In this document: piece after piece, positions 1 to 64,000 of the stretch
How positions within the stretch are numbered: the stretch's first letter is position 1
How the letters are laid out: each line of letters opens with the position of its first letter
Origin: a virus
Lineage: Duplodnaviria; Heunggongvirae; Uroviricota; Caudoviricetes
Direction: 5' to 3' (one strand)
IMG/VR virus record: IMGVR_UViG_3300014047_000001
Span: 1 to 64,000 of that record
Length of the DNA: 64,000 nucleotides
Program-made: the position numbers and the translations under genes
Notes under the pieces: model-generated
Told to the model about the DNA's origin: nothing
Database searches by the model: none
The model's input: only the letters and a program-made list of their open reading frames with translations

Positions 1-298
1 TGATATACCTAATACAAGTAATGTAAATCAAATAGGTTATAATATTAAAGGATCTGTTATACAAATTAACAGTATTCTTTATTTAAATACCATTATGAGC
101 AAGAAGAAAAACTTGCCGAATTATAAACTTGTATTAGATAATGAACGCTCAAAAGATAAAATATATAATACTCTTACATTATTAGTAATGGATGAAGAAC
201 CTTATTTTTTATCTATTGATTTAGCAGACATAAAGGAAATTATTAAATATAAAAAGAATATAACTATATTTGATAAATTAAAAAATATATTTAAATGA
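1..298 (+). CDS. hypothetical protein, 5' end outside window
   Basis: Frame 2 is open from position 2 into the track ORF 95..298. It ends at TGA 296-298, which overlaps the next ATG as ATGA. Confidence 0.4.
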   Translation, partial: DIPNTSNVNQIGYNIKGSVIQINSILYLNTIMSKKKNLPNYKLVLDNERSKDKIYNTLTLLVMDEEPYFLSIDLADIKEIIKYKKNITIFDKLKNIFK

Positions 299-861
299 AG
301 AATTTTCCATTTGATCATAACGGACAGGAATTTTGGTATTCACGTTCATGTACATCTGTTGCATTTGTATTTGCAAGAAGCAGAGAAACTGGTGAATGGC
401 ATGTATTAGCAAATAAAAGAGGTAAGAATGCTCCATCATGCAGAGGAATGTGGAATGTGCCGTGCGGATATTTAGATTTTGGTGAGAGAATTAGAGAAGC
501 GGCAGCTCGTGAAGCATATGAAGAAACCGGAATAAAAGTACCTGCATCATGTTTACGGTTCTTTCATATGAATGATAAACCAAAAGGGCAAAAGCAAAAT
601 ATAGCATTTTTACATTTTGGTATTTTAAATGATTATATAGAAGATTTACCATGTAATCTTGATCATATGGAACCTGGAGAAGTAGAAGAAGCTAAATGGA
701 TTCCTATTTCTCAATTAAAGAATTATAAATGGGCTTATCAGCATTATACTAAGATTATGGTGGTTTATGATACATTTGTAAATATTCCTTGGTATAAGAA
801 ATTATGGTTAAGTTTTGTATGGAGAATTACAGATCATTATAATAACATCTATACAGACTAA
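295..861 (+). CDS. Nudix hydrolase
   Basis: Nudix box G-x5-E-x7-REAYEETGI is present (GERIREAAAREAYEETGI). The ORF is intact and ends at TAA. Confidence 0.75.
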   Translation: MKNFPFDHNGQEFWYSRSCTSVAFVFARSRETGEWHVLANKRGKNAPSCRGMWNVPCGYLDFGERIREAAAREAYEETGIKVPASCLRFFHMNDKPKGQKQNIAFLHFGILNDYIEDLPCNLDHMEPGEVEEAKWIPISQLKNYKWAYQHYTKIMVVYDTFVNIPWYKKLWLSFVWRITDHYNNIYTD

Positions 862-1190
862 TTATAAAAAATAATATATAATAATTATAAATACAAATTT
901 GTATAGTTAATTTAGTATTCAACTTAATTTTCTGAATGGTTATTATGTTTGGCAAGATTCCTAAGAAATGTATTTGAAATGTTAGCAGGGCATAATGTTA
1001 AATGTTAGATATATGGAGGATGGTAAGGTTTTATGTCAACAATCCAAGCTTAATATGATTACGTAGGCATTAAAGGCGAATATAGATTAACGAAATTGGT
1101 TGGAACGTGTTTATAAAGAACACATTGGTAAATGTTGGCCGTGAGGTCAGCATTTATTTTTTATAAATATAGTATAATAAATGTGATATT
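862..1190. promoter_or_regulatory. 330-nt non-coding region with reiterated AAATGTTRG motifs
   Basis: All three plus-strand frames are closed by TAA/TGA. The motif AATGTTAG/AAATGTTGG occurs about four times between 975 and 1140. The region sits upstream of the long gene starting at 1218. Confidence 0.25.
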
Positions 1191-1217
1191 ATGAAATAGA
1201 TTATAATAAAGAAATCA

Positions 1218-3242
1218 ATGCTTTTAGAGATGGCTCGTCCTAAGGTAGAACGTACTATAGATCCACGCATATGGGCCGCTATGGCGTCACTTTGTTCACG
1301 TACCTATAAAAGTGACTTGGGAGAGTTTGCAAAGCCATTAGGGACAACGAAAGACGTGATAATGGCGAGATATGTATCAGGACTTATAATTATGAAATAG
1401 CCTTGCCCAACATCAGCAAATGACATAGATGAAATAAAAGCATTAAAGCAATATGGACATAAATTAGTTGACGAATTACATGTTCCTATTGAAGAGATAC
1501 AGACATTATATAATCAAAACTGTGGTAATTTACCAAAAGCGGAAATAAAGAAAGCATCTGCCAATAATTCTACCGGGGGATTCTTTAATCAAACAAATAT
1601 AGATAAACTTAAACAAACAAAAAAACCAAGTTTAACTGCAATAGCAAAAAAGGAAATAAAAAAATATATTACTTTTACTTATATAACACATCATGCAACA
1701 TTAGAAAAAAATGTAATTGCTGTTATATTAAAAGGTAGTGATAATCTTACATATTTCTCGTTAATATACCAACGAAAAAATAGTAGACATATTAGTATTG
1801 CTGATTATGTAGTTGATAATAAAAAAGTTCATATGATTAAATCAAAAGATTCAGATGAACTTCGTAATAATATGTTAGATGTTACAAAAAATTATATAAA
1901 TGATGATTTAAATTGCGATATAGATGATTGTGAAGTAACTTTTATAGCAAATGATTTTTCCGAATTATATTCAATATTAAATAATAATTTTAAGGAAATT
2001 ATAAATTTCTTAGAAGATCATATTGATGATATTGATACCACACAAAATACAAGAATAGAAATAGGTACACCTTTATATGCTAATTTATATAGAAAAGAAA
2101 AAGGATATGGGTAGGATGCATAGAGTTATTCTATAGATGATATAAGTGGCAAAGAGGTAGAGTTTAATGATTATGGATATACATATAAATCTATAAAAGT
2201 TGGAGAATGCATAGATATTTCCGGATCATATTATAAATTCTTATTAGATGTTAATAAAGTTGTTACATCAGTAGAAAGAACAAGTAGTATGAATAGAAGC
2301 GATAATTATTATTCAAAAGGGGTAAAATCGTTATATTCTCAAAATACAATAACAAATTATGTTCCTAAATATAAGATTCCTTATTATACTACTGCTGCAG
2401 ATGCAAAGAAAGATTTTGACGGTATAATGAATAGCATATTATTATCTAATAATTTTGATAATTATTCATTTAGCTATGGAGGTAATTGGATGATTGCTGG
2501 AGAATATTTAAGAGCATCATGGTCATATTATGATTTTAATGCAATATCATTAAAAGGTGGACAATATTTGCCGGCATTAGGAGAACTTATAAAATTATAT
2601 AAGAAAACTCCTGCTATGCAAAAACTTTCAGGTTTTTGGTGGAGTTCTACTCCTGCAGATAAAACAAAATTCTGGACATATGATGGCAGTAGAGCAAAAG
2701 CATTAGATATAATAAAAGATATGGCGCATGTTTCCCCTATAATTGCAATAAAGAAAAATAATATAGAGTGGGTACAATTAAATAATTATTTACGATTAGA
2801 TCCTATACAAATATATAGAGGTGATCCAACTAATTTTAGAATGAAACCAGTGGTAAAATTAACATTAGATGATATTAAGAAAAAATATAATTCATTATCT
2901 CTTATCACTCCAGTATTGAAAAAATATATGAAAGAAAAGGTTCCAATGGCAAGTGAAAACAGATATGAATTTATGCATAGAGATATGTTTAATAATCATT
3001 GGAATTATACAATAAATGGTATTGAATTATATAAAAATGAATTATTTTTCAATTACTGGACAGGCGGGGATTCTACTGATGAAGATGGTTCTATTTCTTT
3101 CGATGAATTACCACGATATGCGGGTCAGAGAAGTAAAATACATGCAAGACATGCAGGAACTACCATGACATTAGAATATGAAGATATGTTGTTAACAGCA
3201 TAGAAGTTCTTATATGAGATAATTAAAAAATATGGAGAATAA
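1218..3242 (+). CDS. hypothetical large protein (~675 aa) read through TAG codons
   Basis: Track ORFs 1218..1400, 1833..2114 and 2289..3203 are all frame 0 and separated only by TAG (1398, 2112, 2121, 3201). The first TAA is at 3240-3242. An alternative ATG lies at 1191. Confidence 0.55.
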
Positions 3243-3245
3243 CTT

Positions 3246-3593
3246 ATGGATGATAAAGAATACATTTGTCCACGATGTAAAGAAGGAATAGTACAAAGTA
3301 ATAATACAGGAATTGTAGAAATATATTTCTGGAAAGAACCTACATGTAGAAGTTTAGAAGAATTTAAGAAAAAATTTGGCCAAAAAGAACGAGCAATGAG
3401 GAAATTTGAATTTCATTATAAAAAATGTAATCAATGTGATTATGTAGTTTTATATGAATATAGAGAAATTCCATATTGGAATGAAAATATTGATTATACT
3501 AATTATCCTTTTATAGAAGGAGATATTATAAAAAACTGGAAATATGGAGCTAATAGCAATATTTATATAGGATCTAAAGTAATACAGTGGTAA
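3246..3593 (+). CDS. zinc-ribbon-like protein (CxxC...CxxC)
   Basis: 115-aa ORF with paired Cys motifs (CPRC...CNQC). It ends at TAA. Confidence 0.5.
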   Translation: MDDKEYICPRCKEGIVQSNNTGIVEIYFWKEPTCRSLEEFKKKFGQKERAMRKFEFHYKKCNQCDYVVLYEYREIPYWNENIDYTNYPFIEGDIIKNWKYGANSNIYIGSKVIQW

Positions 3594-3645
3594 TAACAAT
3601 AATCAATATAAGAATTATTATAGATAAAAATTTTAAATTAGTAAT

Positions 3646-4065
3646 ATGGCAATGTTTATATATAAAGATGGGTAGTTTACACCATCAGAAACAACAAAAA
3701 AGGAATTGATTTATACAGATTATACTGTTATAAAAGAAAATGTAGATAAAGAATACATTGAAAAAGATGGTACAATAAAGAGCACTAAGCATGATGGATA
3801 TTTAGGTGTATGGTCATATGAATTAGAAAAAGGTGCGCGTACATATTATATTGTACAAGATGATGAAATAAAAGAAGTCATTCTTTATAAGCAGCCTTCA
3901 CAGGGTGATACTGTTTATTATATTATTGAAATAAATGGTTCTATGTATAATTGTATTCCTGAAGATAATGATATAATTTATTCTACTTATAAAGAAGCGC
4001 GAATAAATTTGTTGGAACATTTACAAGCAGCAACAGATTTCATTCAATTAAGACAACAGATATAA
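3646..4065 (+). CDS. hypothetical protein
   Basis: ATG at 3646 is in frame with track ORF 3706..4065, which starts on TTG. One in-frame TAG lies near 3673. Confidence 0.45.
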
Positions 4066-4066
4066 G

Positions 4067-4106
4067 AAAAACGATGGTGGTTAAGCAACACCATCGTTTT
4101 CTTTTA
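4067..4106. terminator. rho-independent terminator hairpin (bidirectional)
   Basis: AAAACGATGGTG-loop-CACCATCGTTTT followed by a T-run. It lies between convergent genes. Confidence 0.5.
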
Positions 4107-4305
4107 TTATAAAACCTTCAATAATTTTTAATGCATCTTCTTTATCTACTTTATATTTTACACCCGCTTTTGTATGAATTTGGAGTGTATTTGCATTTAA
4201 AGTTTCTATAGAATCTATGCTATCCTCATTAACATATAAGTCAGATTTATGCTCTGTACCATTTCCGGATGTCCAAATCTCTGTAAATTTTAATAATCTT
4301 ACCAT
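4081..4305 (-). CDS. hypothetical protein
   Basis: 74-aa ORF. Its start overlaps the stop of the upstream gene (4299..4790). Confidence 0.45.
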   Translation of the reverse strand: MVRLLKFTEIWTSGNGTEHKSDLYVNEDSIDSIETLNANTLQIHTKAGVKYKVDKEDALKIIEGFIIKENDGVA

Positions 4306-4790
4306 TGCATTTCCTCATTAAAAAATTCGTCTATGTTATTATATAATTTAATCTTATAACGTTCTGCCACTATACGAACATTATCATAACGATAGAATTC
4401 TGGTGGGCAGATAATAAATAATTTCTTTGAACGTGCAAATAATCCAAGTTCTAATAAAGATATTGGAGACTTTGAATTAGGAAGCAAATTCATAAGTATT
4501 ATATTTGCTTTTTCTAAATGGTCTAACTCCCAATTAACTTGATATTCCATTTCATCTTTATCATCTCCCCAACTTTCTAAACGACGAGGGTTATAAAGAT
4601 GTATAGAGCTTTCTTTTGTTACTTTATCTTTATTCTCTTTTGCAAATTCTTCAAAACGTAATTTTACATCATGTTGCCAATCCTCACTGTCACCCATATC
4701 AATAGTTCCAGCTAAAAATATACTTAATACATTATTATTAATTATTTTACCTTCTGCTGTATGCGGTTTTATTTCTACTATATCAATCAT
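4299..4790 (-). CDS. nucleoside 2-deoxyribosyltransferase-like protein (tentative)
   Basis: 163-aa ORF. An N-terminal FLAGTIDMG motif is reminiscent of the flavodoxin-like deoxyribosyltransferase/DNPH1 fold. This is a weak, motif-level call. Confidence 0.35.
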   Translation of the reverse strand: MIDIVEIKPHTAEGKIINNNVLSIFLAGTIDMGDSEDWQHDVKLRFEEFAKENKDKVTKESSIHLYNPRRLESWGDDKDEMEYQVNWELDHLEKANIILMNLLPNSKSPISLLELGLFARSKKLFIICPPEFYRYDNVRIVAERYKIKLYNNIDEFFNEEMQW

Positions 4791-4952
4791 AATATATCAT
4801 TATTTTTTATAATATACTTAAATTAAACACCAAAAAAAGCAAATTGTTTTAATATATTTGTTAAAATTATCAAATATAATGAACTTTTTTATAAAAATAT
4901 TTTTTTATATCAATATATTATTGTAATTTTGTAACATGAAATAAAAGCGTAT

Positions 4953-5612
4953 ATGGAAAAAAATGACGAGAATATTACAATTAATGGTCCAGATAATCTA
5001 AAATTTGGCATTGATGAGTTTAAAAATCTCTCAAATGATAAGAATAAGAATATAACAAAAATATTAAAAAAAGAAATTATGAACGAAGCAGTAAAGTGGT
5101 GCGAAGAAAACATTAAGGGTTTCAACGTTTCCGTAAATACAGACGAGCAGGGTAATATCATTATTACCGGTAATTGCTATATCGATGATCCGAATATAGA
5201 AATGCTCCCTTATCGAATTCACAAGGTTGAAGGCAATTTCAGTGTTTGTGGTGATGCTACTGTCCCTCGTGTGATGGGGCTAAAGAGTCTGAATAATTTT
5301 CCAAGAATTGTTACGGGAAACTTCAAAATAAATCTGAATCATGAACTTACCTCTTTGGCAGGCGGACCTGTTGAAGTTGGCGGATATTATAATTGTGCGC
5401 ATTGTAATCTCAAAAATCTTAATGGCATTGCATCAAAGATTGGACAGTATATTGTTGCATATAAGAATCCATTTACAGATATTGATGATCTTGAAAATGT
5501 AGAATTCAGTAATATTGATTTGGAATATTGCGACGGTATTATGGAATCTGCAATGTATACAAAGCTTAAGGATAATGGTAAACTTTATGAAAATACTCAA
5601 TATAAAACATAA
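4953..5612 (+). CDS. hypothetical protein
   Basis: 219-aa intact ORF. A Bacteroides-type TAnnTTTG-like element (TATATTTG) lies upstream near 4850. Confidence 0.5.
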   Translation: MEKNDENITINGPDNLKFGIDEFKNLSNDKNKNITKILKKEIMNEAVKWCEENIKGFNVSVNTDEQGNIIITGNCYIDDPNIEMLPYRIHKVEGNFSVCGDATVPRVMGLKSLNNFPRIVTGNFKINLNHELTSLAGGPVEVGGYYNCAHCNLKNLNGIASKIGQYIVAYKNPFTDIDDLENVEFSNIDLEYCDGIMESAMYTKLKDNGKLYENTQYKT

Positions 5613-5614
5613 AT

Positions 5615-5839
5615 ATGAAACCCTCTGAATATACACGACCTCGATTAAGATGTATTAAAGCTTTTGAATTTGAAGATTCTGAAGCATGTGTTTTTGAAGT
5701 TAATATAGGCGATATTATACATACATGGTTTTGGAATAGTTTGGCAAGATGTTATTATCTTGATTTAGAAAAAGACTATTGTACAGAATATTGTAATTTA
5801 ACCGAAGAAGAATTAGATGAATATTTTGAACTTATATAA
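5615..5839 (+). CDS. hypothetical protein
   Basis: 74-aa ORF tightly packed after the previous gene. Confidence 0.4.
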   Translation: MKPSEYTRPRLRCIKAFEFEDSEACVFEVNIGDIIHTWFWNSLARCYYLDLEKDYCTEYCNLTEEELDEYFELI

Positions 5840-5850
5840 AGAATAAATTT

Positions 5851-6135
5851 ATGGTATTAAACACTAAGCAGTTAAAGAAACCATCCCAGTCGATTATTAT
5901 TTTAAAATCTACTCTTCCGGGTGTATATGGAGTTTATATTTTTAAAGCAGAAGATTTCTACTTTAGATATTATGGTACAGGCGAACCTGGGGGTGCCCGT
6001 CGTATTCATGAAGATATTGTAGATACATATATGAGATCTGAAGAGAATACATGGGGATATAATAAGGAGACTTTGATGGAATCTACAACCATTGAAATTA
6101 TAAACGATATGAATGCTTTTTATATTGAGTTATAA
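5851..6135 (+). CDS. hypothetical protein
   Basis: 94-aa ORF. Confidence 0.4.
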   Translation: MVLNTKQLKKPSQSIIILKSTLPGVYGVYIFKAEDFYFRYYGTGEPGGARRIHEDIVDTYMRSEENTWGYNKETLMESTTIEIINDMNAFYIEL

Positions 6136-6221
6136 ATATCTCATAATATATGATATTAAATCAACAGGATACTAAGGCACAATATTAAACCTTTAGTTTA
6201 TCCCTTGGTATTATTCATATA

Positions 6222-6275
6222 TTTTCCCGAATGACAGGAGAAGTGCACATCCTGAATCATTCGGGATTTTTATAA
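6222..6275. terminator. terminator-like long hairpin
   Basis: TCCCGAATGA...TCATTCGGGA arms with an internal sub-stem, followed by TTTTTAT. It lies downstream of 5851..6135. Confidence 0.35.
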
Positions 6276-6383
6276 ATATATTACAAGTACAACAATTAAT
6301 TTAGAATTATGAGCTTTTTTGGAAATAAAGAAAATATTGAAAAACTAAAATAGTAGGATAAGTAGAAGCAATCTGTTCGAAAT

Positions 6384-6965
6384 ATGATAAGAGAGATCAA
6401 GCGAGCAGATTTAGGAGATATTGTATTATTTTCAAAAGATGAAAATACTTTTGTTGTTTATAAACCTGATTGGAACTTACCATTAGATGATCCAAATTTT
6501 ATTGTTATCGGTATTGTTCTCGCACAAACAGAAACATTCAAAACTACTGTATTAATAAAAAGTTTCTTAATGGACTTGCCATTAAGAATACCAAGTAGTT
6601 ATTATGGAAAAGAACAATATATTCCGGTTTATGTAAAGTAGATGTTTGAAAGGTATGCAAGGGGATTTATAAAGAAATGTCCAAGTTATAAGAAATTAAA
6701 GAGGATGAAACTCAGAATTCTTTCTCTCACAAACCTCCTTGATTTTCTCAGCTATTCCATAATGTATGAATAGCTTAAAAAGATTATAGGTGATGAGAAA
6801 ACAAAGGAATTTTACAAGAAGATAGAGAACTATCACATATATGTAAATGATAGGGGTAAGTTGCGTACCTGGCAAAAGCCAAAAAATGAGAAAGATGATA
6901 ATAATGTAGAAGATGTCAGTACGGTTGGGGGTCATTTTCTTACAGTGTTTGATTTTTAGATTTAA
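6384..6965 (+). CDS. hypothetical protein with TAG read-through
   Basis: Frame 0 continues from track ORF 6384..6641 through TAGs at 6639 and about 6780 and 6957, to TAA at 6963-6965. The antisense track ORF 6696..6935 is low-complexity. Confidence 0.4.
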
Positions 6966-7729
6966 ACTCGTTTAGGACGTTTCACTCCTTTAATATAATA
7001 TGCACCAATAGGAGAACTTGTATGACGAGCATCTTGATAACGGGCTATTTCTATTTGATGCATATTGAATTTTTGATGTATCTTATATTTCTCCCATCCA
7101 GTATATCCAACTTGATGTAATTTATCCCAGAATTCATTATACTATGCTTCATTTTGGAATACCCATCCTTTATTAATACCAACAACAGTATTCTTACCAA
7201 TAGGAGTAAATTTAATTTTCTTAAATTTATTAATAAAATCCTAATCTAACTCTATGAAATTTTGATCGGATATGTAATGATTATAACCTTGATAATCTAG
7301 CCATAATCCGCAATTCATTATACCATGACACATCCATATACCTTCTATCTTACCATCAATTAACCTACCTATCTCATAAACTTCATAATCACTATCTTTA
7401 ATAAGCTCAAATATTGTAGGTGTTATATCTAAACAACCATGCTATCCGCTATAAATTGCTATTTGCTTTGTACTTACAAGCTTTATGATAAATTCTTCAC
7501 CAAATCCTTCTAAATTGAAATGTGCTTCTAATTCATCATAATTTACTTCTACATGTATTTTTGTATCAACAGCAACGAATCCCGGGTACACAACATGAAC
7601 AATGAATTTGTTTAAGTATTTAATACATTCATCAAGATAATGTTTGTTTATTTCATTATGTATTGTATTTGATAAATTTTTATTTTTATTATCTTTTACG
7701 CTGTTGAAATCAAAGTTCTCAAATAACAT
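6962..7729 (-). CDS. hypothetical protein
   Basis: Track ORF 7442..7729 ends on TAG. Manual translation continues in frame through three TAGs to TAA at 6962-6964, about 255 aa. A 57-nt divergent gap separates it from the terminase gene. Confidence 0.5.
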
Positions 7730-7786
7730 AAATTTAAAATAGTATTTTTATATTTATAAATACTTTATAAAACGAGCATTTATTTT

Positions 7787-9982
7787 ATGGCAAGAATTCG
7801 TAGACAATATGATATAAGAAGCAATGCTTTGGATAAACAGTCAGAGAAAGAAAAGCGCTCAAAGATTTATACATCAGAAATAATAGAAGAAATATTAAAA
7901 GATAAAACCGGTAAATAGGATTTAAATCCATTTTGGCATGGTCAAATAAATTACAGGGATTCTGGCGTTATTTTTGAGTATACTGATTGGGAAAAACATG
8001 AATTAGAAAAATGTGCAGATGATTGTTTATACTTTGCAGAGCATTATGCAAAATTTAAGAATGATAAAGGACACACACTTGTAAAACTTCGCGATTATCA
8101 AAAGCGTTTGCTTAGATTATTCAGTGAAGAAGAATATGATCCTGTATCTGAAACAGTTATTCCAAAAAATTCAAGAGCAATACTTCTTTAGAGTAGATAG
8201 ACTGGTAAGACAACAACAGTATGCTGTTATTTTACCTGGTTCCTTATATTCCATGATGATAAGACAAGTTTCGTGTCTGCAAATAAAGGATCAACTGGTA
8301 AAGAAATTATAAGTAAGATTAAAGACGTTCTTGAAGGTTTGCCATTCTTTATGAAACCTGGTATATTGAACCTTAGTGAAACTCGTATAAAATTTGAAAA
8401 TGGTTCATCGCTAAAAACAGCAGCAGCTTCTAAATCTCCTGCTACTGGTGATTCTTTACAGTTATTATATATTGATGAGGCTGCCCTTATTCCTGCACAT
8501 ATTATTGATGAATATTGGGCATCTATTCAGCCAACAATGTCTTCATTTAGAGGTAATCAGATTATATTTTCATCTACTCCACGCGGTAAAGGTAATTTAT
8601 TCTATAACATATATACAAAAGCAATTCCTTGGGATTCTCCGGCAAGAAAAGATCCAGCAAATAAAAATAAGTTTGTTAGCTCTCGTGTAGACTGGTGGGA
8701 AGTTCCTGGTCGTGATGAAGAATGGGAAAAACAACAGAGAGATGAATTAGGAGATGAGAAGTTTAATCGAGAATTTGGATTATCTTTTGAATCATCTACT
8801 ACACGTCTTATTAATGCATGGACTATTAATTTCATGAATAAAATTAAGAAACACTTTGTTTCAAGACCATTATATAATGTTCCTAATGATATATGTGAAA
8901 AGATTATATGGCACCCGGATTTTGATCCAAACTCATTAACATTATATGATTTGCTATATAATATATTCTTATTTGTTATTGACTTAGCACAAGGTATAGA
9001 AGCAGGTGTTGCAGGTAAAGAAGATGCAGACTATAATATTATACATATATATCGTATAGAATTGATGTCGCCAAGGAAGATAGAAGAAAACCGAGATTGG
9101 CAACATCCTATTGATATACGTAATGTTATACAATATAAAGAAATTGGTATTTATGCAGATAATTTTAAAGATGAGGAAATGTGTGCAGAAGCATGCAAGT
9201 ATTTAGCATTCAATGTATTTAAAACAGGATATAGTGACGGTGTGAATAATATTGATAATGTACGAATTTTATATGAAGTAAATTTCAATGGTAAAAACTG
9301 GTATAATAAATTTAAAGCACATCCGGGTTTTTATGATCAGATTATTATAAAAACACAAAATGGGGTAGATAAGAACGGAAATCCTGTACTTATGAATGGT
9401 TTCAGAACAAAGAATGGTTCAAAAGGAAAGAAATACTATTGTGATTTGGGAGAAAAAATGTTACGTCAACGTTAGATTATTGTGTCACAATATGATTCTA
9501 ATATTAATCTGTCTACAATATATCAATTAGAAAACTTTGGTAAAGATAAGAAAGGTAATTATAATGGAGCTGCTTGCCATGACGACTTATCTATAACTGT
9601 ATTTTTTGTAAGTATTGCTGGTGAATAGGAATATTTCAGAATATGGGTTGAAGAATGGTTAGAGAATATGATATTGACTCCAAAAGTTTAGATAATCCGC
9701 CAGATGTTAGAAATGTATGTAGAAACTGAACCAGAAATTACTGATCAAGAATTTACGGGATTCTATAATATGGCATCTGCTGGATTTGGTAAGATTACAA
9801 AACAGAGTAATTCATATAGTTCTTTAATGAATGGTAACAATACAAATAATTATGGATTATAGTAGCCGAGATATGGTAATATGCAACCGCGATATGGCAA
9901 TATGTAGCCGAGATATAATGGAATGCCTTATTAGTCTTAGCGAAATATAGCAGCAATGTCCAGATTTGTTAAATTTAAATGA
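7787..9982 (+). CDS. terL: terminase large subunit (T4 gp17-like)
   Basis: ATG at 7787 is in frame 2 with track ORF 8273..9475. The Walker A SRQTGKTTT, matching the T4 gp17 SRQLGKT motif, has its conserved Gln encoded by TAG. A Walker B-like LLYIDEAA follows. About 11 in-frame TAGs are present, and the gene terminates at TGA 9980-9982. Confidence 0.8.
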
Positions 9983-10010
9983 TGTATGTTTCCATACATC
10001 ATTTTTTATT
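9979..10010 (+). terminator. rho-independent terminator after terL
   Basis: ATGATGTAT-GTTTCC-ATACATCAT followed by TTTTTT. Confidence 0.5.
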
Positions 10011-10081
10011 GTTAAATATTTCCAATATATAAACTATTATAAAAAATAAAGTAAAATATAAAATGTTATCTTTGTATATTA

Positions 10082-10261
10082 ATGGAAATAAAGTTTTGTA
10101 AAGAGAAAATAAATCAAGGTGATTGTCAAACTTGCACACGTTATAAATCAAATAGTTATGATTATACAATAAAATGTACAGTTACAGATAATGATATTAT
10201 TAATGATTTTCAAGGCTTTTATTGTCCATTATATAATAATGGCGAACCTATAAAGATTTAA
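10082..10261 (+). CDS. small Cys-rich protein
   Basis: 59-aa ORF (MEIKFCKEK...), below the track cut-off. It ends at TAA. Confidence 0.3.
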   Translation: MEIKFCKEKINQGDCQTCTRYKSNSYDYTIKCTVTDNDIINDFQGFYCPLYNNGEPIKI

Positions 10262-10267
10262 TAGTTT

Positions 10268-10573
10268 ATGTTATATGTAAAACCACATGGATATTATTAT
10301 GTTGAAGGCATCGGCTGTATTAATTATGCAGATATTCAACATGGTTTAATTTCATGTTATAATGGATGCCCATTTTTTACACAATGTGATTCAGATGAAA
10401 GAAGTTATTGTAAAGCAAATACAGACACAATATTTCTTAAACTTATAGTAAAATCTGGTCATGTTATAAATGTTCCATATAAGTATTATAATGAATTTGC
10501 AAAGCATTGCAAATATTTGGGTATGCCATTATATGATATAAAGGTAGGTCAAAAATTAACAGCAGAACCATAA
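10268..10573 (+). CDS. Cys-rich hypothetical protein
   Basis: 101-aa ORF. Confidence 0.45.
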   Translation: MLYVKPHGYYYVEGIGCINYADIQHGLISCYNGCPFFTQCDSDERSYCKANTDTIFLKLIVKSGHVINVPYKYYNEFAKHCKYLGMPLYDIKVGQKLTAEP

Positions 10574-10974
10574 TGGCAACAATAAATGATATTTCTGGAA
10601 ATATTATAAAACAAACAGTAAAAAAAGCTTTAGAAGAAGCTTTTATAGAAGAATCATTTAAAGAAAAAACAAATGAATCTCAAAATAAATTATGGGATAA
10701 AGATAAACTTATATTAATATTCTATATTGGTATTGGAGGTATTAGTCAACAAAAAGCATATGAAATATTACAAAATATAAGTCATGAAATAGAAGATATG
10801 TTTGATGAATCGGTTAAATCAATTATTATGCCTGTAAGAGATAGAGGCGATATAAGGGTAGAACCAATTTATATGCAGACAATTACAAATAATGAAGATA
10901 ATAATCGTTTAATGGAAACAATTAATAAATTAGAACGAGCAGTAAAAAACTTATATGATACACAAATCGCTTAA
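10573..10974 (+). CDS. hypothetical protein
   Basis: 133-aa ORF. Its start overlaps the stop of the previous gene. Confidence 0.45.
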   Translation: MATINDISGNIIKQTVKKALEEAFIEESFKEKTNESQNKLWDKDKLILIFYIGIGGISQQKAYEILQNISHEIEDMFDESVKSIIMPVRDRGDIRVEPIYMQTITNNEDNNRLMETINKLERAVKNLYDTQIA

Positions 10975-11512
10975 TAAAACAAAGGAACGTCAGAGACAAT
11001 ATGACATAGCATATATGAAGATGGCAGAAGCTTTTGCTACTTTAAGTTATGCAAAGAGAAAACAGGTTGGTGCAATTATTGTTTCTAAGAATGATCAGGT
11101 CATTTCACAAGGGTTTAATGGTACTCCTCATGGATTCTCTAATATATGTGAAGAGATTCTATTTGCTGATGATGTTAAATTAAACTTGGATAATGATATT
11201 GAAAAGTTTAATGCATATGCAGATAATCTTGCTGCAGGTACATGGCAAAAAATGTCAGAGATTCCATATAGACTAAAAACAAAACCTGAAGTATTACATG
11301 CAGAGACTAATGCTATTACTAAATGTGCAAAATACAGTAATTCTACAGAAGGTGCAACATTATATGTAACATTAGCTCCATGTTTGAATTGTGCAAAGCT
11401 TATTGTTCAGGCGGAGATTGCAAGAGTAGTATATAAGGAATATTATAATGAGGATGCAGGACTTAATTTCCTTAGATCTTGTGGGGTGGAGGTCGTAGAG
11501 TTAACATATTAA
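10955..11512 (+). CDS. dCMP deaminase
   Basis: Zinc-binding HAETNAI and PCLNC motifs of the cytidine/deoxycytidylate deaminase family are present. There are no internal TAGs. Confidence 0.75.
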   Translation: MIHKSLNKTKERQRQYDIAYMKMAEAFATLSYAKRKQVGAIIVSKNDQVISQGFNGTPHGFSNICEEILFADDVKLNLDNDIEKFNAYADNLAAGTWQKMSEIPYRLKTKPEVLHAETNAITKCAKYSNSTEGATLYVTLAPCLNCAKLIVQAEIARVVYKEYYNEDAGLNFLRSCGVEVVELTY

Positions 11513-11514
11513 AT

Positions 11515-11787
11515 ATGGAAAATTATAAAGTCAATAAAGTTATAACGTTTTTCAATGGTTCTGAAATATTAGAGACTGAAAAATTTCAGTTGCATTCACC
11601 AGATGAATTACAGGATGCATTAAAATTGTGTATTGCAGAAACAATGAAGCAATATAAAAGCGAAAGAGTAGATGATGTTCGTTTTTATGGATTAGAAAAA
11701 GTTGAATATTTAGAAGTAAAGAATATTCTTCCAGAAGATATTAGGGAAGAATATATTTTAAATTTATACCACCAAATTAATAAGTAA
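11515..11787 (+). CDS. hypothetical protein
   Basis: ATG at 11515 is in frame with track ORF 11479..11787. Confidence 0.4.
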   Translation: MENYKVNKVITFFNGSEILETEKFQLHSPDELQDALKLCIAETMKQYKSERVDDVRFYGLEKVEYLEVKNILPEDIREEYILNLYHQINK

Positions 11788-11790
11788 ATT

Positions 11791-12165
11791 ATGATTACAT
11801 TTGTTATTGCTATTTTTTTACTTTTATTGTGTTATAACATTGTTAACAGAACCGTGTTTATTAATACATGTACATTTAAAGTTAAGAAACATTCAAAAAT
11901 TAAAAATTTTTATATTCTTTTGTTTCTTATAAATTTATTGTTATTTTTATTTAATAATACTATATATTGTATTATTGGCTGTAGTGCATTAATAGCTATA
12001 TGGATAATAAACAATATTTTATGTACAATATGTTCAAAACAATTAAATAAAAATGATAATTATTGTGATATTTGTATTGCAGTACGTTTGAAACATAAGA
12101 ATATATTTGATAAGATTATTCTCTTTATTCTTAAATGGATTAATGGAATTAAAAAGGTAAAATAA
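11791..12165 (+). CDS. small membrane protein
   Basis: 124-aa ORF with two hydrophobic segments and a Cys-rich tail. Confidence 0.45.
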   Translation: MITFVIAIFLLLLCYNIVNRTVFINTCTFKVKKHSKIKNFYILLFLINLLLFLFNNTIYCIIGCSALIAIWIINNILCTICSKQLNKNDNYCDICIAVRLKHKNIFDKIILFILKWINGIKKVK

Positions 12166-12971
12166 TGGCATATATTTCTTTTAATTATAAAGCAATACCA
12201 AAAAATCAGAATTCTCGTGGAAACAATATTGTTACACATGATTTCCCAGAAGAATATATTGTATCAATGGATGATATTGTATTAGATAACAGGGATGAAA
12301 CAATAGGTGCATTAAGGCAGTCTTATTTATATATGGATAAGACAGATTATAATTATATCAAACCTGTTATTATATGGCCAACACATACATTAAATGTTAT
12401 AGATGATTCTGACTATGAAGGTGCATTTATTGTTAGAACAATAGATGAGCGTGATGTTTTATGCTATATAGAAAAATGTGGAGAGGAATATAGATTGTGG
12501 CCTATTGATTATTTAATTCCTTGGAAACAACGAGTTAATCATGAAGAATTAAATCATATTTTTGTTTATAGGTTTCCAAAAAGAAACATCAAATGTTTTC
12601 TAAAAAAAGAAGACTATGAAAAAGATTTGTCTAAAAAATGCAAACATGCTGAAAAAGAATATGGGAAATATGTAGACAAAAAAGAAGAATTGTGTAATAT
12701 TCCTACATTTGCGTTAACAAGCCCGCAGTTTAAAATTATTTCAGTGGTTAAAAAAACTAAGTGGCTAACAGCAAAAGAAGGTGATGTTATTTATGGAAGC
12801 TTGCCTGTTATTGAAACAGATAATCAAGGGGTTGCACATAAACTTTTAAAAGGAATAGGAACACAGACAAATTATATAAATGTATATGTAAATGGAAAGT
12901 TTGAAAGACAAATGGGTCCATTAGATTTTCCGAAATTATTTTTAGAAAATTATAAAGTCGAAATTATATGA
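12165..12971 (+). CDS. hypothetical protein (paralog of 23627..24448)
   Basis: 268-aa ORF. Clear similarity along its length to the 273-aa ORF at 23627, for example FKIISVVKKTKWLTAKEGDVIYGSLPVIETDN against FKIEKIIKETEWTSAKEGDTIYGEIPVITKDN. Confidence 0.55.
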   Translation: MAYISFNYKAIPKNQNSRGNNIVTHDFPEEYIVSMDDIVLDNRDETIGALRQSYLYMDKTDYNYIKPVIIWPTHTLNVIDDSDYEGAFIVRTIDERDVLCYIEKCGEEYRLWPIDYLIPWKQRVNHEELNHIFVYRFPKRNIKCFLKKEDYEKDLSKKCKHAEKEYGKYVDKKEELCNIPTFALTSPQFKIISVVKKTKWLTAKEGDVIYGSLPVIETDNQGVAHKLLKGIGTQTNYINVYVNGKFERQMGPLDFPKLFLENYKVEII

Positions 12972-13264
12972 AAAAGTTTATATGGTTATTTCTATGTAGT
13001 ATTTTGTTCATATCTTGCGATGGTTTTTCTCGAGGGAAAGCTGCAGTAGAAGCTAAAACAGAAGATGGTAAAGAATACTTAGATATTAACGGACGCAGAT
13101 ATTTTAAAATAAAAGTATTTGACCATGATGCTTATCAGTGTATTTTTGATACACACGGAAGCTGGGGTTCGGATATAATTCATTTTTATGATAGATGTGA
13201 TTTCTGTAAAAAACATTTAAAGGATTATAAAGATTATACAAGTAATACAGATTTAATTAACTAA
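12968..13264 (+). CDS. small lipoprotein
   Basis: Signal peptide with a lipobox (LFISC). Confidence 0.45.
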   Translation: MKKFIWLFLCSILFISCDGFSRGKAAVEAKTEDGKEYLDINGRRYFKIKVFDHDAYQCIFDTHGSWGSDIIHFYDRCDFCKKHLKDYKDYTSNTDLIN

Positions 13265-13281
13265 TTTAAATTTAAACAACA

Positions 13282-14121
13282 ATGAAGAAAATTTTTAATC
13301 TTTGTTTTGGAATGTGCATGTTGATGATTGCACTTGTAAGTTTTACTGGTTGTACTGCTGCTGAGCCTGATGCTGATCAGGAAGGTGTATTGACAATGAA
13401 GCCTTGGTTCTTTGGACATGGTGGTGTAGATGATACTCCTATTCAGTCAGGTTTGACTTGGTGCGCATTGACAACCGATGTAAATTATGTAAAGGTAACT
13501 CCTGTTGCATATGATGAGCATATTGAAGATGCATATTCAGATGATAATACACAGCTTGACTTTGATATTCAGATTATTCTTCAGGTAGAACGTGGTAAGT
13601 CACCATTGCTGATTAAGAATTATGGAACAGATTGGTATAAGAACAATATTCATAAGATTTTTGTAAGTCATTTCTATAATCTTGTTGGTAATTATTCTCC
13701 ATTTGATTTGATGAGTAATCGTTCTGTTACTGATAGTATTGAGGGATTGATGAAGACTTATATGACTAATCATATTGCAAAACTTTCTAAGGCAAAGGGT
13801 GAGATGCCTGTTATTGTAAATAGTGTAACAGTTGGTAAGGGTACTCCTAATGAAGCTATGAAGAAAGAGATGGATCGTACTGCAGCAATGATTCAGGAAA
13901 GAAAGTCACAGGATCAGCGAGAGGCTGCACAGCGTTCACGTGAGAAGGCAGAGCGTCAGCGTGCTATTGCAGATAAGGCATATATGAGGGAAATGGGATT
14001 GACACCTGATCAGTATATTCAGCTCCGCGCATGGGATATTATTGAAAAGAAGCAGGGTGCAAATATTGACGTACTCTTTGATGGTTCAGCACAGCATATG
14101 TGGAATATCAAGAGGAATTAA
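13282..14121 (+). CDS. SPFH/band-7-like lipoprotein (tentative)
   Basis: Lipoprotein signal (SFTGC). A C-terminal charged helical region resembles the tails of the HflK/stomatin family. GC content and codon usage are distinctly higher than in the surrounding sequence. Confidence 0.45.
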   Translation: MKKIFNLCFGMCMLMIALVSFTGCTAAEPDADQEGVLTMKPWFFGHGGVDDTPIQSGLTWCALTTDVNYVKVTPVAYDEHIEDAYSDDNTQLDFDIQIILQVERGKSPLLIKNYGTDWYKNNIHKIFVSHFYNLVGNYSPFDLMSNRSVTDSIEGLMKTYMTNHIAKLSKAKGEMPVIVNSVTVGKGTPNEAMKKEMDRTAAMIQERKSQDQREAAQRSREKAERQRAIADKAYMREMGLTPDQYIQLRAWDIIEKKQGANIDVLFDGSAQHMWNIKRN

Positions 14122-14191
14122 ATATCACATCGTGAAATGTTTACATTCATTAAAATTTTCATTTAAAATTTTTTTAGTTATTTAAAAATTA

Positions 14192-14228
14192 AAGATCTAC
14201 TTATTAATTTAAGTAGATCTTTTTTAAT
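14192..14228. terminator. rho-independent terminator (bidirectional)
   Basis: Perfect 12-bp inverted repeat AAGATCTACTTA-TTAATT-TAAGTAGATCTT followed by TTTTTT. Confidence 0.55.
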
Positions 14229-14710
14229 GTATTCATTATATTATTAATAAAGCTAAGTATATAAAATTTATTAACAAATATTCTTTCCAATAATCCTTTC
14301 TTTTTCTTGCCATTAAATATTTCACCCTGTTCAATTTCGCCTGCTTTATATTTCTTAAAATCTCCTTGCCTTCCTGTTACAGATTTACCTGTTTCATTTG
14401 ACCATCTCTAATATACTTTTCTTGATTGTTTTGTAAAATGATCCAGACCTTTTTTACATATTTTAAAATATTGTTCTGGATCACATCCTATTAGTTCTTT
14501 TATCTGCTCTATTAAGAATGGTTTATATTTGAAATAATAATCATCTTTCTTTTTAGATCTGTATATATTTAATAGCCAATTAAAATTCTTAATGGTTTCC
14601 GCTATTTTCTTTGCCGTATCTGTATCTTTTATATTCTCTGAATATTGTGCTTCTGTATAAATTTCCTACAACCATGCAGCTACTTCATCTTTATCAAATC
14701 GATAATAAAC

Positions 14711-15580
14711 CTAAGGAATATAATATTTTATAAGATACCTTGCAGCATCAGGATCTGTTATTTCCAGTTTCATAGAATCTAATGCCTTTGAATATTGATT
14801 TGTGATTACATTATTACGTCTCTTAACAGATTGAAACATATGTTTTAATTCATGATTAATAGTACCTTTTATATCTGCTTTATATGCAGAAGTAAATTCA
14901 TCTGTTATTGGCCATAAAAAACTGAATATTATTTCTTTTGTTCCCGGACGCCAACAATTTTGAAATTTTGTACTATATGCGATATAATCATATTTTTCTT
15001 TAAATTCATCTTTAGGATTATATTGGAATAAATTAATAGTTATAGAAATATCAATACCATGAAAATCATATGATAATGATATAACTTTTGTATATATGTC
15101 ATTTTTTCCAGCACCTTCTCCTGTTGCATTTTTATATAATTCCCATGTATATTCTCTATGATGCTTTAAAATATAATTAAATATTTCATCTCCTATTTTT
15201 GTAATTTCATCTGATACGCCAAGGGATTCATCCATACGTAAAAGCTCCCTACTTATTCGTGACTCACCATGTTTCGGTGGTATATATGTTGGATGTTCTT
15301 GATATTTTGGTGCATTCTGTTGCTTATATTTTATTAATTCCTATGCTTGGTGTATTTTCTAATCTTCCTGCTTAATTTCATAAAGATATTGTGTTACACA
15401 ACGTTTAGCATTTTGTGTATTATATACTTCTACTTCTTTACCATTATAATATTTTTTAGTTGGTTTTAATCCATGTCTCTATAATACAATATGTATAGAT
15501 TTGAGCTATGGCTGATATGCATTATTGGTTGTACGTCTTATCTGTGATGCGAGTGTATTTACTGTAATAGTTGAATTCAT
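14711..15580 (-). CDS. HExxH zinc-metallopeptidase-like protein
   Basis: Track ORF 14711..15235 extends 5' in frame through five TAGs to an ATG near 15580. It carries an HELKH motif. The 3' end is uncertain: the track stop is TAG, and an open frame with no ATG continues to about 14197. Confidence 0.45.
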
Positions 15581-15986
15581 AATATTATTCATATTTTATA
15601 AATTATTTATTATATGAAATAAATATTAAAAATATTTGTAAATAGTATAATGATGTCTTTAAAGAAGTTTGATAATAATATAAATGTGCAAAATTATATA
15701 GAAAGCCATATTAATAAAAATATAATTATCACTAAACCAAATGCAGAAAATCCTGATAAAAAAGATATAATATACCATCGTGCTGGTGATATGGAAATAT
15801 ATACATAATTGCAGATCCTGAAGAAGACATATATTAGCTACACTTATACCAACATATGATGGAATGTGCTTTGCATTACAAGATTTACAATCATGTGGTT
15901 TGCCAAAGATGGTATAAGTGGCGTTGCCAACCAATAATGCAGTAGTATTAATAGACTTTTTTAAATATGTTAATATAATCTTTATT

Positions 15987-16940
15987 ATGAGACAATGTAA
16001 GATTATATTAACAAGAGGTATTCAAGGTTCAGGTAAGTCTACTTGGGCAAAAGCTTGGGTAAAAGAAGATCCGTTAAATCGAATACGATTTAATAATGAT
16101 GATATTAGAACAAGTCAAGGTGTTTATTGGCCGGATGATAATAAAGCATTGAAAAAGAAAGAATCATGCCTTAAGAAGATTAAAAAATATGCAATTCAAT
16201 GTTATATGGAATCTGGTTATGATATTGTTATTGATAATATGAATTTGAATCCTAATGAATGGACTTCTTTTAAAGATATTATTAAGAATTTTAACGATTC
16301 ACAGAAAGAATTTATTTATACATTAGAATTTCAGGATTTCTTTATTCCTGTAGAGGAATGTATTGCACGTGATGCATTGAGACCTAATCCTATTGGTGCA
16401 AAAGTTATTAAGGAAACATATAGACGTTATCGTCAGGAAATGATTGATATAGATAATCAGAAACTTAATAATGCCCGCCTTCCATATAATCCAGAACTTC
16501 CAAATTGTATATTGGCGGATATGGATGCAACATTATGTTTCAATACTTCAGGTCGTCCATATTTTGGCGATGGTTCGGCAGATAAGATGTATCTTGATGT
16601 GCCCAATGATCCAGTTATTAAGGTTGTTCGTAACTATTTGCGGTGTGCAGGTGAAAATGACCGCGTATTTATTGTAACAGGCAGAGAAGCAGCACCGGAT
16701 ATTAGAAAGGCTACAATAGATTATGTAAAAGAACATGTATCTGCAGATCCTCGTGTAGAGGTTATTATGAGGGTTGATAAAGATTACAGGAAGGGTGATA
16801 TTGTCAAGAAAGAACTTTATGAAACACATATTAAAGGAAAATACAATGTCGACTTTGTTCTTGATGATTCTATAAAGATTGTAAAGATGTACAGAGAATT
16901 AGGATTAACTGTGCTTCAGCCAAATGAAGGTAAGTATTAA
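15987..16940 (+). CDS. polynucleotide 5'-kinase/3'-phosphatase (T4 Pnk-like)
   Basis: N-terminal P-loop (TRGIQGSGKST) and C-terminal HAD phosphatase motif (DMDATL). Start chosen at ATG 15987 within track ORF 15918..16940. Confidence 0.65.
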   Translation: MRQCKIILTRGIQGSGKSTWAKAWVKEDPLNRIRFNNDDIRTSQGVYWPDDNKALKKKESCLKKIKKYAIQCYMESGYDIVIDNMNLNPNEWTSFKDIIKNFNDSQKEFIYTLEFQDFFIPVEECIARDALRPNPIGAKVIKETYRRYRQEMIDIDNQKLNNARLPYNPELPNCILADMDATLCFNTSGRPYFGDGSADKMYLDVPNDPVIKVVRNYLRCAGENDRVFIVTGREAAPDIRKATIDYVKEHVSADPRVEVIMRVDKDYRKGDIVKKELYETHIKGKYNVDFVLDDSIKIVKMYRELGLTVLQPNEGKY

Positions 16941-16942
16941 TT

Positions 16943-17293
16943 ATGGTAGAGCATACACGTGTTATATGTCTTGAAGAACAGACTGAATATTATCAGAAAT
17001 ATTTTGATTATTTTCTAAAGAAATATCGAATGGATCAAGTAATGGATCCGAAGGTATTAAATAGGGATATGCAGGATAGTATTACAGGCTCTAAATTACA
17101 AACATATAATACAACTAATGAAGCTGGTGTATTTCCATCAGATAATTATTTAACAGAATTTCTTATTAATGAACGACTATTAGGATTTGTTTATTTTCGA
17201 AGGAATTCATTTAATAATTGTGAGGTTATTATGGTGGATTTAGAAATAGAAATTCCAGAAGATTGGTATAAAAAGATAAAACATGAAGAATGA
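16943..17293 (+). CDS. hypothetical protein
   Basis: 116-aa ORF ending at TGA. Confidence 0.45.
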   Translation: MVEHTRVICLEEQTEYYQKYFDYFLKKYRMDQVMDPKVLNRDMQDSITGSKLQTYNTTNEAGVFPSDNYLTEFLINERLLGFVYFRRNSFNNCEVIMVDLEIEIPEDWYKKIKHEE

Positions 17294-17315
17294 AAAACTT
17301 CTTCATGTTTTTTTG
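17283..17315 (+). terminator. rho-independent terminator
   Basis: ATGAAGAA-loop-TTCTTCAT followed by GTTTTTTT. Confidence 0.4.
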
Positions 17316-17350
17316 TATAATATATAGTATAAAATATTTTTTAATTAATA

Positions 17351-18112
17351 ATGGGTAAAAGAACAGGATAGGATGAGATTATTGTTGGTGTTGTTGAGTC
17401 TATTGATGATCCAACATATTCTGGTCGTATAAAAGTAAGAGTAAAAGGATTTCATGATAATTTAAAAACAGAAGAGCTCCCTTGGTGTACATATGCAGGT
17501 TCATCAAATTTCTCAGGTACTGGTGGCGGTTCTATTTCTATTCCAAGAGTAGGTGCAACTGTACGAGTAAGGTTTAAAGATGAGAAATCTACATCAATGG
17601 AATGGACAGGCACAGGTACATTGGATAAGGATTTAATAAATGAAATCAAATCAGATTATGCAGGTTCACATGTTTTACTTTATGATACTGCTTCTGATAT
17701 TTCTATAAAATTCCAACCCGGATCTGGTTTAGTTTTATATTATAAAGGATCTTATATTCAAATAACGCCTGATAATAATATTACTATCCATTATGGAGAA
17801 GGTGCGACAGGAACACAAATACAATTATCTAATGGTCGTGTAGATATTCAAGCGCAAACACAGATTAATATAACATCTGGTAAAGCTATAAACCTTGAAG
17901 CAGATACAATTACATTAAATGGTAATACTGCTGTTCAGATAAAGGGTGATAAAGCTGGAGAGTGCGCCATAAATGGTGTACAACTTATATCAGCATTATT
18001 ACAGTTAGCGCAAGGTATTGATGCAAAAGTTCCGCAAACAGCCGGTCAAGAAGTAAGTTATGTAAATGCTGTTAAAGAAGGATTGTTAAATCAAAGTATT
18101 CAGTATATATGA
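17351..18112 (+). CDS. baseplate central spike protein (gpV/gp5 OB-fold plus beta-helix)
   Basis: ATG at 17351 is in frame with track ORF 17597..18112, across a TAG at 17369. The N-terminus (VGVVESIDDPTYSGRIKVRVKGF) matches the gp5/gpV OB domain. The C-terminal part has beta-helix-like repeats. Confidence 0.6.
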
Positions 18113-18474
18113 TTAATGATATAATGGAAAAACCCGATAGGATAAGCCCTACAAAACTTCCAACAGATTATATGTCTGGTGATGAGGTATTTAGGACTTT
18201 TTATAATCAAGGGTGGTATAAAGATAGGGATTATATTCCTTATGAATTAAAAGAGAAAAATTGGAAACCTGACGAAAAGCAAGAGTATTTAGTTTGGTAT
18301 CATCATACTAATCCAGCAGATCCAGCAGATTGTGGAGAAGATGTATTGGATTATATAGAGGTGGCAAATTTTTATATGGACTTTATTAAATGTGAAATAC
18401 GAGATAAAATCAGTACACTTAAACCATATGAATTATTGAATCTTGCAAGATATTTGAAAATTGAAAACAAATGA
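18109..18474 (+). CDS. hypothetical protein (spike-associated?)
   Basis: 121-aa ORF whose start overlaps the stop of the spike gene. It ends at TGA. Confidence 0.4.
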   Translation: MINDIMEKPDRISPTKLPTDYMSGDEVFRTFYNQGWYKDRDYIPYELKEKNWKPDEKQEYLVWYHHTNPADPADCGEDVLDYIEVANFYMDFIKCEIRDKISTLKPYELLNLARYLKIENK

Positions 18475-18477
18475 ATT

Positions 18478-19080
18478 ATGGGTAAATTTTTTATAGATTC
18501 TCCTTGGCAAACTTAGAATGTAACATATTAGCCAATATCAAATGATCGTTATTTTTTAGAATGTAAAGATAATGGCGCACGTATAGAAATTAGTGATATG
18601 TCTATGACTAATGAAAGCTATTCAGCATCTACTATTGATGCCACTATTATCAATGATACAGGCAGTATTGGAAAAGTATTTAATCTAGCTATATTACATG
18701 ATATGTTTGAAAAACTTTCTTATAGGAAAGCTGATTATGTATCAGATTTAATATTATATAAGAGAGATAAAAACGGAAAGGAAACAAAAGAAATGGAATT
18801 ATTTAATTGTATGATTCATAGTTATTGTACAGAAAATTCTACCATTTCATTTACAGCCGATCATATTATAAGAGATTTTAATGAAGGCTCATCATGTTCT
18901 ATGGCAGATAATATAATGAAAGCTAATATTACAGATGCTAAACTTACATTAGATAGTTGGAAGACATTAGATTATTATGAAGAATTTAATCATCTTTTTG
19001 ATGATGACGATGATGACGATGATGAAATAGCTATTAGTAAAGTTGAAGAAATAAACAATTTAGCATTATTATACTTATGA
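18478..19080 (+). CDS. hypothetical protein with poly-Asp tail
   Basis: ATG at 18478 is in frame with track ORF 18598..19080, across two TAGs. A run of about nine Asp codons (GAT/GAC) lies at 18997-19026. Confidence 0.4.
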
Positions 19081-19526
19081 GTAAATTAACTATTGAAGAC
19101 ATAATGCCATATATACCTTTTGGATTAAAGGTTAAGGTTAAGGAAAAGCCTGATGAAATATGGACAGTAGAAGGAAAGAATATTGATGGTTTATTAGAAA
19201 TGTCATTAGATGAAAATACTACAGCGATGGCAAGTATTGATAATATTATTCCTATATTATATCCAATGGATTTATTAGATAAACCTATTATATTTAATAA
19301 AAAAGAGATTATCCTTACAAAAGCAATGAGAGAACCTGTTGCTGCAAGAGGTGGCACAGCACAGTTTTATACAGATGCGGTTCATACACCAATGTCTCAT
19401 TTTGGAGACGTATTTCCTTATACATTTATGGATGAAGTACTTACATGGTTATGGAAATATAAATTCGATTATAAAGATTTAATCGGTAAAGGTTTAGCTA
19501 TTGCTGCAGAAAAAGAATATGAATAA
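19077..19526 (+). CDS. hypothetical protein (paralog of 20607..21158)
   Basis: C-terminal W..L..K.FD...LI.KG.AI pattern is shared with the ORF at 20607. Confidence 0.45.
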   Translation: MSKLTIEDIMPYIPFGLKVKVKEKPDEIWTVEGKNIDGLLEMSLDENTTAMASIDNIIPILYPMDLLDKPIIFNKKEIILTKAMREPVAARGGTAQFYTDAVHTPMSHFGDVFPYTFMDEVLTWLWKYKFDYKDLIGKGLAIAAEKEYE

Positions 19527-19529
19527 TAT

Positions 19530-19706
19530 ATGAAAGTATATAGAATACAATATAATACCGAAGATGAAGATGGTACAAGTCATAGTTTTTTGCCAGGAAT
19601 TTATATTTCAAGAGAAATAGCAGAAAAACATAAACCCGAAGATTATGAATGGCCATGGGAAGAAGTCACATATGAAGTAATAGAACAAGAAATAATAGAA
19701 GAATGA
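19530..19706 (+). CDS. small hypothetical protein
   Basis: 58-aa ORF, below the track cut-off. Its TGA overlaps the next ATG. Confidence 0.3.
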   Translation: MKVYRIQYNTEDEDGTSHSFLPGIYISREIAEKHKPEDYEWPWEEVTYEVIEQEIIEE

Positions 19707-20203
19707 TAACAGAAGATAAAGTAAAGAAAGCTTGGCAGGAATATTATGATTACAAGGAGCGTCATTTCGGAGGTCCTGGTAATGGTTGTGATGATTATAG
19801 AGATATATCTGATGAAGTTTTTAAAAAGAAAAGAGAACTGGAAGAAAAAGCAAGAAAGCTTCAAAAGGAATATAATGAATCTCAACATTTTGTAGATAAT
19901 GATGTATTTAAATTTAGAATATCATTAAAAAGAGAATTTGAAGATGAAGAAATAACTATATATACAAAACCGTTTCCAGATTTTCCTGTTGGCGAATATA
20001 AATCAGAGGAACAAGTACAAGAATTTTATGATAAACAAGAAGATTTAGTTCAGGAAAAATATTTTACACAGCAAAAAATTGATGAATTAAAACTTAAGTT
20101 TATTCAAAGAATACAAGAATGTAAAAATCCTTTTTATATTTGTTGTGTAGATAAAGATGGTGGATATAATGTAACAAAAGAACAATTATTTAATTTAGAT
20201 TAA
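19703..20203 (+). CDS. hypothetical protein
   Basis: 166-aa ORF. Confidence 0.45.
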   Translation: MITEDKVKKAWQEYYDYKERHFGGPGNGCDDYRDISDEVFKKKRELEEKARKLQKEYNESQHFVDNDVFKFRISLKREFEDEEITIYTKPFPDFPVGEYKSEEQVQEFYDKQEDLVQEKYFTQQKIDELKLKFIQRIQECKNPFYICCVDKDGGYNVTKEQLFNLD

Positions 20204-20207
20204 TAAT

Positions 20208-20417
20208 ATGAAAGAAAATCCTCAAGAAATTTATATAGTATGTGATAACAAAAATGGTCATTATACTATTCATTTTGATGAACCTGTATTTGATGAAAAA
20301 TCTGGAATATTTAGATCTCTTAATGGAGAATGGACAGATGTACCTGATTTAAGATGGTGGCTAGACGGTTTAGAGCCAGGACATTATCTAAAATTTAAGT
20401 TAGAAAAGTATGTGTAA
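20208..20417 (+). CDS. hypothetical protein
   Basis: 69-aa ORF. Confidence 0.4.
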   Translation: MKENPQEIYIVCDNKNGHYTIHFDEPVFDEKSGIFRSLNGEWTDVPDLRWWLDGLEPGHYLKFKLEKYV

Positions 20418-20606
20418 TGAATATATTATATGGGAATCTGAATTGCCTTGGTGGTTTTTCTGGATACATCCATTAGATAATTGTGCATTTGAACATTATG
20501 GTTATGTTTGTTATGGTAGAATTCCTCCAAAAAGATATTGGAAATATATTAGGAGCAGATACCCAGAATTAATATAAAGAATAATTATTTAATTTAGATT
20601 AATGAT

Positions 20607-21158
20607 ATGAAAAAACTTATAAAAGTATTAACAGAAAAAGAAAACTTATTAATTGCAGAAATAGGTGCCAAACTCCGTTTTGATATTATTGTGAACTATA
20701 CTATTAATGGTATAGAAAAGAACCGTTTATGTAAATGCTTAATGGAAGATGCAGTAACAAAAGATTGGCTTGTATTTATTGATGTAGATGAAGATGAGCA
20801 TATAGACAAGGTAAAGATTGATAATGTAAAACCATTATTATTTCCAATGTCTATGCTTAATGAATCATTTACTATAGATGGTGAGGTATATGAAAAACCT
20901 TTGGATATTCTTATTGAATATTTAAATCATAAAGGATATGGTTGGTGGTTTTCAAGAAAGAAACTCAATATGGAGTTTGGTGATAATCTTTGGATTTATA
21001 ATTTAAGAGATTATGAGTGTGTGCCTGTATGCATGATGATAGACATTATAACATGGTTAGATTTACACCATTTTGATTGTAGAGGATTAATAGATAAAGG
21101 CTTTGCTATTCCTATACAATATAAGAATAATGTATATAAAGAGAGAGATTTTCGCTAA
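20607..21158 (+). CDS. hypothetical protein (paralog of 19077..19526)
   Basis: 183-aa ORF with a shared C-terminal motif. Confidence 0.45.
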   Translation: MKKLIKVLTEKENLLIAEIGAKLRFDIIVNYTINGIEKNRLCKCLMEDAVTKDWLVFIDVDEDEHIDKVKIDNVKPLLFPMSMLNESFTIDGEVYEKPLDILIEYLNHKGYGWWFSRKKLNMEFGDNLWIYNLRDYECVPVCMMIDIITWLDLHHFDCRGLIDKGFAIPIQYKNNVYKERDFR

Positions 21159-21225
21159 ATAATACAAAAATATTTTTATATTATAATTTCTTTTTGTACC
21201 TTTGCAGTAATAAAATAATAAAGTT

Positions 21226-21480
21226 ATGATGAAAGTTAAAGCAAAGTGTATCAAAGAAACTTATACCTGGTCCGGTGATGGTAAGCAACATCATTTTCCT
21301 TATGTAAAGTTAGGACTTGTATATGTGTTTAATAAAGAAGAGCAGTTTGAACCATATCGTCGGACGGTTTATTGGTTGGATAAAACACAGCTTCCTAATC
21401 CGCAAGATTATGAGTATATTGATTATTGTAGTCGTGGATTAGAAACAAAGGAGTTCATGGAAATGTTTGAACTCGTTTAA
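21226..21480 (+). CDS. hypothetical protein
   Basis: 84-aa ORF. Confidence 0.4.
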   Translation: MMKVKAKCIKETYTWSGDGKQHHFPYVKLGLVYVFNKEEQFEPYRRTVYWLDKTQLPNPQDYEYIDYCSRGLETKEFMEMFELV

Positions 21481-21497
21481 AATTTACATAATTTATT

Positions 21498-21749
21498 ATG
21501 TCAAGAAGTCGAAGGAAAACAAAGGCAATGAAAATGTATGGTGGAGATTCTGATAAAAAAGATAAACGCCTTGCAAACAGAGCTTTTAGACGCTTTGCAA
21601 AAATTCGAGTACAAAAAGCAATAATGTCTGATGAAGATGATGTGAATATTCCTGTAGATATGGATGAAGTTTCAAATGTATATTCATTCAGTTCTGATGG
21701 TGGAGCATATTATCGCGAAGATTTGGACGAAAAATTTATGAGAAAATAA
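21498..21749 (+). CDS. small basic protein
   Basis: 83-aa ORF with a Lys/Arg-rich N-terminus. Confidence 0.4.
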   Translation: MSRSRRKTKAMKMYGGDSDKKDKRLANRAFRRFAKIRVQKAIMSDEDDVNIPVDMDEVSNVYSFSSDGGAYYREDLDEKFMRK

Positions 21750-22282
21750 TGGAATTAAATAAGTATTCAATGCTTAGTTCAGAAAGAGCGGATGGTTCAA
21801 ACAAATTCAATGAGAATAAATTTGTTTTTAATCATCTGTTTACTCATGATGAGTGTTTTAACAGACTTGTAAAAGAAGCCGAAAAATATAATAACGGAAT
21901 TATTGTCGCTTTTGATTTTGACCATACTATTTTCAATTATAGAGAATATGGAGATAAGTTGGAAGAAATTGTAAAGGATAATAAAGCAGAAGAAGCTGCT
22001 TATATGTGTGTAGTAGAACTTCTTAAAGCTGCATCAAATGTAGGAATAATATTAGTTCTTTATACAGCAGAGAAAGATGAAAAAAGATTAGAAGTAAAGA
22101 AAGAATTTTGCAAGCAGCTTGGTATTAATTATACTTTTGTAAATGAGTCTCCAGTTATGAATGGTACTAATAAACCTTATTTTAACCTCATTCTTGACGA
22201 CCGTGCTGGTCTCGAAGAGTCATTTAATATACTTAGTAGGCTTGTAACAAAACTAAGCGATATGGAGCAAATAAACAAATAA
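21749..22282 (+). CDS. HAD-superfamily hydrolase-like protein
   Basis: HAD motif I (DxDxT) is present as VAFDFDHTIF. Confidence 0.45.
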   Translation: MELNKYSMLSSERADGSNKFNENKFVFNHLFTHDECFNRLVKEAEKYNNGIIVAFDFDHTIFNYREYGDKLEEIVKDNKAEEAAYMCVVELLKAASNVGIILVLYTAEKDEKRLEVKKEFCKQLGINYTFVNESPVMNGTNKPYFNLILDDRAGLEESFNILSRLVTKLSDMEQINK

Positions 22283-22299
22283 TTTAAATTTATAAATAC

Positions 22300-23163
22300 A
22301 TGCAGATTATAAATCTTATTAACAAGGACAAAGGTGATATTGTCTATGACATTATCAATTTTTCAGATGGTGAGAAACATCTCAAGTTTATCACAGAAAT
22401 CAATCGTAAGGATTCAGTAAAGGTAATTTGCCGCATTACTTCTATGGATGAGTTGTTTATTCTGATGCAGGTTGGAGATATTCTGAATCGCATGGAAGTA
22501 GAGTGGGCTTTAGTAATTACCTATTTGATGGGTATGCGTATGGATCGTGTAATGTCTTTCAATGAGGCATTCTCATTAAAGATTGTTGCAAAGACTATTA
22601 ATGATATGCATCCTGATGCAGTGTTTGTTGTTGAGCCACATTCAGACAGAACACTTAAGCTTATCAATAATTCTACACCATTGATGAATCACTTTGCTGA
22701 AGCAGCAATGACAGATCCGGAACATAATTATATGATTGTATTCCCTGATGCGGGTGCAAAGGCTCGTTATGGTGAGGCATTGGAAAATAAAGTTCCAATG
22801 ATGACATGCCATAAGAAGCGTGATCCAGCAACTGGTAAACTTTCCGGATTTGGTATTGATAATCCTGAAGTATTGAATGAATATCCTGAGTGTAATGCAT
22901 TCTTTGTTATTGATGATTTGTGCGATGGAGGCGGTACATTCTGTGGTATTGCTGATCAGTTGAAAGAACTTCGTCCAGATTTCCATCGTACACTTGCTAT
23001 CACTCATGCAGTAGCAGCAAGAGGAATCTATAAGGTAATGGATTACTATAATGATTTGTTTATTACAAATTCATATGCAGATTGGGGTAATGACCAGTTT
23101 GTAGCAAGTAATTCTGATCGTATCTTCGTGCTTGATACAGAAAAATATTATTTCAATGCATAA
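22300..23163 (+). CDS. ribose-phosphate pyrophosphokinase (Prs)-like phosphoribosyl-pyrophosphokinase
   Basis: N-terminal FSDGEKHLKF...RKDSVKVICRITS matches the Prs N-domain. A PRPP-binding loop (FVIDDLCDGGGT) is present. GC content is higher than in the flanking sequence. Confidence 0.6.
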   Translation: MQIINLINKDKGDIVYDIINFSDGEKHLKFITEINRKDSVKVICRITSMDELFILMQVGDILNRMEVEWALVITYLMGMRMDRVMSFNEAFSLKIVAKTINDMHPDAVFVVEPHSDRTLKLINNSTPLMNHFAEAAMTDPEHNYMIVFPDAGAKARYGEALENKVPMMTCHKKRDPATGKLSGFGIDNPEVLNEYPECNAFFVIDDLCDGGGTFCGIADQLKELRPDFHRTLAITHAVAARGIYKVMDYYNDLFITNSYADWGNDQFVASNSDRIFVLDTEKYYFNA

Positions 23164-23405
23164 TGGATATTAATAATATAAAGTGGCGTCCTGCTACTGA
23201 AAAACCAGAGGATTGGGATGAACCAATCCTCTGTTGTACTTCTAAAGGAAAGTTGTGTGTATTCAAAGATACAAAAGGTAAATATCCATCAAAAGATAAA
23301 GAACCTAAATATATTTCATTATTTAATCGTATTAAGAATGATTATAATGTTGTATATTGGGTTTATCAAAAGGATGTTTTACCAGAAGAATTTAAAAATA
23401 AATGA
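23163..23405 (+). CDS. small hypothetical protein
   Basis: 80-aa ORF with weak similarity to the next small ORF. Confidence 0.35.
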   Translation: MDINNIKWRPATEKPEDWDEPILCCTSKGKLCVFKDTKGKYPSKDKEPKYISLFNRIKNDYNVVYWVYQKDVLPEEFKNK

Positions 23406-23408
23406 GTA

Positions 23409-23624
23409 ATGAATTGGCCTATGTTAAATTGGAAAAGGGTACAGGATGAAGTACCAGATAATGATAGACTTGTTATCTGTTGGATTAAAGGAGGAAAAGT
23501 AGGATTTGGTATTTATACAGATAAACTTAGTAAAGAATATAATGGTGAAAAACGTTTTGTTGTTTATGATTATGTAAATGAAAACGTTATTGCATGGGCA
23601 GATTTTAACGCATATCCAGAATAA
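23409..23624 (+). CDS. small hypothetical protein
   Basis: 71-aa ORF. Confidence 0.35.
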   Translation: MNWPMLNWKRVQDEVPDNDRLVICWIKGGKVGFGIYTDKLSKEYNGEKRFVVYDYVNENVIAWADFNAYPE

Positions 23625-23626
23625 TT

Positions 23627-24448
23627 ATGAGTAAATCAGTAACATATAAAATAACAGGAAATTATCCTAAATCAGTTATTACACATAATATTGATCCATC
23701 AAAAATAGTGGAATTAGATGAATTGAAAATCAATACACTTAAAGAAGGATCAATATATATAACTTATCACGGAGTTTTGAAAGAAGGTGTATATGATAAT
23801 ATAGCAAATCGTATTATATTCCCTTCTGCTGTATTGCATGAATGTAGTGGCTATCATAGAGGATTATATGATGATACGTATGTTGGGGCAATCCTTGTAC
23901 GTACACCAGACAATAAAGATATTCTTACTTTTTTGTATAAGTATGAAGATGATGGTAAAAAATATATAGAGATCCATCCTATTACAAATCCTTATGAATA
24001 TTTAAAATCTGGTAATAACTGCTGTAAATGCCAATGGGGATACAAGTATCCTAAACGTGCAGTAAAAATATTTGATACTTTTGCAGAATATAAAGCGGAT
24101 AAGAAAGCGAAAGAAGATAAGTCAGAAGAGAATTTATGTGCAACAGAAAAGAAGAAAAAAGTTGTACAAGCAACAACACCAGTATTTTCTTTTACTACAC
24201 CTAAATTTAAGATTGAAAAAATTATTAAAGAAACTGAATGGACTTCTGCAAAAGAAGGAGATACTATTTATGGAGAAATACCGGTAATTACAAAGGATAA
24301 TGGTTCACCGCAAACCCGCTTGTATGGTGGAAACAGCTATACAAATGATGTATGTGTATATGTTAATGACAAATTTGACAGAGCAATAAGTCCTTTGATA
24401 TTCCAGAAATTATTCATGAATAATTATATAGTACAAGAGATAAAATAA
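23627..24448 (+). CDS. hypothetical protein (paralog of 12165..12971)
   Basis: 273-aa ORF. See the paralog note at 12165. Confidence 0.55.
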   Translation: MSKSVTYKITGNYPKSVITHNIDPSKIVELDELKINTLKEGSIYITYHGVLKEGVYDNIANRIIFPSAVLHECSGYHRGLYDDTYVGAILVRTPDNKDILTFLYKYEDDGKKYIEIHPITNPYEYLKSGNNCCKCQWGYKYPKRAVKIFDTFAEYKADKKAKEDKSEENLCATEKKKKVVQATTPVFSFTTPKFKIEKIIKETEWTSAKEGDTIYGEIPVITKDNGSPQTRLYGGNSYTNDVCVYVNDKFDRAISPLIFQKLFMNNYIVQEIK

Positions 24449-24516
24449 TTCAATATAGCGAATGACTTTTTTAGTTATTCGCTATATAATTATTATTAAA
24501 TTGTACTATATAAATT

Positions 24517-25209
24517 ATGGCTAAAAAGAAAGTAAAAGAAGAGCCGAAAGAAATGTCAATGTATGAAGAAGACTTAATATGGATGTCATACAGATACTGT
24601 ATTGGCAGACATACTATTGCAGCTTCTATGCATGCAGGAGAGATAGCAAAACATGAATATTATAGATTATCTCCAGAAAGACGTCAGTTTATGGCATTTG
24701 ATATTCGCCGAGAAATCGCATCTACTTTAAGTTTTGGACCTTTGAATTTCCGAATGGATCCAAATATAAAAGAAGAAAATTATAAGCCCCTTGAATTATT
24801 GTTAGAATTCTTCGATGATAATGATATTCATACCCGTGAAGATTTAGCAAAGATTGCAAGCATTCATACCCATATCACCTCTTATAATAATCCGCAAGAA
24901 ATTTATATTACAACAACCTCTAAAGATGTAAAAGAAGAATCACATATATCAACATTTGATATATTAGATTTAATTCCATGGGCAAACCTTGCTGCATGCT
25001 TTGATGTTAATAATCATAAGTGGTGTACTGTTAATGTAAATGGTGAAGAAAAGACTATTGAATACTTTGAAGCATGGGTAGAAGCAAATAGAAAAGAAGG
25101 TCAAGATTTTAATTTCACAAAAGTAAAAATAGGTGTAGATTCATATTTAAAGAATCCTAATTATTGCGGATACCTTATAGAAGATTATATTGTAAAAGAT
25201 GGAGTATAA
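24517..25209 (+). CDS. hypothetical protein
   Basis: 230-aa ORF. Confidence 0.5.
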   Translation: MAKKKVKEEPKEMSMYEEDLIWMSYRYCIGRHTIAASMHAGEIAKHEYYRLSPERRQFMAFDIRREIASTLSFGPLNFRMDPNIKEENYKPLELLLEFFDDNDIHTREDLAKIASIHTHITSYNNPQEIYITTTSKDVKEESHISTFDILDLIPWANLAACFDVNNHKWCTVNVNGEEKTIEYFEAWVEANRKEGQDFNFTKVKIGVDSYLKNPNYCGYLIEDYIVKDGV

Positions 25210-25435
25210 TTGGCATTAGATAACCGAATTACCAGAACATGATGGATGGATATGGTTATGTACAGGAAATAAAGGGTTAGGATCAAAAATAAGAGTATTC
25301 TATTATAATTATGAAAACCAAATAAAGCATGGACATACACGCCTTAAAGATATGTTAGTTGGTTCATTGAATACTGCAAAATACTGGATGTATGCTATAC
25401 CTATTCCTGAAGAATTAAAAGCAAATAAATTATGA
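25199..25435 (+). CDS. small hypothetical protein with in-frame TAG
   Basis: Frame-2 ORF of 78 aa (MEYNWH-Q-ITELPEHDGW...), hidden from the track by a TAG near 25217. Its TGA overlaps the next ATG. Confidence 0.3.
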
Positions 25436-25668
25436 GAAGAATAATAATATTAGATACAGAATCAAAAAGATTATTGAATATTATTTTATCTCCTGAACAA
25501 GAAAAATATTTAACAGAAGAGCTTAATAATGATATAGATCTTTTTATAAATGAAATTGTTGTAAAACTTTATCATATAAACTATAATAAATGTGCATATA
25601 TTACCGGTGATGTAAAGGATATAAAAGAAGAACATTATTACGGACCTAAAGTATTAGATAAAGTATAA
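25432..25668 (+). CDS. hypothetical protein
   Basis: 78-aa ORF. Confidence 0.4.
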   Translation: MRRIIILDTESKRLLNIILSPEQEKYLTEELNNDIDLFINEIVVKLYHINYNKCAYITGDVKDIKEEHYYGPKVLDKV

Positions 25669-25670
25669 TT

Positions 25671-26156
25671 ATGAGATATAATAGAGATAAGATTAAAGAA
25701 GAAATTGATATTTATGGACAGCATTATCCATGTCCAAAATCAAAGACAGTAGTAGAAACACATGATGGTAAACAATACTGGCGTCATTATGAATTTGGTG
25801 CAATATATGGTTTTGTTTTATTTAATGAATATGTTGCATATAGAGATGAAGAGCCAAAAGAAATGTATAGAATCATGTCTATTAATGAAGATGATGAAAA
25901 TTGGAGTATTCCACATGGCAGTATGACAATGGATACTGCTTGGATTACTGCAGTCAATAATACATGGCAACGTGCAGTAGAATGGAGTAATAAGCACCTA
26001 ATCCAGGGATGGGAAAAGGGTTCAGATATTACAGATCCTGGTCAATATGTACGTAAGCAGAAAGAACCTATTGTAAATGAAACCGTTCAATGGGATGATG
26101 TACCTGATAACGCTGTTTTAAATACAAAGTATGCATATATAGAAAATGAAGATTAA
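25671..26156 (+). CDS. hypothetical protein
   Basis: 161-aa ORF. Confidence 0.45.
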   Translation: MRYNRDKIKEEIDIYGQHYPCPKSKTVVETHDGKQYWRHYEFGAIYGFVLFNEYVAYRDEEPKEMYRIMSINEDDENWSIPHGSMTMDTAWITAVNNTWQRAVEWSNKHLIQGWEKGSDITDPGQYVRKQKEPIVNETVQWDDVPDNAVLNTKYAYIENED

Positions 26157-26167
26157 ATTAAGTAAGT

Positions 26168-27160
26168 ATGGAAAATAATACACAACAAAATAATACACAA
26201 CAGCATGTAACTCAAAAACTTTTTACTGAGTTATTTCGTCCACAAACATTAGAACAAGCTATATTAGTACCAAGAGTAAGGCAAGAATTGGAAAAAGGGT
26301 TGCAAGACAATATATTACTTTATTCTAATACTCCGGGCACTGGTAAAACTACATGTACGAGAATTCTTGCAAAATTGGGCGCGGACCCATTAGAAATAAA
26401 TGCATCTCTTGAAAGAGGTATTGATGTTATTCGTGAAAAGGTAATGAGTTATGCCAGCGCATCGTCATTATTTGGAGGAGAAGAGCAGATGAAAGTTGTT
26501 ATTCTTGAAGAGTGTGATAATTTAACATATGATGCATGGGCGTCTTTAAGAGCATTAATAGAGCAATTTCATAGTCATGTACGCTTTATTGCAAACTGTA
26601 ATTATATAGATAAAATCCCTGAGCCTATTCTATCAAGGTTTAATTGTATTTCTATCCTCCCAATTAATCAGGAAGAAGAAACATATCTTATTGCACAATA
26701 TGAAGAGCGTGTGAAGCTTATTCTTAATGCTTGCCATATTTCGTTTACAGATGAAAATGTAAAAACATTCGTTAAGAATAGTTTTCCTGATATGCGTACA
26801 CTGATTAAGAAAATTCAGCAGTTGTATACAAGAGGATGCAAAGAATTAACAGCAGATGCATTAGGTTCAACATTTGATTGCTCAACATTGTTCAATGTAA
26901 TTATGCAGCCTGGTAATCCTTGGGATAATTACAAATATTTGGTTGGCGACTGGAGTAATAAAGCTGATGATGCAATACTTGCAATAGGACAACAATTCCC
27001 AGAATACCTTATGACTACTTGTCCTCAGAAAATTGGGAAACTTCCATTGATTATAATCGCGATAGGAGAGTATAATTCAATGTTAGCAACATCTATAGAT
27101 AAATTTGTAACATTATTGGCATTAGTATTTAAATTGCAGATGATTTTACAACAAGCATAA
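26168..27160 (+). CDS. clamp loader AAA+ ATPase subunit (T4 gp44/RFC-like)
   Basis: P-loop NTPGTGKTT, DExx box (ILEECD) and an SRC-type SRFNC motif. Confidence 0.65.
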   Translation: MENNTQQNNTQQHVTQKLFTELFRPQTLEQAILVPRVRQELEKGLQDNILLYSNTPGTGKTTCTRILAKLGADPLEINASLERGIDVIREKVMSYASASSLFGGEEQMKVVILEECDNLTYDAWASLRALIEQFHSHVRFIANCNYIDKIPEPILSRFNCISILPINQEEETYLIAQYEERVKLILNACHISFTDENVKTFVKNSFPDMRTLIKKIQQLYTRGCKELTADALGSTFDCSTLFNVIMQPGNPWDNYKYLVGDWSNKADDAILAIGQQFPEYLMTTCPQKIGKLPLIIIAIGEYNSMLATSIDKFVTLLALVFKLQMILQQA

Positions 27161-27182
27161 TTTTTCTCATAATTGTATTTAG

Positions 27183-27248
27183 TTATTCTCCTTATCATAG
27201 AAGTATTTCCGTGATATAGGAGAATATTTATTTTTAATATAAATATTA
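27183..27248 (+). terminator. terminator-like hairpin
   Basis: TATTCTCCT, a 25-nt loop, AGGAGAATA, followed by TTTATTTT. Confidence 0.3.
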
Positions 27249-27271
27249 TAAAATTTAACGGTATTTAATCT

Positions 27272-28135
27272 ATGAAATTTCCGTATGAATTATCAGAATA
27301 GAGATTAAGTTTATTATCAGAGGATGATCGTATTCTTTATGAATATGAGCATTCACCATTTTATAGTTATGAAGATAAAGTTCGTTCTATAAATGAGTAT
27401 AATCAGGCTCGCTATGGACGTTATCAAAACTATTATAATCAGTTAAATGAAGATGAAGAATTCAAAGATTTGAGTGAAGATGAAAAAGCAGAAATGTCAA
27501 AGCAATTGACAAATGTTGAAGCTACTCAAATCTATGAAGAGGTTATTGAGCCATTAGTATATCCTATATTAATGGAAACAATGACAAGTGATGAATATAA
27601 AACGCTTAAAGAAGCTACATTAAAACAAATGTATGAAATGCCTATTACCGCAGATGTTATTAATGAAGGTACTGCTCCAGGTAAAGATCAAACTTTCTGG
27701 ATTCCAAATATGGGTTGGCTTGGTGCAATTGCTGGAGGTATACTTACAACAGGTTTAGCAGGTATGATAGGATTATTTATGGCTGGTAAAGATAAAGCAG
27801 CAGCAAAAGCACTTGAAAAATATATGAGAAAACTTGTAGAAACTGTTGATATGGGTTTATACAAGAAAAAATCATTTTGGAATTGGTTAGGTGGTAAATT
27901 TGGTAGTAAATCTAAAGGAACATCTGGTGATCAATCACGTGCATGTTTTAGAAACATACAAGAATTAGTAGAAAGAAAAATGTGTACAGATATATTAGTT
28001 GCTGGAAAAGCATGCGGATTCTTTGGTAATGATCCAATAAAAGATGCAATTACACATAATGTTGAATCTGGTGGATTAAATCTTTTATTTAAAGAAAAAA
28101 TAGCAGATAAAATAAATACGCTCATTGTAAGTTGA
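27272..28135 (+). CDS. tail-associated protein (possible tail assembly chaperone)
   Basis: ATG at 27272 is in frame with track ORF 27470..28135, across a TAG. It has one hydrophobic Gly-rich segment. TGA at 28133-28135 is followed by the next ATG at 28137. Confidence 0.4.
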
Positions 28136-28136
28136 T

Positions 28137-31100
28137 ATGAAAAAGATAAAGTTAACAAATAAAATATATTCTCAATATAAATCTATAAATGAAGATACAT
28201 CTACTGGTACAGCAGGTGCAGCTTTTGAATTATAGATACCCGAAAATATTTTAAAGCCTATAGAAGATAGTATAGAATAGGAAATTTATAATGATAATAT
28301 TTTTGTTCGTGTAAAAATGACAAAAAATTTTTACGATGCAATGAGTTTCCCTACTGCATGTACAGAATTAAATCGTTTAGTAGAATTTGTAGATTTCCCT
28401 GGTTATTTAAAAGATTTAGGCGGACGATTAGATTCTGATCCAAAAATTAATATTAAATAGGCACCTGATTATGCGGCAGCTGCATTTGCAAATACAGAAT
28501 TTAATATATTTACAGCAAGTCCATTAAAGAAAACACATGAAAGTGTTTCATATAATAGTAATTCTGTATTAAATGAAGATATTTTACCAACAATGACACA
28601 AGTTGGGCAAGCTGCTGGAGAATTAGGTGTTATGATTGGACAAGGTGTTGCTGATGGTATTAGTGGTTTTGCTAGTACTGTTGGACCGGCTATTGGTAAT
28701 GCTGCTGCATCAGCAGCTCCTACAATAGGTTTAGGAATTGCTGGTTTATGGGGTGCTGGTTATGCAACAGGTGCTGCAATTGGTACATTAAGCAGTGATT
28801 AGAATCCTAACAGATTTACTAATGATAAACAATATGATATTGATTATACAGCAATTCCAGAAGAATCAAAAACAACATCAAATGACCCAATAGTTGCTAT
28901 AGATGATTATATAAGAAATATACAAGCAAGTGTTTCTAAATTATTATCTTATATTACAGCTAGATCTGCAAGACAAGATATTTCAGAGTTAGAAAAAACT
29001 ATTAATACATTAACAGGTAAAGCAAATAAAAGTATTGAATAGTTTATTAGAGATAATAATGAAACATTTAAAGAAAAACAAGAATTAGAACGTCAACAAG
29101 AAACAATAAATGCTACTAGAAAGGCAGAAATGGCACAAATTAGAGCACATATATGGTCAATATTAGGACGTAATAATTTAGTAAGTCAATATACATCAGA
29201 ATTAAAGAAGATTGATAATATGAAGCTTATAGAATTATAGGCATTAGAAAAACGATTATAGGAATATGATAGAGCTTCTTCTAGAAAAACAACCGATGAA
29301 TCTATAAAGAATATTAATCTCTTCTTTAATCAATTAAATGAAAGTGATGCGATTACTTCATCAGACAATGGAAAATATTTAATATTTAATGCAGATCCTA
29401 TATATGATGATATAAAAACTACATTAACAGAAAAAGTTATAAAAATTCTTTCTACTGATCCAGAAGATTGGGAATCAATAAAATGGGCAAGAAAAGAAAT
29501 GGATGTTATGCAAGAAGGCGCTGATAAAGAAATTCTTGCAAAGATTGATATTATTTGCCGTACTGGTAATGTAGAGCAAATGGGATTAGGAGCAAAACTT
29601 GGAGCATTTATTCATAAGCATCCAATGAGAGCTGAATATCTCAAAGGCTTATGGGGAAGATATATGCGTGATTTGGATGTACGTAAGCAAAAACGTATAG
29701 ATAATATGACAACACCTGATAATGCTTCTCCACTTGGTATGTGTACTTCTTTCTTAAAGAATACTTATCCATCGCTTATAGCAATGATGATAACATATAA
29801 AGCTATTATTAAATTAGTTACAGATACACGAGTATAGAATAAGTATGTAGATATTATTGAAGACCCTAATAAACAAGCTTCTCAAAAACAATAGCAAATA
29901 AAAGCAATATCTACAAAATTAGAGGCTTCATTTAGAGGAGAAGGTATATATCTTGCAGCAAAGAATAATAATGGTAATCCTATATATGACGATGAAAAAC
30001 ATGTATTTACTGTGGCACCAAATATATTAACAAGATTTGGATTATTCATGTCACAATTTTCACCAGAAAGATCTTTGACAAAAGATAATATAGATAAGTA
30101 TGGATTAGACTTTATTAATATGGTAAATCTAATAGTACCAAATGATACTAATGCTACATAGAGCTTCTTTACACGTTTTATATCATTCTTGAATAATTTC
30201 GGTAATACAAGTGCATTACAAAAATGTAATATTGATCCATACTTTATTAATTTAAATGCAAATCAAGAATTAGTTAAAATTATTGATTTATTAGATAATA
30301 TAACAGCTATAAAAAATAAAGTTGATAATGATTCTTTCTTCTCAAAATTAGCTAATAATAGTTTAACAGAATCAGATAAAAATAAGTTCTGTTATTTACT
30401 TGCATATATCCGCAGTACAAGAGGATTATTCTTATCTAATTATGAGAAATTAAAATCACAAATTTTAGGATTAGAAGTAAAAGATAAAAATGATAAAGAT
30501 CTTAAATCTATAAGAGAACAATTACATATTAATGGTGATATATCATCTATAAGTGCCACAATTGATGATATTAAAGCAGAATTACCATGGGATTCTCTTA
30601 AATATATTCTTGGATATAATTTTAATGATAGTTATATTTTATCTGCATTATTATATTATAAATTAGGTTTATATGAATGTGATAAATTTAAAAATGAATT
30701 TAATACAAATATAAATTATAGTTTAATAAAATCATTTATTGAATTACTTGGTGATAACTTTAATAAAGTTACAATGTTATTTGATAATGATGCAGCAATA
30801 TTTGATCTTGAACATTTCCGAAATGAATATATGGGTACTAATGGCGCTATAGACGCGAAAGGCTTATATGATTTATTACATATATTTACAAATACAGATA
30901 AAAAAGATTTAAAGGATTATCAAGCATATGCGCAAACAATAGATAAGCAACTAAAATCTACAAACCCTATTGTTCCATCAGGAGAAAATATAAAAGTTAA
31001 TAATATTAATAGTTTTAATGATATTATTACATTATTTGGATTTGATTCACATAAAATAAAGAGTATTGATGGATTTATACAAAATCTTAAGAAAGATAAT

Positions 31101-31712
31101 TTAAAAGACTTGGATATAGAAAAATGTTCAATAATTTTTAAAGAATATCTTGCACAAGTTATTAAAAAATTTGATGAAGATTTTGATAAACAAGATTTAT
31201 CTGCATTTGAAAAGTTTGTGGGTAATGTAGATGATAATAGTCATATAGAAAAAGAAACAATATTTGTAGGATATGACAGCAATGATAATGCAGCACATGT
31301 TTCATTATCACAATTCTTATCAATATATTCTGAAGTTGTTTCATATGCATTAAATGATAGTAATGTTAAAACGAATCTTACTAAACTTACTAATGATATT
31401 GATGCAGAAATTAAAAAAGCATTTAAACAAAAAACAGGTTTAGAATTTAATTTTAATTTCGTTAATATAAATGATGGTTTGCTTGTATAGATGTCTGAAA
31501 AAGATATGACGCCTGGTAATATTAAGGGTATAATAGATACATTAGAAGTTACAAGCAATGGACAAGTATATAAAGCTAATACAGATATGCTTGTTAAAAA
31601 CAGCTTATTAAATTTCTTGCCGGATATATTTAATCTTCCAATTATGACGAGATTTGTAAATATTATGTTTGGTAATGAAAATGGTAAAATTTATAAATAT
31701 CAGAAATCATGA
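28137..31712 (+). CDS. tape-measure-like giant protein (1191 aa)
   Basis: Frame 0 is open from ATG 28137 through track ORFs 28593..28802, 29499..29837, 30189..31490 and 31491..31712, crossing about 12 TAGs, to TGA 31710-31712. It has a Gly/Ala-zipper hydrophobic stretch and long coiled-coil-like regions. Its position follows a tail-chaperone-like gene. Confidence 0.5.
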
Positions 31713-32242
31713 AAATAGATGAATTATATTTTGGCTATACGCCTTATTCAAAATATACATTAAATGAAGATGAAAATACAGATTCATCTAATGATAATAG
31801 TGAATAGGAAAGCTCTGCAGAAAAAAAGAATACGAAAGAGAAAGTAAATAAAAATACAAAAGTAAATATTGATGCATATTTTAAATTAACTAATGATGAA
31901 TCTACTGGTCAAAATGGTCCAAAAGGATTTGCTGAAGAGCTGGAAGATTTATTAAGTGTTCCACATGTAGCAGATTCAATGGCTGCTAAATTAAAAGATA
32001 CAGAAAATAAAATAACAGAAAAAGATAAAGAGATAGAAGAGCTATCTAAAAAAATGGAAGAGCTGAATAATACAGCAGATGCAATATTAACAGCAGGTGC
32101 TAATGCACAAACAGAATTAGTTAATATGAAAAAGCAAGCAAATCCAGAAAAGAATAATAACAAACCTAATAATTCTAATAATAATGATAATCCTCCTGGG
32201 GATAATGACCTATTGAATGCTATTAAAGGTGTCGGAAAATAA
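31709..32242 (+). CDS. coiled-coil protein with Asn-rich tail
   Basis: ATG at 31709 (ATGA overlap) is in frame with track ORF 31979..32242, across one TAG near 31805. Confidence 0.45.
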
Positions 32243-32277
32243 AAGATAATAAATAATATAAGTTAAATAATTTTAAT

Positions 32278-33519
32278 ATGACAACAGAAGAAAAATTATA
32301 GATGAGTAGAGATATTAAGCAATTAGTATCAATACATAATGATATTTTGGATCTTTATAATAATACATTATATGAAGATTCATGGGATGATAGTGTCATA
32401 TAGAATTTTGAATCATTATTAGTTGATTATAATACAACACTTGAAGATTTACGTACATTAGTAGATCAATATGAATGGGAAGATGAATAGAAGAAACAGG
32501 ATTTTTTTAAAATTTATCATAATGTAATAGAAGCAGATAATAAAGCATTTAATGCAGCTAAAATACGTCATGATGCATATCTTACTTACCGTTCAAAGCG
32601 TAAATCTATTATAAAATTCCTTTGTGATGCATGTGGTATAGTTCGTAGAAAAGGAAAGAATTACCCAGAATTATTTGATTATTTTAATAAAGCTTGTGCA
32701 AAGGTAAAATTATATGACAATATGGATAATGAAGGTGGAATATCTGCTACACATACACCTGTATTAAAATATTGGTTACAACATCGTTTAGGTACAGTAT
32801 TACATGAAATTAATAATTCTGTAAGTATTATAGATACATATACAGAAGATGATTTAAAGACAGTATTTGCAAAATATGTACATTGTCGTGAAATGGCATA
32901 TGCTATATTTAATATGATAACATCTACTAATGAAGTAAATGGTTATAAGAAATATCATAATATTCTTGATGCTTACTGTAATGCAGAATTAAATGATAAA
33001 TAGTATGAGCGCTTATATCAAGCGGTACAAGACGAGGGTGAATTTATGCCATCAGATGATTATCAGCAACATATGGATCAATTGTCTTGGAATATGAAAG
33101 GTGTTTATGAAGATCGTTTCTATGGTTTATTCATAAAAGATGAGCCAAAAGATAAGACAAAGATAAAGCAGGTAAATATGGTTCCTCGTAATGCAAATCA
33201 ATGTAAGATTCTTTCTGATGGTCGTTCTATTTACACAGGTGTTGCAATGTTCCCAGGTGATATAATAGAAATCTGTCCAACTAAACAAATAGATAAGTCT
33301 GCTTTATATTCAAAAGATATGAGAGACATTGTATTTGAAGTTGAAAGAAATGAAAAGTATGTTATTCCATTCGGATATTGTCAATACTATGATATAGCAG
33401 ATGAGAAGCACCCCGCAAATTGTGATTATATATGGGATCCAAATACAAACACAATAGTCATAAAAGCTTTATTACGCTTACCAAAGGATACGAAATTGTA
33501 TCTAAATTTGCAGAAATAA
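32278..33519 (+). CDS. hypothetical protein (413 aa)
   Basis: Track ORFs 32722..33003 and 33046..33519 are both frame 1 and joined across TAG 33001. The ATG at 32278 is in frame across three further TAGs. Confidence 0.5.
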
Positions 33520-33584
33520 TTTTTTATAAAAATTACGATAAATAATTTAAGTAATAATAAAAACAAAATAACTTTTATTAAAAT

Positions 33585-34064
33585 ATGAAAAGTTTTAGCA
33601 CAGTATATAATAATTCTAAGAAAGAAGTTTTAGCCACAAGGGCATCATTATATGAATCTCAAAAAGTACAGATCGTGAATGTTTTAAAGGAAGCATACAT
33701 GATCACGGGTAATATTTCCGATATGCCTATGGATGTACAGCGTGAGTTAGCAACAAAGGTGCTCGAATATTGGTCACCTAAAACCGGTATCAATAGAGCT
33801 GGCTTAAAATTGTTAACGGAAAATGAAATCACACTTTCTCCTCGTTCAACAAAAGAGGACATTAAGTTGTATATTGAAAAACAAGTTAAGAAGCATCTTG
33901 CTGCTATTACTGAAGCTTATCGTAATAGTAATGTTACTGCAGTTACAGAAGCGTTTAAAGAAGATATTGAACCACAAGTTAAGAAGACTCTTAAAGAATC
34001 TTTCATTAACAATACAGTTTGGAGCGTTATTTCAGACCGTATTAAGAATGGTATTAATTATTAA
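33585..34064 (+). CDS. hypothetical protein
   Basis: 159-aa ORF ending at TAA. Confidence 0.5.
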   Translation: MKSFSTVYNNSKKEVLATRASLYESQKVQIVNVLKEAYMITGNISDMPMDVQRELATKVLEYWSPKTGINRAGLKLLTENEITLSPRSTKEDIKLYIEKQVKKHLAAITEAYRNSNVTAVTEAFKEDIEPQVKKTLKESFINNTVWSVISDRIKNGINY

Positions 34065-34115
34065 TCTGACACCCGTTAACTTCAAAATAATAAATTTTAA
34101 TTATTATAAACAAAT

Positions 34116-34146
34116 AGGACTGGTATATTCCCAGTCCTTTTTTATA
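34116..34146. terminator. rho-independent terminator (bidirectional, between convergent gene blocks)
   Basis: AGGACTGG-TATATTC-CCAGTCCT followed by TTTTTT. Confidence 0.55.
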
Positions 34147-34266
34147 TTATTATGTAAAGTTCTTTATAATATTTGCTCTTATAAACTATGCCATGGTTAA
34201 TCCGTTATATTGGCAATTCGCATCTGATAATGCTGTTGCTGTTCCATCAATAACTGCTTGTATTTT

Positions 34267-34854
34267 CTAATCTAGGTTTGTAGTAGATGCTTTTATTATA
34301 TTTGCTGTTGCTAATCCAGAATCTTCTCCGAAATACATTCTACCATTTCTTATTGTTACTGCTGTTGTACCGTCTTCAGAAATATAAGGAACTATATAAT
34401 CGCCATTCTCTAAATTATCTTGTACAGCAGATTTAATTTCTTTCTTCTTAAGATTCTCATATGGTGTTTTATCTTTCTTATAATCCTGATTAGCAAATTT
34501 AAACATATTCCTAATTTGTGCTTCAACTGCCTTATTATCTGTAGTTGTTTGACCTTCCGCTGTACGAGCTTCTGCTTCTTCTTCATTAGGAATCATTAAT
34601 ATATCATCATCTTTTAATGAAAATGGATTAGATATACCAGAATATTTAAGGATAAACTCGGTATCCTTTGTATTACCATATTCTGTATTTGCTACCAAAT
34701 CTGGCCTCATTTCAAAAAATGATGACATTCTTTTTACGGTATATGACTATATCTCTGCTGCACTTTCTTTAAACATAGATGCAGCAAGATTAACGATTTC
34801 ATTACCTTTATCATCCACTATATGTGGTTTTTCATCTATAGAATGTGTAAACAT
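34267..34854 (-). CDS. hypothetical protein
   Basis: Track ORF 34267..34728 is extended 5' in frame across one TAG to an ATG near 34854. Confidence 0.4.
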
Positions 34855-34865
34855 ATAATATAATA

Positions 34866-37526
34866 TTATGTAGTAAATTTTCTTGTAATACCTAATGCTC
34901 TAACAGTTGATATATTAGAATTATTTATAAATGCTCTTGTATTAATATCTGATAATGTTTGATTTGCTTGTGATAAGGCAGCACCATTAAATTTCGTAAT
35001 AAGCTATGTATTATAATTTCCTGTATTTGATGATTCATGCCCTTGATCAAGTTTTACAGATTGATATGTACTACCAGAAACCCCAGCTTTTGCTTTTATT
35101 TCATTTGTATGCATATATCCAGGATTTCTAAAAGCAGAACCTCCAGTAAAATTATCTACGTGTGTTTCGAATTCACTTGAAGAGCGAATATAGTCAGGCA
35201 ATTCATATATAGCACCCATACCTCTATTAAACATCGACTGTATCGCCTTTTTATCACGCTGCATACCATGTTGTAAGGTATATACAACTTTAAGCTCTGT
35301 AGGAAAATCATCTGGCCCCAATTCTTCTCCAAATTGTACATCCATCTTCTCACATATCAAGTTACCAACAACAATAATAGGATTCAATGGATTACCGACT
35401 GTTAAATGCCATTCACCAACAGGATCACCAATAAGTATTGCATTCATTCCATGAATTTGTGGAGCAACAGATTTTGCAAGAACTTTTGAGTGCCACATTG
35501 TATTTAGATTATTAAATACATTATTAGCTGCAGCTTTTAAAGCATCATTATTTTTTCCACTTACTGCTTGCGCCCCTTTATCTAATATTGTAGATAATGC
35601 ATTTGTACCTTCACCAAATAATGCTGTTGTTACTGAACTTACAAGAGAACTTATACATGCTAAACCAGTTCCAAGCATACCACCTAATTTAGATGTAATA
35701 TTTGACCAATCAAAGCCTCCAGTATCACCAGTACCAAATTCTTTTACACCTTTTAACACAGTAGCAATTGCTCCATTATCACCAAAAATTTTACCATCAT
35801 AAAGTTTCTTCATGAAGTTATCACGCCATCCACCATCATGGAATGGATACATATGAGGTGTTATCATAAATCTATGGCCACCTCCCCAGAATATTGCAGT
35901 TGGAGAAACCATTTCCATACAGTTTGCCAGTATATCAAGCATTGCTGCTTTTGGATTTATACCGCCAATAGATTTTGTAACATATGTACATGTAACTTGG
36001 TAAGATGAATCAAATATAATACCTTCTTTTCTGCGTTTTACTGCTTGTATTCTATCTAACGGTCCTTGAATACGGTGTGAATATATATTTTCATATGGAT
36101 TCATATTTGCTGCTAACAGTTTCATCTGTGCATTTTCTGTCAAATCAACTTTTTTGTTTATCGCCATTGCCATTTTACCAAATGATAATATACGGTTGGT
36201 AACATTAGTACCTAAACTTAATAAGCCATTAAATGCATTATTATCAGCACCACCGAAACCACCATCACTACCAAACATTTCATCAATAACAGCTTGTGGA
36301 TCAGAACCATCTTCACCAGATACATCCCATATATCTGCAGTAGCTTCATCCCAATTAATACCCGTGGAGAATTTTAAAAAATCTTGGAAACTATTACCGG
36401 TTTCAGATCCAATATAAGAAACTACTGTACATCTTGGTGCAAACAATGTTGGTTTTTTTCCTCCGTCATTAGAAGATGTTCCTCCATTATCATCTCCGTA
36501 CATCTATTCAAATTGTAAATTATCTCTTGTTGGTGCATGATAGCGTCTTAATGTAATCAACCTATTATTTGGAATAATACCAAACCATTTACAATATACA
36601 AAATCTTGATAACTATAAGGAGTTCTGCCCCATATATCTTTATTAGACCATTCTATAATATGTGTTACTGTTGGTGATGCTACTTGTGTTATAGTATCAG
36701 GAGTACCTGTACCAGTATAACTATAAAATCTACGAGAGTCACGTATATCATACATAAAATTCTATGGGTTATCATCTGCACTTGTTGGCGCTTCAAAAGA
36801 ACCGACTAATTTTGTTAATGAATAAGGATTCATTAATGATGCAGCACCATAAAATTTACCATCTGTTTCATATTGGCGTATAACATCTTCTCCCATAACA
36901 GGAACTAAATCTCTCCTATTCTATGGAGAATTTGCAGCAATATCTACTTTTGGATCTGCTGGTTTACCATTTTTCTCCAAAGTTTTTTGGGCAACAGCAG
37001 CAGGTAACATATATACCATATCTGCAAATGCAGTAGCGACAGTATCAGAACCAAACGGAACTATTATTTTTGCTCCAGGTTCTCCATTATCAACAGCTTG
37101 TGATAATGACATATAAAATGTTTCCATACGTGATAAACGTGGATCCCATGCCATTAAATGCTAAATAGCTTCTTCATTCTTTTTTTCTGGACTTTCTTTG
37201 TCCAATTCTTCTTGTATAGCTAAACTATTCTCTCTACTACGATTTGCTAATAAATTGTCTCTTATATTATTAACAAAACTTTCTACAACTTCTCCATATA
37301 CAGTAGGATTATCCCCATACATAATAGCTAATGTATTAAGTACAGGGTTATCATAATTTTCATTTATCCATCTTTTAACATCGTCCTCTTTGTCTAACCA
37401 ATCTTTGACATTAATATCTACTTGATTACCAAATATATCTGTAAATGATTCATTAATATCTGTATTATTTGATAGATATGATGCTTTTATTCTTTCATAA
37501 AAATCATTTAATAATTGATCTGTCAT
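34866..37526 (-). CDS. virion structural protein (~886 aa)
   Basis: Track ORFs 35004..36503, 36504..36755, 36921..37154 and 37161..37526 are all in the same minus frame and abut at TAG codons. Read-through past TAG 35004 continues to TAA at 34866-34868. Confidence 0.5.
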
Positions 37527-37535
37527 TGTTAATTA

Positions 37536-39104
37536 TTTACATTATTTTATAGGACTAATAAATCTCATCTTATTAGCATTATTTGGTGTATCTACCAATA
37601 TAAGTTTACTAGCATTACGAGTAATAGGAGAATACATATCCACCTTATAAGTATCACCAATAGAATATTTATTTTCATATAATCGTATATTGCACATATG
37701 AACATTTTTATTCATATTATCAATAGTAAAATATTCTATATCAAAGCTTTCTGCTTTTATTGTATCTTCTTTGTCAATATTCTTTATCTGTTTTATCTTG
37801 CCGGTTTTTGCATTTAAATTTTCTTCTATTACTATTACATGTAATTCATTAGAGGATAAATCTACTGCAAGATAATGCCAGTTATTAAAATCAGGAGTTT
37901 TATCAAATGTATATGCCTTTAATATATTTCCAAAACGTATACATATTTCTGATTTACTTACATTAATATTATAAATATTATCTCCCTATGAATATCCGCT
38001 GAATAAATCAAATGAAGAAATCTTCTATGCCTTCCAAATACCAGTTGACCACCAATTTGTAAGTTTCTTATTAATTTTCAGCACATCTGATAATGCTATG
38101 CGTAAAACATATCCAAAATCACATTCACGAGGTTCTACCGTAGCTTTAACAGAAATCATATTACCTCTACTTAATATTATTTCATCACCCGGATGCAATG
38201 TTACAGCAGACTATGTTATTTCAAAATACCAGAATGATTTTTCTTTTGTATATATTTCTGGGAATTTTATAATTCCTTCTTCCATATCATCTGTACCTAA
38301 TATTCTAAACCACGTAGTAAATATCCAATGATTTGCTTCTAAATCATTTTTATCATATACTGCATCTACATGATATTTTATATTCTGTTTAGCTTTACTG
38401 AAATCATAGTAAGCATCTGTAATAAGATTATTCTTATAACCTTCTATATGTTCCATAACAATAGAATCTATATCATAATCTTTTAATGGATCTACATAAG
38501 TAGAATTATTATATGCTGTTTCTACTTCAACTGCAGCATCTGCTACTTCTTTAGAAATATCATCTCCAAATAATACATCTTGTGAAGTTGTAAGTTCATC
38601 AATAGAAATACGGAAGTCTTCTGATTCTCTACGAGATGCCTGACGCTGATATTTCCTCAATACACATTTATAAGAAGTTGGCATAGAAGTTAATGTATAA
38701 ACTACTTGTGAAGAAGATACTTCATATGCACGGTTTATTAATTTGATTATTAATATATCACCTTTCTAAGGCATTGTGTCTTTACCATATACAGCTTCCC
38801 AATCAGGAAGATTAATACTTATAGATAAATCACTGTCAAAATCTATACCTAATGCACCAAAAGTAAAAGTACCTGCTTGATAATCTGTTTTGTCGCATAT
38901 TACCTTTAAAGGCTTTGGACATTCTACATTACTTAATGTATATTCTTGTACTATAACATCTTCAGAATTCTCATATGGCAAAGCTCTGCACCACAAAACA
39001 TCTAAGCCTACCATCTATGTAGCAGACTGCTATAACTGCATAACTGTATTATAAACAGATGCAGCCATTGCATTCATATCTATAGGAGAATTGATTACAG
39101 CCAT
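37536..39104 (-). CDS. virion structural protein (~522 aa)
   Basis: Track ORFs 38211..38684 and 38766..39014 share a frame and are joined by TAGs. Manual translation of 37527..38210 is open apart from TAGs, until a TAA near 37536. The upstream ATG at 39102-39104 is reached across two TAGs. Confidence 0.45.
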
Positions 39105-39105
39105 A

Positions 39106-40761
39106 TTATTTTTCTATTAGTTTTTTAATTTCATAGGTATCCATTAATTTATCAATAGCATCGAAATGTGCATTTATATCATTTGAACCATTCTGAAGCT
39201 TATCCATATATCGTTGTATACCTTTTGTTGTTCCTGCTTCAGAAGCATCTTCCTCTTCACGTTCTTTTAAATATGCTTCAAAATCTTCAAGAGTTCGTTT
39301 CAAACGACTTATTTCATATAATACACCATTTATATGATTTTGTATGTTTTCTACATAATTTAAAGTCATATCTTTTGCATTTAAATAATTATCTTCTACA
39401 GCCTCTACTTTTTCTAAATATTTTAATGCCTTATTACTAAAATCTTTAATAGATTTACTGAATAATATAACTTCTTTATTAGATGAACGCTGTTTAACAA
39501 GATAGCGATAATGCTCTACGTTTTTCTGACGAATTCTTAAATTAAATGCATCAGCATATTTCAAATTTGATGATACAGGAGTAGCAATAGCTTTACCATT
39601 TTCATCAAACTCAAAAGTATATTTCTCACCATCAATAGTATAAGGAATTATATTACCCATATCATCCTTATTCCATTTATACTTTCTATATAATGTAGAT
39701 ATTGCATAATCTTTACGCTTCTCATTTCTGCTTTCGCTATTCTATGCTTTCCATGAATTATAATCTGAACGTATACCAAAGGCTGGACCTTTAATGCGGC
39801 CTTCTTCATCTTTCATAAATTCTTCCGGCATATAAATTATAACATATCCATCTTTATCCCATCCTGCTTTATTTCTAATTGGAGAGGTATTTACAAATGG
39901 ATTACCGATAACATATGGATTATATGATCCAGAACCACTACGTGGAAATATCATACCATGCGAATTTAAATAATTATATCCATATTGTTTAGCACCATAA
40001 TTAGTATTTGATAAACAATACCAATCAAGTTTTGTTCCATCAGGTAACATATCAACTCTTATGTCAGATATAAGATATTCTTTTTGTGCCATTCTATCCA
40101 AATGCTCTCTATTTGTTGGGAATGCATGACGTTTTGAATAATTATTTGTATCAACAAATTGTGTACCAAACTGAATAATTTTCCCGTCTCTGGATATTGC
40201 TAATAATTGTTTAGTTTTTCCATCAAACCAGAATACTGTATAGCGATTACTTGTACATATATCATTAAATTCATCTTTATTATCACGACATTCTTTATAT
40301 GTCATTTTCTTGAAATGATCATCAGTAATATTATACAAATCAGCATCATAATCAGTATTAACAAACCAACCAAATACACGAGGATGTGGATAATCGAATA
40401 TATGAGACATTGCCTTTATATATTTCCAAACAAGTGCATTATATTCCTTATTATATTTTTTAACTTGTTCTATAGAAAGATTATATTTTTTCATACAATC
40501 TTCTAACTTATACCATGATGTTATAGTAGAAGTTCCAAATACTTTATGGCAAACATCTCCCATTTGCTATAAATATTTCCTTGCATCACCAATTAAATTA
40601 TGATTATTACTATATTTAAAGTTGTTTGTATCTATATCAATACTTCTTTCTTTTGGAAGCATTTGAAAATATCTAAATAAGCCGCCGGGTTCATTTAATA
40701 TTTCCCTATATAAAGTTGTTGATTGTAATGATTCATTAAGGTAATTATTTAAACTAAACAT
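39106..40761 (-). CDS. structural-module protein (~551 aa)
   Basis: Track ORFs 39106..39660, 39742..40563 and 40567..40761 share a frame and abut at TAG codons 39742 and 40567. The gene ends at TAA 39106-39108, with a coiled-coil-like C-terminus. Confidence 0.5.
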
Positions 40762-40839
40762 AATAAAATATACTTCTCTATCTTTTGTAGTATTTATCTT
40801 CTAATTATAAATATAGTAATAATAAAGTATAATTATATA

Positions 40840-43800
40840 ATGGGAAAACGATTAGACTTTGCAGGTGCAGCATTTGATCCAGTTGTAATGCGCTGGTATT
40901 ATGGAAATACAGATAAAGAACCAAATTCAATATATTCAGTTAAATCAGAAGTATTTAAGTAGGGTTATGAAGATCCTACTTATATGACTTTCCGTGTAGA
41001 ATTCGGAGAATGGGGAGCATCTGTTTTACATAGAAATGCTTTTACAATGCATGGAGGAATGGTATTGAATTCATAGCATCAAGATTATGATCAATTACCA
41101 AATGGCTTATTGGATTTACATTTTATTCCTGAAGAAACTTAGGAACAATATCCATTTTATACATTTAATAATCAAACATATTATAATGCTTATAATTATC
41201 TTAAACAACGTAATGAAGATGCAAGAGCAGAATATTTAAAGGCTTTTGTAACGGGATTATTTGAAATACAAAAAGATCACCCATATCTTTTTCAGAGTAT
41301 ATCAGGATTAGATGGTTTAAGCAATTTTTCACCAGAAAGTGGTCAACGTTTAAATAAAGATACATTTGTTACTATAGAATGTATTGAAGGGTTATCATTA
41401 AAGATAAAAACATTATTACAATTATATAGAAAGGCTGCATGGGATGATGCATGGCAAAGATGGGTTTTACCATTAAATATGCGTTAGTTCAAAATGATCA
41501 TTTATATTTTTGAACGTCGTATGTTTTAGGAAGTTAATAGGGTAAGTCCATTTACTTCTGAAAAACAATTACATACTGTAAATACAGATATTCCTGTTTA
41601 TGCATTTGAATGTAATCCTTGTGAATTTGTAATAGAGAATATATGGAATGGTAATTATGATGCAACATGGGGAGGTGATGCTGAAAAAACAAAGATAACT
41701 ATCCGTGTCAATAATGTAATGACATATTATAGAAATGGTTTACTTGATAGAAAATTGAATAATATATTAATTTATGATTTATTTGATGCTATAGATCGTC
41801 AAAGTACCACTACAGTATATAGTTCCAATACTAATATGTCTGTAAATCAAACAAAAGGTCAATTCTTAAAAAAACATATATTATTAGAAAATGAAGATGT
41901 TGCTATAAATGATTCTCGCATAATGTATGGTACAGGTGAAGAATTATTAGATGAGGATCCATATATAGCAGAACCATATTATAGAGAAATAATTAATACC
42001 ATGATGCCTCATTCTTTATTAGGTGAACGCATAAAAGCTAATTGGTGGCATGAAGCTACGGTAGAAGGCCGTGATTACTGGAGTAGCATGAGCGGATGGG
42101 ATGGTTTATTTGGCGGAGGCACATGGAGAAATATTGGTAAAGGCTTATGGAATGTTATAACTGCTGCTACTACGCAAATTCGTGTATCTCAGAATTACAG
42201 CACTCATAATTCTACAGTATTTTATAATATTCTTGATTATATAGAAACTGAAGGTTCCCCTGCAGAAGAAACTTATAGTATGGCTACTGAATATCTTTTA
42301 CCCGTACGTAAAGATTTGAAACATAATGCAGATGCAGCAACTCGTGGAGAATCTTCATGGGCTACAAGAGAAGTAGGTAAAGGCAAATTCAGAGATTAGT
42401 CAAGAGAATTGGATGCAATAGATTCTGAAGCATTAACAGAGAATGATTATTCATGGGCAACAGATGATAAAGATGCCGAAGGAAATCATGATTGGACAAA
42501 ATTCAGAGATAATCCTAATAAACGTCAAAAATCAAAATTTAACTGGAATAAAATAGATTCCAGTACAATGACCGGTGGAGATTTTTCATGGGCTACTACT
42601 GATTATAATGAAGCAGGAAATGTAAAAGGAAATGATTGGTAGAATTCTGCACAATATAAATCATCAGAAGTACCTCGTCAAAAGAATGGATTTGTATGGA
42701 ATAATATAGATTCTAATACATTAACTGGTGGAGATTTTTCATGGGCTACAGATGATAAGAATAATCATACAGATCATAAATGGGAAGATTTTGATAAAGA
42801 TCATATGCAAGACGGCCAACGTTAGAAACAAGCATTTGTTTGGAATAGTATAGATTCTAATAAATTATCGGAAAACGAAAGGTCAAAAGCAACGAAAGAT
42901 GGTAATAAAATACAAGAAGGACTTAATAGAGATTTATTAACAGAATATGATTATTCATGGGCTACTCAAGGAGAAGGATAGAAAGAACATGATTCTAATA
43001 TGGCATTCAGAAAACCCGATAATACTGAAAGAAATTCTGTTATAGATAAACCTATAGAAAGCGGGGGTATAGATTCTGCTGATTTAACAAATTATGATTA
43101 TTCATGGGCTACTCAAGACCTTATGAATGAATATGATCATCCTGTAAAAATAAAAGGTGGAGGGTTAGATACATCTATAAGAGAATAGAATAATAATATT
43201 CAAGTATCATTAGAAGATCCTCGTCTAGATCCTAGTTTAAATTTAATTTCAGTTGAAAGAAAAGATCGCAAGGGCAATAATGAAATATAGTATCCTATTT
43301 TAGATACATCTCGTGGATATGAAAAAACATTTAATTCAACAGATTTTTCCAATAGAGAAATGAATGAGCAGCTTCCCCCAACATTAGAAAGGGAATCTAA
43401 AAATTTTGTAAAACCTAATCTAAGAACTGTTGATGATACTGAACGTGGTATAAATGAAGAAATAATATTTGCTGGTTTAGATGAACGTACATTAAATACG
43501 GATATTGTATATGATCCATTAAAAGAAAGAAAATTAGATAAACCGGAATTCAGAGATATTGATAATGAACGTACTTTACCAGAATCACAATTTGGTGAAA
43601 TTCAGGGTACACGTAATATTGACAGAGATATTCAAATGAAATTAGAAAATCCTCGTTCAATACCAGAGCAAATAATGAATAATACTGAAGAAGAAAGGAA
43701 ATTTGACAGTAATTTACGTGAAACAGATTTTAAGGATCGTACAATAAATCAAAGCGTTGAACCATTAGAATATCAAGATAGAGAATAGAATAATAATGTT

Positions 43801-44877
43801 CATTTATAGATAGAAGATGCACGAGAACTTCCAAATTATCAAAATAACCAAAATGTATTAGAAGAGCGTAAAATTATTGATCAAGCATTAAGGCAACCAG
43901 ATAAAGAATTAATACGTCCGGAACATAGTTTAACTTCTGTAGATACGCATAAACGCGGTATAAATGATAATAGTTATTTCTCATTACAAAATACAGAAAG
44001 ATTCATAGATAATAATATTCAAATAGAAAATTATGAAGCACGTGTTATTAATGAGTAGCAATTAAGGAGTTTGAGCGATGAAGAAAGAAAGCAGGTAGAA
44101 GTTGTATTAAATCGACCAGATATATTAAATTATATTAGTAAAGCAACTAATGCAGCATTTAATGCAGAATTCCGTAAGGTTGATCAAGAATCATCAAGAA
44201 TAGACGCGACTGCTAAAGGTATGTTATAGAACTCTGAAGTATTCAAGAATTTACAATATGATGAAAATATAAAGGACAAGGATTTGACACAAGTTTTGGC
44301 TTTTGCAAAAGCTTATTCAGACGAATCTGACGCGATGAAAAATGCTTTCATTACTCGTATATAGGGGTTATAGAAAGAACTCAAAGAACAAACATTAAAC
44401 ACAGTCAGAGACATTCCTGAAATGGAGTATTAGATAATGAAAGATGAGAAATCGGAAAAGCAAGAACCTATTCTATTATCTGTAGAGCAAGTAGAGCAAA
44501 TAAAGAATAATGTAAAACTTGCTTCATTGGCAGACGCAGAAATAAGAGATTTATCTTATAAAGGTTTAATTTCTTTACATGATGCATTGGAGAATAATAT
44601 TGTAAAAACAATGATATTATAGAAACCTGATACCGTTGATGATAGAAGTATTGCAACAGATTTAGATAATCCACCTAAGCCAATTATAAATGGGAAAATA
44701 GATTAGGGGGAAGATAAAGATCCAAAGAAAATTGTAAATGGTAAGACAGAAGGTAATAATGCAAAGAATCTATATAATAATATTAGCAATGCAAAAATTG
44801 AGCAACCATCTAAGAAGCAAAGACCAATATTAGGACATAGATTAGATGATAAAAAATATAAAAAAGAGGGTTAGTAA
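40840..44877 (+). CDS. giant virion protein (1345 aa) with tandem (D/E)(Y/F)SWAT repeats
   Basis: Frame 1 is open from ATG 40840 through track ORFs 41719..42399, 42409..42642, 43000..43188, 43360..43788 and 44437..44622, crossing about 25 TAGs, to TAA 44875-44877. Confidence 0.55.
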
Positions 44878-44895
44878 AATTAACCCTCTTTTTAT
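44866..44895. terminator. rho-independent terminator (bidirectional)
   Basis: AGAGGGTTA-GTAAAAT-TAACCCTCT followed by TTTTTAT. It lies between convergent genes. Confidence 0.5.
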
Positions 44896-47800
44896 TATTG
44901 ACCTTCATTTTCAAAAACAGTATTTTGTAATTGTATCTCTGCTGTTCTATAATTATATGCATTATAATTATCTATTGTAAATTGTCCACCTGCATATTGT
45001 ATAGGGTTATTACCATAATAATCTTTTGCAGTTTTCCAGAAATCATCCTGGTGCTCATCATCTGTTCCAATATGTATATGCTTGCTTTGCGTACCCATAT
45101 CATCTGTGGAAACCTCTATATAAGCAGAAACACCATGATCATACATAAGCTTTAATACACCGCCATTACCAAATATATGATTCTTTAATACGTCATTAAA
45201 AGATATACCGTTATTAATTATATCAATAGCTTCACCATATAAATGTCTAGAATTATTTGTACTGATATACATTATATTTCCACGAGCATCCTTACATTTA
45301 TACTTATCTCCACTCTTTACAAATGCATTACCTTCAACTTTTTCTCCATTAGTATCTACTGCATATCTCCTTGCACCAACGAGTTTTATTTTATGTGCAG
45401 AAGACTCATCTATAGCTCTGTAAATATCTTTCATGAAATCTTTTAAACCAGTCAAAGGTACATCACCCACGTTATCTTCTTCAGCTACTTTATTATCCTA
45501 AGAAATTTCTTCTTCTGTTTTATTTGCTGTTACGTTATCACCTGTTGGTGTATTTGGATTAGGATTTGTACTTTCATTTGTAGGTATATTATTCTATTGT
45601 TCCGCTAAAGAATTCTTTACATTTTGATAACCAGGAATTGGCCATTCTCTGCGTGTTAATTCTAATTCTGTAGACCATGCTGATTCAGCGCGCTTTGGCG
45701 TACTTGTAAATATCCATTTAATAGATTTAATAATAAACCATCCAGATAATGTTGTATAAGTACAAGTGTTTAAGAAACGTGCATGCAAAGTATTTTCATC
45801 AACTTTTACTTCTTTTCCTGTAGATGGATCAAATGTTACCGGATTAGTGCTCAAAAGTGATGTTAATTTGTTATTGTCCAAGAATAATGTAGGAATTTTT
45901 TCACCTCTCATCATTGCAAAGTTTGCGCCATTCAATTTAACCTTTACAATCTTCTTAAGTAATTGCATGTTATTAATCTTATTATGCTCAAAAGCGGCAT
46001 CATAAAATTTATTAACATTACCGGTAGCTAATTCATTACTTCCTGTATCTGCAATAGTTTCTCCATCGGAATCTGCCATCATATCAGAATCTCTACCTCC
46101 ACGTTTCTTTGTATTCTATTTAACATAAGAACCATTATCTGCTTGTACATAAGTTCCATTAGTACCTGGACCTACTAATATATAGAAACCACCATTTGGA
46201 TATTTAGCAGCATTATATGGTATTGAATATGTCATTTCTACTGCATTATTATCTGGTTCAACGCCCTGATTATTAATAACAAAATTTGTTGTTACTGATA
46301 TACCAACCTGCTTTGTTATTTCTGCTGCTTGATTGACTTCTTTAAAATCTATAGCATATAATGCTGTACCAGCTTCATCATCATTCGGTATATTTGTAAT
46401 TAATTTCAACTACGGACGCGGAGCTGATTTTTGTTCTCCATCTGTTGCAGAACCATGCTGATTATCTACACCTCTATTATGCTTAAACACATCATTAAAT
46501 AAAGTTATATCAAATGTTTCATCAGGACCGTCTTCACCAAGCATTTTATTAACATTCAAGAAAGTCAATCCATAACGGGGATCTATCCAAGCATCAAAGA
46601 ATGATTCAAAGTTTTTCCATGAATGTGCAACTGTATCCTTAATATAATCCATTAAATTTGAACCTTGTGCTTTACCCTCTTCATCTGAAGATTCTGCCAT
46701 ACAATACCATAATTGGTTGTCATCTGTATTTTCTGGATCACAGAAGAAAAAGCCTAATCCTAATTTTGCTGCTGCATCTATCATTGCATCTCTACTAGTT
46801 CCTGCAAAAGAGAATGACATATTAGCATTATGTAAATTAGGTATAAACAATTCGCCCATTATGGTAAAATTATAAGGAACATTTAATTGATTCTATGAAA
46901 CTTCACTACTATCTACATAAGTTATAAGAAAATCACAACGTAAAGATTTTATCATACCATGACCTGGCGAACAGAATACTGCAATAATATCGCCTTCTTT
47001 TGGAACATTTGTTTTTAATAAGTCATTATTAGTTGTTGTAATTTCTAATGTAATTGTAGGAATAAATCCTACACATGCTATTTCCATTCTATCTATTTCT
47101 TTCTATGAGAAATAATAATCATTAATACGAATAATAGGATATGTAGCGCCAACTTCCAATGTAATATCTGGCTGATTTCCAGAAAGCTTCTAAGAACCTG
47201 CAGACATATCTTCAACATTTGCATATGTTGCTGTACTTGAATCCGCTGAATAATGCATACCAGTAGCAGGATTTATAGGTGTATTATTACCATCCATTGG
47301 TAAAGATAATTCGTCAAGCTATATAGTAGGTTCACTATACTTATAAATACGTGTACGTTTTTGTCCGTCTTCAGTACCACCAGCTGATAACTATGAATAT
47401 ATATTATCGCCGGCAGTTGCCAATACACTTGGTGCATTAGAAGAATATTGATTCTATACACCTGCAAGCTGATCATAATAATTATCCATATTATTTTCAT
47501 CTATTGGTGGAGTGGGTGCATTTCCATCATATCCTTCTGAATAAAATAAATTTGCTTCTCTTATTCGACGTCTTCTTAAGCCTTTTTCATGGCGAGAACC
47601 CGGTAATACATAAGAAGATTGCCATGTAGTTGTAACCTTTGATTTATTTTTATATCCATTACCCTATATAGTTTTTCCTAATGTAGTACGTGATATATTA
47701 CCATGATTATATGCAATACTAAACATAGCATCAAACATACTTTGCGTCATACCAGTATGCCATATTTTGTTTACATCCGCAGAAATAGTTTTTGAATCCT

Positions 47801-47975
47801 ACTTAAAGAATGCCATACATTCTGTATCTGAATAACGTTTACCATTAACGAGATCTCTAGAATGATGTCCAAATCCAACAGTTGGATATGATTCGCCATC
47901 TAATATATATGCAACATTAGAATAACCTTCTGCAGTTTTTAAAAAATTAAACCCGTTTTGACTTATCTATGCCAT
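44895..47975 (-). CDS. virion-associated dual-domain lysin: N-terminal GH24 (T4-lysozyme-like) plus C-terminal M15 peptidase (1026 aa)
   Basis: Track ORFs 44895..45470, 45594..46082, 46116..46409, 46410..46859 and 46893..47087 share one frame and are joined by TAG. Manual translation of 47088..47975 is open apart from TAGs. The N-terminus TAEGYSNVAYILDGESYPTVGFGHH matches the T4 lysozyme EG...TIGIGH motif. The C-terminus SRHLYGEAID...HIH is M15/VanY-like. Confidence 0.6.
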
Positions 47976-48011
47976 TTTGAATTATAATAGATTTATATAA
48001 TATATATACAA

Positions 48012-48050
48012 TAAAAAATGTGCTATCAAAATTGGTAGCACATATTTTCT
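48012..48050. terminator. terminator hairpin (AAAAATGTGCTAYCA core), copy 1
   Basis: ATGTGCTATC-AAAATT-GGTAGCACAT flanked by A- and T-runs. It lies 3' of the LRR gene. Confidence 0.45.
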
Positions 48051-48122
48051 TATATAATTTAGTATTTAAATTGTTATTAATAAGTAACAGCCCGGATAGA
48101 TAATTCATAATATTTTAATTTA

Positions 48123-51100
48123 TTATTGTTCTACTTTAGTCCAATTATAACTACCTAAATAATAACTATCTGTACTCATCCATGTATCATAACCAGTACT
48201 ACCAGCAGGTACTGTTAATGTGCCACCTCGCTTTACACTGTTAAATGTACGCTTTACTATTGTAGGTGCTGTCATCGCATTAGATACTATATTTGTTAAA
48301 CCGCTACAATCATTGAAAGCATAATTACCAATACTTGTAACACTATTTGGAATTGTTACACTTGTTAAACCGCTACAGTTACTGAAAGCCCAACCACCAA
48401 TGTTTGTAACACTATCCGGTATGACTATACTTGTTAAACTACTACAACTACCGAAAGCACTACTACCAATACTTGTAACATCGCTTGGTATAACCGTATT
48501 TTTGCAACCACTAATAAGAGTATTTGTTGCAGTCTCAATAATTGCATTACAGTTATTACGTGAGTCATATACTGTATTATTGCTATCAACGGTAATACTT
48601 GTAAGACTACTACATCCCATGAAAGCACTACTGCCAATACTTGTAATACCACTACCAATGATTACATTTGTTAAACCATCACACCATTCCAAAGCATAAT
48701 TACCAATACTTGTAACACTATTTGGTATATTTATGCTTGTAAGACCACTACATCCTTGGAAAGCACTTTCACCAATGCTTGTAACTCCACTACCAATAGT
48801 TACACTTGTTAAACCGCTACAGTTATTGAAAGCTTTATTATCAATGTTTGTAACACTATCCGGTATGACTATACTTGTTAAACTATTACAACCATAGAAA
48901 GCCTCATTACCAATTGATGTTACTGAATCTGGTATAATTACATTCGTAAGTCCTGTACAATAACTGAATGCATTGTTACCAATTGATGTGATACCTTCAG
49001 GTAATGTAAATAAAACAGTATGTTCACCTGTTGAATTAAATGTATAGTATTTTTCAACTTTTTTTTCCTCGCCATCCACTTTCATTGAACTAAAATTATT
49101 AGTACTATCTAATAATGTTGTTGGGTGGCTTGTATCAGCAACATTATATTTGCACAATACTTGGTTTTCTTCTAATATTGTCCAATTATACTTACCTAAA
49201 TAATAATCGTCGGTTCCCATCCAAACATCATATCCAGTAGAACCTGCTGGTACAGTTAATATACCATCTGACTTAATACTTTGGAATGTCCAATCTTGTA
49301 TAGTTGGAGCAGTAGTTGCATTACATGTTATATTCATAAGACCTGAACAATTATAGAATGCGGTATCACCTATAGATGTTACTGAATCGGGTATAGTTAT
49401 GCTTGTAAGTTCAGAACAATTTTGGAATGCAGCGCTACTTATTGATGTCACAGAGTTGCCTATAATTACACTTGTAAGTCCTCTACAACCAGAGAATGCA
49501 GCACTACTTATTGATGTCACAGAGTTGCCTATAATTACACTTGTAAGTTCAGAACACTCATAGAATGCAGCACTACTTATTGATGTTATAGAATCGGGTA
49601 TAATTATGCTTGTAAGTCCTGAATCAGAGAATGTATATTCACCTATTGATGTTACTGAATCGGGTATAGTTATGCTTGTAAGCCCTGAACAACCAGAGAA
49701 TGCATAATCACCTATTGATGTGACTGAATCAGGTATAGTTATGCTTGTAAGCCCTGAACAATAAGCAAATGCATGATTACCAATTGATGTCACTGAATTA
49801 CCTAATGTCACACTTGTAAGTGCAGAACAATTATTGAATGCATATTCACCTATTGATGTGACGCCATCTGCTAATGTAAATAAAACAGTATGTTCACCTG
49901 TTGTACTAAATGTATATGAATTTGCAATTTCAAGTTGTTTAACTCCATCTATTGACATAGAACTAAAATTATTAGTAGTACTATTTAATAATGTTGTTGG
50001 ATTTGCTATAGAAGTAACATTATATTTGCATAATACTTGGTTTTCTTCTAATATTGTCCAGTTATACTTACCTAAATAATAATCGTCGGTTCCCATCCAA
50101 ACATCATATCCTATAGAACCTGCTGGTACAGTTAATATACCGCCTGCCTTAATATGGTAGAATGTATTAGATGATATAGTTGGTGCGGTAGTTGCATTAC
50201 ATATTATACTTGTAAGTCCAGTACAATAAGCAAATGCGCTTCCATCTATAGATGTTACAGAATTACCTATTGTTACGCTTGCAAGTGCTGAACAACAAGC
50301 GAATGCACCTAAACCTATTGATGTTACAGAATTACCTATTGTCACACTTGTAAGTCCAGTACAATTAGCGAATATACTTGCACTAATTGATGTTACAGAA
50401 TTACCTATTGTCACACTTGTAAGTCCAGAACAACCCATGAATGCACCTCCACCTATTGATGTTACAAAATTAGGTATAATTACACTTGTAAGTCCCGAAC
50501 AACCAGAGAAAGCATTATCACCTATAGATGTTACAGAATTAGGTATAATTACGCTTGTAAGTCCTGAACAATTTTTGAATGCATTGTTACCTATAGATGT
50601 GACAGAATTACCTATTGTTACACTTGTAAGTCCAGAACAACCCATAAATGCACCTCCACCTATTGATGTGACTGAATTTGGTATAATTATACTTGTAAGT
50701 CCTGAACAACTATTGAATGCAGCTCCATCAATTGATGTTACAGAATCTGGTATAGTTACGCTTGTAAGAACAGAACAATTTTGGAAAGCACCAGAACCTA
50801 TTGATGTCACTGAATTTGATATGATTATGTTCGTAAGTCCAGAACAATTGACGAATGTGCCTGGTTCAATTGATGTGACAGAGTTACCTATAATTACACT
50901 TGTAAGTTTAGAACAATCTTGGAATGCACTTGTACCCATTGATGTTATACCATCTGCTAATGTAAATAAAACAGTATGCTCACCAGTTGTATCAAATGTA
51001 TATGAATTTGCAACTTCTTTTTCTTCTCCATCAATCTCCATTGACTTGAATATATTCTGCCCATAGCTTGTTCTTAATGTTGTTGGTATGCCTGTAGAAG

Positions 51101-51944
51101 TAACATTATATTTGCATAATACTTGATTTCCTTCTAATATTGTCATTGTCCAGTTATACTTACCTAAGTTTTCTGAGTAATAATCATCTTTTCCCACCCA
51201 AATATCATAACCCGTAGAACCTGCCGGTACTATTAATGTACCTCCAGACTTAATACCTTGGAATGTATTTGGATATATTGATGGAGCAGTTATCACATTA
51301 CATATTATATTCGCAAGTGCAGAGCAATTATTGAATGCACCATAACTAATATCTGAGATTGAATTACCTATTGTTACATTTATAAGTCCAGAACAATCAG
51401 CAAATGCACCTGCACTAATTGATGTTACTGAATCTGGTATAGTTATGCTTGTAAGTCCAGAACAATATTGGAATGCGGCAGAATTAATATATATTACAGA
51501 ATCTGGTATAGTTATACTTGTAAGAGCAGAACAACCAGAGAATGCACCTGGACCAATTGAGGTAACTGAGTTGCCTATAATTACGTTTGCAAGTGCAGAA
51601 CAATTTTCGAATGCTCCTGTATCTATTGATGTTACACCATCTGCTAATGTAAATAAAACGGTATGTTCACCAGTTGTATTAAATATATATGATTTTGTAA
51701 CTTCTTTTTCTTCATCATCCACTATCATTGAACTAAAATTATTAGAACTATTAAATAATGCTGTTGAAGTATTAATATCAGTAACATTATATTTGCACAA
51801 TATTTTAGATCCGGTAAAAGGATTAAAATAAGGTTTATTCTAATCTTCACATAAAGATACATTGGGTAAAATAAATTTTGATATATCAGATGCATAAGCT
51901 TGATATTCCTATACAGTATTAAATAATTTTATGTATCTCCCCAT
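48123..51944 (-). CDS. BspA-type leucine-rich-repeat (LRR_5) surface/receptor-binding-like protein (1274 aa)
   Basis: The 1225-aa track ORF has no internal TAG. An upstream in-frame ATG at 51942-51944 is reached across two TAGs. About 22-aa repeats (F..C..L.S(V/I)TIP.SVTSIG..AF) are organised in four modules of about 300 aa, each opening with NQVLCKYNVTS...TTGEHTVLFTL. The gene ends at TAA. Confidence 0.65.
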
Positions 51945-51974
51945 TTTACTAATTAATTATTTATTATATTTATT

Positions 51975-52026
51975 TAATATTATATATAAAATAAAAATGT
52001 GCTACCATTAAAGAATGGTGCACATC
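51975..52026. terminator. terminator hairpin (AAAAATGTGCTAYCA core), copy 2
   Basis: ATGTGCTACCATT-AAAG-AATGGTGCACAT, with a T-run on the minus strand. It lies 3' of the minus-strand lipoprotein gene and 5' of the LRR gene. Confidence 0.45.
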
Positions 52027-52066
52027 ATCGGCATTTATTAAAATAGTTTTTGTGTAATCTTGCTAA

Positions 52067-52252
52067 TTACTCAGCTACGACTGTATCAACTGCTGCTGTG
52101 TCAGCAACTACAGAATCTACTGCAGCTGAGTCAACGACAGTAGTATCTACTGCAGTACTATCTGCATCAGCAGCACCAGCAACGCTGTTACCGCAACCTA
52201 CGAATGCACTTACTGCAACAAATAATGCCATTGTGTAAAAAAGCTTCTTCAT
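52067..52252 (-). CDS. small repeat lipoprotein
   Basis: Signal peptide with a lipobox (AFVGC), followed by four copies of a 7-aa (A/T)AVD(S/T)(V/T)V repeat. Confidence 0.4.
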   Translation of the reverse strand: MKKLFYTMALFVAVSAFVGCGNSVAGAADADSTAVDTTVVDSAAVDSVVADTAAVDTVVAE

Positions 52253-52267
52253 AATTTTTTAATTTAA

Positions 52268-53452
52268 TTAATTTTTGTTATTATTTATTTTTATATCTGA
52301 CATAAGATTTAATAAATCCATTTCAAAGTCAGAATCTAATATTATATCATCTTTTATAATTTTGTCTATACTTTCAGAAGTATTTTCATTATTTTCTTTT
52401 GATTTTCCTATTCCATATATTATATCATAATATATTTCATACATCTTCTTTAGCATCCTTGCTAAAATTCTTTTATAATGTGTTCCTAACTTTGATAAAA
52501 GTTTCAAACCATCACCTTGCACATTTATATGTATATTCCGTGTTTTAAAAAGTTTTATAAATACCTCTCTATTTTTTAAAATAATGTCATCTAATAGATC
52601 TAGATCAATTTTATTTATATTATTCCAGAAAATATATAATGCTCTATAAATTCTAAATATACTTATATCATAATATGTAAATGATAAAATATTCTATACA
52701 TTTGCTGCCCATTGGTCAGATCTGGTAAGTTTATTATAATCTTTTTTTAATAGATTTGTTTTTTCAAATGCATCTATAATTTCATCTATATGGCTTTGTG
52801 CTAACATTTTTAATGAAACCGCATACTCCTATAAAAATGCTTGTACTTCTCCCGGATTAATATAATATATAGATTTAAATATAGTAGATGTAATATATTC
52901 TTCATCTGTATATATTTTCTAATTCACTTCTAAATAATCATGACTCCAATTTGCAATAAGTGGACATTTGTTAGCATATTGTATACCCAATTTATATAAA
53001 TCATTATCAATATCATATAAACCGGTATTTGTTGTTTTCTTTATATAATCTGTATAAGCATGACGGAATTCATGGGTGAGCTCTTTAAAAAATTGCTCAT
53101 ATGATTTTCCTGAATGATCAACAATAGCAATAGTAAAATCTAATTTATTATTATTTAATACTGCATCATGTTTATAACATGCAGAATATATTTGATTATT
53201 ATACTCTTCTATTTCTATATAGAAATTGCCTATCCAATTAGGAATAATAGAATTATCAAATAATTGGTTATTTTTATATTTCCAATAGCTTTTGAGTATA
53301 GACATAGTAATAATAGGCTATTCAGACGGATTTAAATCTATATAATTATTTAATCCGTCTTCTGCATCATATATATAGTCTGCAATAAGTTTTACTAATT
53401 TATCTGTTATTTTTAACTAATCTGTTAAAATGCCATGAGATTCATTTATCAT
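52268..53452 (-). CDS. HExxH zinc-metallopeptidase-like protein (394 aa)
   Basis: Track ORFs 52268..52522 and 52919..53305 share a frame, joined through several TAGs. It is extended to an ATG near 53452 across two more TAGs. HEFRH motif present. Confidence 0.5.
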
Positions 53453-53589
53453 TATAAATGAAATTTATTTTTATTATTTATTTACTGGATACAATAACAC
53501 AAATATTTTATCAATTATCAGCAAAGTTGTTTTTATTTTTGATAAATAAAAAGATAAATAATTTATAAAAATATATTTTTTAAAAGAAT

Positions 53590-54192
53590 ATGGCAGATAC
53601 AACTAGTAATGGTTTAATGAGATTACCACACTTTACAAGTTCTAAAGTCAGCATGGACAAAGACGAACCTATATACACTAACCTGTTCACTATCACGTTA
53701 GTCCCACCAGCATCTATTGCAAATGAAAATGATTAGGATACGTTGGTAGTTCTTGAAGGTATCAAGAGTATATCTGGTTTGAATACACAGCCAGGTAATG
53801 GTACAGTATCTCAGAAGTATAAGTTTGCTGAGCGTATGTTCGCAGGTCCAGCACCATCTCAGACACACTTGACATTGAATATAGCATTCCAGCTTAATGT
53901 CCGTCCTGGTGTTGCATCTGATGAAAACTATACTTATAAGTTCTTGCGTAAGTGGCATGACCTTGTATATGATCCATTGACAGGTCGTATGGGTATCAAG
54001 CAAGAATATGCTGCATCTAGTATGACAATTACAATGCAAGATCGTAGGGGTGTTCCATATTGGCAGTGGATTTGTTATAACGTTTGGCCTTCTGGTCAGC
54101 TTAATGGTCCAGATCTTTCATATGACGGTGGGCAGATTATGGAAGCACAGTGTCAGTTTGAGGCAGACTACTTCGATGAATCAATTCTTTAA
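53590..54192 (+). CDS. tail tube protein (T4 gp19 family)
   Basis: ATG at 53590 is in frame with track ORF 53743..54192, across one TAG. The NLFTITL motif corresponds to gp19 NLFQVEI. GC content is higher here. Confidence 0.6.
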
Positions 54193-54204
54193 TCTCATAG
54201 AAAT

Positions 54205-54245
54205 AAAAAAGGAAGAACTTAAATGTTCTTCCTTTTGTTTTTATA
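54205..54245 (+). terminator. rho-independent terminator
   Basis: AAGGAAGAAC-TTAAAT-GTTCTTCCTT followed by TTGTTTTT. Confidence 0.55.
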
Positions 54246-54258
54246 TTATTTTACTTAT

Positions 54259-54513
54259 TTAAAATAGAGTAATTGCTCCAAAGAATACAATAGATGAAAT
54301 TATAATATATTTTATAATTTCTTTTATTGATGCAGTTTCTCTATTTTCATCAAACAATTTCATTTCTTTCCTTGCAGGATTATCTTTGAAATGAAAATCC
54401 CAATCGGTGAAATTACTTTTTGTTGGATTCATTGCAAACACTTTTTCCCAAGGTGTATTTGCATTTACATTACTTGTTATCTGTACAGGATAACCATTAG
54501 AATAATCTATCAT
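54259..54513 (-). CDS. tail-anchored small membrane protein
   Basis: 84-aa ORF with a C-terminal transmembrane segment. It overlaps the stop of the HD gene. Confidence 0.4.
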   Translation of the reverse strand: MIDYSNGYPVQITSNVNANTPWEKVFAMNPTKSNFTDWDFHFKDNPARKEMKLFDENRETASIKEIIKYIIISSIVFFGAITLF

Positions 54514-55169
54514 ACAATCTCATTTGTTTTTAAATCATACTCAGTTTCCATCAAGAATGATGCAAAGCAATCTGCTTGTGCAATAACCATTACAAGAGGT
54601 ACATCATTAATAGCCTTCATAAAAGCAGGTTTTTCATAGAATGAAAGGAATGTGCCAGGATCTGTAAATCCCATATGCCATCTGATTGCAAGAATTTCTT
54701 CACCCGTTAAACGAATAAATTGCTGTGCAATCAATACAGACTTTTCTCCATGTCCCAATGGAAATGTATCATTAATATCATATGCGATATATTTCTTCCA
54801 TTGATTACCATATGGTGCATTTTCATCCTTCCATGTTTTTATAGCAGGTACATAATAATTAATCTTACACAAATCATGAAGCAATGCAGCAACTATAAGA
54901 GTTTCATCACTAATAGAATCAATATTCTTTTCTGGTAAAGCAATATCCTTCATATTGTCTCTAATCTTTACTGCAGCTTTATATACATTCAATGAATGTG
55001 CAAGTAATCCGCCCTTACAATTATTATGATACTTAGTAGAAGATGGTGCTTCATAAAAATCACATTTATCTAGCCATTCTATTAAGTTCTCAATACCTGG
55101 TCGTTGAACAGAAGACAAAAGCTGTTTATACACTGCCTTCATTTCTTCTAATTGTAAATTTGTAAACAT
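54510..55169 (-). CDS. HD-domain phosphohydrolase
   Basis: H...HD motif (LLHDLCK) plus downstream His and Asp residues typical of the HD superfamily. Confidence 0.65.
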   Translation of the reverse strand: MFTNLQLEEMKAVYKQLLSSVQRPGIENLIEWLDKCDFYEAPSSTKYHNNCKGGLLAHSLNVYKAAVKIRDNMKDIALPEKNIDSISDETLIVAALLHDLCKINYYVPAIKTWKDENAPYGNQWKKYIAYDINDTFPLGHGEKSVLIAQQFIRLTGEEILAIRWHMGFTDPGTFLSFYEKPAFMKAINDVPLVMVIAQADCFASFLMETEYDLKTNEIV

Positions 55170-55184
55170 ATCTAAATTAATAAT

Positions 55185-55535
55185 TTATTCTAAATTAACT
55201 AATAAACTTCCTACTTGATCACATTTATTAGGTTCTTCTAATATCTTTTCTTTTGTTAACCTGTATAATTCTGGTCGATTTTTTAAATCCTTCTTTGGTA
55301 TATTTGTTGCCATTAATAAGCAAAGTAAAACATGCAAGTCTAGCTCTTTTGCTTCTGACATAATAGACAGCAAAAATTTATCTATTGCTTTTATACTTTT
55401 CCATTCAAACATAAAAGACTTATATATATGATACATTACTTCATTAATAATGTTTAAGTCTGAAAGTTTTTCATCAGACAATACATAATATCTTAATGCT
55501 TCTGGTGTATATACTTTATTTGATTCCTTTATCAT
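55185..55535 (-). CDS. hypothetical protein
   Basis: 116-aa ORF ending at TAA. Confidence 0.45.
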   Translation of the reverse strand: MIKESNKVYTPEALRYYVLSDEKLSDLNIINEVMYHIYKSFMFEWKSIKAIDKFLLSIMSEAKELDLHVLLCLLMATNIPKKDLKNRPELYRLTKEKILEEPNKCDQVGSLLVNLE

Positions 55536-55929
55536 TATTCTTAAATATAGAAAATTTTATACCATCAATAGGATCAAAATATACAGTGAATTGCATTTTC
55601 TCTAAAAATTTCTTATATCTATATCCCCATTCATTTTCTCTGCGTATATCATCTTCTACCAATTTAACTCTAAATTCATATGTGCCGGGAGTATAAGAAA
55701 TTATATTAAGCTCATCCTTATCTTTTCCTACAAGCTTGATAATTATTTTATTTGTTGTTTTATCATATTTTACTGAGCCTTTTTGATATTCGATTCTGCA
55801 TAACAAAGTAAAAACAAGATCTTCAAATTGCTTAAAATCTTGTTTTGACAGCATTTCATCTATATCATTATCTTCCCAAGATATTAAAAGATTTACTGCC
55901 CTTGCAAAATCTGGTTCAATAAATTTCAT
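55516..55929 (-). CDS. hypothetical protein
   Basis: 137-aa ORF. Confidence 0.45.
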   Translation of the reverse strand: MKFIEPDFARAVNLLISWEDNDIDEMLSKQDFKQFEDLVFTLLCRIEYQKGSVKYDKTTNKIIIKLVGKDKDELNIISYTPGTYEFRVKLVEDDIRRENEWGYRYKKFLEKMQFTVYFDPIDGIKFSIFKNNDKGIK

Positions 55930-56240
55930 TTTATTTCGTTGTTTATGAACATTTTATTAAATGTATACTTATCATCCTTTAATTTGTTATAATAACTATC
56001 TGCTTCTGGATGCTCTGTTGTTCGTTGAATAGAATTCAATAAAGTATCAATAGCTTGGTTCTTTGTTATACGAGCAAGTTTCAAAAGATGATTAAAGAAT
56101 GCATATGATGATTCATCCTCAAACGGATTATTAGAATGCAGAGCTGTATGTGTATCAGCATAATCCTTTAATACCTATGCCATAAAAGACAAATAAAAAG
56201 GATTATTTGTATCCAATAATAGATTTTGCATATTTTCCAT
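55928..56240 (-). CDS. hypothetical protein with one TAG
   Basis: About 104-aa ORF (MENMQNLLLD...) hidden from the track by a TAG. Its TGA overlaps the ATG of 55516..55929. Coordinates are approximate. Confidence 0.3.
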
Positions 56241-56348
56241 TATTATAATAGATGTTTCTGATTATAGCATTTTATAGAAAAAAGTCTGATTATAAAAACT
56301 TTATTTTTATTTCTTATATATTATATTAGTAACAAATTTGAAAAGTAT

Positions 56349-57239
56349 ATGATTAATCAAGTAGATTTAAGAGCATATAAGAGTGTAAAATATGTAGGCG
56401 ATATACATGGCTTATTTAAAACACTTGTATTCGATGCTATAGACCGTAGAAAATATAAGGATTGCCTTATAATTGTCTGCGGTGATATTGGTTTTGGGTT
56501 TGTTTCTTTCAAGAAAGAAAAAGAGAATTTGATATATCTTGAAAGAGATTTAGCAAAAAATAACATTTGTTTAGCATTATTTAGAGGCAATCATGATGCA
56601 CCAGATGTTTTCAAAGTAGATAATCCTTGGAGATTGTCTATTGAGGAGATATGTCCGCATATTAAGATTATTCCTGATTACTCCATTCTTAATACTGTTG
56701 ATGGTAATATTTTGGTAGTTGGTGGAGCACGTTCTATTGACAAGGCAAATCGTATTCCAGATTATAGCTGGTGGGCAGATGAAATGGTACAACCAGTACC
56801 AGAGAATTTTTATCAGGAGTTGAATGATAACAATATTAAGATTAATGTTGTTTGTACACATACATCTCCTATATTCTGTAAGCCTTTTAATCCTTCTAAA
56901 GATGATCAGGGATATTTTGTAGAGCAGTGGTCAAAGTATGATGATACATTAAAAGAAGATAATTGGGTAGAGCGTTGTGCATTGAAAATTATGTATCAAG
57001 ATTTAGTGAATAATGGACATCCTATTACTTACTGGATTTATGGTCATTTCCATGATCATTTTGAATTGGAATATGAAGGCAGAAAATTCATAGGCCTTGA
57101 TATGTGTTACCAGAATAAGCGGAGAGTTGATGTAGAGGATCCAAGTACCTATGAAGTAGTTGAAACTTATTATAAAGTATTAGATGATTGGTATTGGCTT
57201 TCTGAAAAAGGAAAAATTGGCAATAGAGTAGAGAAATGA
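56349..57239 (+). CDS. calcineurin-like metallophosphoesterase
   Basis: GDIHG, GDxGxG and GNHD motifs are present. Confidence 0.65.
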   Translation: MINQVDLRAYKSVKYVGDIHGLFKTLVFDAIDRRKYKDCLIIVCGDIGFGFVSFKKEKENLIYLERDLAKNNICLALFRGNHDAPDVFKVDNPWRLSIEEICPHIKIIPDYSILNTVDGNILVVGGARSIDKANRIPDYSWWADEMVQPVPENFYQELNDNNIKINVVCTHTSPIFCKPFNPSKDDQGYFVEQWSKYDDTLKEDNWVERCALKIMYQDLVNNGHPITYWIYGHFHDHFELEYEGRKFIGLDMCYQNKRRVDVEDPSTYEVVETYYKVLDDWYWLSEKGKIGNRVEK

Positions 57240-57391
57240 CATTACATGATTTAGATGAGATAAAAGATTATATAAAAAAGAATCTGAAAATAGAGCATAG
57301 ACAATTAAAGATGGGTTCTACTAATACAGTAGAAATTATTCTTAAATTGGATAATCAAGAAATAAGTACAACCAAATTTTCAATAGTTTAA
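57236..57391 (+). CDS. small hypothetical protein
   Basis: 51-aa ORF in ATGA overlap with the previous gene, below the track cut-off. Confidence 0.3.
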   Translation: MTLHDLDEIKDYIKKNLKIEHRQLKMGSTNTVEIILKLDNQEISTTKFSIV

Positions 57392-57392
57392 T

Positions 57393-57878
57393 ATGGAAAA
57401 ATTAGAAAAGATAGGTTTTTATCCTGGTAGTTTTGATCCTTTTCATGAAGGTCATAGCTATATTGTAAATATGGCATTAGATATTTTTGATAAAGTAATT
57501 ATATGTATTGCTATTAATTCTGACAAGACTCCATTCTTTCCTTATAAGCAAAGAGAAGATATTATTAAGGAAATATACAAGGATAATGATCGTGTGGAAG
57601 TAGTATTATGTGATGGGCTAGTTGCTATGAAAGCAGCAGAACTTAATGCTTCTGCAATTATTAAAGGAGTAAGAGATGAAAAAGATTTTGGATATGAAAT
57701 GAAACAAGCAGATTGTAATATGTTTATTAATCATATTCCTACTGTTTTTATTCCAAGCAGTCCAAACCTTTCATTTATAAGCAGTACATTAATTCGTGCA
57801 ATTATTACTGGAGTAAAGGATAAAAAGAAAATTCATGATATGCTTTTGGGCATAGTTAATAGAAAGTTTTATGAGTAA
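57393..57878 (+). CDS. cytidylyltransferase-fold nucleotidyltransferase (PPAT/NMNAT-like, HxGH)
   Basis: N-terminal GFYPGSFDPFHEGH is a CoaD-like YPGSFDP motif with the PFHxGH of NadM-type NMN adenylyltransferases. Confidence 0.6.
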   Translation: MEKLEKIGFYPGSFDPFHEGHSYIVNMALDIFDKVIICIAINSDKTPFFPYKQREDIIKEIYKDNDRVEVVLCDGLVAMKAAELNASAIIKGVRDEKDFGYEMKQADCNMFINHIPTVFIPSSPNLSFISSTLIRAIITGVKDKKKIHDMLLGIVNRKFYE

Positions 57879-58173
57879 AATTGATTGGAATTTGATGCAT
57901 CTCGTTGATAAAGATTTACGAGAAGCTATAGGTATAGAATCACGTGATTGGAAATTTAATAATAGTCCTGCTGGAATGATTAATGTCGCAAGACGTGAGA
58001 AAAAACTTGATCCATTCCATTATTTACGAGAAGCTGTTAGTTATATTTTATTACAGAAAACATCAACAATAGAAGATGAAGAAGAAGCAGCAAAGTTTAT
58101 GAACAATGGAATACATGGATTTAGTGTATTCATTGAAGAAAATGAAAATCTTAAAAAGTTTTTAGATTCTTGA
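57871..58173 (+). CDS. hypothetical protein
   Basis: 100-aa ORF. Confidence 0.45.
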   Translation: MSKIDWNLMHLVDKDLREAIGIESRDWKFNNSPAGMINVARREKKLDPFHYLREAVSYILLQKTSTIEDEEEAAKFMNNGIHGFSVFIEENENLKKFLDS

Positions 58174-58236
58174 CTTTGGATAAACTATTATTTGATTGTT
58201 AAATATAATTAATGTATCAAAAAATAATTTAGAAAA

Positions 58237-58794
58237 ATGAGAGAGAATATTAATAAACGTGTATAGTTTACTAAGTCAAGAAATGTAAAAACTCCAGTTC
58301 GTGCCAACCGTCATGACGCTGGTACGGACTTTTTTGTACCTTTTTATGATCAGCAATTTATTGAAGATATGCTGATTAAGAATAAGGATAATAGAATTTT
58401 CTATAGACCTATTCTTGATGAAAATAATACTGTAGTAGATATGGAATTTGTTATTCCTGCAGGAGAGCAGATTAACATCCCTTCTGGTATTCATGTATGG
58501 ATTCTTGATAAGTCTACATTCCTTCAGGCTACTAATAAATCTGGTGTAGCATCAAAGTTTCATTTGGATGTAATGGCAAATACTATTGATGCAGATTATC
58601 AGGGTGAAGTGCATATCAACTTAAGTAATAATGGTAATACAGAAATTACTATTAAGACTGGTCAGAAGCTTGTACAGTTTATTCATAAGGAATATATTGA
58701 TACAGAATGGGAAGAAATTTCTACAGATGATTATGCAAAGATTGATGTATCTGACAGAGGATCCGGTGCATTTGCAAGTACAGGAAGTTTTTAA
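58237..58794 (+). CDS. dut: dUTPase
   Basis: ATG at 58237 is in frame with track ORF 58369..58794, across a TAG at 58264. Motifs DAGTD and C-terminal RGSGAFASTG are present. Confidence 0.7.
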
Positions 58795-58813
58795 AATTAA
58801 TTATTAATTAACC

Positions 58814-59959
58814 ATGATAGCAGTACCTGATAACTTATTGTTACAACCACATATACAAAAGGTATTAAATGCTTATAAACATCAGTATAATCAGAATTCT
58901 TATGGTGGATTATATATAAAATCTATTACAACAGAATTAAATTATTATGAGGTGTTAGATGGTGCTGAAACTTATAAGCGTGGTAAAGTAAAAGAATTTT
59001 TATATAAGATTACAAATTTTTTTGGCCTTACTAATAAAAATTTGGAATATGTGGAATTTAATATTTCTAATTTACGTAATTGGGTATATTATCCAACTTT
59101 CGATCCTAAACCAACAGAAGTTGGTATTAAACGATTTGAATATGAATATAGAGAATGTAATTGGAGTAAACGACCTACATTTACTTTTGATATACCAAAG
59201 GTATTAAGTGAAATGCATAATATACCTATAATAACCCGCCAAATGGTTATTGATGCTATTAATAAAGCATTACATATATCAAATAATCAATTGACTTTAT
59301 ATGTAAGAAACGTGGAAGTTGATGGAAAACCTTGTACTATTAAATTTATATTTGACATTGTTAGCTATGATACAAATTATGTTCCTATAGAAGATGATAT
59401 AACTAAACTTGGCCAAGAAGCACTTACAAACTTCTTATCAAATGTTAAGAATCATGCAATGCTGACGAAGATAAACAGTATAGAAAATGGCAAAGTTAAT
59501 ATTGCAAAAGACGGTACAGAAACATATGTATTAGACGAATATATACCAAGTATAGAAGAAATGATAATGTTCTCAGATTTTGCATTAAAACAAAATGGTA
59601 TAGAGTTAAAGTCATTCTTTAAGAAAAAACTTGAAAATTATGAACGTACTGAGTTACAAGCATTTTATGATAAAAGTCAATTATTGAATTATATAGATCC
59701 TAAAACAATATTTAATGAAGCTGCAGCAGATAAGGAAGATGATATTAAGCCAAAGGCAGTAAAGACACGTGTTAGAAAAAAGAAAGAAGAAACAAAAAAA
59801 GAAACTGCCGAAGAGAAAGTCATTAAAGACACAAAAGTTAAAGTAGCAAAAACAACCACAAAAACCACAAAAACCACAAAGGCTACTAAGAAAAAAGACG
59901 ACGAAAAAGAAAAGAAAATAACAAGAAAGACTGCAGCAAAAAAGAAGAAGGAAAATTAA
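58814..59959 (+). CDS. hypothetical protein with Lys/Thr-rich basic C-terminal tail
   Basis: 381-aa ORF. A tandem 9-nt ACAAAAACC repeat encodes TTKTTKTTK. Confidence 0.5.
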   Translation: MIAVPDNLLLQPHIQKVLNAYKHQYNQNSYGGLYIKSITTELNYYEVLDGAETYKRGKVKEFLYKITNFFGLTNKNLEYVEFNISNLRNWVYYPTFDPKPTEVGIKRFEYEYRECNWSKRPTFTFDIPKVLSEMHNIPIITRQMVIDAINKALHISNNQLTLYVRNVEVDGKPCTIKFIFDIVSYDTNYVPIEDDITKLGQEALTNFLSNVKNHAMLTKINSIENGKVNIAKDGTETYVLDEYIPSIEEMIMFSDFALKQNGIELKSFFKKKLENYERTELQAFYDKSQLLNYIDPKTIFNEAAADKEDDIKPKAVKTRVRKKKEETKKETAEEKVIKDTKVKVAKTTTKTTKTTKATKKKDDEKEKKITRKTAAKKKKEN

Positions 59960-59982
59960 TTCCTTCTTCTTTATTTTTATAA

Positions 59983-61020
59983 TTATTTTAACATTGAATA
60001 TCTGAATACTTTATTTGGACACCATTTATTAAAGAATTCCCCTGGTACCCACTTACCATTCCTTAATTTAATTTTATCAGATTCTTTCTTGGTTAATGAT
60101 GCATTCATATCATGGAGTAATTCTCTACGACGTTTACACCATTCTTTATATTCTGGTGTATCTTTCTTGAATTCATGTGTTGCCCATTCTTCCCAAGCAT
60201 CTAATTCTGCAGAATATTTTTTATATTCAGGATCTTCAAATTTTGAATATGAACCAGGTTTGTTTAATACCTTTTTATACTTCTGTTGAAGTTCATCATA
60301 TTTTGCTGTATATGCATCATAATATGGTGTATCTATTTCCTCTATATATTTTTCTAACTGCATTAATTCAACATACATATTAAAAGCAGTTTCTTCATCA
60401 TATCTTGTTATAGGTTGACCATTAGAATTTCTTTCAATTTTGTCTTGTTTCTTTTGTTTCTTTTCATCAACATAATAAGTGACTTTACCTGTTTGTTTTA
60501 TTATAAAACCGTATGTATATATTTCTCCATTAAAATAAAAACTATTGGTATCAAAAGAAACAAACACTAATCCTTTATCCGGAGAAACTAATAAATCTCT
60601 GCACTTCTACTTTGCATCCTATTCATCTTCATCATATAAATCCAGCTATCGAAGTATTTCTACAAAATCTTCATCCTTATGATGTAAATATGCCCAGTTG
60701 AATCCATTACGTAAAATCTTAACATAATCCGAAATAGGTTTACTCCATTCAAATCTATTAGTTACACGCTTTTTAGAACCATACCAATATACAGGCATTT
60801 CATCTTTGTCTATTGCATCTTTACCACCACGCATGAATGGGATATTCATTGACTGCAGAATTGCACTAATTTTTACATTTTTCTATACAGCATCTCTCAT
60901 AGCAGATGTAAGGTGAGAATTTTTATTATCTGTACTTACACTGCTAAAATCAAATGCTTCATTTATTTCTTTTTTTACTATCTTTGCCACCTCGTTTATA
61001 ATTTTACTATATAAAGACAT
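59983..61020 (-). CDS. hypothetical protein (345 aa) sharing an N-terminal module with the DUF285 gene
   Basis: Track ORFs 59983..60567 and 60646..60849 share a frame, joined by TAGs. It is extended to an ATG near 61020. The N-terminus [25 protein letters not shown] closely matches that of the adjacent gene. Confidence 0.5.
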
Positions 61021-61041
61021 AAATTAAAATTATATTTTTTA

Positions 61042-61929
61042 TATTTATTTTTTAATATTTTTTGGCTTATATTCATCTATAATATTACAATTATCAAACA
61101 TATATTCTATACTACACCTAGGATTTATATTCCAATTACTAATATCATGATTAAATTCTGTATTTTCAAACATAAAGCTCATTGTCATAACATTACTAAC
61201 ATCCCATTTACTGATATTCTAATTAAATGATGAGCGCTGAAACATCTAAGACATTGAAGTAACATTACTAACATTCCAATTACCAATATTTCTATTAAAA
61301 ACAGAATGTGCAAACATATAATGCATATTAGTAACATTTCCTACATCCCATTTGCTGATGTTATTATTAAATTTAGAATATGAAAACATATAGCTCATAT
61401 CTGTTATATTTTCAACATCCCAATTACTTATATCTCCATTAAATTCAGACTGCCAAAACATATATTGCATATTTATTACATTACTTACATCCCAATTACT
61501 TATATCACCGTTGAATATTGAATTTGCAAACATATAATCCATATTAGTTACCTTACTTGTATTCCACTAAGATATATCACCATTGAATTTGGTATTTTCA
61601 AATATATTTGACATATTAGTAATATCAGATGTATCCAGCCAATTAAGATCGCAATCAGGTCCAAAGAGTTTTATAGAACGAGTTACTATTGCTTTTAATT
61701 CCATTCTACTGATAGGTTTAACAATAGGCATAGAATTTTTCATAGATTTTAAAAATTCTTTTTCTTCCTATGTTAATTTTTTATATGGTGTTTTTATAAG
61801 TTCCCTAATTTTTGGAAATATATTTATAGGTTTCTTTCCTTTATTAATAGATCCAAAATCAAATGCTTCATTTATTTCTTTTTTAACAACTTTTGCAACT
61901 TCATTTATAATTTTTTTATATAATGACAT
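61042..61929 (-). CDS. DUF285 (PF03382)-type repeat protein
   Basis: Track ORF 61246..61542 is extended in both directions through TAGs: 5' to an ATG near 61929 and 3' to a TAA near 61042. It carries about seven repeats of F..S.FNGDIS.W(D/N)VSNVT.M..MF. The antisense track ORF 61583..61978 is hydrophobic low-complexity. Confidence 0.55.
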
Positions 61930-61983
61930 AAACAAAATTATAATTTTTTTATATTTATTATATAAATGTAGTTATTAATATTT

Positions 61984-62262
61984 ATGGAAGATGAAGATTT
62001 TAAAGAGATTGAATGTACTATAACTGTCACTTGCCGTACACCTTTATGCATGGTAGAAGACGGTAATAGTATACAAGAAAGAATGAAAGCTTTCCAAAAG
62101 ATGATAATCGACGATTTAGATTATCCTTGGAATTCTTATGGAGACTTTGATTATAAAATAGAATCAGCAAAAACAAAACTTATTGATACTAACACTGAAG
62201 ATGGTGTACCTGTTGATTTAGAAGAATTAAAAGATGCGCCAATAGATATAGAAGAATATTAA
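61984..62262 (+). CDS. hypothetical protein
   Basis: 92-aa acidic ORF. Confidence 0.4.
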   Translation: MEDEDFKEIECTITVTCRTPLCMVEDGNSIQERMKAFQKMIIDDLDYPWNSYGDFDYKIESAKTKLIDTNTEDGVPVDLEELKDAPIDIEEY

Positions 62263-62264
62263 TT

Positions 62265-62984
62265 ATGAAAGAATATACACAAGAGGAATTAAGACAACAT
62301 ATTATTTGTACATTTCCACACGGTTCATCTGTATATAACATTATGCCTACAGAATTTTCTGATATAGACATAATTGCTATTGTAGATGATTCCCTTGATT
62401 TTTCAGAATATCCAAATAAGATATATGAGCAAACATATAATCTTGAATTAAAGGATTTTCCTGGTACTGTAACATTTAATCAGCAACCAATTAATAGAGA
62501 TTATATGGATTTTGATTTTCAGTATATCAATGAATCGACTTTTATTGAAATGATGAAGAATCACCATATTATAGCTATTGAAAGTTTATGGTTAAGAGAA
62601 GATTTATATCATGGTAAATTTGATTATGCCAAATATTTTACATTAGATAAATGGAAGTTGCGCCAGGTAATCTCTGGTATTGTTAATAATTCTTGGGCAA
62701 AGTGTCATAAGAAGTTAACGGTTGAAAAAGATTATGATTTCTATAGAGCCATCAAATCATTATTCCACTGTTTACGCTTATATACATTTGGTATTCAGAT
62801 TGCAAGAGATGGTAAGATAACAGATTATTCTGCTGCTAATCATTATTGGGAAGATTTATGGAACAAAGATATTGTTCCTTCACATAAATGGGAAGATTAT
62901 AAAGCATTATATCAACCACAATTGAATGCTTTACGTAGTGAGTTTGTTAAATATTGTCCAAAACCTGTACAAAATGGTAAATAA
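62265..62984 (+). CDS. nucleotidyltransferase-domain (Pol-beta-like minimal NTase) protein
   Basis: hGS...SDIDII motif (FPHGSSVYNIMPTEFSDIDIIAIVDD). Confidence 0.45.
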   Translation: MKEYTQEELRQHIICTFPHGSSVYNIMPTEFSDIDIIAIVDDSLDFSEYPNKIYEQTYNLELKDFPGTVTFNQQPINRDYMDFDFQYINESTFIEMMKNHHIIAIESLWLREDLYHGKFDYAKYFTLDKWKLRQVISGIVNNSWAKCHKKLTVEKDYDFYRAIKSLFHCLRLYTFGIQIARDGKITDYSAANHYWEDLWNKDIVPSHKWEDYKALYQPQLNALRSEFVKYCPKPVQNGK

Positions 62985-63147
62985 CAGAAATACAAAAGCT
63001 GTATTAAAATATAAATCATTTTATGAGCAGCGTTATTTATGTGATTTCGTAAATGCATATAATGTAGAAATTGTAAGTATTATACCATATAATAATTTAA
63101 TAACATTATTTTATTATGAATCTGATACAAATTCAAAAGACGTATGA
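62974..63147 (+). CDS. small hypothetical protein
   Basis: ATG inside track ORF 62926..63147. It overlaps the end of the previous gene. Confidence 0.3.
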   Translation: MVNNRNTKAVLKYKSFYEQRYLCDFVNAYNVEIVSIIPYNNLITLFYYESDTNSKDV

Positions 63148-63440
63148 AAATAACAAAGATAGAATTTATTGAACATATTGTTCCCAAAGGGAGTTGTGGT
63201 ACCGGATATTCAGAACCTGATAAATTTCATATATATGGAGATAACGGTTTAGAAACTGATATATTAGTGGATATTTGGTATAAACAAGAAAAATATGTTA
63301 AAAGAGAATTTATTAACGGTTTAAGATGGGCTGGTTGGGATAATTGTGAAAATATTGATGAAGCATTTGAAATGTATATAAATGCATTGAAACCTACAAA
63401 CAGCTGCCCATATTATTGGTTAAAAAGACATAAAAAATGA
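63144..63440 (+). CDS. hypothetical protein
   Basis: 98-aa ORF. Confidence 0.4.
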   Translation: MKITKIEFIEHIVPKGSCGTGYSEPDKFHIYGDNGLETDILVDIWYKQEKYVKREFINGLRWAGWDNCENIDEAFEMYINALKPTNSCPYYWLKRHKK

Positions 63441-63859
63441 AAATATCTGTAGATCACGTTACATTTCCAAAGAATTCAAATGCTGAAGCACATGAACATG
63501 CCGGTATTTTTACAATACCAAATAATGACATGTTTTTCAGTAGTCCTGGATATTTCTGTAATTTATGCCTTAGTGTAGAAGGTATAAAATTTTTGGAGCT
63601 TTCTAAAAAACCATTTGATGGAATTTTTAATGTAACTGTATTAGAAGAAGATCCACCAAAAGTCCCTGAAGGAGATAACTTAAATACAGTACAAGATTTA
63701 ATAAATTATCTTTCTACATTAGATACCAAAAAATATATTAGTGGAGAATATGTTAAAATCATTCTGGATGCACATATTGGTAATGAAAGCAGACCTTTAT
63801 TGAAATCTCTTATAAAAAATGAAGGTGATCATTATACATTTGGTCCAATGATATATTAA
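63437..63859 (+). CDS. hypothetical protein
   Basis: 140-aa ORF. Confidence 0.45.
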   Translation: MKISVDHVTFPKNSNAEAHEHAGIFTIPNNDMFFSSPGYFCNLCLSVEGIKFLELSKKPFDGIFNVTVLEEDPPKVPEGDNLNTVQDLINYLSTLDTKKYISGEYVKIILDAHIGNESRPLLKSLIKNEGDHYTFGPMIY

Positions 63860-63870
63860 ATATAGGTAAT

Positions 63871-64000
63871 TATGAAAGAGCCAATTACACGTATAATAAA
63901 AGTAAGGTTTATTGATAAGGATAACTCTATACATAAATATAATACTCCTTATTATGTACGAGTTTTTAATTGGTCAATTAAAGATTTTGTTGAGCCTTTA
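63871..64000 (+). CDS. hypothetical protein, 3' end outside window
   Basis: ATG at 63871 with an open frame to the window edge. Confidence 0.3.

What the first reader, a model, noticed from the sequence alone, without database searches (positions are those of the whole stretch)
44895..47975. A 1026-aa virion-type protein combining a T4-lysozyme-like GH24 domain and an M15 (VanY-like) peptidase domain
Once TAG is read as sense, a single open frame spans two catalytic domains. The N-terminal roughly 160 aa carry the lysozyme motif around EGY...GESYPTVGFGHH. The C-terminal roughly 190 aa carry an SxHxxGxAxD...HxH zinc-peptidase signature. About 600 aa of unknown function and a Pro/Asn/Thr linker lie between them. 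Its size and its position beside structural genes suggest a tail or ejection-associated peptidoglycan hydrolase that cuts both glycan and peptide bonds. Standard annotation would show five unrelated small ORFs.
Basis: partly seen in the sequence, partly recalled or inferred. Interest (0 to 1): 0.6.

Follow-up and report, generated by a model that had tools for sequence, protein, structure and literature searches.

The report
Megaphage baseplate hub carrying two lysins
This is one long gene of a Lak-like giant gut phage, readable only if TAG means glutamine, that encodes the central hub of the tail baseplate with a lysozyme at one end and a zinc-peptidase-like domain at the other, most likely to cut the host cell wall during infection.

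Summary
On the minus strand, 47975..44895 is one 1026-codon frame. It has 13 in-frame TAGs, no internal TAA or TGA, and ends in TAA. TAG aligns with Gln codons in relatives.

The N-terminus (aa 14-140) is a clear GH24 phage lysozyme (Pfam E=2e-18).

The closest relatives are Prevotella Lak megaphages (about 40% identity). Across 53 homologues the hub and C-terminal domain are constant. The N-terminal module varies between GH24, PF18013 tail lysozyme, an M15_3 peptidase, a small beta domain, or nothing.

A separate lysozyme-free spike gene lies at 17351-18112.

The closest functional analogue is the diffocin hub-hydrolase. This is a new variant of a known kind. Catalysis and virion location are inferred, not shown.

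The parts
44895..47975 (-). Whole gene: 1026 codons plus a TAA stop, with 13 in-frame TAG codons read as Gln. It encodes a baseplate hub with two cell-wall hydrolase domains.
   Evidence: A full-length homologue, P0001, is 96% identical over 100% of the length and has Q at all 13 TAG sites.
47556..47936 (-). GH24 phage lysozyme domain (aa 14-140). Catalytic Glu E16 is at nt 47928-47930, D26 at 47898-47900 and T32 at 47880-47882.
   Evidence: Pfam PF00959, E=2.2e-18, 67 bits against a cut-off of 22.3. phrog_7 endolysin, E=4e-26. PDB endolysins, E=3.5e-10. Alignment with T4L, P22 and P21 lysozymes.
47298..47360 (-). Short conserved segment KRTRIYKYSEPTIQLDELSLP (aa 206-226) between the lysozyme and the hub. 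It is shared by family members with different N-terminal modules or none. It is probably the true N-terminal end of the hub core.
   Evidence: Consensus of alignments A1 and A4 and the N-terminal sequences. The model is of low confidence here, so its role is inferred.
45606..47153 (-). Baseplate central hub domain (aa ~275-790), gp27 / Mu gp44 / P2 gpD / VgrG-N type, with insertions.
45462..45593 (-). Pro/Asn/Thr/Glu-rich linker (aa ~795-838) between the hub and the C-terminal domain.
   Evidence: Sequence. Length and sequence are variable in alignment A1. The end of the hub model has low pLDDT.
44976..45458 (-). C-terminal LAS-type (M15-like) zinc-peptidase-like domain (aa ~840-1000). S909-x-H911-x2-G914-x-A916-x-D918 is at nt 45222-45251 and H966-x-H968 at nt 45072-45080.
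44861..44893 (-). Terminator-like hairpin (13 pairs, then a T-run) starting 2 nt after the stop codon. It lies between this gene and the convergent gene 40840-44877 and is probably bidirectional.
   Evidence: Function not tested.
48018..48043 (.). Hairpin followed by a T-run on the minus strand, between the upstream LRR gene and this gene's ATG. It suggests the hub gene has its own transcription start.
   Evidence: This is a consensus match only.
17351..18112 (+). Separately encoded baseplate spike (OB-fold plus beta-helix, 253 aa, 1 TAG) without a lysozyme. It is the likely partner of the hub.
   Evidence: Pfam PF04717 Phage_base_V, E=3.7e-7, 30.8 bits against a cut-off of 23.8. It is 54% identical to the Phage_base_V gene near the hub homologue in L006.

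Best explanation
The gene encodes the central hub of the contractile-tail baseplate of a Lak-related megaphage, which probably infects Bacteroidota. It is translated with TAG as glutamine.

Inferred mechanism:
- The middle 500 aa form the gp27-like hub. By analogy with solved hubs, this is a trimer that sits under the tail tube and holds a separate spike (17351-18112).
- Two enzyme domains are tethered to the hub by flexible linkers. One is an N-terminal GH24 lysozyme that cuts the glycan strand. The other is a C-terminal LAS-type zinc peptidase that cuts the peptide stem or cross-link.
- When the tail contracts and the spike crosses the outer membrane, three copies of each enzyme reach the peptidoglycan and open a local hole for the tube.

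What is shown: the single reading frame, the GH24 domain, the hub fold, the conserved zinc-ligand motif, and homology to Lak phages. What is inferred: trimeric assembly, virion location, both activities, bond specificity, and timing.
For: Reading frame and code:
- The frame has only TAG as an internal stop.
- Window TAGs align with CAA (Gln) in two relatives at the conserved site aa 522, and with CAA in L004 at aa 361 and aa 59. Gln is the commonest sense codon opposite TAG, 17 of 86.
- Lak phages are reported to use code 15 (PMC6784885).

Domains:
- GH24: Pfam E=2e-18. E16 and T32 align with T4L E11 and T26.
- Distant relatives of this domain are fused to glucosaminidase, PF18013 or LysM domains.

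Family and context:
- The N-terminal slot holds different muralytic modules in different lineages.
- A spike gene, a baseplate-subunit-like gene and a LysM-like gene lie in the window, with synteny to related loci.
Against: - No experiment and no virion proteomics are available.
- The hub model is only of moderate confidence (pLDDT 60.8) and was built on a 96%-identical homologue, not on the window sequence.
- The Asp20-equivalent of the lysozyme is D26 here, with a one-residue shift. It is Pro or Lys in the closest homologues.
- The hub gene is not next to the LysM-like/886-aa pair that adjoins the hub-only homologue in LR756500.1.
- No suppressor tRNA is present in these 64 kb.
Confidence: 0.8

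Rival explanations
1. The protein is a hub with only one active enzyme. The C-terminal LAS-like domain would be a non-catalytic module that binds zinc or peptidoglycan, or docks in the baseplate (compare the pseudo-active site of hedgehog). Only the GH24 lysozyme would cut the wall.
For: Similarity to real peptidases is remote. The best sequence link of the wider family is to hedgehog, not to an enzyme. Some family members have lost ligands: D918N plus H966T in 4 of 5 members with a PF18013 N-terminus. In diffocin the hydrolase domains also bind the baseplate wedge (PMC10996793).
Against: All four motif residues, plus S909, G914, A916 and E954, are kept in about 90% of 54 diverged homologues at 35-45% identity. 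Decay is seen in those lineages that carry another N-terminal enzyme, which fits relaxed selection on a catalytic function. Distant relatives keep TSGxR...SxHxxGxAxD...HxHIG invariant and sit in lysin-type architectures.
Confidence: 0.15
2. The protein is an endolysin or other lysis-from-within enzyme rather than a virion component. It would be made late to release progeny.
For: PHROGs and NCBIfam label the N-terminal domain 'endolysin'. TAG recoding is proposed to delay lytic genes (title of bioRxiv 10.1101/2021.08.26.457843).
Against: Half of the protein is a baseplate hub fold. Many family members have no recognisable N-terminal enzyme. A related locus carries a conventional Amidase_2 plus PG_binding_1 lysin right beside the hub gene.
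Confidence: 0.03
3. TAG is a true stop here, and the region holds several short genes or a decayed pseudogene.
For: Standard-code ORF calling gives 8 fragments. No suppressor tRNA lies in the window.
Against: There are 13 TAGs and no TAA or TGA in 1026 codons, P of about 1e-26. Full-length homologues exist down to 35% identity. TAG pairs with CAA or CAG at conserved columns. The hub fold crosses the TAGs. TAG-sense reading lengthens many other genes in the window.
Confidence: 0.02

Closest known systems
Diffocin hub-hydrolase CD1368 (Clostridioides difficile R-type bacteriocin; PDB 8v3w; PMC10996793)
   Different: In diffocin both enzymes follow the hub at the C-terminus. They are an MltA-like lytic transglycosylase and an NlpC/P60 endopeptidase, and the target is Gram-positive. 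Here the enzymes flank the hub (GH24 at the N-terminus, LAS at the C-terminus) and come from other families. The hub is about 200 aa larger. The gene belongs to a recoded megaphage whose relatives infect Gram-negative Bacteroidota.
Phage T4 gp27-gp5 cell-puncturing device
   Same: A trimeric hub plus spike of a contractile tail carries a GH24 lysozyme that digests peptidoglycan locally during penetration (established knowledge; Table 2 of PMC5380687).
   Different: In T4 the lysozyme is inserted in the spike protein gp5, and gp27 has no enzyme. Here the spike (17351-18112) has no lysozyme and the hub carries it, together with a second, peptidase-like domain that T4 lacks.
Baseplate hubs of phage P1 (gp6), Mu (gp44), P2 (gpD) and R-type pyocin
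   Different: Those hubs are 320-380 aa with no enzyme domains. Sequence identity is 8-13%, and no Pfam hub model is matched.
Phage phi29 gp13 and Bacillus SP-beta CwlP (tail lysins with a lysozyme/transglycosylase domain plus a LAS-family M23 endopeptidase)
   Same: One virion protein combines a glycosidase with a LAS-superfamily zinc endopeptidase joined by a linker. CwlP is listed in PMC5380687. phi29 gp13 is from my own knowledge.
   Different: They are not hub proteins. Their peptidase is M23 (HxxxD...HxH), not the M15-type SxHxxGxAxD. Their hosts are Gram-positive.
Staphylococcus phage phi812/K hub with CHAP (C51) domain, and siphophage Tal proteins (80alpha gp59, Tal2009)
   Different: They carry a single enzyme class of a different family (CHAP, M23 or lipase). 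Their hosts are Gram-positive.
Homologues in Prevotella Lak megaphages (Lak-A/B/C, MK250015-29)
   Same: About 40% identity over aa 229/276-1026, with the same hub and C-terminal domain and the same TAG recoding (19 TAGs in Lak-B5). A syntenic baseplate-subunit gene is present.
   Different: The Lak-A/B/C proteins have no GH24 domain. Their N-terminus is a small beta-rich domain followed by Asp/Asn/Ser/Gly-rich low-complexity sequence. The records are unannotated, and the Lak papers I searched do not mention this protein.

Membership tests
GH24 phage lysozyme (Pfam PF00959) | Score above the curated Pfam gathering threshold over the whole domain | tested here: met
   67.2 bits against 22.3, E=2.2e-18, profile positions 2-125 of 125.
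GH24 phage lysozyme (Pfam PF00959) | Catalytic Glu (T4L E11) and Thr (T4L T26) equivalents | tested here: met
   E16 and T32 align with T4L E11 and T26 and with the P22 and P21 lysozymes.
GH24 phage lysozyme (Pfam PF00959) | Second acidic residue (T4L D20) at the canonical E-x8-D spacing | tested here: inconclusive
   The window has D26 at E-x9-D with D-x5-T kept. The closest homologues P0001-P0006 have Pro or Lys there and a conserved 'PGE' Glu28 instead.
GH24 phage lysozyme (Pfam PF00959) | Muramidase activity on peptidoglycan | not testable with these tools
   Needs the expressed domain and a sacculus or zymogram assay.
Peptidase M15 (Pfam M15_3 / M15_4 VanY-type) | Score above the gathering threshold of a Pfam M15 model | tested here: not met
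   M15_4 scores 13.7 bits against 25 (E=0.097). M15_3 scores 12.7 bits against 23.2 (E=0.14). Both match only around the SxHxxGxAxD motif.
Peptidase M15 (Pfam M15_3 / M15_4 VanY-type) | VanY-type second motif ExxH | tested here: not met
   The second motif is H966-I-H968 (HxH), conserved as HYH in the family. That ExxH defines VanY is from my own knowledge.
LAS / hedgehog-DD-peptidase zinc-peptidase superfamily (MEROPS clan MD) | Zinc-ligand signature H-x6-D ... H-x-H, conserved across homologues | tested here: met
   H911 in 52/54, D918 in 48/54, H966 in 48/54 and H968 in 51/54. The motif is intact in 47 of 54 rows.
LAS / hedgehog-DD-peptidase zinc-peptidase superfamily (MEROPS clan MD) | Characteristic fold | tested here: inconclusive
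LAS / hedgehog-DD-peptidase zinc-peptidase superfamily (MEROPS clan MD) | Statistically supported sequence link to solved members | tested here: met
   The link is transitive. The A2 profile finds 44 proteins between E=1e-10 and 1e-3 (108 at E<=1e-3 in all), the ones examined matching across the motif region. A2 against A5 by hhalign gives 99.1%, E=4e-19. The A5 profile against PDB gives sonic hedgehog 1.7e-4, M15C endopeptidases 0.004 and Ply500 0.095. The direct A2-to-PDB search failed.
LAS / hedgehog-DD-peptidase zinc-peptidase superfamily (MEROPS clan MD) | Zinc binding and peptidase activity | not testable with these tools
   Needs metal analysis and muropeptide cleavage assays.
gp27 / Mu gp44 / P2 gpD baseplate central hub | Hub fold | tested here: met
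gp27 / Mu gp44 / P2 gpD baseplate central hub | Match to a sequence model of the family (e.g. Pfam Phage_GPD) | tested here: not met
   No Pfam, PHROG or NCBIfam hub model is matched at E<=1.
gp27 / Mu gp44 / P2 gpD baseplate central hub | Genomic company of spike, LysM-like and baseplate genes | tested here: met
   The spike (PF04717) is at 17351-18112. A baseplate-subunit-like gene is at 53590-54192 and is syntenic in Lak-B5. A LysM-like gene is at 34150-34854, and its homologue directly precedes the hub-only homologue in LR756500.1. The genes are scattered over 37 kb rather than contiguous.
gp27 / Mu gp44 / P2 gpD baseplate central hub | Trimer at the tip of the tail tube in the virion | not testable with these tools
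   The phage is uncultured, and no multimer prediction was available.
Genetic code 15 (TAG = Gln) phage gene | TAG is the only in-frame 'stop' and aligns with Gln codons in homologues | tested here: met
.
Genetic code 15 (TAG = Gln) phage gene | Suppressor tRNA with anticodon CUA in the genome | tested here: inconclusive
   ARAGORN finds no tRNA in the 64 kb window. The window is a small part of a genome that is probably several hundred kb. Lak genomes encode such a tRNA (PMC6784885).

The most novel reading that the evidence does not exclude
The hub of Lak-type megaphages is a modular enzyme carrier. It has a constant, previously undescribed LAS-type peptidase at its C-terminus. It also has an exchangeable N-terminal 'cartridge' (GH24, PF18013 lysozyme, M15_3 peptidase, a beta domain, or none) that is swapped between lineages to match host wall chemistry. 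The C-terminal active site decays when the cartridge makes it redundant. This would also be a dual-enzyme virion lysin in phages of Gram-negative hosts, whereas a 2017 review stated that all known two-domain virion lysins came from phages of Gram-positive hosts (PMC5380687).
Probability: 0.35. Interest if true: 0.6.

Novelty: new variant of a known kind. Interest (0 to 1): 0.45.

Why it matters
- It gives a concrete structural role, with testable enzyme domains, to a conserved and so far unannotated protein of the Lak megaphages. These are uncultured and among the largest phages of the gut.
- It shows how reading TAG as a stop hides a 1026-aa structural gene as eight fragments.
- It defines a divergent branch of LAS zinc-peptidase-like domains that current Pfam models miss. 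In metagenomes this branch recurs in lysin-type architectures.
- It extends the 'hub-hydrolase' design, with a glycan cutter and a peptide cutter on the baseplate hub, from a Gram-positive-targeting bacteriocin to phages whose relatives infect Bacteroidota.
- The two small domains are easy to express and could be tried as lysins against Prevotella.
- It does not open a new mechanism. Virion-associated lysins and hub fusions are well known.

Tried and rejected
Searches and jobs that gave nothing:
- Direct sequence searches of the C-terminal domain against PDB, as a single sequence and as profile A2, gave only chance hits.
- Foldseek of the C-terminal model against PDB gave no significant hit.
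- The afdb50 library was not available.
- hhalign of A2 against the Pfam-verified M15_3 domain of P0051 gave only 6.7% probability, although it aligned the SxHxxGxAxD motifs.
- Pfam, PHROGs and NCBIfam gave nothing for the middle 600 aa and almost nothing for the neighbouring large proteins.
- The Lak papers contain no mention of lysozyme, hub or peptidase.

The hub was therefore modelled on P0001, which is 96% identical.
- A Pfam scan of the whole alignment A1 exceeded the size limit.
- Loci L002, L003 and L006 were not available to the scripts, so they were read with the translate tool.

Readings considered and rejected:
- crAss-like phage origin: the best hits are Lak phages and the structural proteins are myovirus-type.
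- A T6SS VgrG or an extracellular contractile injection system: the homologues lie on phage contigs of up to 780 kb, one of them near a T4-type portal gene.
- Endolysin.
- Several separate genes.
Full report
**1. The observation**

The feature lies on the minus strand. Translating 47975..44895 gives a frame that starts at an ATG and is preceded 9 nt upstream by an in-frame TAA. It runs 1026 codons to a TAA stop. It contains 13 in-frame stops, and every one is TAG. There is no internal TAA or TGA.

TAA plus TGA make up 5.7% of all trinucleotides in this 30% G+C window. A run of 1026 codons without them therefore has a probability near 1e-26. The longest such run in 50 shuffles was 212 codons.

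Under the standard code the frame breaks into eight ORFs of 42-191 aa. The only thing missing from it was the strand.

**2. TAG is a sense codon, most likely glutamine**

Reading TAG as sense lengthens many other genes of the window. Total ORF length in ORFs of at least 150 aa rises from 12,610 to 18,810 aa.

The database holds a full-length homologue, P0001, that is 96% identical. It has Gln at all 13 positions, but it was itself predicted with a recoded table.

To avoid that circularity I aligned the DNA of this gene with two homologues, L004 and Lak-B5.
- At the best conserved TAG site (aa 522) both relatives have CAA.
- At aa 361 and aa 59, L004 has CAA.
- At eight sites the window has CAA or CAG where a relative has TAG.
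- Overall, Gln is the commonest sense codon opposite TAG, 17 of 86.

Devoto et al. reported code 15 (TAG to Gln), a suppressor tRNA-CUA and release factor 2 for Lak phages (PMC6784885). No tRNA lies in these 64 kb, which says little for a fragment of a genome that is probably several hundred kb.

TAG use is patchy. Structural-looking genes carry 6-16 TAGs per 1000 codons, while many other genes have none.

**3. Where it comes from**

tblastn of the protein against 50,697 phage records finds the fifteen Prevotella Lak megaphage genomes first. They match at 39-41% identity over aa 229/276-1026.

Two other proteins of the window have the same best hits, at 43-49% identity. More distant hits are jumbo phages of Tenacibaculum, Chryseobacterium and Flavobacterium, Sphingomonas phage PAU, and huge uncultured phages.

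Homologues of the protein lie on contigs of up to 781,859 bp. The window is therefore part of a Lak-related huge phage. A Bacteroidota host is likely but inferred.

**4. The N-terminal domain**

Residues 14-140 match Pfam PF00959 (Phage_lysozyme) end to end, with E=2.2e-18 and 67 bits against a cut-off of 22. They also match phrog_7 'endolysin' and solved phage lysozymes, with E=3.5e-10 to 8hp8.

In an alignment with T4, P22 and P21 lysozymes, E16 and T32 take the places of T4L E11 and T26. D26 takes the place of D20 with a one-residue shift. In the closest homologues that position is Pro or Lys, and a neighbouring Glu ('PGE', E28) is the conserved acid.

The domain is a GH24 member. Whether the second acid is D26 or E28 is open.

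**5. The middle 600 residues are a baseplate hub**

No sequence library recognises this part. The model is of moderate quality, with pLDDT 60.8 and pTM 0.64. The core blocks are confident and the insertions disordered.

- several VgrG proteins

The first 32 hits are all hub, Tal or VgrG proteins. The fold spans the TAG codons at aa 291, 361, 522 and 620, so it is further evidence for one continuous protein.

The context fits.
- A 253-aa spike with the Phage_base_V OB domain, without any lysozyme, is encoded at 17351-18112.
- A T4 gp19-like protein at 53590-54192 is annotated 'baseplate subunit' in Tenacibaculum phage PTm1. It keeps its position upstream of the hub gene in Lak-B5.
- A LysM-like protein at 34150-34854 and the 886-aa protein beside it have homologues in the uncultured 462-kb phage LR756500.1. 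There they sit directly upstream of a hub-only homologue of about 550 aa. This is the order I recall for P2 gpX-gpD.
- The locus of homologue P0013 shares the window's order. It has a spike, dUTPase and HD protein upstream of the hub gene, then a large convergent gene and proteins of about 590, 550 and 915 aa.

**6. The C-terminal domain**

Residues 836-1026 have no TAG and gave a confident model, pLDDT 93.2. The motif residues are highly conserved in 54 sequences: S909 48, H911 52, G914 52, A916 52, D918 48, E954 50, H966 48 and H968 51. H-x6-D plus H-x-H is the zinc-ligand pattern of LAS enzymes (from my own knowledge).

The direct tests give a mixed picture.

Negative or weak results:
- Pfam M15_4 (E=0.097) and M15_3 (E=0.14) match only the motif and stay far below threshold.
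- Sequence and profile searches against PDB fail.
- Foldseek finds nothing.

Positive results:

I then searched 1.84 billion representative proteins with the domain profile. Beyond the hub family, the distant matches I examined cover the motif region. These proteins share invariant TSGxR...SxHxxGxAxD-IxP...DET...HxHIGxD. In the ten I scanned, the domain is joined to Glucosaminidase, PF18013 tail-lysozyme or LysM domains. One of the ten overlaps a near-threshold M15_3 match.

Profile-profile comparison of the hub domain with this group gives 99.1% probability, E=4e-19. The hub version has an insertion of about 28 residues before the SxH motif. The group's profile hits sonic and Indian hedgehog (E=1.7e-4) and M15C endopeptidases 8q2g and 23ri (E=0.004). 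Below significance it also hits Ply500, YodJ, ChiX and T5 endolysin.

So the domain is a remote member of the LAS superfamily with the M15-type first motif. It is not a member of any current Pfam M15 family, and its HxH differs from VanY's ExxH. Activity is inferred.

**7. The family is modular**

The 53 homologues share the hub and the C-terminal domain, at 35-96% identity. The N-terminal module differs between lineages:
- GH24 in P0001-8 and P0018-21
- PF18013 'phage tail lysozyme' in five members
- a bona fide Peptidase_M15_3 in P0051 (E=1.3e-21)
- a small beta-rich domain followed by Asp/Asn/Ser/Gly-rich sequence in Lak-A/B/C and many others
- nothing

The C-terminal motif is intact in 47 of 54 rows. 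Four of the five PF18013-bearing members have D918N plus H966T or have lost the motif. The M15_3-bearing member has H-x-D in place of H-x-H. This fits a catalytic site that is kept by selection unless another enzyme takes over. That reading is my inference from few lineages.

**8. Mechanism proposed**

By analogy with solved hubs, three copies would form the cup under the tail tube and hold the separate spike. The lysozyme and the peptidase-like domain hang on flexible linkers (aa ~150-270 and ~795-838). After contraction they would reach the peptidoglycan, one cutting glycan strands and the other peptide stems or cross-links.

The closest described design is the diffocin hub-hydrolase CD1368. 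It is a gp27-like hub with a flexible loop, a lytic transglycosylase and an endopeptidase, described as scissors that also dock on the wedge before firing (PMC10996793).

The differences from diffocin are the enzyme families, their placement on both ends of the hub, the larger hub and the likely Gram-negative host.

In T4 the lysozyme sits on the spike gp5 instead. A 2017 review noted that all virion lysins with two lytic domains then known came from phages of Gram-positive hosts. It also noted that only phi6 gp5 showed endopeptidase activity among phages of Gram-negative hosts (PMC5380687). This family would be an exception if both domains are active.

**9. Gene boundaries and expression**

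A 13-bp-stem hairpin with a T-run starts 2 nt after the stop (44893-44861). It lies between this gene and the convergent 1345-aa gene. Another hairpin (48018-48043) separates the gene from the upstream LRR gene. These are pattern matches only.

**10. Verdict**

The protein is the baseplate hub of a Lak-related megaphage, carrying a GH24 lysozyme and a remote LAS-type peptidase-like domain. It is a new variant of a known kind (hub-hydrolase, virion-associated lysin).

Confidence is about 0.8 for the hub-with-lysins reading. It is lower, about 0.6-0.7, that the C-terminal domain is an active peptidase. Interest is moderate.

Noticed in passing
window 48123-51944 (-): A 1273-aa protein made almost entirely of BspA-type leucine-rich repeats (PF13306, E=8e-271, 11 stretches). 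It lies directly upstream of the hub gene and has only 2 TAGs in 1273 codons, against 13 in the hub gene. It is absent from this position in the related loci L001 and L006. It may be a recently acquired adhesin or receptor-binding protein.
   Followed up: partly
window 40840-44877 (+): A 1345-aa protein with 21 TAG codons, the highest density in the window. It has six 'D(Y/F)SWAT' repeats between aa 506 and 760 and no family match. It is convergent with the hub gene. Large convergent genes (1334 and 916 aa) hold the same position in L004 and L006.
   Followed up: partly
window 17351-18112 (+): A separate baseplate spike gene (Phage_base_V OB domain plus beta-helix-like C-terminus, 253 aa, 1 TAG) with no lysozyme domain. 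It lies 27 kb from the hub gene.
   Followed up: yes
window 53590-54192 (+): A 200-aa protein resembling the T4 gp19 tail-tube/baseplate-subunit family. It is 49% identical to Lak phages, is annotated 'baseplate subunit' in Tenacibaculum phage PTm1, and keeps its place upstream of the hub gene in Lak-B5.
   Followed up: partly
window 34150-34854 (-) and 34866-37526 (-): A LysM-like 234-aa protein (weak phrog_15542 match) lies next to a conserved 886-aa protein. In LR756500.1 the same pair sits directly upstream of a hub-only homologue. In this window the hub gene has moved about 10 kb away.
   Followed up: partly
whole window: TAG use is a mosaic. Genes at 12165-14121, 22300-27160 and 56349-59959 have no TAG, while structural-looking genes have 6-16 per 1000 codons. 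This fits the regional TAG use reported for Lak genomes. No tRNA gene is present in the 64 kb.
   Followed up: partly
window 59983-61020 (-) and 61045-61929 (-): Two adjacent genes share a nearly identical 25-aa N-terminus ([25 protein letters not shown]) and then diverge. The second consists of DUF285 'Mycoplasma' repeats (PF03382, E=8e-78).
   Followed up: no
window 54510-55169 (-), 57393-57878 (+), 58237-58794 (+): Genes for an HD-domain protein, a cytidylyltransferase-like protein and a dUTPase lie between the tail genes. HD and dUTPase genes hold the same position upstream of the hub gene in L006.
   Followed up: no
homologues P0013, P0017, P0026, P0034 (alignment A1): Family members whose N-terminus is a PF18013 tail lysozyme have lost C-terminal zinc-ligand residues (D918N, H966T, or the whole motif). 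Members with GH24 or no N-terminal enzyme keep them.
   Followed up: partly
locus L004 21541-22734 (-): An IS605 OrfB / Cas12f-like TnpB gene lies near the T4-type portal gene, on the 340-kb phage contig that carries homologue P0006.
   Followed up: no

What the first reader, a model, noticed from the sequence alone, without database searches (positions are those of the whole stretch)
48123..51944. 1274-aa BspA-type LRR protein built from four diverged modules of about 300 aa, encoded as a hairpin-bounded cassette
The repeat unit F..C..L.S(V/I)TIP.SVTSIG..AF is the LRR_5/BspA-type leucine-rich repeat of Bacteroidota/Treponema surface adhesins. Four modules each restart with NQVLCKYNVTS...TTGEHTVLFTL. 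This gives repeats about 900 bp long at the DNA level that could support recombinational shuffling. The gene has no internal TAG in its 3678-nt body, unlike its neighbours. It sits between two similar hairpins. It is a candidate receptor-binding or host-surface-mimicking protein and may be a recently acquired cassette.
Basis: partly seen in the sequence, partly recalled or inferred. Interest (0 to 1): 0.7.

Follow-up and report, generated by a model that had tools for sequence, protein, structure and literature searches.

The report
Modular LRR adhesin gene of a megaphage
This is a real 1273-residue leucine-rich-repeat protein gene next to the baseplate genes of a Lak-like, TAG-recoded megaphage; its number of repeat modules differs between close relatives, so it is most likely a fast-changing virion adhesin and not a recent import from bacteria.

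Summary
Window 48123-51944 (minus strand) encodes a 1273-aa protein if TAG is read as sense. It has a 46-aa leader and four modules of 227, 362, 292 and 346 aa. Each module is an N-cap, 5-11 BspA-type LRR_5 units, and a C-cap. Two similar hairpins, found nowhere else in the window, flank the gene.

The genome is a distant Lak megaphage relative that uses TAG as a sense codon in late genes. The gene lies beside the lysozyme-bearing baseplate hub, near the tail tube.

Five close relatives (flanks 90-95% identical) carry 1, 1, 3, 3 or 4 modules between the same hairpins, sometimes with extra small LRR genes. Exact repeats of 50 nt (one module apart) and 43-45 nt (one unit apart) provide recombination substrates. 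The modules change amino acids 4-8 times faster than neighbouring structural genes, while the leader is conserved.

The leader and caps appear phage-specific. The same leader precedes GH2, Big_2 and MucBP domains in other large phages.

Recent acquisition is not supported. Codon usage matches the genome, relatives have TAG inside LRR bodies, and the TAG-free body mostly reflects few glutamines.

Best reading: a virion-anchored, recombination-diversified adhesin. Virion association is inferred, not shown.

The parts
48123..51944 (-). Complete coding sequence of the modular LRR protein: 1273 aa with TAG read as Gln, TAA stop at 48123-48125
   Evidence: Pfam LRR_5 E=7.7e-271
51807..51944 (-). N-terminal leader, residues 1-46 (MGRYIKLFNTVQEYQAY...LPNVSLCED...YFNP). 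It is conserved across the family and is proposed as the virion-docking segment.
   Evidence: Leader motif present in at least 46 of 151 family representatives. A leader HMM hits 88 ORFs, 30 of them fused to non-LRR domains. dN/dS is 0.10 against L001. AF2 confidence is low for residues 1-45.
51909..51911 (-). In-frame TAG, codon 12. It is conserved in all five relatives and read as Gln.
51840..51842 (-). In-frame TAG, codon 35. It is TAG in the window and L002, and Glu (GAG) in L001, L005 and L084.
51126..51806 (-). Module 1, residues 47-273: N-cap, 5 LRR_5 units, C-cap
   Evidence: 95% identical to module 1 of P0002
50040..51125 (-). Module 2, residues 274-635: N-cap, 11 LRR_5 units, C-cap
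   Evidence: 89% identical to module 2 of P0001, which is 70 aa (about 3 units) shorter
49164..50039 (-). Module 3, residues 636-927: N-cap, about 8 LRR_5 units, C-cap. This module is absent from P0001.
   Evidence: 90% identical to module 2 of P0002
48126..49163 (-). Module 4, residues 928-1273: N-cap, about 9 LRR_5 units with a 33-aa insert, C-cap ending ...YNWTKVEQ
   Evidence: 91% and 87% identical to the last modules of P0001 and P0002
50062..50111 (-). First copy of a 50-nt exact direct repeat, in the C-cap of module 2
   Evidence: its partner lies 876 nt away, exactly one module
49186..49235 (-). Second copy of the 50-nt exact direct repeat, in the C-cap of module 3
51997..52025 (-). 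Upstream hairpin (ATGTGCACCATT..AATGGTAGCACAT plus U-run). It looks like the terminator of the lipoprotein gene and marks the left edge of the variable LRR region.
   Evidence: same element at the same place in L001, L005 and L084
48018..48043 (-). Downstream hairpin (ATGTGCTACCAA..GATAGCACAT plus U-run). It looks like the terminator of the LRR gene and marks the right edge of the variable region.
44895..47975 (-). Downstream neighbour: 1026-aa hub-like protein with an N-terminal phage lysozyme domain and 13 in-frame TAGs
   Evidence: Pfam Phage_lysozyme 2.2e-18; phrog_7; 40% identity to Lak-B phages
52067..52252 (-). Upstream neighbour: 61-aa lipoprotein-like ORF (signal peptide, Cys lipobox, AVD repeats)
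   Evidence: repeat family D8; 100% aa identity to L001
53590..54192 (+). Tail tube gene, which sets the tail-module context
   Evidence: phrog_45 tail tube 3.9e-11; 49% identity to the Lak-B5 homologue

Best explanation
The gene encodes a late-expressed, virion-borne adhesin or accessory receptor-binding protein of a Lak-related megaphage.

Proposed mechanism:
- A conserved 46-residue N-terminal leader docks the protein on the tail or baseplate. Inferred.
- Four LRR_5 solenoid modules, each closed by phage-specific N- and C-caps, form an extended binding surface. Its specificity lies in four hypervariable positions per 23-residue unit (GxxAFxxC). The variability is shown; ligand binding is inferred.
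- The protein has no signal peptide, so it can only leave the cell on the particle or at lysis.
- The TAG at codon 12 means the protein can be made only once the phage reads TAG as glutamine, which places it among the late genes. The TAG is shown; the timing is inferred from the published recoding model.
- The locus diversifies by homologous recombination and slippage between near-identical stretches of the modules and units. This adds or removes whole modules, single 23-residue units and whole small LRR genes between two conserved terminator hairpins. The polymorphism and the substrates are shown; the process is inferred.

The likely benefit is tracking variable host (probably Prevotella-like) surface structures or other surfaces.
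For: Genome and context:
- TAG-sense ORFs cover 56.6 kb against 38.0 kb in the standard code.
- TAG occurs in structural genes at about 1.15 per 100 codons and is absent from many presumed early genes.
- Structural proteins are 40-43% identical to Prevotella Lak phages.
- The gene sits next to the lysozyme hub and near the tail tube.

Architecture:
- LRR_5 E=7.7e-271; four modules.
- 32 regular units, with entropy of 2.5-3.1 bits only at positions 10, 11, 14 and 15.
- AF2 model of the module junction: pLDDT 92, pTM 0.81. AF2 model of leader plus one module (P0001 residues 1-294): pLDDT 82.
- Best solved folds are bacterial surface LRR_5 proteins such as TpLRR and PcpA.

Polymorphism in relatives:
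- Window = m1-m2-m3-m4; L001 = m1'-m2-m4; L002 = m1-m3-m4.
- L084 has a single intact 290-aa module. L005 has a single short, frameshifted module.
- Flanks are 90-95% identical.
- Extra small LRR genes occur in L001 and L002.
- The hairpins are conserved at the edges.
- Exact repeats: 50 nt at 876 nt distance, and 45 and 43 nt at 69 nt distance.

Evolutionary rates (window vs L001): dN/dS is 0.33-0.45 for the modules, 0.05-0.16 for hub, tube and the 394-aa gene, and 0.10 for the leader.

Leader as a shared module:
- A leader HMM finds 88 ORFs in the fetched phage loci. Of these, 30 carry other extracellular-type domains: Big_2, GH2 with CHB_HEX_C, MucBP, and a lectin-like domain.
- Homologues in L003 and L004 sit beside GH2, Phage_tail_C and sheath genes.

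Family size and distribution:
- 796 representative clusters.
- 117 of 152 top hits end with the C-cap. Module counts are 1 (93 proteins), 2 (32), 3 (16), 4 (7), 5 (2) and 7 (1), with one protein showing none.
- 76 loci in IMG/VR, mostly on contigs of 100-670 kb.
Against: - No direct evidence of virion incorporation, such as proteomics or a structure.
- The leader is modelled with low confidence (pLDDT 38-60) and matches no known tail-attachment domain.
- LRR solenoids are usually monomeric, whereas classical receptor-binding proteins are trimers.
- One relative (L005) carries an apparently frameshifted copy, and Lak-B5 has no LRR gene at this position. The protein is therefore dispensable for the basic infection machinery.
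- Raised dN/dS could reflect relaxed constraint and not diversifying selection.
- Module counts come from metagenome assemblies.
Confidence: 0.5

Rival explanations
1. It is a virion decoration that binds the environment and not the bacterial receptor. Targets could be animal mucus, plant fibre or other cells, keeping the particle where hosts are dense, as in the 'adherence to mucus' idea for Ig-like capsid domains. The anatomy and diversification are the same as in the best explanation, but the ligand is not the infection receptor.
For: The same leader precedes MucBP and Big_2 domains in other large phages. The gene is dispensable or degraded in relatives: frameshifted in L005, absent in Lak-B5. 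BspA-type LRRs in bacteria bind host matrix proteins (own knowledge of Tannerella BspA and Treponema LrrA).
Against: The gene sits beside baseplate hub and tail tube genes, not beside head genes. The leader also precedes GH2 enzymes, which are typical of host-envelope depolymerases. No ligand data exist either way.
Confidence: 0.2
2. It is a non-virion intracellular effector: an LRR scaffold made late in infection that binds host or phage proteins in the cytoplasm, for example to blunt a defence system. The module variation would then reflect an arms race with those targets.
For: There is no signal peptide (sequence). LRRs are general protein-binding scaffolds. Eukaryotic giant viruses also encode many LRR and FNIP proteins.
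Against: The leader is shared with GH2, Big_2 and MucBP proteins, whose domains act outside cells. The gene lies in the tail module. The closest folds are extracellular surface proteins.
Confidence: 0.15
3. It is a recently captured bacterial BspA-type surface-protein gene (a moron or host-surface mimic). It would have been inserted as a hairpin-bounded cassette from a standard-code donor, which would explain the TAG-free body.
For: There is no TAG in 1238 codons after codon 35. The flanking hairpins are similar to each other. LRR_5 units are common in gut bacteria.
Against: GC3 and codon usage match the phage's other TAG-bearing genes. The body has only 14 Gln codons, so the TAG depletion is weak, with P of about 0.007 and non-independent sites. 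Relatives have TAG inside LRR bodies. The caps and leader are found in phage contigs, not in bacterial genomes. There is no signal peptide, Big_2 domain or secretion tail. Paralogous modules are far more diverged (60-72%) than orthologous ones (87-95%), so the array is old in this lineage.
Confidence: 0.05
4. The differences in module number are assembly artefacts: repeats collapsed or expanded in short-read metagenome assemblies. The true gene would then be uniform.
For: All compared sequences are metagenome contigs. The gene is internally repetitive.
Against: The longest exact internal repeat is 50 nt, shorter than the final k-mer implied by the L002 contig name (k119). Missing modules are specific orthologues, m3 in L001 and m2 in L002, and the reading frames are clean. 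Five independent samples give different, internally consistent structures.
Confidence: 0.05

Closest known systems
BspA-type LRR_5 surface proteins of bacteria (Tannerella forsythia BspA, Treponema LrrA/TpLRR, pneumococcal PcpA, and Bacteroides/Faecalibacterium structural-genomics proteins 4fs7 and 4gt6)
   Different: No signal peptide, lipobox, Big_2 domain, choline-binding domain or secretion tail. The modules carry N-caps, C-caps and a leader that appear confined to phages. The protein is encoded in a phage tail module and contains in-frame TAG.
'Leucine-rich repeat protein' and 'BspA family leucine-rich repeat surface protein' annotations in uncultured gut phages, including crAss-like cr273_1 and cr128_1
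   Same: Phage-encoded LRR_5 proteins with similar predicted folds (BFVD hits at E 1e-9 to 1e-4). All are uncharacterised.
   Different: None of the 50,697 deposited phage records matches the cap junction or the leader. Only 38 records carry any LRR_5 match, all unannotated or 'hypothetical'. The multi-module, capped and leader-tagged architecture and its locus polymorphism are not described there.
Goslar/Chimalliviridae DUF7941 proteins: a conserved N-terminal module followed by carbohydrate-binding, glycoside-hydrolase or LRR domains, proposed as a baseplate 'fibre cloud' (bioRxiv 10.64898/2026.04.21.720040, read)
   Same: The same logic in another group of large phages: one conserved N-terminal module shared by paralogous proteins whose distal parts are binding or hydrolytic domains, including LRRs.
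   Different: No sequence relationship was tested or seen. The leader here is about 45 residues, not a DUF7941 domain. Virion association is shown by mass spectrometry for Goslar, but not here.
Lak megaphages of Prevotella (Devoto et al. 2019, PMC6784885)
   Same: TAG read as sense, low GC, and homologous structural proteins at 40-49% identity. One relative's leader protein lies on a 713-kb contig.
   Different: Lak-A, B and C have no match to the caps, and Lak-B5 has no LRR gene between tail tube and hub. The LRR array is specific to this probably ruminal sub-lineage; the rumen origin is inferred only from the sample labels of L001 and L004.
Lamprey/hagfish variable lymphocyte receptors
   Same: LRR scaffolds whose specificity sits in a few variable positions and whose length changes by adding or removing LRR cassettes. 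They appear as weak structural matches.
   Different: VLRs are assembled somatically by a dedicated gene-conversion system. Here the variation is between genomes, and no dedicated machinery was found. This is an analogy only.

Membership tests
Pfam LRR_5 (BspA-type leucine-rich repeat) | Match to PF13306 above the gathering score | tested here: met
   882.8 bits against a cut-off of 27.7, in 11 stretches; 32 regular 23-aa units
Bacterial BspA-family surface adhesins | Export signal (signal peptide or lipobox) at the N-terminus | tested here: not met
   The N-terminus MGRYIKLFNTVQEYQAYASD has no hydrophobic signal segment (sequence). This was read by eye; no predictor was run.
Bacterial BspA-family surface adhesins | Accessory surface-anchoring domains (Big_2, T9SS C-terminal domain, choline-binding repeats) | tested here: not met
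   Pfam finds only LRR families. The protein ends in the C-cap ...YNWTKVEQ.
Bacterial BspA-family surface adhesins | Binding to host matrix or cell-surface ligands | not testable with these tools
   Needs binding assays
Phage receptor-binding or tail-associated adhesin | Gene located in the tail/baseplate module | tested here: met
   Adjacent to the lysozyme hub-like gene and 1.6 kb from the tail tube. Homologues lie beside GH2, Phage_tail_C and sheath genes.
Phage receptor-binding or tail-associated adhesin | Conserved N-terminal attachment part with a variable distal part | tested here: met
   Leader dN/dS is 0.10 against 0.33-0.45 for the modules. The leader is shared with proteins carrying other distal domains. 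That the leader attaches to the virion is inferred.
Phage receptor-binding or tail-associated adhesin | Physical presence in the virion and binding to the host surface | not testable with these tools
   Needs proteomics, cryo-EM and adsorption assays
TAG-recoded (code 15-like) Lak-type phage genome | In-frame TAG in conserved coding regions, and longer ORFs when TAG is read as sense | tested here: met
   TAG at codon 12 lies inside the conserved leader in five genomes.
TAG-recoded (code 15-like) Lak-type phage genome | Phage-encoded suppressor tRNA(CUA) | tested here: inconclusive
   No tRNA in this 64-kb window. The genome is probably several hundred kb, so the tRNA may lie elsewhere.
Programmed diversification systems (DGR, invertible shufflon) | Template repeat with reverse transcriptase, or inverted repeats with an invertase, at the locus | tested here: not met
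   Only weak inverted repeats (20-28 nt, 71-82% complementary) in 47900-52300. Neighbouring genes show no such enzymes. The whole window was not screened for a reverse transcriptase.

The most novel reading that the evidence does not exclude
The 45-residue leader (M-x-KY-I/L-K-x-F-x-T-x-x-EY ... LPNVS-x-C ... VHYNP) may be a common docking tag. Lak-like and other large gut and rumen phages would use it to hang an interchangeable set of adhesins and enzymes on one site of the tail: capped LRR modules, Big_2/lectin proteins, GH2 hydrolases and MucBP proteins. The LRR locus would then be a recombination-driven cassette array that re-tunes host range or niche binding between closely related megaphages. 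This would be the first handle on the host-recognition apparatus of these uncultivated phages.
Probability: 0.3. Interest if true: 0.65.

Novelty: new variant of a known kind. Interest (0 to 1): 0.45.

Why it matters
Lak-type megaphages have never been cultured, and how they recognise hosts is unknown. This locus offers a concrete candidate for the variable part of their adsorption apparatus. It has a conserved leader that could be used to pull down its docking partner. It has four hypervariable positions per repeat that predict the binding face. It also shows natural variants with 1-4 modules that could be compared for host or niche differences. In addition, a TAG-free stretch in a recoded phage should not by itself be read as foreign DNA, because amino-acid composition can produce it.

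Tried and rejected
- Megablast of 44000-56000 against 50,697 phage records: no match.
- IMG/VR scan with the hub protein: no match.
- tblastn of the cap junction and of a consensus-like leader against deposited phages: nothing significant.
- Source names for ten family representatives: none carry names.
- Literature searches for BspA/LRR_5 in phage tails or recoded phages: no description of this family. The SPLASH preprint's LRR_5 signal concerns an unrelated MITE.
- Sequence and fold searches of the leader and caps: only the LRR part matches anything solved.
The near-identical P0001 N-terminus was modelled instead.
- The TAG-free body as evidence of foreign origin was rejected after counting Gln codons, checking relatives and comparing codon usage.
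- A simple m1/m4 hybrid origin for the single-module L084 protein was rejected. Its units are locally homogenised duplicates.
- An exact-pattern scan of IMG/VR for the 3' flank found nothing.
Full report
**1. What is there**

In the standard code the region holds a 1225-aa ORF, 48123..51800 on the minus strand, starting at TTG. Upstream, an ATG at 51944 is in frame and separated from that ORF only by two TAG codons, 12 and 35.

The whole window reads far better with TAG as a sense codon. Long ORFs then cover 56.6 kb instead of 38.0 kb. Seventeen genes, among them the identified tail and hub genes, carry TAG at 1.15 per 100 codons, while many other, presumably early, genes have none. These TAG-bearing genes are called 'late genes' below; the label is an inference from TAG content, not a measurement.

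The 46 residues before the first module are conserved in relatives, including across the TAG at codon 12, and are under purifying selection (dN/dS 0.10). The gene is therefore 48123..51944, 1273 aa.

Pfam LRR_5 matches at E=7.7e-271.

**2. Anatomy**

The protein is a leader (residues 1-46) followed by four modules: 47-273, 274-635, 636-927 and 928-1273. Each module consists of:
- an N-cap of about 55 aa (..LCKYNVT....TGEHTVLFTL);
- 5 to 11 LRR_5 units of 23 aa;
- a C-cap of about 55 aa (CNATTAPTI..GTLTVPAGSTGYDVWMG..YYLGKYNWT).

Paralogous modules are 60-72% identical. Thirty-two units are fully regular. Their framework is nearly invariant, and variability is concentrated at positions 10, 11, 14 and 15 (GxxAFxxC), at 2.5-3.1 bits.

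AlphaFold models give a confident solenoid with caps. P0001 residues 1-294 reach pLDDT 82, with the leader poorly defined. The module 2/3 junction reaches pLDDT 92.3 and pTM 0.81 in the best of five models; the other four were lower. Only the LRR part resembles solved structures: 4gt6, 4fs7, TpLRR 6mlx and PcpA.

There is no signal peptide and no other Pfam domain.

**3. Genome context**

Neighbouring genes:
- downstream, a 1026-aa protein with an N-terminal phage lysozyme domain, hub-like;
- upstream, a 61-aa lipoprotein-like ORF and a 394-aa gene with no family match;
- a tail tube gene 1.6 kb away.

An 886-aa structural protein is 43% identical to Prevotella phages Lak-A, B and C. The hub is 40% identical and the tail tube 49%. 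The window is therefore a distant Lak-type megaphage. A close relative's leader protein also lies on a 713-kb contig. No tRNA is present in the window.

Lak-B5 has other genes, and no LRR gene, between tube and hub.

**4. The hairpins**

ATGTGC..GCACAT hairpins occur exactly twice in 64 kb, at 51997-52025 and 48018-48043, against 0.09 expected. Both are stable and are followed by U-runs on the coding strand. They look like the terminator of the lipoprotein gene and the terminator of the LRR gene.

Several other late genes also have a hairpin, a T-run and a TATAAATATA-like stretch upstream, but with unrelated stems. Being hairpin-bounded is therefore normal here. What is special is that these two stems are alike and that they recur at the same two edges in L001, L005 and L084.

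**5. Relatives and polymorphism**

Four contigs share flanks at 90-95% nucleotide identity or the same flanking gene order (L005). L002 is a 4.8-kb contig that overlaps only the LRR array, where it is 89-94% identical to the window. Between the hairpins they carry:

| Sequence | Content of the variable region |
|---|---|
| Window | one gene, m1-m2-m3-m4 |
| L001 | a glycosyltransferase gene, a 198-aa mini LRR gene, and a 929-aa gene = m1'-m2-m4 |
| L002 | a 199-aa mini gene, a three-module gene = m1-m3-m4, a 296-aa single-module gene, and at least one more |
| L005 | one short module split by a frameshift |
| L084 | one intact 290-aa single-module gene with locally duplicated units |

Orthologous modules are 87-95% identical, far more than paralogous ones. 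The modules are therefore old, and their presence or absence is due to gain and loss.

The gene contains a 50-nt exact repeat at a distance of 876 nt, exactly one module. It also contains 45- and 43-nt exact repeats at 69 nt, one unit. Orthologous modules also differ by whole units: 362 against 292 aa, and 292 against 267 aa.

These exact repeats are shorter than the k=119 implied by the L002 contig name. This makes assembly collapse unlikely, though it has not been tested.

**6. Evolutionary rates**

Window against L001:

| Region | dN/dS |
|---|---|
| hub | 0.05 |
| tail tube | 0.06 |
| 394-aa gene | 0.16 |
| leader | 0.10 |
| module 2 | 0.33 |
| module 4 | 0.36 |
| module 1 | 0.45 |

dS values are similar across regions. 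The modules change amino acids 4-8 times faster than their neighbours.

**7. The family**

A full HMMER scan with one C-cap/N-cap junction finds 796 representative clusters. Among the top 152 proteins:
- 117 end exactly with the C-cap;
- module counts are 1 (93 proteins), 2 (32), 3 (16), 4 (7), 5 (2) and 7 (1), with one protein showing none.

At least 46 of 151 start with the leader motif.

The C-cap pattern finds 76 loci in IMG/VR, mostly on contigs of 100-670 kb and often several per contig. It finds essentially nothing in 185,579 bacterial and archaeal species genomes, though that scan used only one pattern. It finds nothing in deposited phage genomes.

A leader HMM hits 88 ORFs in the fetched loci. 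Thirty of these have other distal domains: Big_2 plus a lectin-like domain, GH2 with CHB_HEX_C, MucBP, and other LRRs. This is the classic layout of phage host-recognition proteins, a shared attachment part with swappable distal parts. It parallels the DUF7941 proteins of phage Goslar.

**8. The TAG question**

The body has no TAG, but it also has only 14 Gln codons, against about 3.9% Gln-type codons in other late genes. With TAG making up 30% of Gln-type codons in late genes, P(0 of 14) = 0.007. Several of those Gln sit at the same position of paralogous modules, so the true significance is weaker.

Relatives carry TAG inside LRR bodies. GC3 is 0.150, inside the late-gene range, and synonymous codon usage correlates at r=0.94 with late genes. 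Recent capture from a standard-code donor is therefore not supported.

The conserved TAG at codon 12 should still restrict translation to the recoded, late phase. This follows the published model for recoded phages (Borges et al. 2022, from my own knowledge; see also PMC10879173 and PMC11210395, listed).

**9. Verdict**

The locus is a lineage-specific, recombination-prone array of capped LRR_5 modules in the tail region of a Lak-like megaphage. It most likely encodes a virion-anchored adhesin (confidence about 0.5 for that function). Three rivals were weighed:
- A virion decoration that binds mucus or fibre cannot be excluded.
- An intracellular effector also cannot be excluded.
- Recent bacterial origin is largely excluded.

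Phage LRR_5 proteins are already annotated in gut viromes but are uncharacterised. The capped, multi-module, leader-tagged form and its documented module polymorphism are a new variant of that kind.

Noticed in passing
whole window; e.g. 40840-44877 (21 TAG), 28137-31712 (11 TAG), against 10268-14121 and 19077-25209 (0 TAG): TAG is used as a sense codon in structural and presumed late genes but is absent from long runs of presumed early genes. No suppressor tRNA, and no tRNA of any kind, lies in these 64 kb.
   Followed up: partly
13282-14121 (+): A lipoprotein-like SPFH/Band 7 protein (Pfam 3.5e-14) uses only CAG for glutamine (14 CAG, 0 CAA, 0 TAG), whereas most of the window's genes prefer CAA. 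The tail tube gene 53590-54192 is also CAG-rich (9 CAG, 2 CAA). These are better candidates for foreign or differently constrained genes than the LRR gene.
   Followed up: partly
52067-52252 (-): A 61-aa ORF has a signal peptide and a Cys lipobox (MKKLFYTMALFVAVSAFVGCG), followed by tandem 30-nt repeats encoding (A/T)AVD(S/T). It is 100% conserved at the protein level in L001. It could be a phage lipoprotein such as a spanin or an exclusion factor.
   Followed up: no
59983-61020 (-) and 61045-61929 (-): Two adjacent genes begin with nearly the same 25 residues (MSLY[S/K]KIINEVAK[I/V][11 protein letters not shown]) and each carry 4 TAGs. They look like a tandem paralogue pair of unknown function.
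   Followed up: no
upstream of genes at 1191, 6309, 17351, 27272, 44895 (start at 47975) and 48123 (start at 51944): A recurrent layout precedes late genes: a GC-containing hairpin, a T-run, then a TATAAATATA/TATATATA-like stretch about 35-45 nt before the ATG. This may be a terminator plus late-promoter unit. The stems differ, except for the two that flank the LRR gene.
   Followed up: partly
L001 8409-9182: The close relative carries an extra TAG-free 257-aa glycosyltransferase family 2 gene (Glyco_tranf_2_4, 2.5e-11) inside the hairpin-bounded variable region, next to a 198-aa mini LRR gene.
   Followed up: partly
L005 10001-10601: The single-module LRR gene of this relative is split by an apparent +1 frameshift (..GITF* then GCSALTSIIIP.. 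in the next frame). It could be a pseudogene, a sequencing error or programmed frameshifting.
   Followed up: no
P0121: The leader-bearing protein of a close relative is recorded on a 713,559-bp contig. If that contig is a single phage genome, this lineage would be among the largest phage genomes known.
   Followed up: no
44861-44893: A perfect 13-bp-stem bidirectional terminator (AAAAAGAGGGTTA..TAACCCTCTTTTT) lies between the convergent 1345-aa gene and the hub gene.
   Followed up: no
L084 (reverse complement) 3874-4746: The single-module orthologue contains two pairs of identical 23-aa LRR units (SAVFYNCSGLTSVTIGNSVTSIG twice, NGSFSGCSGLTSVTIGNSVTSIG twice). This indicates very recent unit duplication.
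   Followed up: partly

Follow-up and report, generated by a model that had tools for sequence, protein, structure and literature searches.

Two adjacent genes on the minus strand of this stretch of 64,000 nucleotides, referred to here as the window, start with the same short peptide, the tag, and then continue into unrelated proteins (Table 1). The cargo of gene 1 is DUF285 (PF03382), matched by Pfam in three stretches at 8.4e-78, with 258 bits against a gathering cut-off of 25. No Pfam or PHROG family was found for gene 2, nor was there a tblastn match to it among 50,697 phage records, and the AF2 model of its last 207 residues (pLDDT 46) is too poor for use. Both genes sit amid nucleotide-metabolism genes, outside the tail block, and the hairpin beyond gene 2 probably marks the end of a two-gene unit. 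The tandem pair is kept in related metagenome contigs (L003-L012), where orthologues of gene 2 are found on L004, L009 and L011. A previous sequence-only reading of the window gave the same bounds for gene 2, while its lower bound for gene 1 (61042) lay 3 nt too far, beyond the last base of the TAA stop.

Table 1. Features of the two tagged genes and their surroundings in the window.
Feature	Position	Strand	Description or evidence
Gene 1	61045..61929	-	294 aa; tag, linker of ~70 aa and DUF285 (BspA-like) repeats; 4 in-frame TAG (Gln)
Gene 1 stop codon, TAA	61047-61045	-	Translation, code-15 ORF list
Tag copy 1 (codons 1-25)	61855..61929	-	Family HMM E = 4.6e-13, partly circular because both window copies are among the 16 profile seeds
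Shared upstream DNA of gene 1	61930..61960	-	ATAAATA box 61958-61952 (-29..-23 from ATG)
Gene 2	59983..61020	-	345 aa; same tag, then cargo of no known family; 4 in-frame TAG
Tag copy 2 (codons 1-25)	60946..61020	-	Family HMM E = 1.6e-12, partly circular for the same reason
Shared upstream DNA of gene 2	61021..61050	-	ATAAATA box 61048-61042 (-28..-22 from ATG)
Terminator-like hairpin	59941..59972	+	Consensus scan: 13-bp stem, then T-run; between the convergent 58814-59959(+) and gene 2

The window has a GC content of 29%, and megablast matches it only to Prevotella phage Lak genomes, in short stretches with 80-84% identity. TAG has to be read as a sense codon for many of the long ORFs in the window to appear (code-15 ORF list). 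Orthologues from metagenomes have Gln at the TAG positions of the window. Those of gene 1 on contigs L003-L012 have CAA or CAG there, and the proteins P0006 and P0008 read KKLTQ where the window has KKLT followed by TAG. The window is from a Lak-like Prevotella megaphage with genetic code 15, which is the code described for Lak phages in published work (PMC11165621). TAG read-through is therefore required in both of the tag genes. Also encoded in the window are a tail tube, a baseplate hub, a tail-lysin and a BspA-type LRR protein of 1,273 aa. There are no head genes in these 64 kb, that is, no T4-type protease, capsid or portal.

Both proteins open with MSLY(K/S)KIINEVAK(V/I), and 23 of their first 25 residues are identical. 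BLASTP aligns the two at E = 4e-13, with the alignment confined to residues 1 to ~50, and a degenerate 39-nt pattern has exactly two sites in the window (0.00 expected). In the coding DNA of the tag copies 65 of 75 nt are the same (87%). Likeness continues for ~34 nt upstream of both ATG codons, where 31-32 of the 34 positions are identical between the genes and the sequence is nearly invariant among strains. The whole repeat is ~106 nt long (61855-61960 against 60946-61050). The sequence-only reading had described a shared N-terminus on unrelated downstream domains, with ~85% DNA identity over ~80 nt; the alignment bears out both points, the domains being DUF285 and one of no known family, and adds the upstream DNA.

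The near-identical DNA had also been taken as the mark of a recombination hotspot or a recent swap, and this part of the reading is not supported. Of the 10 nt differences between the tag copies 7 are synonymous, giving a pS of 0.53 and a pN of 0.049. With synonymous sites already half saturated, the tag DNA cannot have been duplicated recently. Concerted evolution of the two window copies is likewise ruled out by the pS values. The orthologues of gene 2 in other strains diverge from the window copy as much as the paralogues do from each other. The contrast between pS and pN means that selection acts on the peptide, and the tag peptide is therefore under purifying selection. The two copies are alike at the DNA level because the peptide is strongly conserved and the genome is A/T-rich.

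Cargo exchange, which had been proposed as well, is seen in one clear case. The metagenome contigs L007 and L009 are 94-100% identical over the 700 nt upstream of gene 1 and through codon 36 of this gene. Past codon 36 the similarity is random, and a different DUF285-type sequence is present. This junction is found in two independent assemblies. It is one direct case of a cargo swap at the 3' edge of the tag.

An AF2 model of the N-terminal 53 aa of gene 1 has a helix at residues 3-23 (pLDDT 81-85), followed by an unstructured linker at residues 24-36. The tag is predicted to be a basic amphipathic helix. A Sec or lipoprotein signal peptide, which would need a hydrophobic core of ~10 or more residues behind a short basic N-region, is rejected, as the tag is Lys/Glu-rich, has no hydrophobic run and is predicted to be an amphipathic helix. 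Two candidate cleavage sites are present, one after E10 (IINE/V, the slash marking the cleavage point) and one after E21 (EINE/A, reading on into AFDF).

The upstream part of the repeat contains the heptamer ATAAATA, which in the case of gene 2 overlaps the TAA stop codon of gene 1. In the whole genome of the relative Lak-B8, in which 603 ORFs were called under code 15, ATAAATA is the most enriched 7-mer upstream of genes (140 observed, 16 expected), and its position peaks at -40 to -30 from the ATG. The box is associated with TAG-containing genes in Lak-B8 (p = 8e-19). Likewise, TAG codons are present in 16 of the 18 window genes that have the box, compared to 9 of the 43 that do not (p = 1e-6). 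The box precedes 14 of 16 tag genes in Lak-B8 and 119 of the 587 other genes (p = 3e-8), and the tag is absent from most ATAAATA genes. Lak-B8 encodes a gp55-like late sigma factor (phrog_234 at 4e-11); in T4, gp55 recognises the late promoter TATAAATA. Due to the link between the box and TAG-containing genes, the presence of the gp55-like late sigma and the likeness to TATAAATA, the ATAAATA box is a candidate late-type promoter with a short leader.

The tag extends far beyond this pair of genes. A profile was made from 16 seed rows, these being the two window copies and 14 from other phages (Lak-B8, Lak-C1 and metagenome members). In Lak-B8 the profile search identifies ~16 tag genes, 12 of which have the tag at the N-terminus at E < 1e-11 (residues 1-33). 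The remaining ~4 are weaker or displaced: a single copy is internal, another is C-terminal, and two or three score less well; the tags of 272006 and 204373 are not N-terminal. Some of the Lak-B8 tag genes are neighbours, as in the window (39832/41507, 317549/317872 and 203133/204373). Among 1.84 billion representative proteins, 1,267 clusters (50% identity) match the profile at E <= 1e-3. The match falls within the first 12 residues in 141 of the 150 best representatives and elsewhere in the other 9. Family members are located on contigs of 460-780 kb and carry no annotation, and a Pfam search of ten long representatives found no domains. In small ORFs that neighbour IS1595 transposases the tag helix is likewise present, at the C-terminus. 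A tblastn search of phage records with the 33-aa tag gave 15 weak matches (E 0.8-7), yet all are in Lak genomes, at the starts of unrelated genes, and are true family members. Exact and degenerate scans of IMG/VR for the tag DNA found nothing, and the profile search found no further copy in the window. A search for related loci with the tag alignment matched 367 stretches, none of which tblastn confirmed, the query being too short for it. Genes with the same opening, for which a search had been suggested, are thus numerous outside the window.

The consensus of the main family, the 'LYESIM' tag, is MNKKQKKALYESIMKSVAKTVKKxLNE. In the logo of 139 representatives conservation is near-total as far as the (L/I)-N-E end, which has L/I in 135, N in 129 and E in 136. 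Conservation vanishes at the residue right after this end, where Asp/Glu-rich sequence follows. Such a sharp end of conservation after L-N-E is, judging from the alignment, the pattern that a processing site would produce. The tag of one family protein (P0082) is an intermediate form, and it is proposed that the window tags are a local, shortened version of this family-wide Lak N-terminal tag. The shared targeting or attachment module of the sequence-only reading is therefore upheld as an architecture, and one more general than the pair, with its function a matter of interpretation. The tag is not covered by any Pfam, PHROG or source annotation, and searching the literature for the motif returned nothing relevant, with no mention found in the Lak phage papers searched.

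The proteins that carry the tag in Lak-B8 are diverse. Among them are a sigma-70 factor spanning regions 1.2 to 4, a Phage_lysozyme protein that also has a membrane segment, a pair of proteins from the 'RTIDxKLW' family and many small, very acidic proteins. Two of these, the sigma-70 factor and the membrane-segment lysozyme, are reminiscent of proteins brought into the cell by other phages. Six of the small acidic tag genes have 23 Gln codons between them, and none of these is TAG (joint P = 4e-6), which suggests that these genes are expressed before recoding, a time that would be early for head assembly. Acidic-aromatic motifs such as AFDF and LFDD often occur after the tag and look like binding motifs. 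The synteny around the window locus is not kept in Lak-B8, where the DUF285 homologue of gene 1 is found two genes from the S77 prohead protease. This homologue has a related short N-terminal tag, MKKYIYNLME/SLFDD, that is common to at least 11 Lak-B8 genes.

The T4-type protease, capsid and portal are known from the relative Lak-B8. Its Peptidase_S77 (PF03420) scores 55 bits against a cut-off of 27, and phmmer matches it to T4 gp21 at 1.4e-8. The portal matches Portal_T4 at 1.6e-59. The capsid protein is 75% identical (tblastn) to a protein of the Lak-like contig L016 that has a precomputed Pfam Gp23 match, although compared directly with T4 gp23 it reaches only E = 0.047 (phmmer). Only gp20 and gp21 were matched among the T4 head proteins, phmmer searches of Lak-B8 with gp22, gp23, gp24, gp67 and gp68 giving nothing significant. 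The start of the Lak S77 protein is ...LTLNE/S, and the Lak capsid protein has AKLNE/DA near residue 56. In number of [LIV]NE sites the S77 protein ranks first among the 603 Lak-B8 proteins, with 6 where 1.0 is expected (p = 7e-4), a feature seen post hoc; this tripeptide is common in the proteome, with 290 occurrences.

The best explanation of the tag is that it is a capsid-targeting propeptide that is cleaved after Glu, in the manner of the T4 CTS, and this is put forward tentatively, with slightly more doubt than confidence. It is read in this way because of the T4-type head genes, the (L/I)-N-E end, the T4 CTS anatomy and the NE-rich S77 protein. The comparison with T4 allows the steps from prohead-core binding through cleavage and packaging to injection to be inferred, and these would proceed as follows. 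Both window genes may be driven from their own ATAAATA box, ~28 nt upstream, as a candidate late-type promoter. The basic amphipathic helix of the tag would bind to the prohead's scaffolding core, and whatever protein follows the helix would become enclosed as a result. The gp21-type (S77) prohead protease would then cut after the invariant Glu of (L/I)-N-E, which in the window genes is between E21 and A22. The mature cargo would be freed inside the head and delivered with the DNA. As the tag and the box alone are shared, recombination at the edge of the tag can bring in new cargo.

Several observations count against a propeptide. The six TAG-free acidic tag genes hint at expression that is early for head assembly. 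The tag is sometimes internal or C-terminal, as in 9 of the 150 best representatives, in Lak-B8 272006 and 204373 and in the ORFs beside IS1595. Many of the cargoes are strongly acidic, unlike the basic internal proteins of T4, and the L-Y of the main family is at residues 9-10, not 3-4 as in T4. In addition, [LIV]NE is a common tripeptide and its enrichment in the protease was seen post hoc. The wider proposal is that a single 27-residue tag, cut by S77, loads dozens of unrelated proteins into the giant Lak capsids for injection, with the released basic peptides perhaps serving as counter-ions for a 550-kb genome. In this broad form it is rather unlikely.

Other explanations have to account for the same peptide on unrelated proteins. 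Were the repeat an expression cassette, with promoter, leader and first codons serving expression or RNA-level control and no role for the peptide, the ~34 nt with the ATAAATA box would be the conserved element. They are indeed 31-32/34 identical and nearly invariant among strains, and T4 ipII and ipIII also have a common ribosome-binding region. However, synonymous sites vary freely where amino acids do not, the peptide is kept in the 1,267 clusters with different codons and upstream DNA, and most ATAAATA genes have no tag, which makes this very improbable. That the repeat is a functionless remnant of tandem duplication or gene conversion is the least credible of the alternatives. It would suit two adjacent genes in the same orientation, and tag genes are neighbours in Lak-B8 also, yet the half-saturated synonymous sites mean that the copies are old, and the two paralogues are as far apart as they are from the orthologues of other strains. 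The pair is conserved in several strains, and whole genomes have the tag preserved on unrelated proteins. The substitution pattern largely excludes both of these.

A role for the peptide outside of the capsid interior could take two forms. The tag may be an uncleaved helix that docks its proteins to one partner, such as host RNA polymerase, the replisome, the membrane or a phage-made compartment. A basic amphipathic helix before a flexible linker (AF2) fits this, as does the fact that a sigma factor carries it, along with small acidic proteins whose genes lack TAG and may be early. Internal and C-terminal copies, which are less natural for a propeptide, and the AFDF and LFDD motifs that often come next and look like binding motifs also point in this direction. 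However, the strict position at the start of the protein (141/150) and the abrupt end after L-N-E are a better fit to a processed signal, and the link of the ATAAATA box to TAG-containing genes points to the structural-gene class. Docking of this kind is considered unlikely, though it is a serious rival. It is less probable still that the tag anchors alternative accessory proteins to the virion surface, on the tail, the baseplate or the capsid exterior, even though tail tube, baseplate hub, tail-lysin and BspA-type LRR genes are carried in the window, DUF285 and LRR are typical binding domains, and both tagged genes have TAG codons and the ATAAATA box in common with structural genes. At 21-27 residues the tag is no folded anchor domain, the sigma-70 factor and the many small acidic cargoes are not fibre-like, and a single site would be contested by ~16 different proteins in each genome. 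Nor are the two genes in the tail block, being amid nucleotide-metabolism genes.

Of the phages in the human and animal gut, those of the Lak group rank among the largest; they are uncultured, and for most of their genes no function has been assigned. One tag on ~3% of Lak genes would place many unknown genes in one functional class, and the share becomes ~4-5% when the related ESLFDD tag family of Lak-B8 is added. If the tag is a capsid-loading signal, the T4 CTS principle would extend to a distant lineage and to a much larger scale. Metaproteomes would then be predicted to contain mature N-termini right after L-N-E; for the window genes, the predicted starts after L/I-N-E are AFDFGSINK... 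and AFDFSSVSTDNK.... The injected set would include LRR/DUF285 binders, a lysozyme that spans the membrane, a sigma-70 factor and numerous acidic proteins, and the tag would be a catalogue of the injected arsenal, as well as a handle for packaging foreign proteins. Whatever its function, it is a strong, undescribed sequence family missed by annotation pipelines. It is hidden from annotation because genes broken at TAG codons are called as fragments.

In tail-fibre and tailspike anchors, too, the N-terminus is conserved while the C-terminal part can be exchanged through recombination where the two meet. These anchors, which belong to fibrous receptor-binding proteins, fold into domains of ~100 residues or more, whereas the Lak tag is a single helix. 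Its length of 21 residues, the sigma-70 and Phage_lysozyme cargoes and the location of the genes outside the tail block do not fit an anchor of this type. In encapsulin cargo-loading peptides and the N-terminal signal of P1 DarB, a short terminal peptide is enough to send diverse cargo into an HK97-fold shell. These signals have other sequences, usually no proteolytic removal and no common descent with the Lak tag, and the likeness is one of mechanism only.

Proteolytic maturation in giant phages is closer. The cleavage motif of the phiKZ type is S/A/G-x-E, as opposed to the (L/I)-N-E of the Lak tag. In phiKZ, 201phi2-1 and SPN3US the propeptides of head and inner-body proteins are cut C-terminal to Glu, often at several sites (PMC9026906, PMC5694885). 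The window tag similarly has more than one candidate site (IINE and EINE), and these also are very large phages with many head-internal proteins. The giant-phage propeptides, documented by mass spectrometry, have no single sequence common to all substrates, unlike the Lak tag.

The closest parallel is in T4. Both lineages have a gp23-family capsid, a gp20-family portal, a gp21-family protease and a gp55-like late sigma, and in both an A/T-rich late-type box is located upstream. The T4 CTS, which is removed by gp21 from IPI, IPII, IPIII and Alt, is likewise a short N-terminal peptide on otherwise unrelated proteins, with an (L/I)-x-E end that is followed by a small residue. The adjacent T4 genes ipIII and ipII both start MKTYQEFIAE/A and have identical 5' DNA, including the ribosome-binding region, before unrelated bodies (PMC3012670); ipI starts MKTFKEFTSTTTPVSTITE/A. 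The window pair is similarly made up of adjacent genes with a common peptide and 5' DNA. Cleavage by T4 gp21 is after (L/I)-x-E, as in MKTYQEFIAE/A, ...STITE/A and, in gp23, ...FLTE/AEIGG (PMC8442874, PMC9026906). The internal proteins of T4 share only this short N-terminal CTS ending in the gp21 site, and the CTS suffices to load foreign proteins (PMC3012670, PMC9026906, PMC8442874). As with the Lak tag genes, the cargo varies between T4 strains (PMC3012670, PMC9026906).

Targeting by the T4 CTS hinges on positions 4 and 7, its processing on positions 8 and 10 (PMC9026906). The window tags have Y4, I7, I8 and E10 where IPIII has Y4, F7, I8 and E10, although ten residues are too few for statistics. 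The main Lak family is different in this respect, with L-Y at residues 9-10 and the E at residue 27. There is no detectable sequence homology between the Lak tag and the T4 CTS, and the likeness is too short to have statistical meaning. The Lak tag is 21-27 residues long, strongly basic and predicted to be a long helix, compared to 10-19 residues for the T4 CTS, and some of its copies are internal or C-terminal. Its cargoes are often very acidic, whereas the internal proteins of T4 are basic. A Lak genome has ~16 tagged genes and the cargo families number over 1,000, where T4 has a handful. The principle is one known from T4, while the sequence family, the scale and the cargoes, notably the sigma factor, are new.

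Throughout the window TAG is read as sense (code 15), for example at 61770-61772, 61567-61569 and 60883-60885, and orthologues carry CAA or CAG at positions where the window has an in-frame TAG. Genes containing TAG are present on both strands, interspersed among TAG-free genes that are for the most part metabolic. An ATAAATA box lies 28-37 nt 5' of the ATG of 18 genes in the window, 16 of which contain TAG codons, compared with 9 of the 43 others (p = 1e-6). ATAAATA is also the most enriched 7-mer upstream of the genes of Lak-B8, the complete genome of a relative (MK250027.1). Since Lak-B8 has a gp55-like sigma factor, the box is a candidate T4-like late promoter. A second word enriched upstream in Lak-B8, GTATCTTTGTA, looks like a Bacteroidota -7 box.

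Several other features of the window were noted. A 255-aa protein (6962-7729, minus strand) has the N-terminus MLFENFDFNSVKDNKNKNLS, which is similar to the segment EAFDFSSVSTDNKNSHLTS immediately after the helix in gene 2, the tagged gene whose cargo has no known family; the DNA upstream of the two genes is also similar. On weak statistics (E about 0.2), the protein may be a relative that does not have the helix. A hairpin with a 13-bp stem and a T-run (59941-59972), located between gene 2 and the convergent 58814-59959(+), is likely to be a two-way terminator. Adjoining the tail-lysin gene (44895-47975) is a gene composed of 69-nt repeats (48123-51944, minus strand), encoding a leucine-rich repeat protein of the BspA type, 1,273 aa long (Pfam LRR_5, 3.9e-138), from which the main tag is absent. 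The 1,345-aa ORF at 40840-44877 (+) has 21 in-frame TAGs and repeats of ~50 aa with the core D(Y/F)SWAT.

Coordinates of boxes, tagged genes and helix-containing ORFs
Feature	Source	Position	Strand
ATAAATA box	window	61952-61958	-
ATAAATA box	window	61042-61048	-
ATAAATA box, further examples	window	upstream of genes at 1191, 6309, 7729, 40840, 51944, 53452	
TAG-free acidic tagged genes	Lak-B8	41507, 101599, 139735, 232285, 236085, 533906	
Second-tag genes, examples	Lak-B8	21989-23059, 35361-36425, 67074-68312, 225834-226760, 327792-329708, 501288-502763	
Small ORF, C-terminal helix LYESIMRDVAKIVKKAI	contig L013	8001-8189	
Small ORF, C-terminal helix LYESIMRDVAKIVKKAI	contig L014	3351-3539	
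Small ORF, C-terminal helix LYESIMRDVAKIVKKAI	contig L016	7539-7958	
Small ORF, C-terminal helix LYESIMRDVAKIVKKAI	contig L017	1753-1860	

The helix LYESIMRDVAKIVKKAI also occurs C-terminally, in small ORFs immediately 3' of IS1595-family transposases. This arrangement is found on more than 130 contigs, both Lak-like (28-32% GC) and others (39-41% GC).

Six small, strongly acidic tagged proteins of Lak-B8, with net charges as low as -41, avoid TAG completely (joint P = 4e-6), yet the ATAAATA box is present at their genes despite this avoidance. Lak-B8 also encodes a complete sigma-70-type factor with the main tag at its N-terminus (199564-200577, minus strand), 2.5 kb from a tagged lysozyme gene. 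Should the tag act as a packaging signal, this factor would be virion-delivered. In the 581-aa product of Lak-B8 498148-499893 (minus strand), a lengthy acidic region and a C-terminal domain are fused to the S77 prohead protease domain; the protein contains six [LIV]NE sites and has the look of a protease-scaffold fusion.

At least 11 Lak-B8 genes, including the DUF285 homologue near the prohead protease, open with an N-terminal tag of a second family, MNKxIKxLxE|SLFDD..., which hybrid forms (LYESLFDD) connect with the main tag. Like the T4 internal proteins' capsid targeting sequence, this second tag also ends in L-x-E, at residue 10.
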